The position numbers were made by a program, and so were the translations under genes. Shown one piece after another: positions 1-49,339 of a DNA stretch of 49,339 bases. Each line of letters starts with the position of its first letter. Positions within the stretch are counted from its first letter, which is position 1. The DNA comes from an uncultured Candidatus Peribacteria bacterium (GTDB lineage: Bacteria > Patescibacteriota > Gracilibacteria > Absconditabacterales > Absconditicoccaceae), in assembly GCA_964495825.1 (NCBI GenBank), contig CAZBWI010000041.1, forward strand, positions 1-49,339, given 5' to 3'. The notes beneath the pieces were generated by a model that saw only the letters and a list, made by a program, of their open reading frames with translations, was not told the origin of the DNA and did not search any database.

Positions 1-74
1 TAGGTATATTGGTGATGCTTCTTGCTATTGTAGGTATTATCAAGAGATTCCGATTTTTTACCTATAATGGATAG
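1..74 (+). CDS. C-terminal end of an upstream CDS (hydrophobic tail, partial at window edge)
   Basis: The frame from base 3 stays open to TAG 72-74 (..GILVMLLAIVGIIKRF-CGA-FFTYNG). Only 23 codons are visible, so no family call is possible. Confidence 0.3.
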   Translation, partial: GILVMLLAIVGIIKRFRFFTYNG

Positions 75-77
75 CGA

Positions 78-1319
78 TTATTCATATAAAATTTCCCGGC
101 CTTCAAGTTTCTTGTTAGTCAGGATATAGACGGCACCGCTGTTGCAGTGAGCTTTTTTTATTTGTTTTCATTTCGCATCTATGATATCGACAATCTTCAG
201 TTCCCCCATCTCCGTAGGGCTTAGATATTTGATTTTCATTCCTGGAGTAATGACTTCCTTCGGCTCGATATGGAAATATTTTTTCTTATCTTTCGTGATG
301 AATTCATCGGAGAACATGCCGAAGTAATTGCGATTGAAAAGAGGTCAGGCAGAATCCAATGTCGTCGAGCTGATTGCTTTCTCTCCTTCAGGATATTCAT
401 TCAATGGATGAAAAAGGAAGCCGTCTCGGTATTCTCTATGTGGTACGACATTTACCAGATTCGCTATTTTTGGATCGATTTTCTTTTTCGCCAAGATTGC
501 ATCACGGACATGTTTGTATGCTTTCACTATCGCTCAGACATAAAATTCCGATTTACTCCTTCCTTCGATCTTGATAGCGTCGACATAAGGCAATATCTCT
601 TGTAATTTATCTATCGTGCACAGATCTTTGGACGATAAGATATGACTTCATTGTTCGTCTCCTTCGAGCTGAAATAATTTTCCTGGTCTGCGTTCTTCTT
701 CAAGTCGTACCTTGTATTTGAACCTGCAGGCGTGCGAACATTCGCCCTTATTTCCTGGTCTTCCGCTCATATAATCGCCCAATAAACAGCGTCATGAATA
801 ACTCATGCACATAGCGCCATGGACAAAAACTTCTATCTCTATTCCTGGCACTTTTTCTCTGATTTCTTTGATTTCATCGATATGCAATTCTCTCGCAAAA
901 ACGATTCTTTTTACGCCCATATCTTTCCGGAATTTTACTGCAGCTCGATTCATAGTAGAAGTTTGTGTGCTGAGATGGAGTGGGGTATCAGGCAGATATT
1001 TTCTGATGATATGAAAGGTTCACGGATCAGAAAAGATGATAGCATCAGCTCATACACCAGCTATTTGTTTTACGGTCTGTTCGAATATTTTTATATCTTG
1101 GTTTCTTGGAAAAATATTCATCGTGAGCAATGCTTTGCTTCCATTTTTATGTAGATCATCAATGGTTTTTTTGAGCATATCGAAATTATAGATTTTGTTC
1201 TGTCTCATCCTCAATGATGTAAATGGGACGCCGACATAGACTTCTTCAGCTCCGTAGTAGCTTGCAACCATAGCTTTTTCATAAGATCACCCGGGTGCAA
1301 CTATTATTGGTTTTTTCAT
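78..1319 (-). CDS. peptidase U32 family protein (RlhA/TrhP-like)
   Basis: The 413-aa frame is continuous only if in-frame TGAs are sense. It joins track ORFs 345..527 and 1050..1271. Motifs G-ADAIIFSDP-G and HGAMCMSYSGRCLLGDYMSGRPGNKGECSHACR are typical of U32 proteins. ATG at 1317-1319, TAA at 78-80. Confidence 0.85.
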
Positions 1320-1324
1320 TGTTG

Positions 1325-1460
1325 TTGTAAAATTACTAATAAACATATCCTCTTTATTTCAAAGAAGGAGGTATCCTTTAGGATGGGAGATTTTACAAAA
1401 GTAACAAAATCCTCCGCTCTTCGGGCACCTCCTTTCCTGAAAGGAGGAACATAATAAAAT
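1325..1460. promoter_or_regulatory. structured leader or small RNA candidate upstream of the U32 gene
   Basis: Perfect 8-bp hairpin cctccttt/aaaggagg (1428-1447). Segment 1427-1435 can alternatively pair with aaggaggt at 1365-1372. Palindrome atcctttaggat at 1373-1384. ggagatttt (1386-1394) pairs with aaaatcctcc (1406-1415). Confidence 0.3.
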
Positions 1461-1504
1461 AAGTATATAGTAGTCAATCAGAATTTCAATTTATATTTTT
1501 AATC

Positions 1505-1540
1505 AAAAAGACTGACACATGAATTCATAAGTCAGTCTTA
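1505..1540 (-). terminator. rho-independent terminator after the 1538..1828 gene
   Basis: Inverted repeat agactgac(1510-1517)/gtcagtct(1531-1538), followed on the minus strand by a T-run. Confidence 0.6.
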
Positions 1541-1828
1541 TTTTTTACGTAATTTCCTCTCAATGAGGTCGACTAATATAAAAGCCCATTTGATGATAGC
1601 TTTGATATTTGTCTTAAGGTAATCCAGAATCAAGCTTCCAAAGATAAATCCTATCACCGATATCCAAAGTATCATATTGCCTATGGAACTGAATTGTACC
1701 CCCAAGGATACTGCTATCACAAAGCAGATGAAAAGGATTATTCCTGTGAGGAGATAAGGAAGTGTCTGTGTTTCAAAAAACTCGCGTCTCTGGATTCTTT
1801 TCCGTTTGCGTTTGCTTTTGTTGTACAT
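1538..1828 (-). CDS. small membrane protein (96 aa)
   Basis: Track ORF with a true TAA stop. Basic N-terminus followed by two hydrophobic helices. Confidence 0.6.
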   Translation of the reverse strand: MYNKSKRKRKRIQRREFFETQTLPYLLTGIILFICFVIAVSLGVQFSSIGNMILWISVIGFIFGSLILDYLKTNIKAIIKWAFILVDLIERKLRKK

Positions 1829-1884
1829 GTATGTAGTGTTTTGTTTTTTCTAGAATAGATATTTTTCTTACCAAGGCAATATAA

Positions 1885-2841
1885 CTATTCTAATTCTTCA
1901 ACTTCTTTTATGACTTTTTTGATACGATAGACCTTCAATGCATAAAGCATCTTAAAGAGTAGCATAGCTATACCTGTCATAATCCAGAATTCGATTCTGA
2001 TGAATCCATAAAAAAGCAAAAACATCAGGACGATTACAGAAGCTTTGAATCCTGGCTGTTCATAGATTGTTACAATCTCTCTAAGGACATAATCGCAAAT
2101 ACCCATATTTACACTTGTATTATCCTTGATCGCTTGATCAATCCATGATTTTTTATATTCGTTCAAGGTATCCAAAAACGTGGTATGGTTCGTTTCGTTT
2201 TGGATATTGATTGCTTTGAGGTCTATAATTTTGGAATTCAAGAAAAGCTCTATATTGGTTTTCATTGTTTTGGCTTCCTCAAGACCAAACTTAAACGGTT
2301 TAGCTACAAAATCAATGACACTATTTGAAGCAGCACTGAGCCCTTGGCAGGTAAAAGGAAATTTTTCATAATATCCGATGACGAAGAGACTATATGCTAT
2401 AGTGATGAAGACCGTAAACATATATCCTCATGTTGTAAAATAACTCGTAGAATCCCAGCTTGTTTTTTCGTTTGATGATCCTTGAAGCAACCGAGCGAGA
2501 TATACAATTCCTATATTGATAAAAAACATTGATGCGACGAGAATAAGATGCGAATATCCTATCAAAAATCACTGGATGAGAGTTATCATAAACATGATGA
2601 TTACCAAATAGGTGATCGGCAATTTACGTATTTCTAGATAAAAGAAATGAAAGAAAAGAAAAAAGATCAGAACATAAATCATGGATTCTAAGGCGAAAAA
2701 TTGTCCAAAGAGTCTAACAAAAATGAGTCCATAAGCGATGAGTGTTAGTCAGAGAAAGATTCGTGCTTTTGGTGAACGGAATGTTTTTTTTGCTGTTTGG
2801 ATGGGGTCTACTTTTTGCAGGGATATTTGCTTTTGGGGCAT
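1885..2841 (-). CDS. polytopic membrane protein, unknown function (318 aa)
   Basis: Track ORF 1885..2421 extends upstream through three in-frame TGAs to ATG 2839-2841. That ATG directly abuts the TAG of the prepilin peptidase gene. Several hydrophobic segments; no TAA/TAG in frame (checked triplet by triplet). Confidence 0.75.
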
Positions 2842-3729
2842 CTATCAAAAAATTATGGTGATAAAATAGGGAAGTTTCCATGCGAGTATCCGAAATGCTA
2901 TGATCATAGCGGGAAAGAAAGGAATAACTTTACATTGAGAATGAAGAATTGAGGATTGAGAATATTCCTTTCGTTTTCAATTTTCAATGTGCAATTTGCA
3001 ATTCAGTAGGTAGTGTAGTACTGTTCGAATCAAGCCAATAATACTACTCATCAGGATAAATAATATCAAGATATTTATCATCGTCATTCGTGAAAATGAT
3101 AGCTTGTGGAGCGAAAGTATGATAGGCATCAGTATTCAGATGCTCACCGCTAGATAGATATCGCCTTCACCAAATCCTTCCGGTTGATTGAATCTCATGT
3201 TCGCATATCGTTTACCGAAAAAATAGATGCAGGTGAAAAATCATCCAAAGAGTAATGTAGTCAAAAATGCATATCGAAGATTTCCTACTGGCAAAAAGAT
3301 GTTCGCTAGGATTCCTACAGTTGCCAAAAGTAGCCATCCTACGATATGGAGCTCATATTCTTTCATATCGTAGACCAAGAGGAGAACAAGGAGTTGATTC
3401 GTCAAGAGTCAAAAAATCAATATCGGAGTTCAGAAATCTTTTAATAAGAAATAGGTCAGGAGAAATATTCCGGCAGATATCAATTCCAAGACAGGATAGA
3501 TCCGAGAGATTTTTTTCTTACAATATACACACTTCCCTCATTGGACGAGATAGCTTATGATAGGGATCAGGTTCTTTGCTTTTAATGCATGATGGCAATG
3601 CGGACATTCTGAGCGACCGAAAAAAAATCCGCGAAGCTTTTCCTTCGTTACGCCGTCGGCAAACCTTGTCATGATTACAGAACCAAGTGAGCCGAAGATA
3701 AGTCAGAGGATGAATATCAGTATTCACAT
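2842..3729 (-). CDS. pilD: type IV prepilin peptidase (A24 family, PilD-like)
   Basis: 295 aa after TGA read-through. Carries the CxxC..CxxC knuckle ECPHCHHALKAKNLIPIISYLVQ-G-GKCVYCKK, plus FGEGDIYLAVS and IPFFPAM motifs. Frame scanned: no TAA/TAG between 2845 and 3729. Confidence 0.8.
2933..3006. repeat. short-word imperfect palindromic element embedded in frame in pilD
   Basis: Left arm has tandem words attgaga(a/g), right arm has ttt(t)caat/tgcaat. The arms pair with several G-T pairs on the + strand. It encodes the extra loop ..CKLHIENGKRKEYSQSSILHSQCK.. just before the conserved IPFFP. Confidence 0.55.
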
Positions 3730-3839
3730 ATATCTACTATATCATTACGTTACAAAAAAATCAAGTGGAAGCGTTGACCTTGAATTTTTCGAGTAAGTGG
3801 ATATAGGTACAATACTTCATTTTATTGTTATGTTACACG

Positions 3840-6488
3840 ATGGCGAACGCATATCAACACCAAGAAGTAGAAGCAAAACGAGAAAAATTTCGAGAAGAGC
3901 ATAAGTGCTTTGCTGCTACCATGGATCCTCAAAAACCAAATTATAGCATTGTAATTCCTCCTCCAAATGTAACAGGCGTATTGCATATGGGACATGTCCT
4001 GAATAACAGTATTCAGGATGTTTTGATACGTCGAAAAAGAATGAGCGGATACAATACTTTATGGATGCCGGGAACGGATCATGCAGGTATTGCAACTCAA
4101 AATAAAGTTGAAAGAAAACTTGCTGAAGAAGGCAAAACCAAAGAAGATATTGGAAGAGAAGAATTTATCAAAAAAACCCGAGAACGAAAAGAAAAACATG
4201 GAAATATTATTACCGAACAACTCAGGAAACTTGGAGCATCATTGGATCGAGATAGAGAAAGATTTACGATGGACGAATGACTTTCTGCAGCAGTCAAGGA
4301 AATTTTTATCAAACTCTACCATGATCATTTGATCTATCAATGAGAATATATGGTCAATCGATGTCCAAGATGTGGAACTGCATTAGCTGATGATGAAGTA
4401 GATCATCAAGAGGAAGATGGATTTTTTTGGGAGATACAATATCCGATTGTTGGAACTAATGATTTCGTTATCTTGGCTACAACAAGACCAGAAACAATGT
4501 TGTGAGATACAGGAATAGCAGTCAATCCTCACGATAAGAGATATCAGCACTTAATAGGCCAAAAAGTGCTATTACCATTGATGAATAGAGAGATTCCTAT
4601 AGTTGCTGATGAATATGTCGATATGGAATTTGGAACAGGAGTAGTCAAGATGACTCCGGCTCACGATCCAAATGATTATGAAGTTGCCAAAAGAACAGGA
4701 CTCGAAGTGATCAATATCTTTACTCCAGATGGTAAGATCAATGAAAATGGAGGGAAATATGCTGGATTGGATAGATTTGAAGCAAGAAAAGTTATTATCG
4801 AAGATCTCAAAAAAGAAGGATTACTTGGTACTATAAAACACCATACCCATGCTGTAGGACATTGTTATAGATGTGCTACTATTATCGAACCAAGAATTTC
4901 CAGACAATGGTTTGTAAAAATGGCACCATTAGCCAAACCAGCATTGGAAGTAGTAAAAAGCGGGAAAATAACAATTCAGCCAAAGAGACGAGAAAAGGTA
5001 TATTATCATCGATTGGAAAATATCCGTGATCGATGTATCTCCAGACAGATTCGACGAGGGCATAGGATTCCTGCATGGTACGGACCAGACAATACGGTAT
5101 TTGTAGCACATGATGAAGCTGAAGCGCTATCTCAAGCAGAAGCTCATTATGGGAAAAAGGTATCTCTCACCCAAGAACAAGATGTATTGGATACACGATT
5201 TAGCTCTGCGTTGCGGCCATTTTCTACAATGGGACGACCAGAGCAAACAGATTTGCTCAAAAGATTTTATCCAACTAATGTCCTTGTCACCGGTGCAGAT
5301 ATTATCTTTTTCCGGGTAGCAAGGATGATTATGATGGGGATGTATGAGATGAAAGAGATACCGTTTCATGATGTGTTTCTTCATGGAATTGTAAGAGATG
5401 AACAAGGCAGGAAGATGTCCAAATCTCTTGGAAATTCTCCTGATCCATTGGATTTGATAAGAGACTATGGAGCTGATGCTATCAGATTTACCATGATCTA
5501 CAATACTTCTCAAGGACAAGATGTCCATTTTTCGACTAAGCTCCTTGAGATGGGAAGGAATTTTGCGAATAAAGTACGAAATGTAAGCAACTTCGTATGT
5601 ATGAACCTAGAAGGATTTGATCATACCAACATACACGAATCTGACTTAACCCTGGAATTGGTCGATACGTGGATCTATTCTAGACTCCATTCTACGATCC
5701 AAACCGTAAATGACAAGCTTGATAAATATATCCTCGATGAAGCAGCCAAAGCAGTGTATGAATTTATCAAATGAGATTTTTGTGACCGATATGTGGAAAT
5801 GGCCAAAGTAAGGTTGTATAACAACAATGATAATAGAACTAAAACAACAGCACAATATGTATTGCGAGATGTACTTGAACAATCATTGAGATTACTGCAT
5901 CCGTTTATGCCGTTTGTGACAGAAGAATGTCGGCAAAAACTCGGTACTGGCAAACCAACCATTATGTTGGAAGCATATCCAAGTTTGGACAAAAACAAGA
6001 TTGTTCCAGACATAGAATCAGCGATGCAATATATCCAGGACGTCACAACATCTATCAGAAATATCAGAGCAGAAGCAAATGTTTCGCCTGCAAAACAAGT
6101 CATAGCATTGATCAAGACAGCAGATCAAACAGAGAAAGCAATACTCCAGACAAATACATCATTTATCATGAAATTAGCAAAACTAGAAACGCTAGAATAT
6201 GGTGAAGATATCTCAAAACCTGAATTATCATGATTCCGTGTTGCTTGAAAATCAGAGATTTATATCCCGTTGGCAGGATTGCTTGATATCCAAGCTGAAT
6301 CCAAAAAGATCACCGATCAGATAGAAAAATTGGAACAGTGATTAGCGTCATGTAGAAAAAAATTAGCAGACGAGACCTTTATGTCCAAAGCACCTGCACA
6401 AGTAATCGAAAGAGAAAAACATAACGAAGCAAATTATCTCGACAAAATCCAAAAACTAAAAAAGAATCTGGAATTACTACAAAAGTAG
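3840..6488 (+). CDS. valS: valine--tRNA ligase
   Basis: 882 aa. Joins track ORFs 3825..4280, 4566..5774 and 5793..6233 through TGA codons at Gly positions. Motifs [34 protein letters not shown] stop at 6486-6488. The ATG at 3840 is preferred over the TTG at 3825. Confidence 0.97.
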
Positions 6489-6546
6489 TCACTACTGAAA
6501 AAGTATAGTGATTATATAAGATTGCTTGGTATCTCTCAATGATCAT

Positions 6547-7575
6547 ATGATTTTAGTTTACTCGTTGGATATGTACAACCTCTACCAATCTCATCTCCGA
6601 CAAGATATTCAGCACACCGTCTATCGTAAACCGAAGTTTACCGTAGAGCTTTTTGGCAAGAAATACACAGGAACTATCAAGACAAAAAACATCTGACCTT
6701 TCAATTTCAGTCGATATCAGATCATGGGAGTCGAGCTTCCCAATGATCAGGAATATGTACAACAAGAAGTAGCAAATCTAAAAAAAAAGTTCAGAGGGAA
6801 AGGGATTTTTTTTCAATTAGGCATTACGAACAAGATCGTTCATTTCGAAAATAGCATGAAGAGATGTGCCGAATTTGATCAAGATATGCATGATTTCAGA
6901 CTCTGATTACAAAAAACACTTCATCATCATTACGGCTTCAAACCTGCTTTCCGCGAGAATATGCCGACCGCTACCATCATCTACGATACGACAAAATCCG
7001 ACGAAGAATTTTTGCAGGATATGAATGAAAGTTGCCGCAAACGTGTCAAAAAAGCTATCGCTGGAGGTTTGGAATTTAGGATTGTTGATAAGCATTTCTA
7101 TCCGGAGTTTTTCGAAAAGCGACAATTGACCGCAGGCACAAAAGGATTTAATACTATCTCAAAATTTCAGTACGATGAATTGTTGAAATACTTAGAAAAA
7201 GGTCATGGCATGTTGATTTGAGCGTATCTAGAGGATAGAATGATCGCAGGTACGATCTGCTTGTTTGCTGATAAGATGATCTATTGCCCTTACGGCTTTT
7301 TTGATAGGAATGTTAATAAGATAGGAGTCCAACATTTCTTGAAATATAAACTCTTTTTACGAGCACGTGAACATGGATATAGAGCAGTGGATACAGGTGG
7401 AGGAGCACCGACAGGATTTCCCAACCATCCACTTGCGAGTGTGAGCGCATTCAAAGAATCATTGGGATGAACCAAGACCGAATTGTTTGGTAGTTATGAT
7501 ATCGTGCTCAATAGATTTTTGTATAGCATAATAGTTATGCGATATAGACTAAAATCAATGATCAAAAAATGATAA
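6547..7575 (+). CDS. FemAB-family peptidoglycan bridge-forming aminoacyltransferase
   Basis: 342 aa. Joins track ORFs 6724..6906, 6961..7221 and 7240..7470 in one frame. Contains DTGGGAPTGFPNHPLASVSAFKESLG-G. TAA at 7573-7575. Confidence 0.8.
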
Positions 7576-7760
7576 AAGTTGTTGTAGGAGGGATGATATT
7601 ATTGTAACCATTTATATTGTAATCATATAAAAATGTCTCGGGGCGCTTACGACCTAAGGAAATGATGCAAAAATGGATATTTTTGTGACATACTGAATAG
7701 AGTAAAAGTCCGAATAAGAGGACATCGAAACGGTGTGAGGAATATTTTGAGTAATACGGC

Positions 7761-7786
7761 AAAAAATAGGTTTGTGCCTATTTTTT
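7761..7786. terminator. bidirectional-looking hairpin (A-run/stem/T-run)
   Basis: aaaaaatagg (7761-7770) pairs with cctatttttt (7777-7786), with loop tttgtg. Confidence 0.4.
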
Positions 7787-8045
7787 GTGTTGAGATAAAA
7801 AGAATAATGTACAAGCGAGATATAAAAATTGAAGATAGTGTAGTAATATATGAACTATTATCCTATGTTTTGGGGCAATAGAAAAAATATATCAAAAGAT
7901 GAGACTATGTAGTAGATAAATGCTATGATATTCGTCATTTTTCTTTATTTTGTCAATGCAAAATAGCGATAGCAAGTCTCTATTTTGGTATTTCAAGCCG
8001 TTCGTGGATATAATCAGAATGTGAGATTTTACTTACAATACGTTG

Positions 8046-9482
8046 ATGGAAGAGAAAAAAGCTTACCAAAACTCACAAGAAATTAATCCAAATCAAGGAG
8101 GTTCGCCAGAACCACTCTTGTGATGATGGGAAAATCTGAAGCTTAGTCAATTAGAACCTACCGCTCCTACAGAGAGCGTGATTTCCAAATTAAACGCTGA
8201 AGAATCAAAAATCATCACGCCAGAAGACGTGAAAATAGAAAATATCCATATCCAAGCAGAACCCACAGAAGAGACCAAAACACCCATAAAACTCGGTGAA
8301 AGCGGAATCTTCACTGGTGAACGAAAAAGAAAATATCACAATCAATACCGGAGATTGTTTTTGATATCATTTTTTGTTATCCTCATAAGCGGACTTGCAT
8401 CTGTTGTATTGCGCTTATATAGCCGTTATCTCTATTTCGCAGCACAACCAATTCCTGATCAAAATTACCAAAAAACGATTGATTTGTACAAACAATCAAA
8501 AAGTTTTATAGAAAAAAACTTACATATATCTACCTACCAAAAATATGCTTGATTGTCACGAGAAGGCACAGGCGGAGAGACAAATGTTGCTACTATTCTC
8601 GCTGACAAAAATCTCAGTTTTATCCAAAAAAAAGATATATTGCAACAAGTGCTCAATGGATTTTCTCAGACATTGATAGCAAATACTGAAAAACTTAGTT
8701 CGCTCAAAGAAGGCGTTTCCAAATACGGATTTTTTTCTGAGGAACTCTATAATCTCCTAGAAAATCAAGAATATTCGACATCGATCAAAAAATACCTGCT
8801 TTCACTCGAGGTCATCAAATTTAGTAGTGCAATCAAGGTGTTTAGCTATCTAGACACGTTCATTTCCAGTTTAGCAAATGCGATCAAAGCACCGATATCT
8901 ACAGTCCAAGAAAAGATGCAGCGATTTGCTGAGAGAGGAGAAAAGGATATTCTCGTCTACTTAAATAACTGCTATCTCAATCCGTATGAAATCGATTATG
9001 ATTGCAATATGGTAGGCGATTTTGATAGATATTATGATCTAGTGGACAAGGAAACACCGAGACCAGATACCAATTTTTTTAAGAAGATGATCTATTATGT
9101 AGATAACAAACTAGAGCAGACCGATATTCCGAGTTTTTCCATTACGTTCAAAAAATATAATCCGACCCAGAAACAGATCAGCTTCACTGTCGACGTCAAT
9201 ACCTTCAAACAAGACGAAATCGCATTGATCAAAAAAGGGATTATCAATCCTCATATCTTCATTCTCAGTAATTTATTGAATCTGATCAAACAGAGTATAT
9301 TCGTCGTATCGGAAACCATTGATGCCAAATCGATCAAGATTGTTCCCAAAGTGCTCAAGATCGGAACATCAGTCTTCACCGTCAACAATTCAACTATCGA
9401 TTTCGTATTGCCGATTCAGAAATGATCAGAGAGAGAAATTAGCGATTATATAGATCCGATTTTTACTTCTTCTGAACAATAA
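8046..9482 (+). CDS. single-pass membrane protein, unknown function (478 aa)
   Basis: Track ORFs 8178..8552 and 8553..9425 are in one frame, joined by TGA. The frame stays open upstream to ATG 8046 through a TGA-TGA pair. One TM (LFLISFFVILISGLASVVL). TAA at 9480-9482. Confidence 0.7.
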
Positions 9483-9485
9483 GAA

Positions 9486-10985
9486 ATGGCAGAGCAGACG
9501 CAACAAAAAAAGGTAGTAAATATAGATCTGCAGAAGATGAAGTCTTTTCTCGATGTGTTAAAAAAATATGGTGAAGGAGTATATAATTTTTTTAGAGATA
9601 ATAAGAACAATAGTAAGATAATGCTCTTGATAGCCATCATCACCTTTGGTATCGCTGTTTATTTTGCGATCCAGCTCTACAACGATATTACCTATCTCAA
9701 GAGTAGAACACCTGAGCTAGCACATCTCAAAAGCTACGATACTCGTCAACTTCAGGCGAATGCTTTGACACAGCCACTTCTCAAAACATCTGATACTATC
9801 AATGATCTCATAGAGGAGAATATGCTGACAGAAGGAGAAATACGTAAATATTCAGACTATCTTTCTTCGCTCCAAGTGCCATATACATATTTGCTCCAAT
9901 ACATATATTTACCTTCACTCAATATTTGGAAAGAAAAATATACCAACAAGATAGATATCAATCTCATAGGGATAAAATTTCTAGAGCAAAATCCATTTAA
10001 TGATATTACTTTATTACAAAAACGAGGAGATTTTTTCAAAGACTTATGAGACAACAACGAATCAAATGATGTCCAGGATATGAAGATAGGCGATATTGTT
10101 GAGGATAGTTCATGATATTTTAGTATGCCGATCACAGTATCGTTTCAAGCAAATTCTAAACGTGCTTTCCTCTTGCTATCAGACAAATTGTCGATGACCT
10201 CCAATAAGGAGAATATTTCGTTGATCAATGAATTTTTCTATTATCTACGAAACGAAATCAGAAAAGGGAAAGATAAGGAGATCAAAGCATTGGCAAATGA
10301 GTATGCAAATATATTTTGAACAGGGAAAACTATAGATGATAATATATTGATTGGCTACCATCTCTACAATCGAATATTCAAAGGTGGCAAAAATACACTT
10401 ATCGACAACAAGATCATCGACAAAACAATCAAGAGTATTATTTCTTGTAACAATGACGCTGATGAAGTCTGTTATTACAAATTCAGAGAAAGATATAGAA
10501 ATATTCCAAGTTTTTGATATTTGTTAGGAACAGATTTTGGTACGAATGGTGCAGAAAATCTCAAAAGATTTATCCAAAAGCTTCCACCGATATTTTCTAT
10601 CAAAGAATTTACTTTTGATAAAATAAAAGCACCAACATTTTCTGATGCAAACAATAGTATCTATCAAGGGAAAGTTACTATTATTGTCTACGGAAGGAGT
10701 GCTAGCTCTGAAGAAGTCAATGAGATCGCCAAAGAGCTTGGTAAAAAATGTCTCTGAGAAACAAAACCGCTCACGACAAAAGAATGATTATGACTTATCC
10801 AATCTGCAATTGTCAAATTATCTGAAATAAGCACTATCGACAAGAGCTATGGAGACAATCTCTGGGAATTGAAATGAATCATAGAACAATTGGATAAAGA
10901 CTATGATTCCTTTAGTAACTACAAAAAAACTATAAAGCTTTTTGAACTATATAGGATGCTTTCTGATTCGTGATTATGTAAATAA
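9486..10985 (+). CDS. single-pass membrane protein, unknown function (499 aa)
   Basis: Track ORFs 9486..10049, 10125..10319 and 10521..10757 share one frame. The gaps were scanned and contain only TGA. One TM (IMLLIAIITFGIAVYFAIQL). TAA at 10983-10985. Confidence 0.75.
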
Positions 10986-10995
10986 CCAATAAAAT

Positions 10996-11040
10996 CAAAT
11001 TTCCCCCTTTCCCCATTTATCCTTCCTCCTTCACTCTTCG
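10996..11040. repeat. C/T-only low-complexity tract between convergent genes
   Basis: tttccccctttccccatttatccttcctccttcactcttcg. Shares TTTATCCTTC with the tract at 15661-15725. Confidence 0.5.
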
Positions 11041-11041
11041 T

Positions 11042-11794
11042 TTAGTTCCCAAGGTTGTGCCGGACACGATCTACATCTTCATCTTCTTCTAGTGCATCTA
11101 ATAACTTATAGAGTTTCTCAGTATTTTCTTCATCTAATTTTACAGTATTTTCAGGGATAAATTGGATATCAGCCTCTGTCATATGATAGTGATATTTTGT
11201 TAATTCGTCTTGGACTGTAGCGAAATCCTTCTTGTCCGTATAAATGACTATGGTAGTTTCCTCGATCTCGATATCGCTGATAGGAAGCTCCATTGCGCGT
11301 TCTTCAAGTTCTTCTTTGTTGAGAGGATGAATTTTTTCTACACTTTTTCCTTTTTCTTGTATAGTTTCGGAAATTCAATCTATAACAAAAACGCCTTGTT
11401 CTTTGAATTGCCATGCTACGGAGCCGATAGCACCCATAGTTCCTCCATGTTTTTGCATGATATTTTTTATGTTCGTAGCGCTCCTATTGGTGTTTGATGT
11501 CAAAACCTTGATGAGCAATGCTACGCCTTCCGGTCAGTATCCTTCGTAAAATACTTCTTCGAGATTTTCTCATTCGAGTTGTCCTGATCATTTCAAGATA
11601 GCTTTTTCTACTACATCTTTTGGTAGGTTATATTGCTTCGCTTTGCTGAGTGCGAGTTCGAGTGCAGGATTCATTTTTGGGTCTGCTCACTTTTTGGCAG
11701 CAATTTGAATAAGTTTTCCTATTTTTGCATAATTTTGTGATTTTTTTGCATCTCCGCTAGCTTTTCTTGCTGCGATGCTATGTCGTCTTCCCAT
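11042..11794 (-). CDS. yebC: YebC/PmpR family DNA-binding regulator
   Basis: 250 aa. N-terminus MGR.HSIAARKASGDAKKSQNYAKIGKLIQIAAK; contains YEGY-G-PEGVALLIKVLTSNTNRSATNIKNIM. Extends track ORF 11042..11293 through six TGAs. Frame scanned. Confidence 0.88.
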
Positions 11795-11825
11795 TACTTT
11801 ATTGCTTATAAATTAAAATAAACCG

Positions 11826-11893
11826 ATGAACGATTACGGATTAACGGATTGCGGATTTTTGGTATGTAATTCGTAATTCGAAATTCGTAATTG
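11826..11893. repeat. short-word imperfect palindromic element (recX-yebC spacer)
   Basis: Left arm cgattacggatt-aacggatt-gcggatt, right arm aattcgt-aattcga-aattcgt-aatt. acggatt pairs with aattcgt with one G-T on the + strand. Confidence 0.6.
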
Positions 11894-11906
11894 AGAAATT
11901 GTTTGA

Positions 11907-12338
11907 TTATCTATTCTCGATGACTCTTTTTATGTCAGCCAACTTGTATCATTTCCTGAGTAACTTCTGGATGATATCAAACCCATCTATGTTTTTCTTC
12001 TTATATGCTGCTATTTCTCTTTTGATAGTGCTATAGATACCATCATTCATTGCCTCTTCATATTTCTTGATTACCTCTTTGAGGATATCAGGAGGGATAC
12101 CTTTCTGCTGAAGTTTTTGGATGATTCTGATTGCTGGTTTTCCTTTATTTACTACTTCACTCCTGATATAGCTTTCTGCGAACATCTCATCATTTACATA
12201 ATTCTTTTTTTTTAATTCGGCTATCGTAGCATCTACATCACTGGTTGGATATCATTTCATATACAACTGAATCCTCAACTCTTTTTCAGTCTTTGGGAAA
12301 CGGTGAATGTACTTTAATGCATAATCAAGACACTGCAT
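11907..12338 (-). CDS. recX: RecX-like regulatory protein
   Basis: 143 aa. Track ORF 11949..12185 extends at both ends through TGA. The helical-repeat sequence (..DEMFAESYIRSEVVNKGKPAIRIIQKLQQKGIPPDILKEVIKKYEE..) resembles RecX. Confidence 0.65.
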
Positions 12339-12441
12339 ACCCTTATATTTCAATTAAAAGACAGTAAGATTTTAGATGAAAAGATTTAATACTCAGTGAC
12401 TATGTGACGAATTTTTTTTATCTTTCTTCTTTAAATTTTTT

Positions 12442-13062
12442 TTACTTTTTAAGTGCAAAACGTATGTTGGTTTCATTATTCGTAAATAATGCATCGATAT
12501 CGCCTTGAGGATGTTCCATCGAAACAAATTCAGAGATCAACGCTTCCTGCTTGAAGAACTTCTCGAATTCGATCATGATATTTTTTAGATATTCATCAGT
12601 GGTAAAATAAAATGCTTTCACTTTATCGTCTACATTATAATCAGCATCTTTTCTCATCTGGTTCAAAAATCTAGAGATTTCGCGAGCAACCCCTTCTCTT
12701 TGGAGCTCAGGTGTCAATTCCAGATCGAGCTTTGCTATGATATTTTGATCGACAGCCATATTATCTCATTCCAAACCTTCATACGCGATTTCATATTCAC
12801 CAAGTTCTAGTGTCCATTCATTGCCTTCATGATCAAATATTACAATCTTACCGTCGCCAATATCCTTGATATTACCTTGTTTTCCATATTGGATAATCTT
12901 ACCCGTATCTTTACCAAATTTTGCACTCAATTGTGATCCTATTGGCTTAAATATCTTAGTAATCTTCATAGATTCATCGAGTTTTTCGATATTTTTTACA
13001 TTAACCTCTTCCTTGATAATTTCTGCATATTTTTTCAAAAGATCCTGTGCTACTATGGTCAT
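12442..13062 (-). CDS. stand-alone IleRS C-terminal-domain-like protein
   Basis: 206 aa from ATG 13060-13062. LLKKYAEIIKEEVNVKNI.. and ..LDLELTPELQREGVAREISRFLNQMRKDADYNVDDKV match the extreme C-terminus of type-2 isoleucyl-tRNA synthetases. No catalytic or anticodon-binding part lies upstream; folA diverges at 13241. Confidence 0.6.
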
Positions 13063-13240
13063 TGATATTCTCAAAAATAATAAAAAATGGCTTACAATAT
13101 ATAGTAATATATGCCAAAAAAGCAATCTGAAAATGATATGATAAAAGACATTACGATTGCAAATCAAAAGATTTTGTCTAATAATTATATGATTACTAAT
13201 CTTTTGATATTTCTTCTTTACATTTTGTAATCAGTGAAGC

Positions 13241-13705
13241 ATGATTATCAATATGATCGCTGCGATGGCGTCAAATAGAATCATTGGCAATAAAAATCAA
13301 CTGCCACGACACTACTCGCAGGACCTTCAGCATTTCAAAAAAGTGACATCCGGACATATTGTCGTTATGGGATACAATACCTTTTTGTCAATCGGAAAAC
13401 CACTTTCCAATAGGAGAAATATCATCCTTTCCACGAAACCAGTCGAAGGGATGGAACGATATTCAAATATTGAAGAGATGATGAAACAATTAACATCAGA
13501 AAACGTAGATCAGATTTTCATCATTTGATGAGCAAGTATCTATCGCCAATTTCTCCCAATAACGGACGTCATTTACCTCACAGAAATCAAAAAAGCTTAT
13601 GAGTGAGATACAAGCTTTCCAGAATTTGAACATGAATTTGCTGAGATAGAAAGAATTTCTGATCAATCTTGAGAAATGGATTTCGTCGTGTACAAAAGAA
13701 AATAA
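13241..13705 (+). CDS. folA: dihydrofolate reductase
   Basis: 154 aa. IAAMASNRIIGNKNQLP-CGA-HYSQDLQHFKK (LPW motif), VVMGYNTF, IFII-TGA-TGA-ASIY (GG motif). TAA at 13703-13705. Confidence 0.9.
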
Positions 13706-13709
13706 TAGT

Positions 13710-14525
13710 CTAAAATAATGGTGTAGAGTGATTTTTTTGTCTTATAGTCTCTTTTCTGATGAATTGAGGATATTCTGTATTGTAGAGATAGAAGATGATA
13801 TTCGGATATTTGTATGCTAATTTTTCCAATATCAATTGAGTGATTGCTTCGACATTTTTTTTGCTATCATCACTGAAACCTATCGTGATATGTCTGTTTT
13901 TCATAAATGGTCTGCCGTAGTATCCTTCATAGGTGTGGATAGTTTGTTTGATAGTCTTTTCAAATGCTGCAGCTTTTTTTTCATGTGGCGATTTTTTGCC
14001 TCGTTTGAAACGTTTGATTGTTTCAGGATCTGCACATGGTATATAGAGATTGTTTTTGAGATACTGTTCGATAAGCATCTCATAATGTCTAGATGGAGAG
14101 CGCATATGATTGGCTATATTGTAGGCAAACTCTTCTCTCTCTGCTTCCGTCAAGATTTCATAGATAATAGCTTTGTGGAGTTTCCTAAATTCTTCCATAG
14201 GATTCCCACGAGCAGTGATGATATGAGTCGGAGATGCTTCTATAGTTGCCGTCTTGAATTTTTCTCGGCTCGGTCAAAATGCCTTATCTGACAGCGCATC
14301 AAAGACATCTTTGATGAGTTTTCCGCTTCCTCTGAATTGTCTAAAAGAATGATCCGGGTTGTCATGAAGTTTGACGTTCTCTTTGTCAGTTAATTTTTTT
14401 TCAAAATCGCTATTGGGAACAGCTTCTTCTTTTCGACTTCCATCAGGTTGCTTTATAAGAAGATAGATAGGAGTCTTGGTGTTTACAATGTTTTGATCGA
14501 GATCAAAAACATAGGATTTGAGCAT
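13710..14525 (-). CDS. HAD-superfamily-like hydrolase
   Basis: 271 aa. Track ORFs 13710..14198 and 14274..14525 are joined by TGA. Has FDLDQN (motif I-like), IITARG and GFSDD. The family assignment is tentative. Confidence 0.5.
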
Positions 14526-14549
14526 AGTATGGTTTCAATGATAAAAAAA

Positions 14550-14738
14550 TTAGCGTTTGATGTGAGTATAGATACCTGTGGTATATTCATTGTTTTCAGA
14601 GATAATACTGTCAGAAGATTTTTCGATACTTTCAAAAAGCTCGTCAAGTTCCTCACGTATATCATCGTGATTTTCTAGAGGAATATCCAGAGGAGTTTTC
14701 ATGGGAGAGAATAATAAGTGAAGTAAAATATTATCCAA
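14550..14738 (-). CDS. small acidic protein (50-62 aa)
   Basis: Track ORF with a true TAA stop. No recognisable motif. Start is either 14738 or 14702. Confidence 0.3.
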   Translation of the reverse strand: MDNILLHLLFSPMKTPLDIPLENHDDIREELDELFESIEKSSDSIISENNEYTTGIYTHIKR

Positions 14739-14848
14739 TATTTCTTGATAGAAGAGGTTGTTTAATGACTATATATTTGAAAAATATTATAATATAAAAA
14801 AATGAAGTTAATATCTTATAGATATTTAATATAAAATGTCAACAATAA

Positions 14849-15574
14849 TTAGAGCTGAACATATTTCAGGATTTCTTGTTTATCTTTATACGTATTATGC
14901 AATTCTTCCCAGTTCGGAAGTTGGTCGATGCCGATGTCACCGATCCTAGTCCTTCTGAGTTGGATAAGGGTTCATCCTAGTCCGAGTTCTTTACCGAGCC
15001 GATAGGCTATTGATCTGATATAGGTTCATGATCCGACATCTATTTTCACCTGCAATAATGGAAAATTATAGTTTATTATTTCATAGCTATTCGTCTTCAT
15101 GACTTTATTTTCTTCGATGATATTCCCAGTTCTTGCATCATGATACGATCTTTTCCCTGCTCTTTTTTTGGCACTGAATGCAGGCAAGGGCAATTCATAT
15201 TCCGGGATCAATTTCTGCAGTTTTCTCTCTATTTCGTTTAATGTCGGTGCTTCGACGGTACCATTTTCCATCTCCAATCCAATTTTTTTCCCATCCTTAA
15301 TCCTTAATTCATAATTCTTAATGTCTTTTCGTATCTCCATATCCCATGTGTCCGTTGATTTTGAAAAATCTATTGTCGCGATATAGGATTTGTCCTTTCC
15401 GATAATTTCGGTAAGATGTTTAGTGTCATCATCCAATGCCAAAATCATGAGTCCTGTAGCCATAGGATCGAGCGTTCATCCATGTCCTATCTTTTTGTGC
15501 GGGAAGTACTTCCTAAAAATACGGATCACGTCAAAACTAGTAATTCGTGCTGGTTTATCGACCGCGAGAAACAT
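14849..15574 (-). CDS. truB: tRNA pseudouridine(55) synthase
   Basis: 241 aa. VDKPA.ITSFDVIRIFRK..IGH-G-TLDPMATGLMILAL and DVGS-G-TYIRSIA. Extends track ORF 15026..15463 both ways. Frame scanned. Confidence 0.9.
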
Positions 15575-15660
15575 AAAAAACTCATAAATAATTAAAAATT
15601 GAGCATAGATAATATTGGAATTGGTCTTTATAGACTATTGTTGTATAGTAATAATTTATG

Positions 15661-15725
15661 GGTTTGCAATTCAATCACCATTCACCCTTTATCCTTCACC
15701 ATTCATCATCCATCAATCATCAAAT
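15661..15725. repeat. G-free tandem-word tract in a divergent promoter region
   Basis: caattcaatCACCATTCAccctttatcctTCACCATTCAtcatccatcaatcatc. Confidence 0.5.
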
Positions 15726-15793
15726 TTTAGTTGATTTTATCTACCAAACCGCTATTAATAAAATGATTTTTTTATCCTATTCAAACAGAAAAC

Positions 15794-16183
15794 ATGAAAA
15801 AAACATATCTCGTCATATGTATGTTCAGTGCTGTTGTTTTGGCAGGATGTTCGCTTAAAGTTCAAAAAACAGTCGACACACCTATGGAAAAAGAAGAAAA
15901 GGTGACCACTATAGAAGAAAAGGTAAACGGAGAAGAAACAGAAAATGTTGTTAATACAGGGAATGTTGTTGATATAAAAGAATTGACAGGAACAGGAGAT
16001 TCAGGAGAAGTTTCTGCTATCGAAGGAAGTGAACATGTGAACGTAAACGAAGGATTATCTACTGAAGTAGAGAAAATTATAGAGGAAAGGAATACGCAAC
16101 CAAAAGACGAGAGTAAACTTACCGAAGAGGATATTGATCTGATTCAGCAGATCATAGACAAAATAGAATCTATGAAAAAATAA
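15794..16183 (+). CDS. acidic lipoprotein (129 aa)
   Basis: Signal peptide with lipobox VVLAGC, followed by an E/T/V-rich mature part. TAA stop. Confidence 0.75.
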   Translation: MKKTYLVICMFSAVVLAGCSLKVQKTVDTPMEKEEKVTTIEEKVNGEETENVVNTGNVVDIKELTGTGDSGEVSAIEGSEHVNVNEGLSTEVEKIIEERNTQPKDESKLTEEDIDLIQQIIDKIESMKK

Positions 16184-16343
16184 AACAATTAGTAGTTAAC
16201 ACCATTCTTAGAATAATATGGTATGCGTATATACACTCTATTGTTGTATGATTACTTACTTAGGTAAGAAACACTAATTGCATGCCAAAGATGTACATCA
16301 CGGGAGGGATCTAGACGATTATTTAGCTCATCAGTCATACTTC

Positions 16344-16637
16344 ATGAATACATTCTTTGAAATAATTAAGTGAATATTCTTTTTTCTTACTGTAGTTGTA
16401 GGATTGTTTTTGTTGAGAGGAAATGTAATTTTTGGACCAGAGTACCAGATGCTAATCAAGCAGATGCTCATGCCAGGATATCTCGTTTTCTGCTGAACTA
16501 TGTTTGGGTACATCGTAGCACGCATTCAGCTTGGATACGAAGATGACCATCCACACAAAAATAGAATCTATATCAGATCATTTATCTTTGGTGTGCTTTT
16601 GTGAATTGTGCTCGCCGTTGTTTATATATTTATCTAA
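16344..16637 (+). CDS. small membrane protein (97 aa)
   Basis: ATG 16344 to TAA 16635-16637 with three in-frame TGAs. Three hydrophobic helices. It replaces the antisense track ORF 16331..16525. Confidence 0.55.
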
Positions 16638-16676
16638 GACGAGAAGATAGACTTTAGACCTTAGCATGTAGACCTT

Positions 16677-17219
16677 ATGAAAAAACAATATATACTGATT
16701 TTACTATGCATGATATTGTTTCTCGCTGGATGTGGCTCCAAATGATCTTTTTCGATACCATTTGATAAATTTACTATGATATTCTATAATAATACTACGC
16801 AATATATCGATGTCCAACCAGATACTGTCAGTCCCGGGATGAAAATTCTCAAAGAATACAAGGAAAATACACCAAAAGATTTCACGTGATTTATCAATTC
16901 ATTGCTTATCATCAAGATACCGATACAAACAGGATTTGATATACAAGAAATGGTAGCCAGCAATACCAAAAATCTCCAACTCAAACTCCTTAAATTCAAA
17001 TCTACCGACAATGAAATGAGGAAGGTGAAATGTGGTGATCTACAATATTCTTGATATATTACGGCTTTTTCTTACCAATTAGATACAGGAAATATTTACG
17101 GTGGACAATATTTCTTGATGGATGAGGAAGTATTGTATCTTATCTCACTACACAGTGAAAACAGCAGTGATATACAAAACTTCATCAAAAGCATAAAGAC
17201 CATAAAATGTATCAAATAA
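16677..17219 (+). CDS. lipoprotein (180 aa)
   Basis: MKKQYILILLCMILFLAGC lipobox. Three in-frame TGAs. TAA at 17217-17219. Confidence 0.7.
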
Positions 17220-17245
17220 TCTTTTAATTTTTCACATCTTATTTC

Positions 17246-18019
17246 ATGGCATCTCAAGATTTCTTCAACGAGCCAAGTAATCTCAGCTGATGGCAATTAG
17301 TAGGCAAGGTAAGTATCGGTATCCTCATTGGAGGTATGATAGCCGCATTACTTTTTGTGATTCTTTCCTTTATGGGGGGTATGTTCACGAGCGCTTTCGG
17401 TCAACAGGCTGGTACCACTATCAATCCTATGCTTTCATTGATCTTGCTGTTTATCGGATTCCTCAGTACATTTATAGGCAATATTGCAATAGGTGGACTC
17501 TATAGCTTATTCTACAACAGGAAATATTACAATACCAACAAGATGTTTGGACTTTTATTTCTGACCAATGGAATATTGTTCTTCTTCCTTGCGCCTATCT
17601 ATATCGTGTTTGCAAGTCAGATAGATATATTGTTTCTGATCCTAGGATTTCATGTATTATTCTCTGTATTCGCATCAGCAGCTCAGATAGAATTTTCTAC
17701 TAATCCCAACTATTCCGCTTCATCATTCATGGGGACAGTATTAGGTTTTGTACTTTCATTTCTCGCATACGCATTGGTCTACAAAATGTCCGGTTCTGCA
17801 GAAGTTCAGCAGAGGATCTATCTCTTCATGCTTTTGCCTCCTATACTCGGATATGGTATCATTCCATTCGGTGCAGGTATACGGGAAAAAATCTACTATA
17901 AATTCTACGAATTAGGTAATAATGGATTCTATATACCTTCCGTCACAGAAACTGATGAAGAGGAAATAGAAAATACTGATACCAAAGACGGTTCTGAGGA
18001 GGTGAATGTAGAAGGATAA
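17246..18019 (+). CDS. polytopic membrane protein with acidic C-tail (257 aa)
   Basis: Track ORF 17336..18019 extends to ATG 17246 through one TGA. Five to six hydrophobic segments. Confidence 0.75.
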
Positions 18020-18054
18020 TCTGATAAACATTTATCATTACTTAAGATATATTC

Positions 18055-18447
18055 ATGTATCTTTATCACATAGCTTCGCTCATCAAACTAGTACTCGGAG
18101 CACTTATTCTCTTGATTACCTATACATCCATCAATGTCTATGAGGATCCTGTGATAGGCATAGCGCTTGGTGTTGTGTGAATTTTTATCGTAGCACGAGG
18201 AGCAAGTTTTTATCTATTCCTTGGTATCCAAAAGCGATTTCGTGAAATCTCTCAAACCCGTCTCATCAAAGATAGTTACAAGCTTTCATTACTTTTCGGA
18301 ATCTATGTGTTATTCAATGTTTTATTTTTGCTTCTTGGGCATTGGACAAAATTTCTCGGAATCATTTTGCTCGTAGGATTCATCATCTTGCAGGTGGCTT
18401 TATTCTCTGAACAAAAGAAGACAACCAATGAATTCCCAAATATCTAA
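18055..18447 (+). CDS. membrane protein (130 aa)
   Basis: ATG 18055 to TAA 18445-18447, with one TGA and two CGA. Four hydrophobic helices. Overlaps the next start by 20 nt. Confidence 0.65.
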
Positions 18448-18748
18448 TACTATCAAAAAGATCGAAGATAAACTCAAGACAGTGTATGATCCTGAGTTTC
18501 CTATGATCGATATGTATACCTTGTGATTGTTTTACAAGATAGATATTGATGAACATAAAAAAATAGTAACCATTCTCATGACATTTACGACACCATTTTG
18601 TCCCATGGCAGATTATATCAAAGAAATGGTCAGAAATGCTGTTTTGGAAGTTATTCCTACATTTACTATCGAAATCGAAGTAACTTTCGAACCGCCACGG
18701 AATCAGAGTATGATCAAGGATCCTGATCTCCAAAGGATGTTCCAATAA
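18428..18748 (+). CDS. DUF59/MIP18-family Fe-S assembly protein (SufT-like)
   Basis: 106 aa. VYDPEFPMIDMYTL-G-L, TFTTPFCPMADYI, VTFEPP-CGG (PPW motif). Confidence 0.8.
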
Positions 18749-18819
18749 TATTTTCCAATGAAATATAATTTTTACCTCATGCAAATCATTATTTCATTTT
18801 AACTTTTTATTAGGTCTCG

Positions 18820-18851
18820 AAAAAAACCTGGCCATGCACGCAGGTTTTTTT
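18820..18851. terminator. bidirectional rho-independent terminator
   Basis: aaaaaaacctg-gccatgcacg-caggttttttt between convergent genes. Confidence 0.7.
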
Positions 18852-18884
18852 GTTTACTTTATTTCCAGTTCTCTGCTGGAGTGA

Positions 18885-19121
18885 TTATTTCACAGATGAT
18901 GTCTGCATATTTCCTGTCTCATTGATATTGAACCCTTGTTTCATGATATTGCCTCTTTTTTGAAAGTCATGCTGCATCATTCTTGCATTGTCCATCATAT
19001 CCATCCTGTCTCTTCTACATCCGTGTCCGTTATCGGCAACTCCTACTATTCAAAGAATGAGTGCGGCGACACTGATGATTCCGATGATAGATAAAGCGAT
19101 GTGTTCTTTGGTAAGTGTCAT
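18885..19121 (-). CDS. small membrane-anchored Met/His-rich protein (78 aa)
   Basis: ATG 19119-19121 to TAA 18885-18887 with one TGA. One TM, then ..NGHGCRRDRMDMMDNARMMQHD... Confidence 0.5.
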
Positions 19122-19176
19122 GAGTGATACGAAAAGGTAATAAAATGTCATTTGACAGAAACGAATATATGTATGT

Positions 19177-19200
19177 ACCTTAAATAAATCTTAAATAAAA
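19177..19200 (-). promoter_or_regulatory. direct-repeat operator candidate (site A)
   Basis: Minus strand reads TTATTTAAG-a-TTTATTTAAG-GTA, with half-sites 11 bp apart, about 56 nt upstream of the ATG at 19121. Confidence 0.4.
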
Positions 19201-19226
19201 AACCCGGCCATGCATCCGGGTCTTTT
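19197..19226 (-). terminator. rho-independent terminator after the 19249..19821 gene
   Basis: acccgg-ccatgcat-ccgggt, then a T-run on the minus strand. The stem and loop closely resemble the terminator at 18820-18851. Confidence 0.7.
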
Positions 19227-19248
19227 CTGTATCTGCGAGATATTATTT

Positions 19249-19821
19249 CTATTGTTGCTGGTTATTTCAACTCGTTCTTTTTATACCCATTCCGCGTCAT
19301 TCTCCTTTCATTCATCTTCATATACCTATTCATATTCATTTTGGTCATGGTAATCCAAGCTCTTCAGCTATTGTTCTAGCTTTTTCTTGATAGGCATGCA
19401 TTTCTTGCAATCTTTTGAATTTAGCTTCTGTAGTGATAGTTTCCAAAATAGGATTGCCTGTGTTTAATGACTTTCGTGTGGTATAATCACCATTTTCCAA
19501 TGCAGTCTTGATTTTTTCTTGATTTGTTCTTCTCTCAATAATGGCAGTAAAGTCATCTTGAGTAGGGATGTTGCTTATGCCGTACTTAGTATGAGCATCT
19601 TTGAATGCAGTATAATCTTTTTTTTCGATTGCTGATTCTACAGCAGTTCTAAATGATTGTACTTCTTCACGATTGGTAAATGAAGCCATGATTTTTTGAC
19701 CTGATCATGTGCTATGAAGTCTTGGTAACAAAGTGTTGTCTGCAAGTGTTGCTGCACCAAGGATCATGCTAGATGCTCAGAGTAATCATACAGCGCTTGC
19801 TACAATAGTTTTTCTTTTCAT
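19249..19821 (-). CDS. secreted helical protein with Gly/Met-rich C-terminal tail (190 aa; Spy/ZraP-like architecture)
   Basis: Signal peptide MKRKTIVASAV-G-LL-G-ASSMILGAATLA. Track ORF 19345..19689 continues through TGA into ..ELGLP-GPKGIGIGIGRGMKGEGRGMGIKRTSGNNQQQ, ending at TAG 19249-19251. Confidence 0.7.
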
Positions 19822-19880
19822 GTTGTGTTGATAAGAAAGTAAAAGTTGTCTGTCATGACAGCCTTAGTATAGTGATGGAG

Positions 19881-19920
19881 CTTAAAAGAACCTAAAAGAT
19901 TACCTTAAACAGAAATTAAT
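19881..19920 (-). promoter_or_regulatory. direct-repeat operator candidate (site C, 3-4 half-sites)
   Basis: + strand reads CTTAAAagaaCCTAAAagatTACCTTAAAcagaaATTAAT, about 60 nt upstream of the ATG at 19821. Confidence 0.35.
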
Positions 19921-20025
19921 CTTACATACTAAGTGTGAAGCACTAAATATATGTAGTCTTTTTGGTATAGACTTATAGCTCGTTTAAAGACAAAGCTTTT
20001 ATTTTACACTTAGCACTATAAATAT

Positions 20026-20679
20026 TTATTTAGTAATTTGGTATCCGAAGCCTTTTATTGTCTCTATGATTGTTTTACCTAATTTTTTTCTGAGATTGGA
20101 TATATACACATCGAGCTTTGCATCTTCTTCGAAAACTTGATCATTCCCTCGTACTTCTTCTATGATTTCCGTTCTGGAAATGCTTCTTCCTTTTCTTTCC
20201 ATAAGATATTCCAATATCTGAAATTCCTTCAAAGTCAGCTTGATATCCTTGGATCACTTCATCACTTTTTTTTGATCCTTATACAGGCGAATTGATTTGT
20301 ATTCTAAAATATTTTTAGGAGTAGTTCTTTTGGTGATAGATTGGATTCTAGCATCCAACTCTTTGAGATCGAATGGTTTAACAAGATAATCATCTGCACC
20401 AGATTCAAATCATTCGAGTTTATCCTCTAGTTGTCCTTTTGCTGTTGTCATGATAATAGGAATATCAGGTTGTTGTTTTCTTATATGCTTACAGAGTGTT
20501 ATTCCATCCATTCCCGGCAGCATCAGATCAAGTACGACAACATCAAAATCTTGATGTTTGGTGACTTCTAATGCATATAAGCCGTTTTCTGCTCGTACGA
20601 CTGAATGATTTTCCAGTTCGAGATATTTTTTGATATTGTTGCCTATAGTTTTATTATCTTCTACGACCAGGATACGCAT
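20026..20679 (-). CDS. OmpR/PhoB-family response regulator
   Basis: 217 aa. Receiver domain MRILVVEDN..DVVVLDLMLPGMDG plus a winged helix LTLKEFQILEYLM..EEV-CGA-GND..LDVYISNLRKKL. Three track ORF fragments are joined by TGA. Confidence 0.92.
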
Positions 20680-20713
20680 GATACAACGATTACGCGATAA
20701 AATATTGAAATGA

Positions 20714-21946
20714 TTAGAATGTTATCGTACAGGTAGTTCATATATTCACCTTGCTTCTCATAACTATTTTCCAGCCTTGTTTTTCTACAAGTAATTTTAC
20801 TAAGTATAATCATAATCAGAAACTTTTGGTATCGGTTTTTGATCTATCAGCTTGTCGAAATCTTTCCCGGATATGCTCAAGATCTTTTGGGGCTATTCAT
20901 TTTCCCGTATCTTTGATGACAAGTTTTTTGCTATCCAAACTTACCTCTATAGTTCATCCTTCTGGCGTGAATTTATATGAATTTTCGAGGATATTTTTGA
21001 TGATGATATTTCGGCTGTCTTTATGGACTTTTTGATAAACGTTTTTTTGTATATGTATAGTGAGTGTGATATTCTTTCCCTGATAGATTTTCTGCACATC
21101 ATGCACAACATTCTCGGTAAGCGTACTAATATTCAATTGCTCTTTCTTCAATGAGTTCAAGGATTCAAGCTTGCTTATAGTAACTAGTGTTTCCAAAAGG
21201 CTATTCATTCCCTTGAGCTGTTGTTTCAGGTTATCTAATCCTTGTTCATATTCTTTGGTCTTCAATGCATAATCAATCTCTGTACTCATACTCATGAGAG
21301 GTGTTTTTAATTCGTGTGATGCGTTGGTGACAAAATCCTTGAGACTCATTGTTTGCGTATGAATTTTTTCTAGAGCTTCATTAAACTTCTCGCTGACTCT
21401 GTTGATTTCATCATCAGGATGTCCCTCAATCTCGATCTTTTTATCTAGATTATCGATATGCAAAGTATCTAAGAATCAGAGGAGCGTATGTAGTTTTTTC
21501 AATGAGGTTTTGACGAAAAAAAGTGATAGGATATAAGCGATGATTCAGAAGAGGATTATTAGATAGAAACTTATTCGGATGAGGTTTTTTTGTACGGTCA
21601 TATGTTGCGTGACATTTATTACAAGCAATTGATTATTCACCTGTTTATACATGAAATACATATCATCAATTTCTGCGATATCTTTTCGTCGATGGAATTG
21701 GAGAATTGTTTGTGCTTCAGGACTATTGATATTAAATATCTCCATTTCCGGTATTCTATTTTTTCCTAGTACTATTTTTTTGTTTGGTATTGGTCTCGGT
21801 CATTGAAGAATCTGTAATTGTTGTCTATTGTACCAACTCTGAAAAAAAATTACATTGGCCAGGAGACTGAACAACAAAACTTGGAATATTGTGAAAAGCA
21901 TAAATTTGATGCTTATCTGTGTTGATGTTTTTAGGTTATTGAACAT
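20714..21946 (-). CDS. sensor histidine kinase
   Basis: 410 aa. Two N-terminal TM segments, H-box FVTNASHELKTPL, N-box IIKNILENSYKFTPEG-G, G-boxes VIKDTGK-G-I and SF-G-L-G-LYLVK. Frame scanned. Confidence 0.9.
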
Positions 21947-21980
21947 GGCTATATGAATTACACAAGCAAAGATATATATA

Positions 21981-22003
21981 TACCTTAAATAAACATTAAA
22001 TTC
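21981..22003 (-). promoter_or_regulatory. direct-repeat operator candidate (site B, upstream of the kinase-regulator operon)
   Basis: Minus strand reads aATTTAATg-TTTATTTAAG-GTA, with half-sites 11 bp apart, about 35 nt upstream of the ATG at 21946. Confidence 0.4.
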
Positions 22004-22013
22004 TAAAATACCA

Positions 22014-22040
22014 GGAAAAAAATCCGCTAAAAGCGGATGT
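22014..22040 (-). terminator. rho-independent terminator after the 22075..23193 gene
   Basis: atccgc-taaaa-gcggat (22022-22038), followed on the minus strand by a T-run. Confidence 0.6.
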
Positions 22041-22074
22041 TGTTACATGAGGTATGATATGAGTAATGAAATTT

Positions 22075-23193
22075 CTATAAATTTTTAGCATCTACGATAT
22101 AACCCTTTTTACAACCATTTAGTGCGTTTCTTTTGACTGCTTCATTTCGAAATTGTGTCAGAACATTTGATGATGTATAGGATACATCCCATCATTCTGC
22201 GATTCCTTTCATAACAATATAGCTTTCGCAGACGATATATTTGCTTGGGTTTGTATCTTTCCCGATCATCTTGTGTGCATATGCTGTTCTCCGTTCTGCA
22301 TAATATGGGTTCTTCGTCGTTACATATGTGAAGTTGACGTTAGGTGTTGTTACTAATGGAAGGTTGTATTTCTTGACGAGATAGATGACGGCATCCATAA
22401 TCTTCTGTTTGCCTTGACTAGTAGGGAGTACAGGATCGGGTTCATCAAGCGTATCTATGGATGTTCCAAGCACGGTTCCTGTTTCTTCAGTGATTTCACT
22501 ATCCGTAGAGATACCTGTAAAGACATCTGATGATACTACTTGTGTTCCTGTCGTTTCGCCTAATCATGTTCCGATGATAGTACCTTCTCAGGTATAGACA
22601 TAGCCGTCGATAGGGATCCTATCTTCACCGAAAAAGTTCTGTGCGATATAATCGGAAAAGCTTGATTGAAATTCCTTATGTACCTGATAGTAGTCATACA
22701 CAGTCAAAATCAAACTTAGCATAAGTAATATGAGATATATCCTAGTTCCAAGCAATGCCCAAAAACTTTTTGTGATGCGATGTTTGAACATAAGGGTGAG
22801 CGACATAAATACGATAAATCACAGCACCAATGAGAAAAGTAGCATTGCTTCTACAGCTCCGCTATTGACGAGAAACATAAAGAAGATGATAATCGCTACA
22901 GCGAAACTTACAATAGCTGGCATAAGTAATTCTGATTTCTTTTTGTAGATTTTTGTCGTAGAATGAAAATGGTCATGAAAAGAAATTTTAGCTTCCTTGA
23001 GTGGTTTTTCATGTTCTTTGTATTCTTCTTTAGAATTTTCTACAGTATTGTAGAGTATCCCTATCAGGATGATAGCGATGAGATTGATTGCACCAAGCCG
23101 AAAAAAATTTGCTTGTCACCGCAATACACCTATAATTAAAGGTTGTAATACAAAAAAATAAATACTGAAGAGAAGAAAAAGGTTTTTTTTCAT
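22075..23193 (-). CDS. membrane protein with extracytoplasmic C-terminal domain (372 aa)
   Basis: Joins track ORFs 22192..22473 and 22588..22806 and extends to ATG 23191-23193. Four to five TM segments, a T/G/E-rich linker, then a C-terminal globular part. Frame scanned; TAG at 22075-22077. Confidence 0.75.
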
Positions 23194-23366
23194 TCACTCA
23201 AATAATATTATATAAAAATGTCAATTATTTTTACCTATATATTTGTATATATACACAATACCAAGTGTTTTTCAAGGGTAAAAATTGCAAATTTTGGGGA
23301 AAGGAGTACAATTATATCGATACTCCAATACCTATTTTTTTAGCCATCATTACGCAATACATCATC

Positions 23367-23864
23367 ATGAAGAAATTTATGCTTGCAAGTATTATTATGT
23401 ATAGTTCGTTGATCCTCGTCTGATATGCCCAGATGGTAGTTCCTAATTCTGAGAATTATATTCTCAATGAAAATGATCAGCAGGTACTCAATACAGAAGG
23501 CATCGACGATCCATTGAGATGAGGTGCATATCATATCATCGAACCGGTAGGATGAGGAACAGGAATTGCAGGAGGAGTCGTAGGTATAGGTGATAAGATC
23601 TCTACTTATGAACATGCACAATCTAAGACGCTCAATGTTATTAAGAATATTATCAATTATGCGTTAGGGATGCTTGGACTTGTTGCACTTATTTACTTGA
23701 TCTATCACGGATTTTTGATCGTGACTGCTGCAGGTGATGATACTCAGTATAAGAAGTGAATTAAGGGAATAAAATTCGCTGCGATAGCTATCGCAGGTAT
23801 CGGAGCAAGCTGGCTTATCATCAGCGGTATCTTCCGACTTATCGCTTTAATTATTTGATCATAA
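23367..23864 (+). CDS. VirB2/TrbC-like T4SS pilin candidate (165 aa)
   Basis: Signal peptide, then two hydrophobic helices separated by the charged loop AAGDDTQYKK-G-IKG. Five TGAs. Replaces the antisense track ORF 23340..23621. Confidence 0.5.
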
Positions 23865-23871
23865 AAACACC

Positions 23872-24405
23872 ATGACATCATGTATTTGACAAAAAATTTG
23901 TAGATACCTACTCTATATTCTAGGGAGTATTTTTGCTGTAGGAAGCTTTATTCCTGCTATTTCTTTGTGACAGTTGTCCGATGCGGAATCAGCATTTCCT
24001 TATGATATTCAAGGACAAGAATATGATCCCAATACCGAAATACCTACAACGGATATAGCAACGGATATTATCAAGACTGATACTCAACAATCACAAAGTA
24101 TCCTTCAGAGACTGACAAATTATTTTAGATTGAGCGGGACATCGTATTATACCTGAACATCTCCAGCAACAAATTATGTGAAATGGATTCTTAACATGCT
24201 TTTGGGATTAGTGAGCTTTCTTTCATTGGTGATGGTTGTTTTTGCTTTTTACCTCATTTTCTTCTCCAAGTGAGATGATGCAGTTGGAAAAGCAAAGAAG
24301 ATTTTGATAGGTGTAGGTATAGCACTCGCAATTATGTGATTATCGCGATTTATCGCAAGTTTCTTCTTCGATATTTATGGAACCGTTACAGGAACTTGAG
24401 TATAG
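23872..24405 (+). CDS. VirB2/TrbC-like T4SS pilin candidate, paralog (177 aa)
   Basis: Same architecture as the previous gene (..VMVVFAFYLIFFSK-G-DDAVGKAKKILIGVGIALAIM..). Contains track ORF 23974..24156. Confidence 0.5.
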
Positions 24406-24427
24406 TTTTATCTTTTTCGATTGATAA

Positions 24428-25132
24428 ATGTTCTTGAATCTATGAGACCAAAGCAAAATTCAAAAGAAGTTACATGAAAATCTCTTCAATACAGAGACGA
24501 TGTTGCCGATTTCTGAAATCAAGAATGATACTATTATCATGAAAGATGGGTGACTTAGAGCTATCCTCAAAATCAATGGAGTAAATCTCGATCTCAAAAA
24601 TGCTGACGAACAAGTCATAGTACTTGAACAATACAAGAAATTCTTGAATGGATTGGAATTTCCTATACAGATACTTGTTCGCAATACCTTTTTGGATCTT
24701 TCAAACTATCTGACTTATATCAGAGGCAATGTAGATGGTATAGAAAATCCTGTTTTAAAATGACAATGAGAAGCGTATTACAGATTTTTACAGAATATCG
24801 ATATGCAACAAGGATTGATCTACAACAAGGAATTTTATATCATCGTACCATATTATGAAAGTGAAAACGATAAACCTCAGATTCAAAGATCGTGGCGAGG
24901 AAAGCTGCTTGATGTACTCAATGCCAAAGATACTGTGGAGAAAATAGTCCAAAGATACAGACAATTCCTTAAGGGAAGGACTGGATTGGAAACAAGAGTT
25001 GCATTGATTAGCGATGGACTCGGAAGTATGGGTATTACTGCAGAGAAACTTACCACACCGGATATCATTAATCTTATTTTTCGCTGTTACAATCCATTAC
25101 TTCACAGTTCTCAAGCATCACTTGCTCCATAA
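24428..25132 (+). CDS. VirB4/TcpF/PrgJ-type ATPase N-terminal domain only (234 aa)
   Basis: MLPISEIKNDTIIMKDG-G-LRAILKINGVNLDLKNADEQVIVLEQYKKFLNGLEFPIQILVR.. resembles the N-terminal domain of Gram-positive VirB4-family ATPases. There is no Walker motif. TAA at 25130-25132 is followed by a terminator and a convergent gene. Confidence 0.5.
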
Positions 25133-25163
25133 TTATTATATACTTACCGTATATACAAGACAT

Positions 25164-25189
25164 AAAAAATCCGTAGAGACGGATTTTTG
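25164..25189. terminator. bidirectional rho-independent terminator
   Basis: aaaaaatccgt-agag-acggattttt between convergent genes. Confidence 0.7.
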
Positions 25190-25237
25190 TTAGTTAATAG
25201 TGCATACTACTAATACGAGCAAATTCTTAATTCTCAA

Positions 25238-26341
25238 TTAAATTTTCATAGTAATATCATATTTTTTCTCCATACAGTACTTCTTCGCTTTTTCATAGAT
25301 TTCGTCGCATTTCGTCAATCGTTCTTCTTTGCCTTCATTTCTATCTATCTGTTGTTGGTACCATTCTTTTCTCCTCAAAATCTCAGCTAAGGAAGCAATA
25401 CAACAGATTTCATCATTGGTAATAGCCATTCCTGCACAGCTAATTCCCATATCTGTAGGGGACTGATATTTTACCATATAATTTTTGTGGTTCACGATTT
25501 TTTTTGCGATATTCATGACGACATCAAATGCTTCCACATCTCTATTGTAATTTACTGCATCTATACCATATGCTTTTTTGTGATAAGTATCGATCATATT
25601 GTAGTCGCCGATATCGACCGTAGCAGCTTCATATGCTAGATTTACCGGATGCTCGAGCGGAAGGTTTCGGATAGGGAAGGTCTCGTATTTCGCATATCCT
25701 GATTTGATATCGATCTGGTGGTCATTGTAGATTTGTCCGAGACAGGTCGACATTTTTCCGCTACTTGATGCAGCTCATGTTACAAGAATAAGATTTTTGG
25801 TTAGCGGGATATGATCATCATGACCAAATCCTTCTTCGCTTAAGATTACATCAGTATTGTGAGGATATCCTTGGATTTTGTATCTTTCCCATACTCTGTA
25901 TTGTTTTCTTTGGAAGTCTTTTTCAAATTCCAGAATAATATCAAATCTATCAGTGATATCGATATTATTGATAACGATGTGTGGTTTGATTCAGATATTT
26001 CTTTCGATGTTTTTGATCATCTGGTACACATAGTCTTTGTATTCTATATTCTGGTTGCTTAGTTGCCTATTTGATAAAATATCATGTGCATTCACACAAA
26101 ATAATATTTCTGTCTGATGTTTTAATGATTCGAATATTTTCTTCTTAGATTCTGGATCAAATCCTGGGAGGACTCTAGCTGCGTGTGCATCATAGATAAA
26201 TTTCCCTCCTATTTCTAGATACAATCTTCCACCACTAAAATTAGCGATTCTGTCGAGAATCTTCTCTTTTTGGAGTCTGATATATTTTTCTCAATCAAAT
26301 CCTTCTTTCTTATAATTGATGATATCCGTGGAGTTGATCAT
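25238..26341 (-). CDS. DUF1846 (UPF0371) family protein
   Basis: 367 aa. GFD-G-EKYIRLQKEKILDRI..LYLEIGGKFIYDAHAARVLPGFDPESKKKI. Track ORFs 25238..25753 and 25991..26224 are joined. Frame scanned. Confidence 0.8.
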
Positions 26342-26581
26342 ATATATAGGTAAAAGGTAAAAGGTCATGTTTTGTTCTTTGTTTCTTTGTGCTTACAATA
26401 AGTATATGCGTCTTGTGGTTTTTTGCAAAAAATAGCGGCATATACCGCATATTCACTTGCGTTTTATTCAAAAATTAACGTAATACGCTCTTTTTGCTCG
26501 TGAAATAGATTGGATATAATTTGCTTCGTATAATTACCATACAGTAGGACTATAGATCTCATACATTATTACTTTGATATA

Positions 26582-29500
26582 TTACTGTATGATTTTGCCA
26601 TTGTCCAAGGTGATGATATCATCCGCAAATTTTAGGATACTTTTGTCATGTTCGATCATCAAGATAGTATCTCCTTTATCTAGGAATTTTTTGATGACTT
26701 TCATTAGTTTCACGATATCGTCAGCATGTAATCACACTGTAGGTTCATCCAAAAAATACATGGTATGTCCTTTATATGATTTCAAGAGATGTTTCACCAA
26801 TTTCAATCTCTGGCTTTCTCCTCAGGATAAGGTATGCGCAGGCTGTCCCATCCTCAGATATCATAATCCAATATCCACCATGAGTTGTAACTCTTCGCGG
26901 ATATGATCGATTTCAGAAAAAAACTCTAGTGCATCTTTGACATACATATGCAAAACTTCATCGATACTTTTGCCTCTTCGTTTGATTCAAAGGATTTCTG
27001 TTTTGTACCTTTTCCCATTACATAATTCACATGGGATATAGGTATCCGGCAAAAATTGTAGTTCTACTTTTTTGTACCCATATCCATCACAGGCAGGACA
27101 AGCTCATTTATTAGAGTTGAAGCTATAATAGCTTGCATTGAACCCTAAATATTTACTCTCTGTTGTTCCTGCATACAATTGTCTGATATGATCAAAGGTT
27201 CATATGAAGGTCACTGGGCATGATCTTGGAGTTTTTCCGATACTCGTTTGATCAACATAGATGGTATTTTTGATTTCTTCATGACCGATAATAGTTTCTA
27301 CAGACAACTCTTTATAAAATGCTTGCATTGCGAGATTTTCGTAGTGTTCATATTCGTCTTTGTGCATGATCGGAGCAGAAAGGATATCAGTCCAGTTCCA
27401 TCATTTTTTTAATAATTCCAATCTGATGAAACTCTGGATAAATTTCTGTTTTTCATTCAAAAATCTGAAGAGTGTTGTATACATCAGTGTTGTTTTTCCA
27501 GCTCCAGACGGTCAAGTGATAATAGTAAACGTTCCAAGTCTGATTTGTACATCAATATGTTGGAGGTTGTATTTCGATGCCTTTTTGATACTGATATAAT
27601 TGTTGGATGGCGTATGTTCGAAATGTGCAGTCACTTTTTTCTTGCCAAGGATGTATTGCGCTGTCAGTGTATTGGATGTCAAAAACTCATCGTATGGTCC
27701 GTTGAACATCACTTTCCCTCAGAAATCCCCAGCGCCTGGTCAGATTTCAACTACTCGGTCGGATGCTTTAATAAATTCCTCATTATGCTCGACGACAATG
27801 ATAGTATTGCCCATTTCTTTCAATTTCTTGATAGCAGTGATTGCTCTTGTGATTTCCCTCTGATCCAGACCGATAGTCGGTTCATCGAGGACATAAATAA
27901 TTCAGGTCAATTTATTCCCCAGTTGTTTCGCTAATCTTAACCTTTGGATTTCTCATCACGACAGCGTATCTATTCACCTATTTAGACTCAAGTATCCGAG
28001 TCCCAATTCCTGTATCGTTTTGGCTCTGTCGATGAGAGGGTTGACGATTCTATCGACGAGCGTCCTATCTTTGGTATTGTGTTCCTTGTACATATCGATG
28101 AATGCGATAAGTCCATTCAGCGGCATTTTCTGTAAATCTGCTATATTGATCTTAGATCCATGATGCATGATTCATGATGCAAGTTGTTTATCTTGAATCT
28201 TGTGTTTTGAATCTTGTATCTTAAGAAATACATTCAGACTCTCTTTCTTGAGTTTTGCTCCATTACATTCCGGACAGGTTTTCATATCGAGCATCGCTTG
28301 GAAATCTACCGTTAAAAGTCCTTTTGCATACTGATCTTTGACGATTTCTTCGATACCTTTGTAATACATACTCATATATTTCCCGCCATAATTTACTCTA
28401 ATCAGCTCTTCATCGCCAAAAAGGACGACATGTTGAAACCATTCCGGCAAGTCTTTCCATAATTTATCTGGATCGATGCTATATTTCTGTGCTAATTTCA
28501 ATAATAACGACTGTCCAAGGTTTGAGTCTCTCCGCGGTAAAATCGCTTTCATGTATGGACTCATCGGATCTACTATTTTATCAATATCAACTTGCAAGAT
28601 TTCTCCGATACCGTGACAAAGTGTACATGCTCCTTCTTGTCTATTTGGTGAGAAATGCTGTGGTGTAAATTCCGGATAGGTGATATTACAGTCAGGACAA
28701 TACATTTTATCGGTGAACCACTGAATATGGTCACAGGTTGTAGGTCATAGGTTGTAGGTTGTTTTTTTGCGACTTGTTCCCTGCGACTTACTCTCTGTTG
28801 TTCCTGTTATGAAGATTCAGAATTTTTTGAATTCTCATAATATCTTGATAATATCTTCTTTTAATCTTCCTAATTTTTGTTCTTCCACGGTCACTCTATC
28901 GTAGATACCATAGATATTGATAGGGAAATATTCAGCAGGGATATTTGGCGTCTCGAGGTAGAAATACTCAATTGGGTCAAGTGATTTGGGACTAGGGATC
29001 AGGTTCTGTTTTTTAGTTTTTGTATTCTTATCATTTGTCCCTTGTTCCTGTTCCCTCTTCATGTCAGCGACGATGAGGTAACGCGTGAATCATTTTCCCT
29101 TTTCTACTTTATTTCTATTTTTCCTCACGAATTCCATGAGATCTTCCTTCTTTTCAACATGGCCTGATTCCTGGAGAAGATATATTTTCTGACCCATATA
29201 ATGCTCTTGGATTTCATTCATGACTTGCTCTATGGTCTGTGGTTTGATTACTTTCCCACAGTTGTAGCAATAACTATCTCCAAGTTTGGCATACAATAAT
29301 CTCAAATAGTCATCGATTTCCGTGAGCGTTCCGACCGAGCTTCTCGAATTACCTCATTTTTTGTTCTGTTCTATCGCTATGGCAGGGGAGAGTCAACTAC
29401 AATGATCGATTTCTGGTCTTTCTCCTAAATTAAAAAACTGTCTTAGATAGGAACTCAAAGATTCTATATATCTATATTGTCCTTCTTTGTAGATCGTATC

Positions 29501-29680
29501 GAAGGCGAGCGATGATTTCCCTGATCCGGAGACGCCCGTGATGGTGATCAGTTTGTTTTTTGGTATTTCGACATCGATATCTTTGAGATTATGAGTTTTT
29601 ACTCCTTGAAATGTTATTGTCGCTTCGTGATTGTTCATTGGTAGTTCGATGTTTTTCTTGGGCATGAGGTGTGTATACAT
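26582..29680 (-). CDS. uvrA: excinuclease ABC subunit A
   Basis: 1032 aa. Six track ORFs lie in one frame, and all gaps were scanned (only TGA). [74 protein letters not shown], second [20 protein letters not shown]. The start may instead be a downstream Met. Confidence 0.95.
28159..28225. repeat. short-word element (ATGAT.CATG words plus CTTGAATCTTG words) embedded in frame in uvrA
   Basis: ccATGATGCATGATTCATGATGCaagttgtttatCTTGAATCTTGtgttttGAATCTTGtatctt. The same two word types occur in the intergenic element at 37321-37434. Confidence 0.6.
28731..28806. repeat. short-word imperfect palindromic element embedded in frame in uvrA
   Basis: Left arm caggttgtaggtcataggttgtaggttg, right arm gcgacttgttccctgcgacttactctctgttgttcctgtt. 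aggttg pairs with cgactt via G-T pairs on the + strand. It encodes ..[25 protein letters not shown]... Confidence 0.55.
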
Positions 29681-29734
29681 TACAAAGTGAAAAGAAGATT
29701 TTTTTATGACTTTCTTAATAGGTAATACTAACCT

Positions 29735-30556
29735 TTAGTATGTATTTTTCAATTCCCGATCAAGCACCTTCAAAAACTTAGGTATAAGTCAGTACCTCGT
29801 TGCTCCGCTATATGCTTGGGTGTAATTGTCATAGAGATATTGGGGGATATTAGGAAGTATAATGTCTCATCAAATAGTTCATCCATTATAGAGTGCACCA
29901 TGATAGACAAGACCAGTCATGTCAAATCCAGTGTAGGTGAGATTGATGGAAAGTTTTGATTGATGTTGTGCTCGTTTTGTTTTGGAGAAATCGATGAAAT
30001 CTTGTATAGCAGTAAGGAATTTCCCTTCTGTGATTGCTCATGTTCCATAGTTTTTGCCACGGATCTGGAAGGGTCCATTGCTGTTGGAAGGCAGATAATA
30101 ACCGCAATTAGTCTCCCTATACCATGTCGCTATCGTAAGTGCTGTCGGAAAATTGTTTGCATAGCTGATACTATCAATTGTATGATATCGTCCTGTACAG
30201 GAGTCAGATGTAGGTATATAAATAATGTCTCCACTGTACTGATTGAGAAACTCCTGTTTGAATTGTTTGGAAGAAGCTTTCGCTTTTATTTTTTCAGTAT
30301 TCACTTGCGTCATGAGATATGACGATAGTGTATCGAGATAATAACTTAGTTTTTCGTATCCAGAAAATTGCTCTTTGAGATTTTTGAGCTGGATATAAAA
30401 ATCTCATTTGATTGCCATATCTCCAGAACTTATACCATCAAATTGGTTTTTAAGTTGAGTAATGGCGGTGACATCTTGGCTGGTTGGGGTATACCCAGCA
30501 AAGGTGCAACTGAAGAATAGCCCAATGATGACAAGTGAAATTTTACATAGTTTCAT
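29735..30556 (-). CDS. secreted lytic-transglycosylase-like protein (VirB1/SLT-like candidate)
   Basis: 273 aa. Signal peptide MKLCKISLVIIGLFFSCTFA. WYRETNCGYYLPSNSNGPFQIRGKNYG resembles the E..G(L/P)(M/F)Q core of SLT domains. Frame scanned. Confidence 0.45.
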
Positions 30557-30665
30557 ATGCTATACAAAAAAAGAGATAAATCATCGCTCCTGCTTCGTCA
30601 GGAGCTGCTGGGAAACTCAACTTTCAATGTAGATTTATCTCTTCTGGTTGCAAGGGGAAATAGGA

Positions 30666-32621
30666 TTATTTCTCCAAGGTATTCCCTGTTTTTTTCGTTG
30701 CAAAGAAAGGCATGTTCTTGAGTTCATCTCGGCTTGGGGCGTTGTTTGTATAACTTTTCCCTGTTGCACCATTTCCTCAGAGTGCGTTATACAATGCCTT
30801 ACGATTTCTATCATTTTTAAAATATTCATCAGCTGTTTCTCACTCTCGACGAGTGAATCATTTTTGTTGTGCAGTAGCTTCATTCTGCTGTATCCATTTT
30901 TTTAACAACTCGAGCCATCCGGTATTTGTAGAGATGACAAATCATCCTTTTCTCTCTTTGGCTAATTCCTGAGTCTTGCCAAACAAATCACCTCCTGCAA
31001 CTGCTTGTTTGGCTATTGATTCATAATCTGCTGCTTTCCAGTTGGTTCCGCCTGTAATAAAATCTCTGAACTTTTCTTCTTGTGTAGTGAACCTATTGCT
31101 TGCAAAATCATATTCACCAAATTCTCCTCTCTTGTTGAGTCCCATACCTCCCAATATCTGTTCTCTGTTTTTACTTAGAGCGTTCTTCATCTGACCAAAT
31201 GATAGACTTTTGATGGTTTGGTCGCCCGTTCCCATAGAGAGTGGTAATATAGGAAGTGTCATAGCCATTCTTTCAAGTGTTTTGATGATACCTCTTTCTC
31301 CTCACATGATATCAGCGATAGGTCATTCTCATGATATTGCAGATATCTTGATAAATTGCCACATCAAAAATGCTGTCAAGAAGAAGAGGATAAGATTGAC
31401 AAAAATCGTCTGTCCGACTTCCTTGACCTGGCCAGCCATATTCACATTTTCTCCGAATACACCGTTTTCCATGACTTGGATATCACTGATTTCTGCTATA
31501 TGTAATCTTGATGCTCAGCTTTCGACTGAAATAGTTACTCCATTGAAGCTTTTGGGAAGCGTTCATTTCATGATATTCTGCATGCTGACAACGAGAATCA
31601 GAATCATAGAAAATCCTGCTACGAAAATGACAGGTTTAAAAACAAGATCGAGCAAAACGGAAAATTTGAAATACTTACCTATTCATCAGCTACTGGTCTT
31701 GGAGCTCAATCATCCATCTTTCCCAAAAAATGCCAAAAGGATGATTAGTGGCATTCCTATGATAAAAATCCGGAGAAAGACAACTCTGATGATATTCGCA
31801 ATAAAGAGAAGCGCTAATCCTATGGTATAAAACCCGATGAGAATCACTCTGAGTAAAAATGATATTGTAAGTCCTACTTCATGATCACTACCGCTTACAT
31901 CTATGTAATTCTGGAATTTGAAGACACTGAATCAGAGATAAATCAACGGTCCGCTGACGGAATTATATGTCGGAAGTATCTCGTCTCGTGTATCGCTCCC
32001 ATTTATCAGATCATTTCCTATGGGTGTGATAACATCTCATGTATTGCTTATCAAGTATCTTTTTGGTGTAGCATCCAAAGATTTGATCATCTTGTCTTTG
32101 AGAGCAGCATCAGTCTGGAGAAAGCTGCTCGGGAAAGCGCCTATTGCCGATGTTGCAATAGTAGAAAGATCGACAAGTGCTCCTACAAGAAATCGGCTAG
32201 CTTGGATAAGTATTCATGCGACCAGGGTATTGGTGATGATTTTTTTGATATCCATATTTTTTTTCCCAACGAGATTGTTGATGATCTGATAGAGTACAAT
32301 CCCTACCAATGCAAAATTCGCAAAATTTTTCATGATATTCCGGATCTTCCGGAGATAGATATCCATGTGGAGGATAGATCCATAGACGAGATCGTTAGTC
32401 ATGAGTTTCCCAGCAAGGATAGCGAGGATAACCCATCATCGTGAACAGAGGCTCAGGATATTATTCAATCACTTCCTTACTTCATCAAGCGAACTTGTTG
32501 ATGTCGCTGTATTTTCTGCAAATGTTGGCAGTATAAAGAAAAATCAGACGATCACGAGAACTCCGACGATCTTGATCGTGGTAGGATGGCGTACTATTCT
32601 GAAAATTCTTTTTAGCGTCAT
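30666..32621 (-). CDS. large polytopic membrane protein B (651 aa), possible VirB6/TrbL-like channel component
   Basis: Track ORFs 30942..31268 and 32214..32402 lie in one frame. All triplets from 31263 to 32621 were scanned and show only TGA. Signal/TM N-terminus, at least six TM segments, hydrophilic C-terminal third. ATG at 32619-32621, TAA at 30666-30668. Confidence 0.8.
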
Positions 32622-32641
32622 ATGATTTAGATAAATAAATA

Positions 32642-35143
32642 TTATGATGTAATTTCTTCTACCTTATATTTGAATTTTTTCTGATTTTGTGTGTCAGTCG
32701 TCTGAGTGATTTTATATTTTTTATTTCCGATCGTTGTTTCATAGGATCAACCTGTACCTGCTGTAGTGAAGTATGTTTCTATATGTGTTTTATTATCATT
32801 ACTAGCATCATTAAAGTAGTTCGTAAGGTCTTCTTTGTTAGTAATGTTTTTCTGTGTTATATCGGTGTCTATAGCTTTTTTTGCATTCTCTAATGTTTCT
32901 GCTTTTTTAAGATCGGTATACCATGAAGCTCCTGTAAGTCCAAATACCGGTGCAACATTTGCAGCAGCGTTCATTCTTTGAGGTTCTTCAAGTTGTTGGA
33001 TAGCTTTATACATAACCTCTAGATTTGCTTTCGTTCACGCATCCGAGAATGTTGTAGGAGCACTTATGCCTGCTGTTTTGTATGCTTCTTCGGCAGTAAC
33101 TTGCGGAGTTGATCATGTTCACACTGCATTCAATATATTTTTTGCTTGTTCGTCAGTAAATTCAGGTGGTGTAGGTGATTTTTTGAATATCGCTTCGACT
33201 TTTCCGAGTTGTTCTGTTTCTCTTTCTCTTACTCGTTCAGCAGGACGATTTTGAAGTACTGTCCTAGCAGGACCGATACCGACTTTTTCTCATCATTCTC
33301 AGAATGGTAAAATCGGTAAGGTTTGGAAGACGTTTGATCCAAATTCCTGGATATTTTTTTGGATGAAGTCACCGAGTGCATTCGCCTTGATAGCCGCAAA
33401 GAGGATAGTCCGTATGAGTCCTATAGCGAAGAAATTTACGACAAGCCGTGAAAATCGATCCAAGGTGCCTCATCGATCAAAATCCTTAAATTCAAGTTCA
33501 GAAGATCCAGCTACTCTAAATGCTGTATTTCCTGTTTGTATTGGTTTGATAGGTTCTATTTGGAAACTCTTTGCTACTTGTTCTGAAATACCTGAATTGT
33601 TATCTCATTTGAATCCATTGATGAGTGCAGTCATGAAGATCAATGAGATACTGAGTGCTGCTACGGTGACTACCGGAGCGAAAATAAGTTTGATAACATT
33701 GCCTATTTCTAGATGTTTACTCATATTCCCCAACGCTTTTTCTGGAATAAGTTTATCAAATACCTTTTTGAGGACCAAGAACGGTGATGCTGCGATATAC
33801 AGCCAGAGTAATCCGATTCTCGCTATTAGTACGATAGCAAGTGCGATCAATGGGAAAAAGAGCGCGATAGCGAGTCAGGTCTTAATGAGAAAGATTCCCG
33901 ATGTTTCGCCGAGGGTTGAGACGTTTGTGTCTGTGAGCTGTGCGAAATTGAGCAAAGAAGAATACATAGTTACCAGCGGACCAACAAATCCTTTGGATTT
34001 GTCGATAAGCTGTGAAATAGTGGTCGAAGTGGTTTGGTCAAAAAACATGCTTCCCGTAGAGAGTCCACCTGTTCCATTTTTGAGATTGACTAACAATCAT
34101 GTTACCCATCATTGCGTGTCCCATCAGCTATAATTGAGCAATGTATCTATCATGCTCTTATATCAAGCATTTGTTTTCCAATCAGGAGTTTGCCAGCCAG
34201 TAATGGAAGATCAAATATGCTGATCTATAGCATTCATAAAATCATCTTCTCTCCACATCACTAACTGATTGCCAAAGAGTACGCAGACCTCATATCACTT
34301 GTATACAGAATCATTGGAAAATTTTTCAATATTTCTAAAATCTGGTTCACCAAATTCTCTTCCGATAATGAATGATTTTTTAACAAGACATGGGGACATT
34401 TTGATTACTTGTCCACCGTAATTGGTAGAATACCGGACTTTAAAAGAAGTATTGTCTTTGTTGAGAACATCGAATTTATTTAAATCTATCTGGCTATTCA
34501 CCGACAGTATTTTTTGATTGCCGATATCAGTATTTTTGAGAACTGTAAGGGGAAGTCCACCAATAGCATATGTTGCTATCGTAGATATATCCACGAGCGC
34601 TGCCATCAGGAATCGGCTGGCTTGGATAAGTACTCCTGCGATCAATGTTTTTTTGATAGTATTGAGGGGTGAACCTTCCTCCTTGAGAGATCATTCTCCT
34701 CAGCCTGTCAAGAGACTTTTTATGATAGCATAGAGCACCATAAATCATAATGTGAAATTTGCAAAGTTCTTCATCATATTTCGAAATTTCCGCAACGGTG
34801 CATCCATATGAAAAATAGATGCATACACAAGCGTATTGTCCAATGAGATTCCTGCAATCACCAATAATGGTCGAAGCAGGATATAGATGAGTTTGAGAAT
34901 CAGATTGAGAATCTCCCACAATCCCATTGTGGTGATGTTATTTTCTGTGTTAGTATCGGTGCCATTATTTTGTGCAGGAGTATTCTCTGATATAGCCCAT
35001 GGTCATGATACTCATTGATTATTCACAACTTGTGCATGTACTTCATTGACGCCAACGTATCCATTAAAAAAAATGCTTGAGCATCACATGATCAGAATGA
35101 TTCAGAGTATTTTTTTCGCAAGGCGAGATCCAAATAGTTTCAT
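32642..35143 (-). CDS. large polytopic membrane protein A (833 aa), paralog of protein B
   Basis: Five track ORFs (32747..33013, 33605..33850, 33875..34096, 34295..34645, 34745..34927) lie in one frame, and every gap was scanned. Shares the blocks LVY.SI.HMD..L-CGG-K.-CGR-N.MKNFANF and L.AG.LIQAS-CGA-FL..ALVD.STIAT.AIG with protein B. Confidence 0.8.
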
Positions 35144-35327
35144 AAATATTGGATGATAGAGAATAAATTGTCTTAAATACGAGGTGATTTTATACTCTAT
35201 GAGAAAGTATATTCCTAAATACCTCAAACACCAAATAAAGGAGTTGTTTTTCGCCTACTTACCTTGCAATTTTTGTAAAATTGTATATAAGATGTGTTCT
35301 AAACGAGAAAATATTTATTTCACACAG

Positions 35328-35936
35328 ATGTTTATGTTGTTTTTGAATATTTCCAGCGATTATGTGCAAATTCTTGATGGTCAAGACGAACAATTCCTTG
35401 CACGCAATAGTATAGAGCATACACTCTGACCGACGATTTTGGAGTATACCAAAGCTCATCCGGTCGAAATGATATTTTTGCTCAACGGACCGGGAGGATT
35501 TACTAATCTTAGAGTGGGAACACTAACACTCAATATGCTCAATCACCTTATTCAGCACGACACTGGTACCTTTATCCCATTGGCTTCTATCACGAAGCTC
35601 AATCTCTATGGATTCGCTTATGAGCAGTGATGGCTACCAAGATATGGTATCATCTATATCGGTCAGAAACATAATGTCTGGAAATATGATTTCCAACAAA
35701 AGCAAAAAGAACAGATCACGATTGAAGATATTCAATATTCTGAAGAAATATTTCTCGATTTTGTTCATGATCATTATTGGGCGAATGATGAACATATGAT
35801 TTCCTTTTCGATGGAGGATAATGCACCATATCTTCGTTATAGATGAGAATCCTACAAGATAGAACTCATGAATCTTCGTCTTCCATTGACGATGACCGTA
35901 GAACCGCAGTATCTGATAGAACCTACGATGAACTAA
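35328..35936 (+). CDS. tsaB: tRNA t6A biosynthesis protein TsaB
   Basis: 202 aa. MFMLFLNISSDYVQIL.., LLNGPGGFTNLRVGTLTLNML. Track ORFs 35184..35429 and 35439..35630 are joined. The internal ATG at 35328 fits the family N-terminus. Confidence 0.75.
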
Positions 35937-35940
35937 CAAA

Positions 35941-36075
35941 CCCACCCCATACCTCGGCCTCATTCCCGTGCCAAGGTTTGGAAGAGGGAATCGATACTAA
36001 AAGGTATTTAGATTATATAGCCATTGATTCCGGCTGCAATACTTAACGCCGGAATGACGCTAAAACGGGGGTGAA
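35941..36075. ncRNA. GC-rich structured intergenic element (candidate ncRNA or leader)
   Basis: Visibly G+C-richer than its flanks. Nested stems: cacccc(35943-35948)/ggggtg(36067-36072), attccc(35962-35967)/gggaat(35986-35991), atac/gtat (35995-36007), tccggc(36029-36034)/gccgga(36048-36053). Confidence 0.25.
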
Positions 36076-36102
36076 TTATTTTATTGTTTCAATTACAAAA
36101 TC

Positions 36103-36516
36103 ATGCAGCAAAATCACCGTAAAACCAAGTCAATATTGGGCATCGACCGATGAACGAAATATATCTGACTTGCCTACGCCTTGCCCGGCAGTGAAGTAAT
36201 TTTCCCTATTTGATATATCCTCAATGATAAGATGATGTATTTCAATATCGCATGAATTATCGAGAAACACAATATCGGAAAAATTATGCTCGGCCGACCT
36301 GCGAAGCAGAAGGATATCCAGGAGAAGATCACTGCGTTTATGAAGAGCCTGAATTATATCATAGAAAATAGGGAAATAGAAATTCAGCTCGTCGAGGAGG
36401 ATTACACGTCCGTCCAGTCCGGCGAAATCGTTTCCAATTTCAAAAAAAACGCCGCCACAGATACGGTGAGCGCGATGCTGATCTTAGAGAGAGGATTAAA
36501 AACACTGAAGAACTAA
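36103..36516 (+). CDS. ruvX: Holliday junction resolvase-like nuclease RuvX (YqgF)
   Basis: 137 aa. ILGID-CGA-G-TKYIGLAYA, IGKIMLG-CGA-PAKQKD, LVEEDYTSVQS. Confidence 0.82.
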
Positions 36517-36597
36517 CAGTGAAAAAATTAATACTATAAACAAATAGTTCTCAATAATTATTAGTTCTTTTCATAAGTTGTTAGTTGTTATGTGAAA

Positions 36598-37320
36598 TTA
36601 ATCTATGTGCAATAATGTTATTTCACCATTTCATTTTTTCATCAACAATTTTTTTTGTAAGAAAAATGTATTGTAATTCTGTCCTTGTTCCAGATCTATC
36701 GGTAATTGGAATAGGAAGAGGATATGTTGTTTTTTTAAGTAGTGAAGTAATTTTTTTACCTCATCGTTCATTATCAAAAAATCTGAAAAGATAACTATTG
36801 CACGCTTATTTTTTTCTTTCACTGCTTGTTCCAAAAAATTCTGTAAACAACTCTGATACAACTTTTTCGTTGTTTTCACTCATGCTAAAATATCGTGCAG
36901 GGTCGTGATGACTTCACGACTATATTTCTTCATATCTTTTTCCTGTAATTTCGCCGTTCACCAAAAATTCGTCCTCGGTCGAAAGAATCTGATGTTGATT
37001 TGTTGGTGTTGACAGTAAGAGACGATATCTTCGGTATAGGCGAGTACTTGCTTCCGATTTGGATATTCTCCACCTCTCCAATTGTAGTTAATATCCAAAA
37101 GAAGATCCAGGGTGAGCGATTTTTCCTGTTGGAAAATATTTGTATAGAGCTGTTGATATTTTGCAGAAAGCTTTCGATTGATGTAGGATGAACTATCGCC
37201 GGAGGAATATTTTCTCATATCGACTTTTTCCGTGCCTGATCATTTCATGATACTCTGAAATGCACCAAATCGTTTTCCAACGATCGGTTTGGTGAGTTTG
37301 ATACTAAATCTTTTTTTCAT
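36598..37320 (-). CDS. DUF58 family protein
   Basis: 240 aa. MK-G-SGTEKVDMRKYSSGDSSSYIN-CGA-KLSAK matches the DUF58 signature (R.Y..GD....I.WK.SA). Frame scanned. Confidence 0.8.
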
Positions 37321-37434
37321 ATATGATGACTAAACGACTAAATGATTCATGATACATGATGGTATGATGCATGAACTGCATAGCCATATAATTATATAGT
37401 TCTTCAATCTTTCTTGAATCTTGAATTTTGCATG
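37321..37434. repeat. compound short-word palindromic element (DUF58-murE spacer)
   Basis: atgatgactaaacgactaaATGATTCATGATACATGATGGTATGATGCATGaac..catataattatatag..caatctttCTTGAATCTTGAATtttgcatgc. gattcatgat pairs with atcttgaatc (9 of 10 positions). Confidence 0.6.
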
Positions 37435-38751
37435 CTAAGTATGTAGGTTTTTGAGTATCTCCTCTTTGTCGCTCCGCGGTCTCTTGCCAAAGTTGGTCAG
37501 TTGTATGGACTCATGCCCTTTCCCGGCGAACATGACGACGTCGCCTGGTTGCGCTAGTTCACATGCAAATTTGATTGCTAATGACCTTTCCGGTATAATA
37601 AAAAGATTTTTTCCTAGTTGTTTATTTTTGATGTTCATCGTCAATTGTTCGAGGATTTCCAATCTATTTTCGGTATCGGGATCATCGTCAGTGGCAATCA
37701 GAATATCGCTGTAGGTATCTGCAATTTCTCCCATAATGGGTCTTTTCGTCTTATCTCTGTTTCCTGGTGCTCAGAAAAGCGTAATCAATCTTCCTGATCA
37801 TTTTATCTTGTTGAGGTAATCCAATGTTTTTTCCAATGCATCCGGTGAATGTGCGAAATCAACAAAATAATAAGTTCACTTATTTTCGATACGTTCCATT
37901 CTTCACGTAACGATATCAAATTGTGCTATAGAGGTAAGTATATTATCCATAGGAACTCCTATTTGGACGACAACGCTGATAGCAGCAAGGATGTTGTAGA
38001 CATTAAATTCACCGACAAGTTTCGTTGTTACCTCATATGATTTGCCCAGATAGGTGAAAGAAAACGTTGTTCATACAGGAGAAATTTTTATGTTTTCTGC
38101 TTTGAGATTGGAAGAAGCTACAATGCTATAATTCAGCTTCTTATCAAATGGCATATCTTCATACCATTGTCTTCCTACTTTATCATCTGCAGGGAATGAG
38201 GCATATTTGTTTTGTTTTTTGTTCTCAAGGACATATCTAAAAAGCTTTTCTTTTGCTTTGATATAACGTTCCATAGTCCCATGAAAATCCAAGTGATCAT
38301 GAGTGATGTTGGTGAGTACTGCAAAATCAAAATCTACTCATTCAAATCTATATTGATTTAATCCATGTGATGATGCTTCGAGGACGGCTATTTTACACCC
38401 AGAATCTTTTGCTGTTGCCAATATCGATTGGAGATCATAAACATCCAGTGATGTCATTTTTTTCTTATTTTCCAGATTTTGATTACCAATCTTGATATTC
38501 GCTGTACTGACCATTACGGTTTTTGCAACATGATCATTTAATATTTTGTGAATGAGATTTACTGTTGTTGTCTTTCCGTTCGTTCCCGTGACTCCGATAA
38601 CGAAGAAATTTCTGGAAGGGTAGCCATAGAGTGTATTCGCTATCTGTCCATTCAATTTTTTCCGTAATTGGTAGATGACACTGTCTTTGAGGAGAAAATA
38701 CAGTTTATCATAGAAGGTAATTTTTTTAATGAGAGATTTTAACATACGCAT
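37435..38751 (-). CDS. murE: UDP-N-acetylmuramoyl-tripeptide synthetase MurE
   Basis: 438 aa. [71 protein letters not shown]. Three track ORFs are joined and the frame was scanned. The start was moved to the Met at 38751 because rsmE ends at 38819. Confidence 0.88.
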
Positions 38752-38818
38752 TGATGATAAGGGGTAAATGCTAAGTGAATGTACATATATCGTTATATAA
38801 TTATAATACTTTCTAAAC

Positions 38819-39523
38819 CTAGAGCTTACAATCATTTTTTAGAAGTCGGGCTCAGATGATAGCAGCGGTTTCCATCCTCAATACTGTTTTTCCGAGTTGC
38901 ATCGTGATTGGTGCATATTTCTCGATATATGTGAGATCTCTTGAGGTGAAACCACCTTCAGGACCTATCATTCCATAGATTTTATCGGATTTCGGGAATG
39001 TTTTTGCGTCTCATCATTTATCAAAGATGACAAGCTGATGTTTGCTGGTGATGTCATTGAGATCTTTGGTAAAGAAAAGTTCCGGGATATTTCGTCATCG
39101 TGATTGTTCGACAGCTTCTTTGATGATTTTTTGTATCCTTTCTGCTTTTTTTTCGTTCCATTCCTTGATGATCGATCTTTCTGATGGTCGGAAGATGATC
39201 TGATCGATACCACATTCGGTGAGTTTTTGAGATATCAATTCAACCTTATCCCACTTATTGGGCATAGCAATAATCATACCTTTTATCTGGGGAGTTGATT
39301 CATGTTCCTGTTCTTCGATGATAGTACCATCCAGAGTGGTATTGTCCCATGTTTCTATACGGAGCTTGTATCTCATTTTTCTTTTTTCTTTTGCAGGACT
39401 CTGTATCCAGATCGTATCACCTATGCTTGCTCTGAGTACTTTTCTAAGCTGTGACAAAAGATCGATGTTCTCCACCTTCACTATATGGTCTTTTTTCCTA
39501 TACTCAGTCACAAAGAGTTGCAT
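38819..39523 (-). CDS. rsmE: 16S rRNA (uracil1498-N3)-methyltransferase RsmE
   Basis: 234 aa. MQLFVTE.. start, SERSI, EAVEQS.., IGPEGGFTSRDL, LGKTVLRMETAAI. Track ORF 39095..39580 continues through TGA to TAG 38819-38821. Confidence 0.85.
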
Positions 39524-39607
39524 AAGATGCTCTAGAGAGTAAATACCATAAATTTTTAGCATTTTGGCATAGTAATTCAATACGACTTATGAATAGGGGA
39601 AGAAGAG

Positions 39608-40210
39608 GTGAAATACTTATGTATCTCACTCATCTTTTTTGGAATTGCATTTTGGTTTATTTTCCCTACATACTATAATACTTTACTAGCTTTATTTCGA
39701 GTACATATTTTTGAGATGATAATGTATGCGATTCATGGTCTTCAAACACTTATCGCAAAAGGATTCCAAATGTATCCGATTATTTTGGTGATCATCGTCG
39801 GCTGTATTATTCAGATTACCAAAGTGATTATCGATATCATCAGATACAAGCGTATTTATACTGGTCATATCTTCGCTTCTGGCGGATTTCCGTCGTTCCA
39901 TAGTGGATTAGCGAGCAGTGTAACTATGCTGGTCCGGCTACAATACGGTTTCGATAGCGTATTATTCGCGGTAGCGTTTGCATTCAGTGTACTTTTTGCT
40001 TACGACGCTATGAATCTAAGATACGAGACCTGACAGCATGCACATTATATCAATGATTTGAGATCAGAATTGGAGACTATCCTCCAAAAAAAAGGGAAAA
40101 CACCACTCAAGGAAAGAATAGGTCATACGCCATTAGAAGTCGCATGAGGAATTGTTTTTTGATCTGTGCTGACATATGTACTATATTATATGTTCTTTAT
40201 TGTACAATAA
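39608..40210 (+). CDS. divergent PAP2 family (DUF212) membrane protein
   Basis: About 200 aa. ASGGFPSFHSGLASS, FAYDAMNLRYET-G-QHAHYIN, LKERIGHTPLEVA-G-G. GTG start at 39608; the start is uncertain. Confidence 0.78.
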
Positions 40211-40313
40211 ACTTCGTAATATGCTGAGCATAATTCACGTGTAGCGTAATTAGTAATTACCATAAATTACAGGCTGAATTTAAATAGATATAGATAATAT
40301 CTTATTACGAAGT
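40211..40313. repeat. inverted-repeat-bounded AT-rich element
   Basis: acttcgtaat (40211-40220) and attacgaagt (40304-40313) flank about 80 bp that contains gtaatta word repeats and the palindrome atgctgagcat. Confidence 0.5.
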
Positions 40314-40402
40314 GATATATTATGATATGATATGAAATGAAAATAATTCGTAAAAATATCTAATCTGTCATATAGCACATCAATTTATAGTATTCTACTC
40401 AG

Positions 40403-41245
40403 ATGATAAAATTTGTCGTTCCGAAGCCAGTCAAAAAAATCAAAAGAAAATATACCCCTATCGAATCAGATAAAAAAAACATACGTCCCTGATTTCGCTT
40501 TTTTTCTATAAAGATTGTATGGATTGTTTTTATTATATTTGCAGGTATCTACTGATGATTCCTTTTGTTGAAACATACTATCTTTGATCATCAGTATACG
40601 ATAAAAAGAGTGCTCTATGATTCGTGAGATGTTGCTTGGTATGATGAGCCATATATGTATAGACGTATTACTGATTGGATCAGAGGCGAGAACTACTATG
40701 TTGTGAAATGGTATACTTCCAGGATACTCAAAGATATCCAATCCAAATATCCCATAATCACGGATATCGGTATAGATTACCGTTCTACCAATACGGTTTT
40801 CGTGAAATTAACCTTTAACCCTATAGATATGGTGATTAGAAATCAAGAGATGAGATGGGCATTGGTTGGTAATGTATTGTTACCGTTGTATTCTGGGAAT
40901 AAGATAGCCGACGGTATCAAAATCTTGGATATGCCTGAATATCTGAGCGGTATGAATGTGTTGTCTGGTATATTCTTCAAAATTCCTGCAGAGCAACTGA
41001 CGATGCAGATAGAACTTCTATATCAATGATTTCCATGACTTCACCATATAGAATATCTTCCGTGATGAGAAAGATCTATCATTTATCTCGATGGTAAAAA
41101 ATACTATATCAACAATCTCGGAGATATTCCAAATCAGATCAGGAATTATCAATTACTCAAAAAATATTATAAAGATTTTAATTCGCTGTATGAGATCGAC
41201 TTGGGAAGCTTGGAAAAAGACAAGGTGATTGTACGTAAATTCTAA
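40403..41245 (+). CDS. FtsQ/DivIB-like cell division protein
   Basis: 280 aa. Basic N-terminus, one TM (IVWIVFIIFAGIY-GG-FLLL), then a POTRA-like region (..YPIITDIGIDYRSTNTVFVKLTF..). Track ORF 40655..41029 extends both ways. Lies near murE. Confidence 0.5.
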
Positions 41246-41250
41246 ATACC

Positions 41251-41320
41251 ATTAGATTCAAGATACAGGATGTAAGAACTATTTAGTTACATTGTTCATA
41301 TATCATGTATCTTGTATTAT
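41251..41320. repeat. short-word palindromic element, probable terminator after the ftsQ-like gene
   Basis: GATTCAAGATACAGGATGtaagaac..gttacat..CATGTATCTTG. The word is nearly identical to GATTCATGATACATGATG at 37347. Confidence 0.55.
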
Positions 41321-41371
41321 ATATCAAATATCGTTTCATCACTTCGGCGTTTTATCATTTAGCCATGACAT

Positions 41372-41839
41372 ATGCAGGAAAAATTTATGAGAGAAGCTAT
41401 TAAACTATCGCTCGAAAATATGCAGAAAAATGCTGGTTGACCATTTGGTGCAGTTATCGTCAAAGACGGAAATATTGTAGGAAGATGATGGAATCAGGTG
41501 ACATCAACAAACGATCCGACTGCGCATGCAGAAGTGGTCGCTATCCGTGACGCCTCCAAGAATCTCTGAACATTCGATTTGTTAGGTTGTGAAATCTATA
41601 CGTCGTGCGAGCCATGTCCGATGTGCTACGGTGCGATTTCACGGGCGAGGATAGGTAAGATGTACTACGGGAATACGAAATATGATGCAGCAGCTATAGG
41701 ATTCGACGATAGCGCATTTCGAGATGATGTCAAAAAGGAGCTTACCCAGAGAAGCATTCCTGTCCAGCAATTGCTTCACGATGAGGCTTTGGAAGTATTC
41801 AAAGCATGGACAGCAAAACAAGATAAGATAGAATATTAA
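41372..41839 (+). CDS. guaD: guanine deaminase (CDA-fold, B. subtilis GuaD-type)
   Basis: 155 aa. [79 protein letters not shown]. Confidence 0.85.
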
Positions 41840-41861
41840 TTTACTCATTATATCACTTATC

Positions 41862-43052
41862 ATGACAAAAAAGGATTTCCCTATCTTCAAAAACAACCCC
41901 GGACTGATATTTCTCGACAATGCTGCTTCGACACAGAAACCACAATACGTCATCGATGGTGTCTCAGATTTTGTTGCTCATGAGTATGCGAATATCCATC
42001 GCGGGTTGTATCCATTGTCTGAAAAATCCGAAGAGGCATATTATCATTCCAAAGAGCTCGTAGGAGAATTGATCAACTGCAAAGCTAGCGAAATCATTTA
42101 TAGCTACAATTCCACCTATGGAATAAATTTGATCGCTCAATCACTCGTTATTTCAGATATTTTAACAACTGGAGATGTAGTTTTGCTTTGAATTCGAGAA
42201 CATCATGCAAACATTCTTCCGCGACAGATTTTGGCGCAGAGAAAATGATTTACCATAGAATTTTTTAATATCGATGAAGAGTATGATATTGATTGGGATG
42301 ATTTCGATAAAAAATACACCGACAAGGTCAAAGTCGTTTCCGTTGCTCATGTCTCCAATGTTACCGGAAAAATCTATGACGTGAAAAAAATAAAATCTAA
42401 ATTGCGTGATGATACCTTTTTCTTGGTGGATGGATCTCAATCGGTACCAAATTTCCCTGTTGATGTCAAGGATATCTGATGTGATTGCTTGGTATTTACT
42501 GGGCATAAAGTGATGGCGTATACGGGAATTTGAGTCGTTTATCTCAAAAAAGAATGGATAAAGAAATTAGTTCCGATGATCCGTGGATGATGAACAATAG
42601 AAGATGTAGATGTTGCATGACATACCTTAGCGACCAATTCCGATAAATTCGAGGCGGGGACCCCAAACATTATTGGTGCAGTTTCACTGGCAAAAGCGAT
42701 TGAATATATCATGTCTATAGGTTGAATGCAAAAAATCCGAGAACATGAACAGAAATTAGTGAAATTATGTCTGGAAGGATTTGAAAAATATAAAGATAAA
42801 GTGGAAATTCTCTGACCACTAAATACTGATAGAGTAGCAGTATTTTCTTTTATACTTCCCAGCAATACAAACTTCAATAATATCGGCGAGAAATTTGCAG
42901 AACACAATATTGCCGTTCGTTGCGGAGGACATTGTGCGTATCCGATTCACAAACGTTTTCAGAAACCAGGGACCTGTAGAGTGAGTGGCTATCTTTACAA
43001 TGACGAGCAGGATATAGCTCGTTTCTTTGAGATTTTAGGTCAAATCATATAA
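41862..43052 (+). CDS. sufS: cysteine desulfurase (SufS/class V aminotransferase)
   Basis: 396 aa. LDNAASTQKP, EHHANILP-CGA-Q, TGHKVMAYTGI-G-VVYL, VRCGGHCAYP. TAA at 43050-43052. Confidence 0.9.
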
Positions 43053-43077
43053 TTATATCATATAACAAAATTGTCAA

Positions 43078-43108
43078 GCTCTACTATTAATGGTAGAGGG
43101 CTTTTTTT
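43078..43108 (+). terminator. rho-independent terminator after sufS
   Basis: ctctac(43079-43084)/gtagag(43093-43098), followed by a T-run at 43102-43108. Confidence 0.65.
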
Positions 43109-43176
43109 GTAAAACGACATGTTTCTAGGTATACTATTACTGTAGTTTATAATCTTTAGATATTAGACCAGATATC

Positions 43177-46100
43177 ATGACAACAACAACCCAGGTAGAG
43201 ACATTGCAGATTAATGTAGATCAAATCACTGCAGATTTGGCTGAAGCGAAAAAACTCACTGACGAGACGCTCAAGAAGACAAAGGCCGAAGCAGCACTGC
43301 TTAAAGCGGAAACCGCTAAGACATCGATAGAGAAAGCCAAGGAAGAAGCAAATAAGAAACTGGAGGCGCTCAAGAACAAGACCGATGCTACTTCCAAAGC
43401 AGAAGCAAGGGAATTGGAAGCAGAAATCAAGGAATATGAGGATATGCTAGTTACGCTAGATTCCACGAAGACAGAATTGATGACCCTCAAGACCGGTGTA
43501 ACGACTCCAGTAGAAACTCCGTCAACCAACAATGAAACCGTCGATAATACTTCTGATCTCGACAAGATTACTGCCGGCATAGCGGAATTGAAGACGATGG
43601 CTACTGCACTTCAGACATTAGTCGATGATTTCAAAAAAAATAAAGAGACACTGACAGAAACGGAAAAGACCGCCAAGCAAAAAGAGATAGATGACAAAAA
43701 AGCCGCTATGGAGGTCAAAAGAAAAGAGATACAGGATCTGATAGATAAAATAAGGAAATGACGATCCGACGTGAAATTCGACGACATCGAAGATCAGACA
43801 ATCAGGGAAACGCTCAAGGATCAGAAGCTCAAGGAAGAAGCGACACTCAAGGAGAATGAAAAAGAGCTCAAGGAGATTATAACGCCTTCGACCACCTTCC
43901 GGGAAAAAGTGAAAGAGAGAGCAAATAAAACCCGATGATGGGTCAAAGAGCATCCACGGCAAACAGCCGGTATAGCGACAGGAGTCGGTTTAGTCATCCG
44001 AGGAATCAGCAGATTATTCAGAAGGAAAAAGAAAAAGAGCGAAGAAGGTGAAGAGGAAAGCAAGGAAAAGAAATGATTTTGGGATCGCCGATATGGAAAA
44101 GCGCTGAAGCGGTGATTGATCGGTACAGGTATCCGGTTCATCGGTAAGGGATTGATTACCGGCAAACGGCCTCGATCCAAAGAAGAAGGAACCGGCGCTG
44201 ATGCAGGCGATGTTATGAAGTCGACAGAAAACGGAGCGAAAAGCTTCGAAAAATTGCAGAAGGAAGATAAGGAAACTGCGGAAAGCTTGAATACCGTCGG
44301 CGATAAAGTGAATGCGCTCTATGACGATGTCTATAAATTCAATGACGGCACTATCCCCGAATCCATGGAAAAAACAAAACTCGGTGCGGGTAAAGATAAA
44401 TATGCCTGAGCGATACCGCTTGCATTGCAGAATACCTTCGGCGATATCAACGATATGGAAGGACAGAAATGATTCTTTACGATCTGTTCGTACAGCACGC
44501 TGACAGAGATCAAAAAAGAATTTGCAAGCATGATAGCGAACGGATTAGCAACTGTAGCAAGCAATACCTTGTCTATCTTCGGATTCTCATGACTATTGGA
44601 CAAGGATAATGTCGAAGCTAAGGTTGAGGAATTCCTCTGAGGAACGAATAAGATAGACGAGGTGCATTTGGTGTTCAGAAATATCCTTAAAGTGATGTCC
44701 TATACCAACTACCTGGAAACCGCATATCTCGCCAAAGAGATAGATACGCAAGTGAAAGTTTGAAAGACATTATATAAGAAGAAGGATGATGGTACCTATG
44801 AAACCATAACCTTCCCGACAGACGAAAAGGAAATAAAGGAACTGATAACGAATATGCAGTATCATCCATCGGATTATAAAATAGGGACCACGGATGTCGA
44901 TGATCTGAGAGATGAATTCAGATCAAAAAAGCTTTCCGAGATATTTACTACCTACTCGATGACTACAGCTGATATACTGAAGTATAACTACGACATCACC
45001 GATGATCTGAAATCCATCAATGATAAGAGGGATGAAACCGTTGATAATCTTACCGCTGACAATAAGGAAAAAACACTTGAAACGCTCAAGAGCGGAGTTG
45101 AGGATGAAATAGCTGACGGAATGCGGGAATCAACCAAAAGATTATTCCCTTTCTTGCATATCACGGAGATTAGACGGGATGAGACGGCGACCAAGAAAAA
45201 AATCAAGGAAGATGCATGATTCAAAAAGATATTAGCTGATTTTTATACGAAATTCGATGAATTGAAAAAAGAGACGGATATGACCAAAGTCAAAGCATCT
45301 ATAGATGAATACTATGCTACGCTCAAGGAATTGCGCACTACGCAGAATAGTATCGTGGATATGACGGACAAGAACGGAAATATCCTAGTTGGAGCTGTTA
45401 CAACATTCACCTCTACATTCACGTGAATCGGGTATTGCTTCACACATGGTGCACAACTCATCTATGAATGAGAATATCTGAAATGAGCGGCATATCTGTA
45501 TGGAGGAGTATCGTCTGTAGCAGTTATAGGAAATCTAGTATGATTATCAAAATCTAACAGCGTACTTGGAACAGCGACCAGACGATCCACTAATATCGCT
45601 AAGGCCCCATTCAAAGTGATAGATGCGATGCTTCCCAAAAGTCTTATGCTTGCGAAGGTGACTGATTATATCCCAACTTGTCTCGCAAAGACATGGTATA
45701 ACACTCCCAAAGCGATTACTGGATGACTGAGCCGCGGTATGTCTTTCCAAAAAGCGTATAGTCTTTATAAAGCAGTGGGTCCCTGCGGAGAAACAGCAAA
45801 ATGATTTTTCACTGACGTGCTTAATATCGAAGGAAAAGATAGAGCATTCCTTACAAGGTTGGAAAAAATCGTATTCAAAGATAAAAAAATGACAGATATA
45901 GGAAAACAGTTTTTAGAAGAAGCGGTAAATAGACCATCGATTTTCAGTACAAAAAAAACAGTGAATGTATTCGATCTGGATAATCTTGTCACCAAATATG
46001 AAGGCATCATACAGGCAAATGCTGCTGATGAGGCTCTGCTTACTGGTGTTAGTAATGTAGCGAAGTATACAGGTGATTTGTGAGATCTTACGACATTAGC

Positions 46101-49100
46101 GGGCAGCTATACCAATTTATTTGCTAAGGGAGATAATGTAAATACCTTAACAGTCAAAATTCTTAAGGAACGATGAACTGCGGAAGGTAATGCAAGCAAG
46201 TATTTAGATTTAACAAACACGGAACAGATTTCCAAAGCCAAGGCATATGCTGAAAAAGTAATGGAACTCAATAATAATGCGGCAGAGTGAGCTGTAGAGA
46301 CAACAAAGATAGGAAAAGCTCGGGAATCAGCAAAAACGATGTTCAAAGAGGGTATGGAAAAAATCAAAAGCTTATTCAGTTCTAACAAGACGCTCTCTGC
46401 TGCACAGAAGACAGGATTGGAGGAATGAATAAATAAATCAATACAAGAAACCGAATCCATTACATGAGAAACCGTAGAAAAAGCTGCAAAAAATCCGGCA
46501 GGAGAAGAAGCAAAGACTGTTGCAGGTGCAATGCAAGGAAAGATAGGAATCCGGGCTAGAGTATTGAAACGGAGTCCATTGCTGATAGACGGAATCATAA
46601 ATATATTCAGAGGTGTAGGTATGATGAATGAAGCTGATGAAATCTCAGAAATCAATGTGGAAAGAGGATCAGTAAGGGAAGAAAAGGCAACATTCACGTT
46701 AACATTGGCAGGAGTTGAATTGACCGTCTTTGCAGTAGGTGTCGCATTGAGTCGGAATCCCGCATGACGGGTCATCCTTGCCATCACCGTTGGAATCGAA
46801 GCGCTCAAATACGGAGTGAATAAATATTATGAAGTAGTGGAGACCTATTACAGGAATTTCGAGGATTTCAAGAGGATGCATATGGCGCATATCAAACAAG
46901 AGATCATCTCCAAGGAAGCTCGGGGAGATGGAATAGATATCTCTCTTCAGGAGAATTTCCAGGAAGCGGTATGAGCGGTATTTGGTTCAGCATGTCATGG
47001 CGAAGGCAAGAAGATACTTTCATTGAAGACCAGGGAAGATGCGTTGAGGGCATTGATCCGGATGGAAGAATGCGAGAATTATCCGTATGCGACATTGAAT
47101 CTCGATTCGTTTAAGGGAACGGAATATACCGAATTGCAGACAGAGGTCAATAAACAGAGCGATGCGATGAAAGCCGATAGTGTGACGAGATTCAATTATA
47201 TCAAAGAGAAATACGGAGACAAATTTATCGCCGCTGAAAAGATAGAAAGTGCAGGAGGAAAAGAAGAATTAGATAGGGTGCTCTTGGAGTCGAGGGAATA
47301 TCTTGCGATGACCAAGGACACGACAACGACAGCTACGGATATCGATACGTATCAGGCAGAGAGGCTTGCAAAACTCAAGGAGAATACATGATTTGAAAAA
47401 TTGGAAGCTATCTATGCATCCAATCCGTTGCAGTTCCACAAGATCATGAAGTCATTTCCGTACTACAGCTTTCTGTTCCAACAGTTCGACAAGGACACGT
47501 ATGCAGATTATGACAAAATCAAGACAAATATGGATTATGTGGTGCAATATTACAGCTACAAGACATTCTGATTGCTTCCTTCGAATATCCCTGATATCAC
47601 GGTAGATGCTGACAAGGTTGATTATTCCATGATGGAGATATTCTTCAAGGAGTTCACTGTCAAACCGACGGGATTGACCAAAGAGGATCTAGGAGAAGCA
47701 TTCAGTAACAATCAGCTTGATATCATGACGCCGGATATGGTGGAAAGTCAGGAAAGCGTATCGGCTTCATTATGACAGAATGTCCTCTATAGGATAGCTA
47801 AGGAAGTGCTCGGAGGATATCGCGGAAAAAATGATCTGGATGATCTTAAACAATTTTATTTGCCATCTGAAAAGGAAAGAAATGGTATCTATTATGAGGA
47901 CGGTGAATGGATGCTTAATCAGACGTCCAGTCGATATAGTGTCAATCGATGGGCCCCGACTGCTACTCCAATTTATAATGCGATGGGAATAGGAACATCA
48001 GACAAGGATAAGACTTTTGCAACCGATGATACCTTGGATGATGTAGAAAAAATAACAGCATTATCTGAAGTAGTGTCCAGATTTACCACGGAAAGTATTT
48101 TCCATGGGAAAATGATTCATACCGATACAGGAACGGGTGATGAGCTAATCAATGCAGAATACGGAAGTATGATAAATGATATCATCAAAGAGGAATTGGC
48201 TTACAGGAAACCGGAATATGTTACTAAAATAAAGGATGAGGCGCTTGAATATATCAAGGATAATAGCGATGGCAAGTATATCCCATTATCATCCGATCTG
48301 ATCAATAAGTTGACTAAAGCCGGTGTAGAGAATATCTGATATTATTATTATATACGAGATGGTACCAAGGTAAGCGCGTTAGAAGCAATAAAAGGCGCTA
48401 TACCGACCTTCTTGGCATCCAAAAAATGCTGATTGACAGAGAATGTGGAAACATATAATGTAAAGAAAATAGAATATTCCGATGAAATCAAACAAGAGAT
48501 AGCTGTTATAGATACATCTATCGCTAAATTGTCAGCAACGATATTATTGGACGACGAAGATCTGGATGTTCAAGACGATATCAAAAAGATGATAGCCAAA
48601 AAAGCATTGAAACGGACCGAGCTGAAGACAGAGCTCAATTATATGGACCAGGGAAAAGCAAAAATTCTCCTAGATAAAAAATACGAAGAATTCAAGACAT
48701 TCTTTGAAAATACATATTTGATGATATTGCATTGTGCATCGGCAGGTTCCAGTAACGACGTAGATACCTATGACGATTACCTGAGCATCAGTACATATTC
48801 ATCGGCATCTTTGGTGGATTTCAAAACTGATAGCGGAACGATGCAGGCGAGCGTGGCTATACCAGATTTCAAGTATACCGATGAATTTAATGCTACGATA
48901 CTGACCTATGAGATACCTGGAACCAAAAAGAAAATTCCAGATCTCTTGAATTCCAATAATGCTGATGATATAACATTATGAAAAAAATATGCAGAAGCGG
49001 TCTTGAAATCCGTACTTGAATCAGCAATGTTGGATTTCGATGCTAATGGTGCAGCAAATGCTGTATACAATGCTGGAAACCGTGATGTAGATAATGAAAT

Positions 49101-49194
49101 GCTTCAGAAAAGGTTGGTATATAATATAGCTGCCGTGGATTCGGAAGTATCAGCATCAAAGTCAAAAGACGATAATACATCAACAGATGAATAA
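43177..49194 (+). CDS. giant membrane-associated protein, unknown function (2005 aa)
   Basis: Ten track ORFs (43177..43761 through 49003..49194) all share one frame. Every inter-ORF gap was read triplet by triplet and contains TGA but no TAA/TAG. Coiled-coil K/E/T-rich N-terminus, TM clusters near codons 255-330, 770-800 and 1130-1170, acidic C-terminus. TAA at 49192-49194. Confidence 0.8.
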
Positions 49195-49250
49195 ATAAAA
49201 TTTGGGTCTAGAGTAGTTGAAAAGGTTTAAATTATCATTATAACCAGTTC

Positions 49251-49339
49251 ATGACTACTAAAAACCCCTATAGAAAAAATAGCCACTTGTGAGTGTGAAA
49301 AACTAGAGAAATTTTGAAGTATTTTTCTAAAGATTTAAC
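49251..49339 (+). CDS. 5' end of a CDS running off the window
   Basis: ATG 49251 then MTTKNPYRKNSHL-G-V-G-KTREILKYFSKDL... Too short to call. Confidence 0.3.

Follow-up and report, generated by a model that had tools for sequence, protein, structure and literature searches.

A code in which CGA and CGG are both read as tryptophan, on top of the reading of UGA as glycine, was predicted in the Absconditabacteria by Shulgina and Eddy (2021, eLife, PMC8629427). A second algorithm, KACI, re-detected this reassignment (2026, bioRxiv 10.64898/2026.04.02.715157), and a 2026 NAR paper treats it as known. A 2026 preprint describes these Arg reassignments as experimentally unverified. In PMC8629427, CGA made up 22–41, CGG 1–24 and UGG 35–68 of every 10,000 Pfam-aligned codons. 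That paper likened the CGA/CGG changes to early-stage reassignments, in which the codons have yet to become common. The top CGR (CGA or CGG) share in that study was 0.61, in GCA_002791215.1, where tRNA(UCG)/tRNA(CCG) was not found. NCBI table 25 (candidate division SR1/Gracilibacteria) agrees with the DNA studied here in having UGA as Gly and TAA and TAG as stops, but it keeps CGA and CGG as Arg, and these codons do not behave as Arg in our window. Applied to the window, table 25 would give the wrong residue for approximately two thirds of the Trp positions. Among low-GC genomes, Trp has also taken over an Arg codon in Anaerococcus and in RFN20/Onthovivens Bacilli. There CGG alone changes, whereas in the window CGA appears to have changed too and to be the main reassigned codon. 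CGA stays Arg in Anaerococcus and RFN20/Onthovivens because it is read by tRNA-Arg(ICG) (PMC8629427; 2026 NAR paper). The change of both codons in the window fits decoding by a tRNA with U34, with tRNA(ACG) absent.

The window, by which we mean the whole stretch of DNA analysed (1..49339, 49,339 nt, not assigned to one strand), reads as coding sequence with UGA as Gly and CGA/CGG as Trp. ORFs cover 92% of it and hold 264 in-frame TGA codons (the stops are TAA and TAG only), and the GC content is 36.5%. In the long ORFs we counted 102 CGA, 47 CGG, 78 TGG, 54 CGT, 27 CGC, 249 AGA and 85 AGG codons. For valS, rsmE and uvrA, the nearest loci come from TGA-sense MAGs, several of which bear the label candidate division SR1, Absconditabacterales or Absconditicoccaceae. 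The source organism belongs to the SR1/Absconditabacterales lineage and is of a freshwater type. Very probably, its code in this window has UGA as Gly, CGA, CGG and UGG as Trp, and CGU, CGC, AGA and AGG as Arg. Two independent lines of evidence, deep homology to standard-code proteins and codon-by-codon comparison with syntenic relatives, agree and support this predicted code. The Arg-to-Trp reassignment of CGA and CGG is itself already known and published, and the window confirms it at the level of sequence. The three codon meanings, the lineage, the low GC content and the use of AGR and CGY codons for Arg are all alike between the window and the Absconditabacteria code of PMC8629427. The two differ in that CGA alone outnumbers TGG in the window, where CGR codons are 0.66 of the Trp codons; this is a difference of degree and not of kind. 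An earlier sequence-only reading of the window had proposed CGA/CGG as Trp layered on UGA as Gly, and both homology and codon exchange bear this out. It had correctly credited Shulgina and Eddy (2021) with the inference for Absconditabacterales, and it rightly described the code as falling outside the standard translation tables, since table 25 still has CGA/CGG as Arg.

The valine-tRNA ligase gene valS (3840..6488, +) contains 17 CGA, 3 CGG, 5 TGG, 3 CGT, 0 CGC, 28 AGA and 6 AGG codons, together with 7 in-frame TGA. Its CGR codons start at 3879, 3891, 4032, 4179, 4185, 4248, 4359, 4989, 5010, 5031, 5052, 5055, 5196, 5214, 5235, 5313, 5577, 5787, 5865 and 5931 (all +). The product was aligned with 120 homologues, and the columns were scored on the 103 with less than 75% identity, which are mostly from standard-code Fusobacteriota. 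Every one of the 20 CGR codons falls on a Trp-majority column (CGA 17/17, CGG 3/3), with Trp in 61–102 of these 103 homologues. Trp columns number approximately 25 of 882, and by our own arithmetic the chance of 20/20 is then approximately 1e-31. Among the control codons, CGT fell on Arg columns in 3/3 cases, AGG in 6/6 and AGA in 22/28; TGG fell on Trp columns in 4/5 and TGA on Gly columns in 6/7. The T. thermophilus ValRS (PDB ID: 1gax) has Trp at the motifs that carry CGR in valS. At the same columns the Fusobacteriota genes have TGG, and the TGA-sense relatives have a mixture of TGG, CGG and CGA. The gradient runs from 0 CGR and 23–24 TGG in Fusobacteriota to 20–21 CGR and 4–5 TGG, as found in the window and in two of the three relatives nearest to it; the third, L012, has 17 CGR and 8 TGG. 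The CGR share of the valS Trp codons is 0.80. That most Trp positions of valS are CGA or CGG had been seen from the sequence alone, and it stands. The remark that one of them uses TGG holds for the motifs listed at that time and fails for the whole gene.

Other genes of the window also carry CGR at Trp sites. In folA (DHFR, 13241–13705), the CGA of the LPW motif (13307..13309, +) aligns with Trp in 3/3 aligned solved DHFR structures; a second CGA (13457) lies in a variable column (V/V/I). The CGA in the HHANILP-X-Q motif of sufS (41862–43052; codon at 42222..42224, +) aligns with Trp in 3/3 solved SufS/CsdB structures. The guanine deaminase gene (41372–41839) has CGG in the motif AIS-X-AR (41642..41644, +), where B. 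subtilis GuaD (PDB IDs: 1tiy, 1wkq) has AIYWAR. An OmpR-type response regulator (20026–20679; Pfam PF00072 and PF00486) has CGA in the winged-helix motif EEV-X-G (20149..20151, −), a site that is Trp in 3/3 solved homologues. The CGG of the EPP-X motif (18698..18700, +) in a DUF59/FeS-assembly gene (18428–18748; PF01883) is TGG (3 loci) or CGA (2 loci) in relatives. In a DUF58 gene (36598–37320; PF01882), the CGA of IN-X-K (37174..37176, −) is replaced or matched in relatives by CGA (4), CGG (2) and TGG (1). A few CGR sites of the window vary among relatives, residues 89 and 114 of this protein among them, and they are uninformative rather than contrary. In the homologue alignment of uvrA (26582..29680, −), the codons CGG 28532, CGA 27755 and CGA 26978 face Y/W, H/Y and Y/Y in the T. 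maritima and G. stearothermophilus proteins, all aromatic and with no Arg.

The rsmE gene (38819–39562) contains CGA-TGA-CGA (39092..39100, −), which we read as Trp-Gly-Trp. A relative, L109, has TGG-GGA-TGG at the three matching codons, and thus both reassignments are visible in a single motif. The same stretch was considered as a counter-example, with the conserved Arg of EQxxR falling amid CGA-TGA-CGA; it was rejected, because the codons of L109 indicate that the lineage has W-G-W there. Taken over UvrA and RsmE, the residues opposite CGR sites are aromatic or variable and never a conserved Arg, and in the homologues examined no CGR codon of the window occupies a conserved Arg position. The sequence-only reading had assigned Trp to the DHFR, GuaD, SufS and OmpR codons, in agreement with the solved-structure homologues, and to the DUF59 and DUF58 codons, in agreement with the alternation of TGG, CGA and CGG in relatives. 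Pfam confirmed the family names. Its strand for DUF59 (+) was correct, and the antisense ORF at 18185–18835 is spurious. The codons and frames that it gave were right throughout (4989, 5010, 5031, 5052, 5055, 5196, 5214, 5235, 13307, 41642, 42222 and 18698 on the plus strand; 20149–20151 and 37174–37176 on the minus strand).

Codon by codon, we set the window against syntenic relatives sharing its code. Window CGR sites faced CGA, CGG or TGG in 554 of 637 comparisons (368/440 for CGA sites and 186/197 for CGG sites), and AGR or CGY in 2 of 637. The remaining replacements are chiefly TAT, CAT and TTT. At least one relative has TGG at 42 of 53 window CGR sites, and relatives have TGG at 0 of 135 window AGA, CGT or CGC sites. 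The AGR and CGY codons swap only with one another and with Lys codons. Window TGA sites faced TGA or GGN in 1143 of 1512 comparisons. The reverse direction is symmetrical, and the TGG of relatives faces CGA or CGG in the window. Together with the valS controls, this exchange supports the earlier view that Arg is written with AGA, AGG, CGT and CGC and that TGG is still Trp.

There are no tRNA genes in the 49,339-nt window, and a scan of 31 TGA-sense loci turned up none of the tRNAs that would decode these codons in the window's subclade. In the relative L006, a tRNA(UCG) with G73, a G1-U72 pair and U20 in place of A20 lies 74 nt from tRNA-Trp(CCA). This tRNA(UCG) retains C35, G36 and G37, as Arg tRNAs typically do. 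Bacterial TrpRS relies on the anticodon CCA as a major identity element, a point that weighs against the mechanism set out below, in which TrpRS would have to accept a UCG anticodon. A tRNA(UCG) with G73 and without A20 is also part of the Absconditabacteria code as described (PMC8629427). In the source table of that paper, nearly every Absconditabacterales genome listed lacks tRNA(ACG) and has tRNA(GCG) and tRNA(CCA); all but one have tRNA(UCG) and tRNA(CCG). From the relative and the literature, we infer that the CGN box would be split. A tRNA with anticodon GCG would decode CGU and CGC as Arg, which is possible because the group is without the inosine-forming tRNA-Arg(ACG). In the tRNA(UCG), together with tRNA(CCG), loss of the Arg identity element A20 and the presence of the Trp-type discriminator G73 would allow charging by TrpRS and hence the decoding of CGA and CGG. 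The lineage suggests that the CGN box can split where inosine decoding is absent.

If decoding were standard, the codons would truly be Arg, and either Trp would have been replaced by Arg in the lineage or the genes would be decaying. Public databases do translate the codons in this way (for example, P0121 and P0001–P0016), but it is a formal possibility only, and we give it hardly any probability. An essential synthetase would have had to exchange 20 of its 25 conserved Trp residues for Arg, each time as CGR and never as the far commoner AGA. Identical sites would also have to switch between TGG and CGR from one close relative to the next. Decay is at odds with intact ORFs and a coding density of 92%. 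We regard standard decoding as already refuted by the codon-exchange pattern. A different way to obtain Trp would be C-to-U editing of the first codon base in RNA, with the code otherwise that of table 25. The precedent is from plant mitochondria, where CGG was initially mistaken for a codon for Trp. In plant organelles the DNA likewise has CGG where homologues have Trp, but the mRNA is edited and the code is unchanged. Editing would indeed convert CGG to UGG, and so to Trp. It cannot explain CGA where UGA is Gly: CGA is the more frequent codon (102 versus 47), an edited CGA would be UGA and hence Gly in the source organism, and CGA sits on Trp columns, so the affected codons exceed those that editing would turn into Trp. 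The tRNA(UCG) of L006, with its Trp-type identity features, also argues against editing, and we know of no bacterial mRNA C-to-U editing system of such a scale. We consider this explanation exceedingly improbable.

Under ambiguous decoding, CGA and CGG would yield Trp in some protein copies and Arg in others, through competition between tRNAs or a tRNA(UCG) of dual identity, and the proteome would be statistical at these positions. The Arg-typical C35, G36 and G37 of the L006 tRNA would suit such a reading, and no decoding tRNA lies within the window of the source genome. According to Shulgina and Eddy (PMC8629427), it is excludable by experiment alone. Against it, conserved Arg columns are free of CGR, and AGR or CGY faces CGR in just those 2 comparisons of 637. 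CGR codons are two thirds of the Trp codons and include the invariant active-site Trp of valS, where frequent insertion of Arg would be very costly. We judge ambiguous decoding to be quite unlikely. The reading of CGA and CGG as Trp is preferred, and the reassignment appears to be complete in the source lineage.

The CGR share of Trp codons is 66% in the window and varies from 0.13 to 0.69 across related loci with more than approximately 20 Trp codons. While this share varies, CGR and TGG together remain at approximately 1.0–2.0% of codons across loci (mostly 1.3–1.7%). The TGG:CGA:CGG ratio of 78:102:47 in the window fits b:b:1 with b of approximately 1.8–2 (chi-square p of approximately 0.2), and the GC content at four-fold sites (0.376) gives b of approximately 1.7. 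Such values are roughly those expected if the three codons CGA, CGG and UGG are synonymous and close to mutational equilibrium. UGG, CGG and CGA are linked by single transitions, and with near-equilibrium use this would account for CGR now being approximately two thirds of the Trp codons. Selection against UGG, through misreading by tRNA-Gly(UCA), was also considered. It is unsupported, as CGR is not enriched at conserved Trp sites over variable ones (80:38 versus 20:13, Fisher p=0.53), and it is also disfavoured by codon proportions that fit neutrality.

We tentatively suggest, at slightly less than an even chance, that in the freshwater subclade (the window, L001, L002, L012 and roughly L081–L093) the end stage of a bacterial sense-codon reassignment is documented for the first time. 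The codons taken over would have fully rebounded, CGA would have passed UGG to become the main codon for Trp, and their usage would be at neutral equilibrium. As part of the same proposal, valS was apparently acquired from Fusobacteriota, and approximately 80% of its Trp codons were then rewritten from UGG to CGG to CGA after the code had changed. The Fusobacteriota gene writes Trp with UGG only, so valS, if acquired from there, would hold a built-in record of the later rewriting. The lineage may be seen as a picture of completed codon capture.

Because sense-codon reassignments are very rare in free-living bacteria and this one is a computational prediction, clean comparative data on it are of some use. 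As the code is in no standard table, the public proteins of the lineage would be wrong at approximately 1% of residues, with two thirds of the Trp residues entered as Arg. Table 4 was used for some records, which turns Gly(UGA) into Trp. The database copy of the window RsmE reads EQSRWR, where the actual protein would read EQSWGW. Such translation errors touch homology searches, structure prediction, phylogenomics and metaproteomic databases for Absconditabacterales. The exact valS product of the window has no match in the protein collection (the best match has 85% identity), unlike its RsmE, which does occur there. A Logan contig is 100% identical to positions 32903–41116 of the window.

The valS gene (3840–6488, + strand), which encodes ValRS, contains 17 CGA, 3 CGG, 5 TGG, 3 CGT, 28 AGA, 6 AGG and 7 TGA codons, and no CGC. 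A search with its product, in which CGA and CGG were masked as X, returned 120 homologues. All 20 CGA and CGG codons (together CGR) lie in Trp-dominated columns, in which 61–102 of the 103 homologues below 75% identity (mostly Fusobacteriota, which use the standard code) carry Trp. This bears out the claim, made from the sequence alone, that almost all of the conserved valS Trp positions recognised there are written CGA or CGG. Residues other than Trp in the 20 columns are mainly 'R'; three columns have Phe, Tyr, Leu or Met. The 'R' entries are presumably relatives that were themselves mistranslated. Control codons were read from this alignment, restricted to its 78 homologues with less than 70% identity. 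Arg columns were found for CGT (3/3), AGG (6/6) and AGA (22/28), Trp columns for TGG (4/5) and Gly columns for TGA (6/7), in agreement with the proposal that conserved Arg is written AGA, AGG or CGT and that TGG is still used for Trp. The same pattern was observed against the sequence of the T. thermophilus ValRS structure.

Each codon position quoted in the sequence-only reading was checked, and both codon and frame are as given there. Its family names were also reproduced by Pfam (DUF59/FeS_assembly_P, DUF58, OmpR-type regulator and CMP/dCMP-type deaminase). Among proteins with solved homologues, the CGR codons of DHFR (LP-X-H), SufS (ILP-X-Q) and OmpR (EEV-X-G) each correspond to Trp in three out of three structures, and that of GuaD (AIS-X-AR) to Trp in the solved B. 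subtilis enzyme, as had been proposed for these four sites. The three CGR sites compared in UvrA correspond to Y/W, H/Y and Y/Y. The other CGR codons of these five proteins fall in variable, mostly hydrophobic or aromatic columns, and none falls on an Arg conserved in the solved homologues.

The exchange of codons with relatives provides a test that does not depend on deep homology. Among species-representative genomes, a scan identified three close relatives (L001, L002 and L012) that read TGA as an amino acid (TGA-sense), with ValRS identities of 82–83% and synteny with window 78–17219. The scan also revealed more distant TGA-sense relatives, one of them labelled candidate division SR1. A metagenome scan with UvrA added 27 further loci; around 14 of them share synteny with window 16.6–38.8 kb. 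In Fusobacteriota, the 25 Trp columns of the valS alignment hold TGG nearly throughout (Tyr, Phe or Met codons occur at three), and CGR is absent from the entire gene; in the TGA-sense relatives, TGG, CGG and CGA are intermixed at these columns. The number of CGR codons per valS gene ranges from 1–2 (loci L006 and L009) through 8–9 to 17–21 in the subclade of the window. Of 637 pairwise comparisons outside valS, 554 match a window CGR site with CGA, CGG or TGG and only two with AGA, AGG, CGT or CGC; the partners in the remainder are mainly TAT, CAT and TTT. In the 16.6–38.8 kb set, TGG is present in at least one relative at 42 of the 53 window CGR sites, and an Arg codon at one. In relatives, the flagged sites of DUF59 and DUF58 likewise interchange TGG, CGA and CGG. 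AGA, AGG, CGT and CGC swap with one another and with Lys codons outside valS, and TGG was not found in any relative at any of 135 window AGA, CGT or CGC sites.

That the CGR codons are genuinely Arg is contradicted by this exchange pattern. One apparent conflict was RsmE, in which four solved homologues share the conserved Arg of an E-Q-x-x-R motif and the window has E-Q-S-CGA-TGA-CGA (39092–39100, − strand). Reading CGA as this Arg was ruled out by the DNA of a relative, TGG-GGA-TGG; the lineage therefore has W-G-W, with both reassignments in one motif. In the RsmE of this lineage, Gly between two Trp residues replaces the conserved Arg. C-to-U editing of CGR codons also fails as an explanation: it would turn CGA, which is more common than CGG, into UGA, a Gly codon in this code. 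Low-level ambiguous decoding is unlikely, given that invariant catalytic Trp residues are encoded by CGR. The presence of CGA and CGG at Trp positions is confirmed, and their reassignment from Arg to Trp is supported. At valS column 676, the oral SR1 MAGs L041 and L045 carry AGA, whereas all other sequences have a Trp codon there. The difference probably reflects a true Trp-to-Arg substitution via CGA to AGA, a step that would not have altered the protein under the old code.

Among TGA-sense loci in which Trp codons number more than about 20, CGR makes up a share of 0.13 to 0.69 of them; this share is 0.66 in the window and 0.80 in valS. Meanwhile, CGR and TGG together stay at approximately 1.0–2.0% of codons (1.3–1.7% in most loci), the compensation expected of synonymous codons. 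Single transitions connect UGG, CGG and CGA, and under AT-biased mutation neutrality predicts TGG:CGA:CGG = b:b:1. The actual counts of 78:102:47 agree with b≈1.8–2 (p≈0.2), and the GC content at four-fold sites (0.376) gives b≈1.7. There is no sign of selection against UGG, since CGR shows no enrichment at conserved over variable Trp sites (p=0.53). The lineage looks like one in which reassignment was completed and has drifted to equilibrium.

The codon meaning is shown here; the decoding machinery we infer. ARAGORN found no tRNA genes in the whole window. The only relevant tRNA found, in relative L006, is a tRNA(UCG) located 74 nt from tRNA-Trp(CCA) (region 8163–8379 of L006, − strand). With its ends set by the Rfam tRNA model, it has a G73 discriminator, G1-U72, the D-loop AGUGGUA (U20, without A20), G37 and a U27-C43 mismatch. 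G73 without A20, backed by G1-U72, is the published basis for a Trp-type call (PMC8629427). The mismatch leaves an anticodon stem of effectively 4 bp, and the D-loop and T-stem are identical to those of the neighboring tRNA-Trp(CCA). Of the Absconditabacterales genomes tabulated in the same source, every one has tRNA(GCG) and none has tRNA(ACG); a single genome lacks tRNA(CCA), and GCA_002791215.1 alone lacks tRNA(UCG) and tRNA(CCG) (PMC8629427). This set explains how CGT and CGC stay Arg while CGR changes.

The inference of a CGA/CGG-to-Trp code in an Absconditabacterales clade, cited in the sequence-only reading, is indeed published, for Absconditabacteria (PMC8629427). The code was found again by a second algorithm, KACI (bioRxiv 10.64898/2026.04.02.715157), and a 2026 NAR paper takes it as an established case. 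A 2026 preprint describes it as still without experimental verification, with standard tools offering tables 11, 4 and 25 only. The CGA/CGG reassignments were placed at an early stage in the original description; one genome was further along, with a CGR share of 0.61, and neither tRNA(UCG) nor tRNA(CCG) was found in it (PMC8629427). The code is already known, and the window is a new, unusually clear instance of it; only in its stage does the window extend what has been published, as seen in the CGR shares of the window and valS.

The ValRS of the TGA-sense clade is 65–72% identical to that of Fusobacteriota and approximately 50% to that of other phyla (L001–L053). In a neighbor-joining tree, the clade nests within the Fusobacteriota radiation, and L053 branches outside it. 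These comparisons suggest an old horizontal transfer of valS. Donor-type genes contain neither CGA nor CGG and would thus have fitted the new code on arrival. The exact ValRS product of the window was absent from the hits in the protein collection. A Logan contig from run ERR14964780 (L108) is 100% identical to window 32903–41116, and a 79-kb NCBI contig carries the same RsmE. The public translation of the latter (P0121) uses table 4, which wrongly gives TGA as W instead of G and CGA as R instead of W.

The window has a GC content of 36.5%. When only TAA and TAG are taken as stops, long ORFs cover 92% of it and contain 264 in-frame TGA codons. Because of this relaxed stop set, a spurious antisense ORF of 216 aa (18185–18835, − strand) overlaps and outsizes the real DUF59 gene (18428–18748, + strand). 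The region 22075–35143 includes a type IV secretion pilin (PF18895, 23367–23864), another pilin-like ORF and a pair of large multi-pass membrane proteins (30666–32621 and 32642–35143), which are paralogous and have no Pfam matches. The region 43177–49194, with higher GC (0.40–0.42) and a strong purine skew, encodes a protein of 2005 aa whose 25 CGR codons include more CGG than CGA.

Follow-up and report, generated by a model that had tools for sequence, protein, structure and literature searches.

A 2005-codon giant gene of a UGA-recoded Absconditabacteria genome and its conserved pairing, in relatives, with a cell-wall peptidase gene

The ten open reading frame (ORF) fragments on the plus strand between positions 43177 and 49194 of the window (the whole 49,339-nt stretch of DNA analysed here) are one intact chromosomal gene of 2005 codons, from a candidate-division SR1 (Absconditabacteria) bacterium in which UGA is read as Gly. 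Its product is a mostly alpha-helical polytopic membrane protein. In related genomes the gene is paired with a gene for a peptidoglycan peptidase, and this conserved pairing, seen in gene order, is the strongest functional clue. As the best overall explanation we propose that the product of this recoded gene may be the membrane platform of a two-gene module that cuts the cell wall, and we regard the chances of this reading as about even. The importance of the gene lies in its apparent status as a core gene of the recoded lineage, in a confidently modelled but unmatched domain of ~ 900 aa, and in its lock to a wall peptidase with a swapped domain.

The frame extends over 6018 nt from an ATG at 43177 to a TAA ending at 49194, and the closest in-frame stop on its 5' side is a TAA at 43150. 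Among the frames of the window without TAA/TAG it is the longest, by a more than twofold margin (2013 vs. 1050 codons), and the chance probability of such an open run, computed from the trinucleotide frequencies of the window, is ~ 10^-26. Reading with table 11 yields ten plus-strand ORFs of at least 60 aa that share this frame, and an eleventh of 63 aa (44312-44503) in a different frame. The initial annotation had joined the ten fragments into one gene and had seen only TGA in the gaps between them. Both statements were confirmed by the single frame with 29 TGA and zero TAA or TAG, and by full-length, colinear orthologs. The fragmentation is an artefact of the standard code, under which gene calling shreds UGA-recoded giant genes into pieces. 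With the correct code, joining the fragments is a routine step, and databases already list the protein as “hypothetical”. The gene and the signals preceding it are:

43177..49194, plus strand: giant coding sequence, 2005 codons and TAA, with 29 TGA (Gly), 25 CGA/CGG (Trp) and 5 TGG
43079..43108, plus strand: terminator-like hairpin CTCTAC-TATTAATG-GTAGAG, then GGCTTTTTTT (T-run), from consensus scan and sequence reading
43107..43135, plus strand: promoter-like TTGTAA-17 nt-TATACT, 42 nt 5' of the ATG, from consensus scan only (9 of 12 positions)

The terminator-like site, whose hairpin with T-run was placed at 43079-43098 by the scan, would end the upstream SufS-like gene. The gene's own upstream terminator and promoter, as described initially, were recovered at the level of terminator-like and promoter-like consensus matches.

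Sequence comparison shows that in this contig TGA stands for Gly and CGA/CGG for Trp. In UvrA aligned with PDB 3pih, TGA falls on Gly at 12 of about 16 sites, while CGA/CGG codons of ValRS fall on Trp in 15/20 and on Tyr in 3/20 cases when aligned with PDB 1gax. Comparison of the giant gene with its ortholog in locus L001 places 26 of 29 TGA codons on TGA or GGN, and 19 of 23 aligned CGA/CGG codons on CGA/CGG or TGG. The translation proposed in the initial annotation (UGA as Gly, CGR as Trp) therefore holds for ValRS, UvrA and the giant gene itself. Tested for membership in code 25 with CGA/CGG as Trp, the sequence agrees at both the UGA and the CGA/CGG positions, and this code has been published for Absconditabacteria (PMC8629427). 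No tRNA genes were found within the 49,339-nt window. Alignments used the code-4 database translation (P0001), in which the 29 TGA codons appear as W and the 25 CGA/CGG codons as R.

Along the protein, the following regions can be distinguished:

43177..43926, plus strand: charged K/T/E-rich region, aa 1-250, nearly devoid of Pro and Gly, probably helical, differing between orthologs
43963..44157, plus strand: first hydrophobic pair, aa 263-327, from Kyte-Doolittle scan, with a Pfam DUF883_C match
44158..46542, plus strand: variable, mostly helical middle half, aa 328-1122, with a poor AF2 model
46543..46821, plus strand: three conserved hydrophobic helices, aa 1123-1215, from Kyte-Doolittle scan; long helices in AF2 (pLDDT ~ 80-95)
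46822..49131, plus strand: conserved C-terminal domain, aa 1216-1985, from alignments; helical with small beta sheets in AF2
49132..49194, plus strand: acidic Ser/Thr/Asp-rich tail, aa 1986-2005, then TAA; low pLDDT

Of the first 250 aa, 16% are K, 15% T and 14% E, and Pro and Gly occur three times each. The K/E/T-rich composition of the N-terminus thus agrees with the initial annotation, but its designation as a coiled coil does not, since the 3.5-residue hydrophobic periodicity was not significant in a heptad test of aa 1-240. In some relatives, an extra stand-alone copy of this type of region sits upstream. Kyte-Doolittle scans reproduced the three hydrophobic helix clusters noted initially (aa 263-327, 736-792 and 1123-1215). 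The first starts with a glycine-zipper helix (aa 263-282), continues with a K/R-rich loop (aa 283-308) averaging 9.0 K+R per 25 residues across homologs, and ends with a Trp/Gly-rich helix (aa 309-327); DUF883_C (PF19029) matches aa 256-274 (E 1.4e-6, 28.3 bits vs. the cut-off of 27). Hydrophobicity of the second pair (aa 736-792, nt 45382-45552) is not kept across the family. In the third cluster, the last two helices form a tight hairpin through the uncharged turn SWNPAGW. Motifs YYRNFEDFK, IKQEI, MEECENYPYA, LLESR, QNVLYRIA, GIYYEDG, NxEYG and EELAYR mark the conserved C-terminal domain in alignments. The protein, with a net charge of -66, ends in ...SKSKDDNTSTDE, in accordance with the D/S/T-rich C-terminus reported initially, and orthologs carry DDTK-type repeats at the tail position.

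The giant protein is built of two modules, which in loci L007 and L008 are encoded by separate adjacent ORFs, with the N-half upstream. In the N-half module, a charged helical head is followed by the glycine-zipper membrane pair and then by a variable helical stretch, while the C-half module consists of the three conserved membrane helices and a domain of ~ 800-900 aa that is well folded in the model and has no known relative. The positive-inside rule gives conflicting topologies: it puts the K/R-rich loop in the cytoplasm, which would leave the 262-aa N-terminus outside without a signal peptide, so that the conserved domain may face either side of the membrane.

Modelling of the C-terminal 906 aa (aa 1100-2005) by AF2 gave a pLDDT of 85.8 and a pTM of 0.86. 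Foldseek searches with this model disclosed nothing of similar structure, the best E being 0.46 in PDB and 0.065 (TM-score 0.09) in BFVD. The N-half (aa 230-1135) was modelled poorly (pLDDT 60.8, pTM 0.45), and a Foldseek search with this poor query gave no fold match. In sequence profiles of Pfam, NCBIfam, PHROGs and PDB, nothing matched the giant protein beyond one short glycine-zipper membrane helix, and no Pfam domain suggesting a function was detected in three distant family members of ~ 1927 aa and two shorter C-half proteins. Neither a Walker A motif nor a catalytic Pfam domain was found in the giant protein, in agreement with the initial view of an enzymatically featureless sequence; together, hydrophobic clusters and profile searches bear out a giant membrane protein without a recognisable enzymatic domain. 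In the literature on Vampirococcus, Gracilibacteria and giant genes, this family is not described. The family is without a known relative, and its C-terminal fold, as modelled, is confident yet unmatched.

With E ≤ 1e-3 as threshold, a profile search revealed 179 representative clusters, 64 of which also pass E ≤ 1e-30, so that family size is at least 179 clusters, many of them fragments of 50-300 aa. With a diverse core alignment of 15 sequences as query, a word-index search for homologs yielded just 2 proteins. Orthologs in other SR1 genomes are full-length (1762-2010 aa), colinear and situated at the same locus. All family members checked come from UGA-recoded Absconditabacteria or related genomes (named as SR1, Absconditabacteria, “Peribacteria” or Patescibacteria), and many in-frame TGA codons were observed at every family locus with DNA examined. 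Throughout the clade, the giant gene holds a fixed chromosomal position in the order SufS-like - giant - wall peptidase - LexA - RecA; genes for a Mur ligase, Ddl and a membrane protein of 280 aa are further neighbours. The giant gene appears to be a core gene of the whole recoded bacterial lineage.

Downstream DNA was available for 17 loci. In 16 of them, the giant gene is followed within ~ 60 nt by the start of another plus-strand gene, with a product of 300-544 aa. The catalytic domain of this partner is M23 in L001, L002 (= L017), L018 and L022, VanY or M15_4 in L003, L004, L010, L011, L021 and L027, NlpC/P60 in L005, L008, L013 and L014, and YkuD_2 in L007, while L023 has an unassigned Cys/His domain. 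The exception is L025, in which a lipoprotein gene and no peptidase lies downstream. Of the partner's conserved acidic N-module, type A is combined with M23, VanY and NlpC/P60, and type B with M23 and VanY. The catalytic domain is swapped even between the close relatives L001 (M23) and L005 (NlpC/P60), whose giant proteins are 50-65% identical. Catalytic motifs are intact in the partners read, such as HKGID and HLH in the M23 domain of L001. No signal-peptide-like hydrophobic stretch was detected in the 12 partner N-termini scored (L011, L013, L014 and L023 were left out), and net charge over the first 30 aa is -2 to -13 in 11 of them and +1 in L010. C-terminal Ala-Ala is found in 8/16 partners, compared to ~ 1/197 other ORFs of the same loci. 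From the partner N-module, a word-index search retrieved just 4 short fragments. In loci with an identified following gene, no cognate immunity gene occurs 3' of the partner; a convergent LexA gene follows with no ORF between. The window ends 145 nt past the giant stop, and no partner-like start occurs in this segment; the partner falls outside, which is why the pairing was missed initially.

If the giant protein is such a membrane platform, with conserved adjacency as the one line linking it to the partner, the partner N-module would dock on it, and the giant protein would export, anchor or activate the peptidase at the membrane. Partner copies left unengaged might be removed through their frequent C-terminal Ala-Ala tail. 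What counts against a platform is that no ATPase or other energy-coupling motif was found in the giant protein, that the 145 nt after its stop show no partner-like start, and that in L025 a lipoprotein gene takes the place of the peptidase gene. With regard to the wall being cut, we lean slightly towards that of the host rather than the cell's own in growth or division, since close relatives have exchanged one catalytic domain for another, as in polymorphic effectors. Lack of an immunity-like gene after the partner argues against a classical polymorphic toxin. A bolder version, which we hold to be doubtful, is that the pair might constitute an unrecognised envelope machine specific to UGA-recoded Absconditabacteria and relatives, exporting signal-less interchangeable peptidases to breach the wall of a host or prey. 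If true, it would be a new effector-delivery system on a fold without known relative. The giant-peptidase pair is a concrete, testable candidate for wall opening or remodelling, own or host's, in Absconditabacteria/Gracilibacteria.

The strongest competing explanation, though still unlikely, is that the giant protein may be a housekeeping controller of an autolysin, a lineage-specific analogue of FtsEX-type complexes that serves growth and daughter separation of the cell itself. Complexes of this type bind a wall hydrolase (EnvC, PcsB, CwlO, RipC) and activate it, and the hydrolase domain likewise differs between lineages while the helical N-part is kept. The pair is seemingly universal and syntenic among housekeeping genes and has no immunity gene, and M23, NlpC/P60 and M15 are enzyme families that bacteria use as wall “space-makers”. 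However, known FtsEX partners carry Sec signal peptides, which the scored partners do not, and a catalytic domain that changes between relatives as close as L001 and L005 is unusual for a housekeeping enzyme. The giant protein also has no FtsX or ABC ATPase domain. An identity as FtsX or ATPase was rejected on the lack of Pfam and NCBIfam matches and of Walker A.

We find it improbable that the giant protein is an adhesin or surface fibre for host attachment, beside a peptidase that has no tie to it other than, at most, co-transcription. In favour of this reading, a giant membrane protein with a long, variable, helical N-half occurs here in a clade of episymbionts or predators, and the membrane proteome of Vampirococcus was reported to be rich in giant proteins with a presumed role in attachment (PMC8080830). 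Such a role, suggested in the initial annotation, is not supported: the mostly alpha-helical protein has no adhesin-type repeats or beta-rich domains, no Pfam, PDB or Foldseek match, and a hydrophilic N-terminus without signal peptide, and its most conserved part adjoins the membrane helices and is no variable tip. Attachment proteins are usually variable, so the fixed, deeply conserved position of a single gene argues against this role, which also leaves the tight peptidase pairing in 16/17 loci unexplained. Adhesin identity was rejected given the lack of Pfam domains, the hydrophilic N-terminus and the mostly helical models.

The initial annotation had described the gene as G+C-richer than its neighbours. 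The excess is real but small: GC is 0.407 vs. 0.364 ± 0.023 and GC3 0.419 vs. 0.359 ± 0.052 in 38 other CDS, codons ending in G show a modest enrichment (GCG 0.23 vs. 0.13, CCG 0.34 vs. 0.23, AGG 0.42 vs. 0.16), and GC stays inside the range of neighbours, one of which is higher (0.429). Because synteny is conserved, this slight excess is not a sign of foreign origin. A mobile-element or phage remnant, for example a tape-measure-like protein with a lysin, is superficially suggested by a long helical protein with hydrophobic glycine-zipper segments beside a wall hydrolase and by GC slightly above the contig mean, but is scarcely credible given no PHROG match, no significant structure match in BFVD, no phage genes nearby, and the same chromosomal position across a class-level clade. 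Identity as a phage tape-measure protein was rejected on the absence of PHROG matches, the best BFVD hit (E 0.065, TM-score 0.09) and the housekeeping neighbours.

Among known systems, giant membrane proteins of Vampirococcus lugosii come from the same bacterial group, are of the same size class and are likewise inferred to be membrane-located; by the description in that paper, most contain recognised interaction domains, WD40 and PKD among them (PMC8080830), whereas this family has none. Tail-anchored ElaB/DUF883 proteins share a charged helical head followed by a glycine-zipper membrane helix (PF19029 just above cut-off), and stand-alone head-plus-anchor copies precede the giant gene in L002, L005 and L017, with a related upstream copy in L012 and L015. 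However, this match covers only ~ 20 residues, 1700 aa follow the helix in the giant protein, and the full ElaB model NF007709 does not match it (E 0.99). Secretion by a holin plus an endopeptidase relies on a small holin, to which the giant protein bears no resemblance. FtsEX resembles the pair as a membrane complex with a wall hydrolase whose helical N-part is kept and whose catalytic domain differs by lineage, but the giant protein has no FtsX/FtsE homology or ATPase motif, and its partners, without signal peptide where scored and with intact catalytic motifs where read, swap domains between close relatives. Polymorphic toxin and effector systems have immunity genes and variable islands, unlike the single fixed housekeeping locus observed here, and no homology to known secretion components was found. 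The partner nevertheless resembles them in joining a conserved N-module to interchangeable wall-degrading C-terminal domains, and, like LXG/T7SS and T6SS peptidoglycan effectors and Serratia ChiW/ChiX, it is encoded without a signal peptide beside a dedicated membrane protein.

The giant gene (43177-49194, plus strand) runs from an ATG start to a TAA end over 2005 sense codons, including 29 in-frame TGA, and none of the 2005 codons, all of which were checked, is TAA or TAG. The closest in-frame stop on its 5' side is a TAA at 43150. The frame is the longest TAA/TAG-free one in the window (2013 codons vs 1050 for the runner-up), and the probability of such an open run by chance, derived from window trinucleotide frequencies, is ~10^-26. 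Translation of the plus strand with the standard bacterial code yields ten in-frame ORFs of at least 60 aa and one out-of-frame ORF of 63 aa. The initial annotation had described the ten as fragments of one gene, correctly according to this frame; the fragmentation is an artefact of ORF calling under the standard code. Seven full-length homologs (1762-2010 aa) align colinearly with the giant protein from the first residues on, and no internal TAA/TAG was found in the two orthologs checked, in loci L001 and L003. The database entry P0001 is the giant gene itself, with UGA translated as Trp. Joining the fragments into a single gene is ordinary, and NCBI already has one ortholog as a 1909-aa hypothetical protein.

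In-frame TGA is present in every large ORF of the window. The code was tested on two housekeeping proteins, in which TGA, CGA and CGG were masked before alignment to solved structures:

26582-29680, minus strand: UvrA; at about 12 of the 16 sites that align, TGA is matched to Gly, among them the GG of the ABC signature
3825-6488, plus strand: ValRS; 15 of 20 CGA/CGG sites are matched to Trp, including a WW, and 3 to Tyr

Alignment of the giant gene with its L001 ortholog places 26 of 29 TGA opposite TGA or GGN, and 19 of 23 aligned CGA/CGG opposite CGA/CGG or TGG. Together with the UGA=Gly and CGA/CGG=Trp code that Shulgina and Eddy (PMC8629427) reported for Absconditabacteria (SR1), these alignments define the correct product, predicted at 225 kDa, in which the 29 TGA are read as Gly and 25 CGA/CGG (10 CGA, 15 CGG) as Trp. 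TGG supplies only 5 Trp and is thus outnumbered by CGA/CGG. Among the three Trp codons in the 38 other CDS, the shares are 47% for CGA, 16% for CGG and 37% for TGG. This preference looks like the "advanced stage" of CGA/CGG reassignment reported for one Absconditabacteria assembly (PMC8629427).

The following segments were distinguished in the giant protein:

aa 1-250: charged head, by composition rich in K, T and E, with Pro and Gly nearly absent
aa 263-327: hydrophobic pair with a strongly basic loop between
aa 328-1122: variable region, poorly modelled by AF2 (pLDDT 60.8)
aa 1123-1215: three conserved hydrophobic helices, with an uncharged five-residue turn between the last two
aa 1216-1985: conserved core

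The K/E/T-rich composition proposed for the N-terminus was recovered, but the coiled coil proposed along with it was not, as the test for 3.5-residue periodicity was not significant; for this reason we name the segment a charged helical head. In the pair at aa 263-327, the first helix fits DUF883_C, a glycine-zipper motif (E 1.4e-6). This is the sole database match for the entire protein, profile searches of Pfam, NCBIfam, PHROGs and PDB being otherwise empty, and a Walker A motif is absent. Another hydrophobic pair, at aa 736-792, does not keep its hydrophobicity across the family. The AF2 model of aa 1100-2005, built on a 53-sequence alignment, has a mean pLDDT of 85.8 and a pTM of 0.86. Foldseek searches with this model gave no significant match, the best E being 0.46 in PDB (TM-score at most 0.1) and 0.065 in the BFVD viral library. 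The family is without a detectable sequence relative, or a structural relative in PDB and BFVD.

Searching with a profile built from the C-terminal 906 aa retrieved 179 representative clusters at E<=1e-3, 64 of them at E<=1e-30. Most full-length members are high in Trp and low in Gly, as is typical of genes that use UGA for Gly but were translated with it as Trp, and the remaining ones have normal composition, consistent with code 25 translation. Many in-frame TGA occur in all family loci with DNA. Named sources are candidate division SR1, Absconditabacteria, "Peribacteria" and Patescibacteria UBA5124. Members fall into two size classes, about 1700-2050 aa and about 1260-1510 aa, the "short" ones corresponding to the gene for the C-terminal half. 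In two related loci, L007 (1-5733) and L008 (3592-10241), the N-terminal and C-terminal halves are two adjacent ORFs in this order, from which it follows that the 2005-aa protein fuses two modules that function jointly. Altogether, the analyses show that a single recoded gene encodes a helical, polytopic membrane protein made of two modules, whose fold is new and whose neighbour gene is conserved.

Stand-alone copies of the charged N-terminal head lie just upstream of the giant gene in several related loci, and a membrane anchor is readable after the head in L002 and L005:

L002, 9245-9967: stand-alone head gene
L005, 3092-4777: stand-alone head gene
L017 (treated as the same as L002), 975-1697: stand-alone head gene
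L012, 138-1343: stand-alone head gene
L015, 509-1714: stand-alone head gene

No such gene is found in the window, where the gap between the SufS-like gene and the giant gene is only 125 nt.

Gene order in every relative examined is DUF212, a 280-aa membrane protein, deaminase, SufS-like, giant gene, partner, LexA (opposite strand) and RecA, and the window keeps this order as far as the giant gene. The 280-aa protein (40403-41245, plus strand) has one N-terminal membrane helix and no Pfam match; its position is kept in related loci where looked for, and its layout, judged by eye, resembles FtsQ/DivIB. The terminator-like and promoter-like sites proposed to precede the giant gene were recovered as matches to the consensus. 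The gene is G+C-richer, as had been suggested (0.407 vs 0.364 +/- 0.023 in other CDS), but the difference is slight and within the range of the contig; given the conserved synteny, it is no sign of foreign origin.

Elsewhere in the window, genes of another kind were noted:

23265-24405, plus strand: two adjacent small genes with matches to PF18895, a family of type IV secretion pilins (E 1.4e-7 and 6e-5, the second, at 23.5 bits, under the family cut-off of 26.6 bits)
29735-35227, minus strand: genes for a secreted protein of 273 aa and for two large polytopic membrane proteins, of 651 and 861 aa; Pfam scans of the 651-aa and 273-aa proteins gave no match

They may form a type IV secretion-like cluster, at a distance from the giant gene of about 8 kb (membrane-protein genes) to 19 kb (pilin genes).

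Downstream sequence is available for 17 related loci. In 16 of them the giant gene is followed on the plus strand by a gene, the partner, which starts within about 60 nt (2-57 nt past the giant gene's stop) and encodes 300-544 aa. Domains were assigned after translation with the correct code.

C-terminal domains of the partner in related loci
M23: L001, L002 (= L017), L018, L022
VanY or Peptidase_M15_4: L003, L004, L010, L011, L021, L027
NlpC/P60: L005, L008, L013, L014
YkuD_2: L007
Cys/His, without family assignment: L023

Catalytic motifs are intact in those partner sequences that were read. The N-terminal 140-170 aa belong to a few conserved types freely combined with catalytic domains, type A being found with M23, VanY and NlpC/P60. 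None of the 12 N-termini scored has a signal-peptide-like hydrophobic stretch, and 11 of them are acidic, with a net charge between -2 and -13 in the first 30 aa; the exception is L010, at +1. Half of the partners (8/16), across non-homologous catalytic domains, end in Ala-Ala (LAA, IAA, MAA, VAA, QAA, AAA). Of 197 other ORFs in these loci, only about 1 does so. Where the gene after the partner was identified, no ORF lies between partner and LexA, and thus no immunity-like gene. In the papers that could be searched, no description was found of this family paired with an interchangeable peptidoglycan peptidase.

Since only 145 nt (49195-49339) separate the giant gene stop from the window end, the pairing is one that we infer for the window's organism and do not see. 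This stretch contains no terminator-like hairpin and no partner-like start. An ATG at 49251 opens a frame for a basic peptide (MTTKNPYRKNSHLGVGKTREILKYFSKDL...), unlike the acidic partner N-termini of relatives.

We regard the giant protein as real, lineage-specific and apparently a new kind of protein, with a putative wall-related role. Gene order suggests, with an even chance in our estimate, that it is a membrane platform for a signal-less wall peptidase. The pair might control the cell's own wall, as FtsEX-type systems do, which is favoured by its apparent universality, by a synteny that is fixed and by the absence of an immunity gene. Alternatively, it might attack the host's wall. This competing reading draws on the partner's lack of a signal peptide, on the group's life as predators or episymbionts (PMC8080830), and on the swapping of catalytic domains between close relatives: two genomes whose giant proteins share 50-65% identity differ in the partner domain, one having M23 and the other NlpC/P60. 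Host attachment, for which the gene had been put forward as a candidate, lacks direct support, the protein having neither a signal peptide nor an adhesin-type domain and the locus being conserved, not variable. As a membrane platform, the giant protein would bind the N-terminal module of the partner and bring about the enzyme's export, anchoring or activation. The Ala-Ala tail might then act on unengaged partner copies as a degron, or serve as a sorting signal; in the former case it could be likened to C-terminal degrons of the SsrA/ClpXP type.
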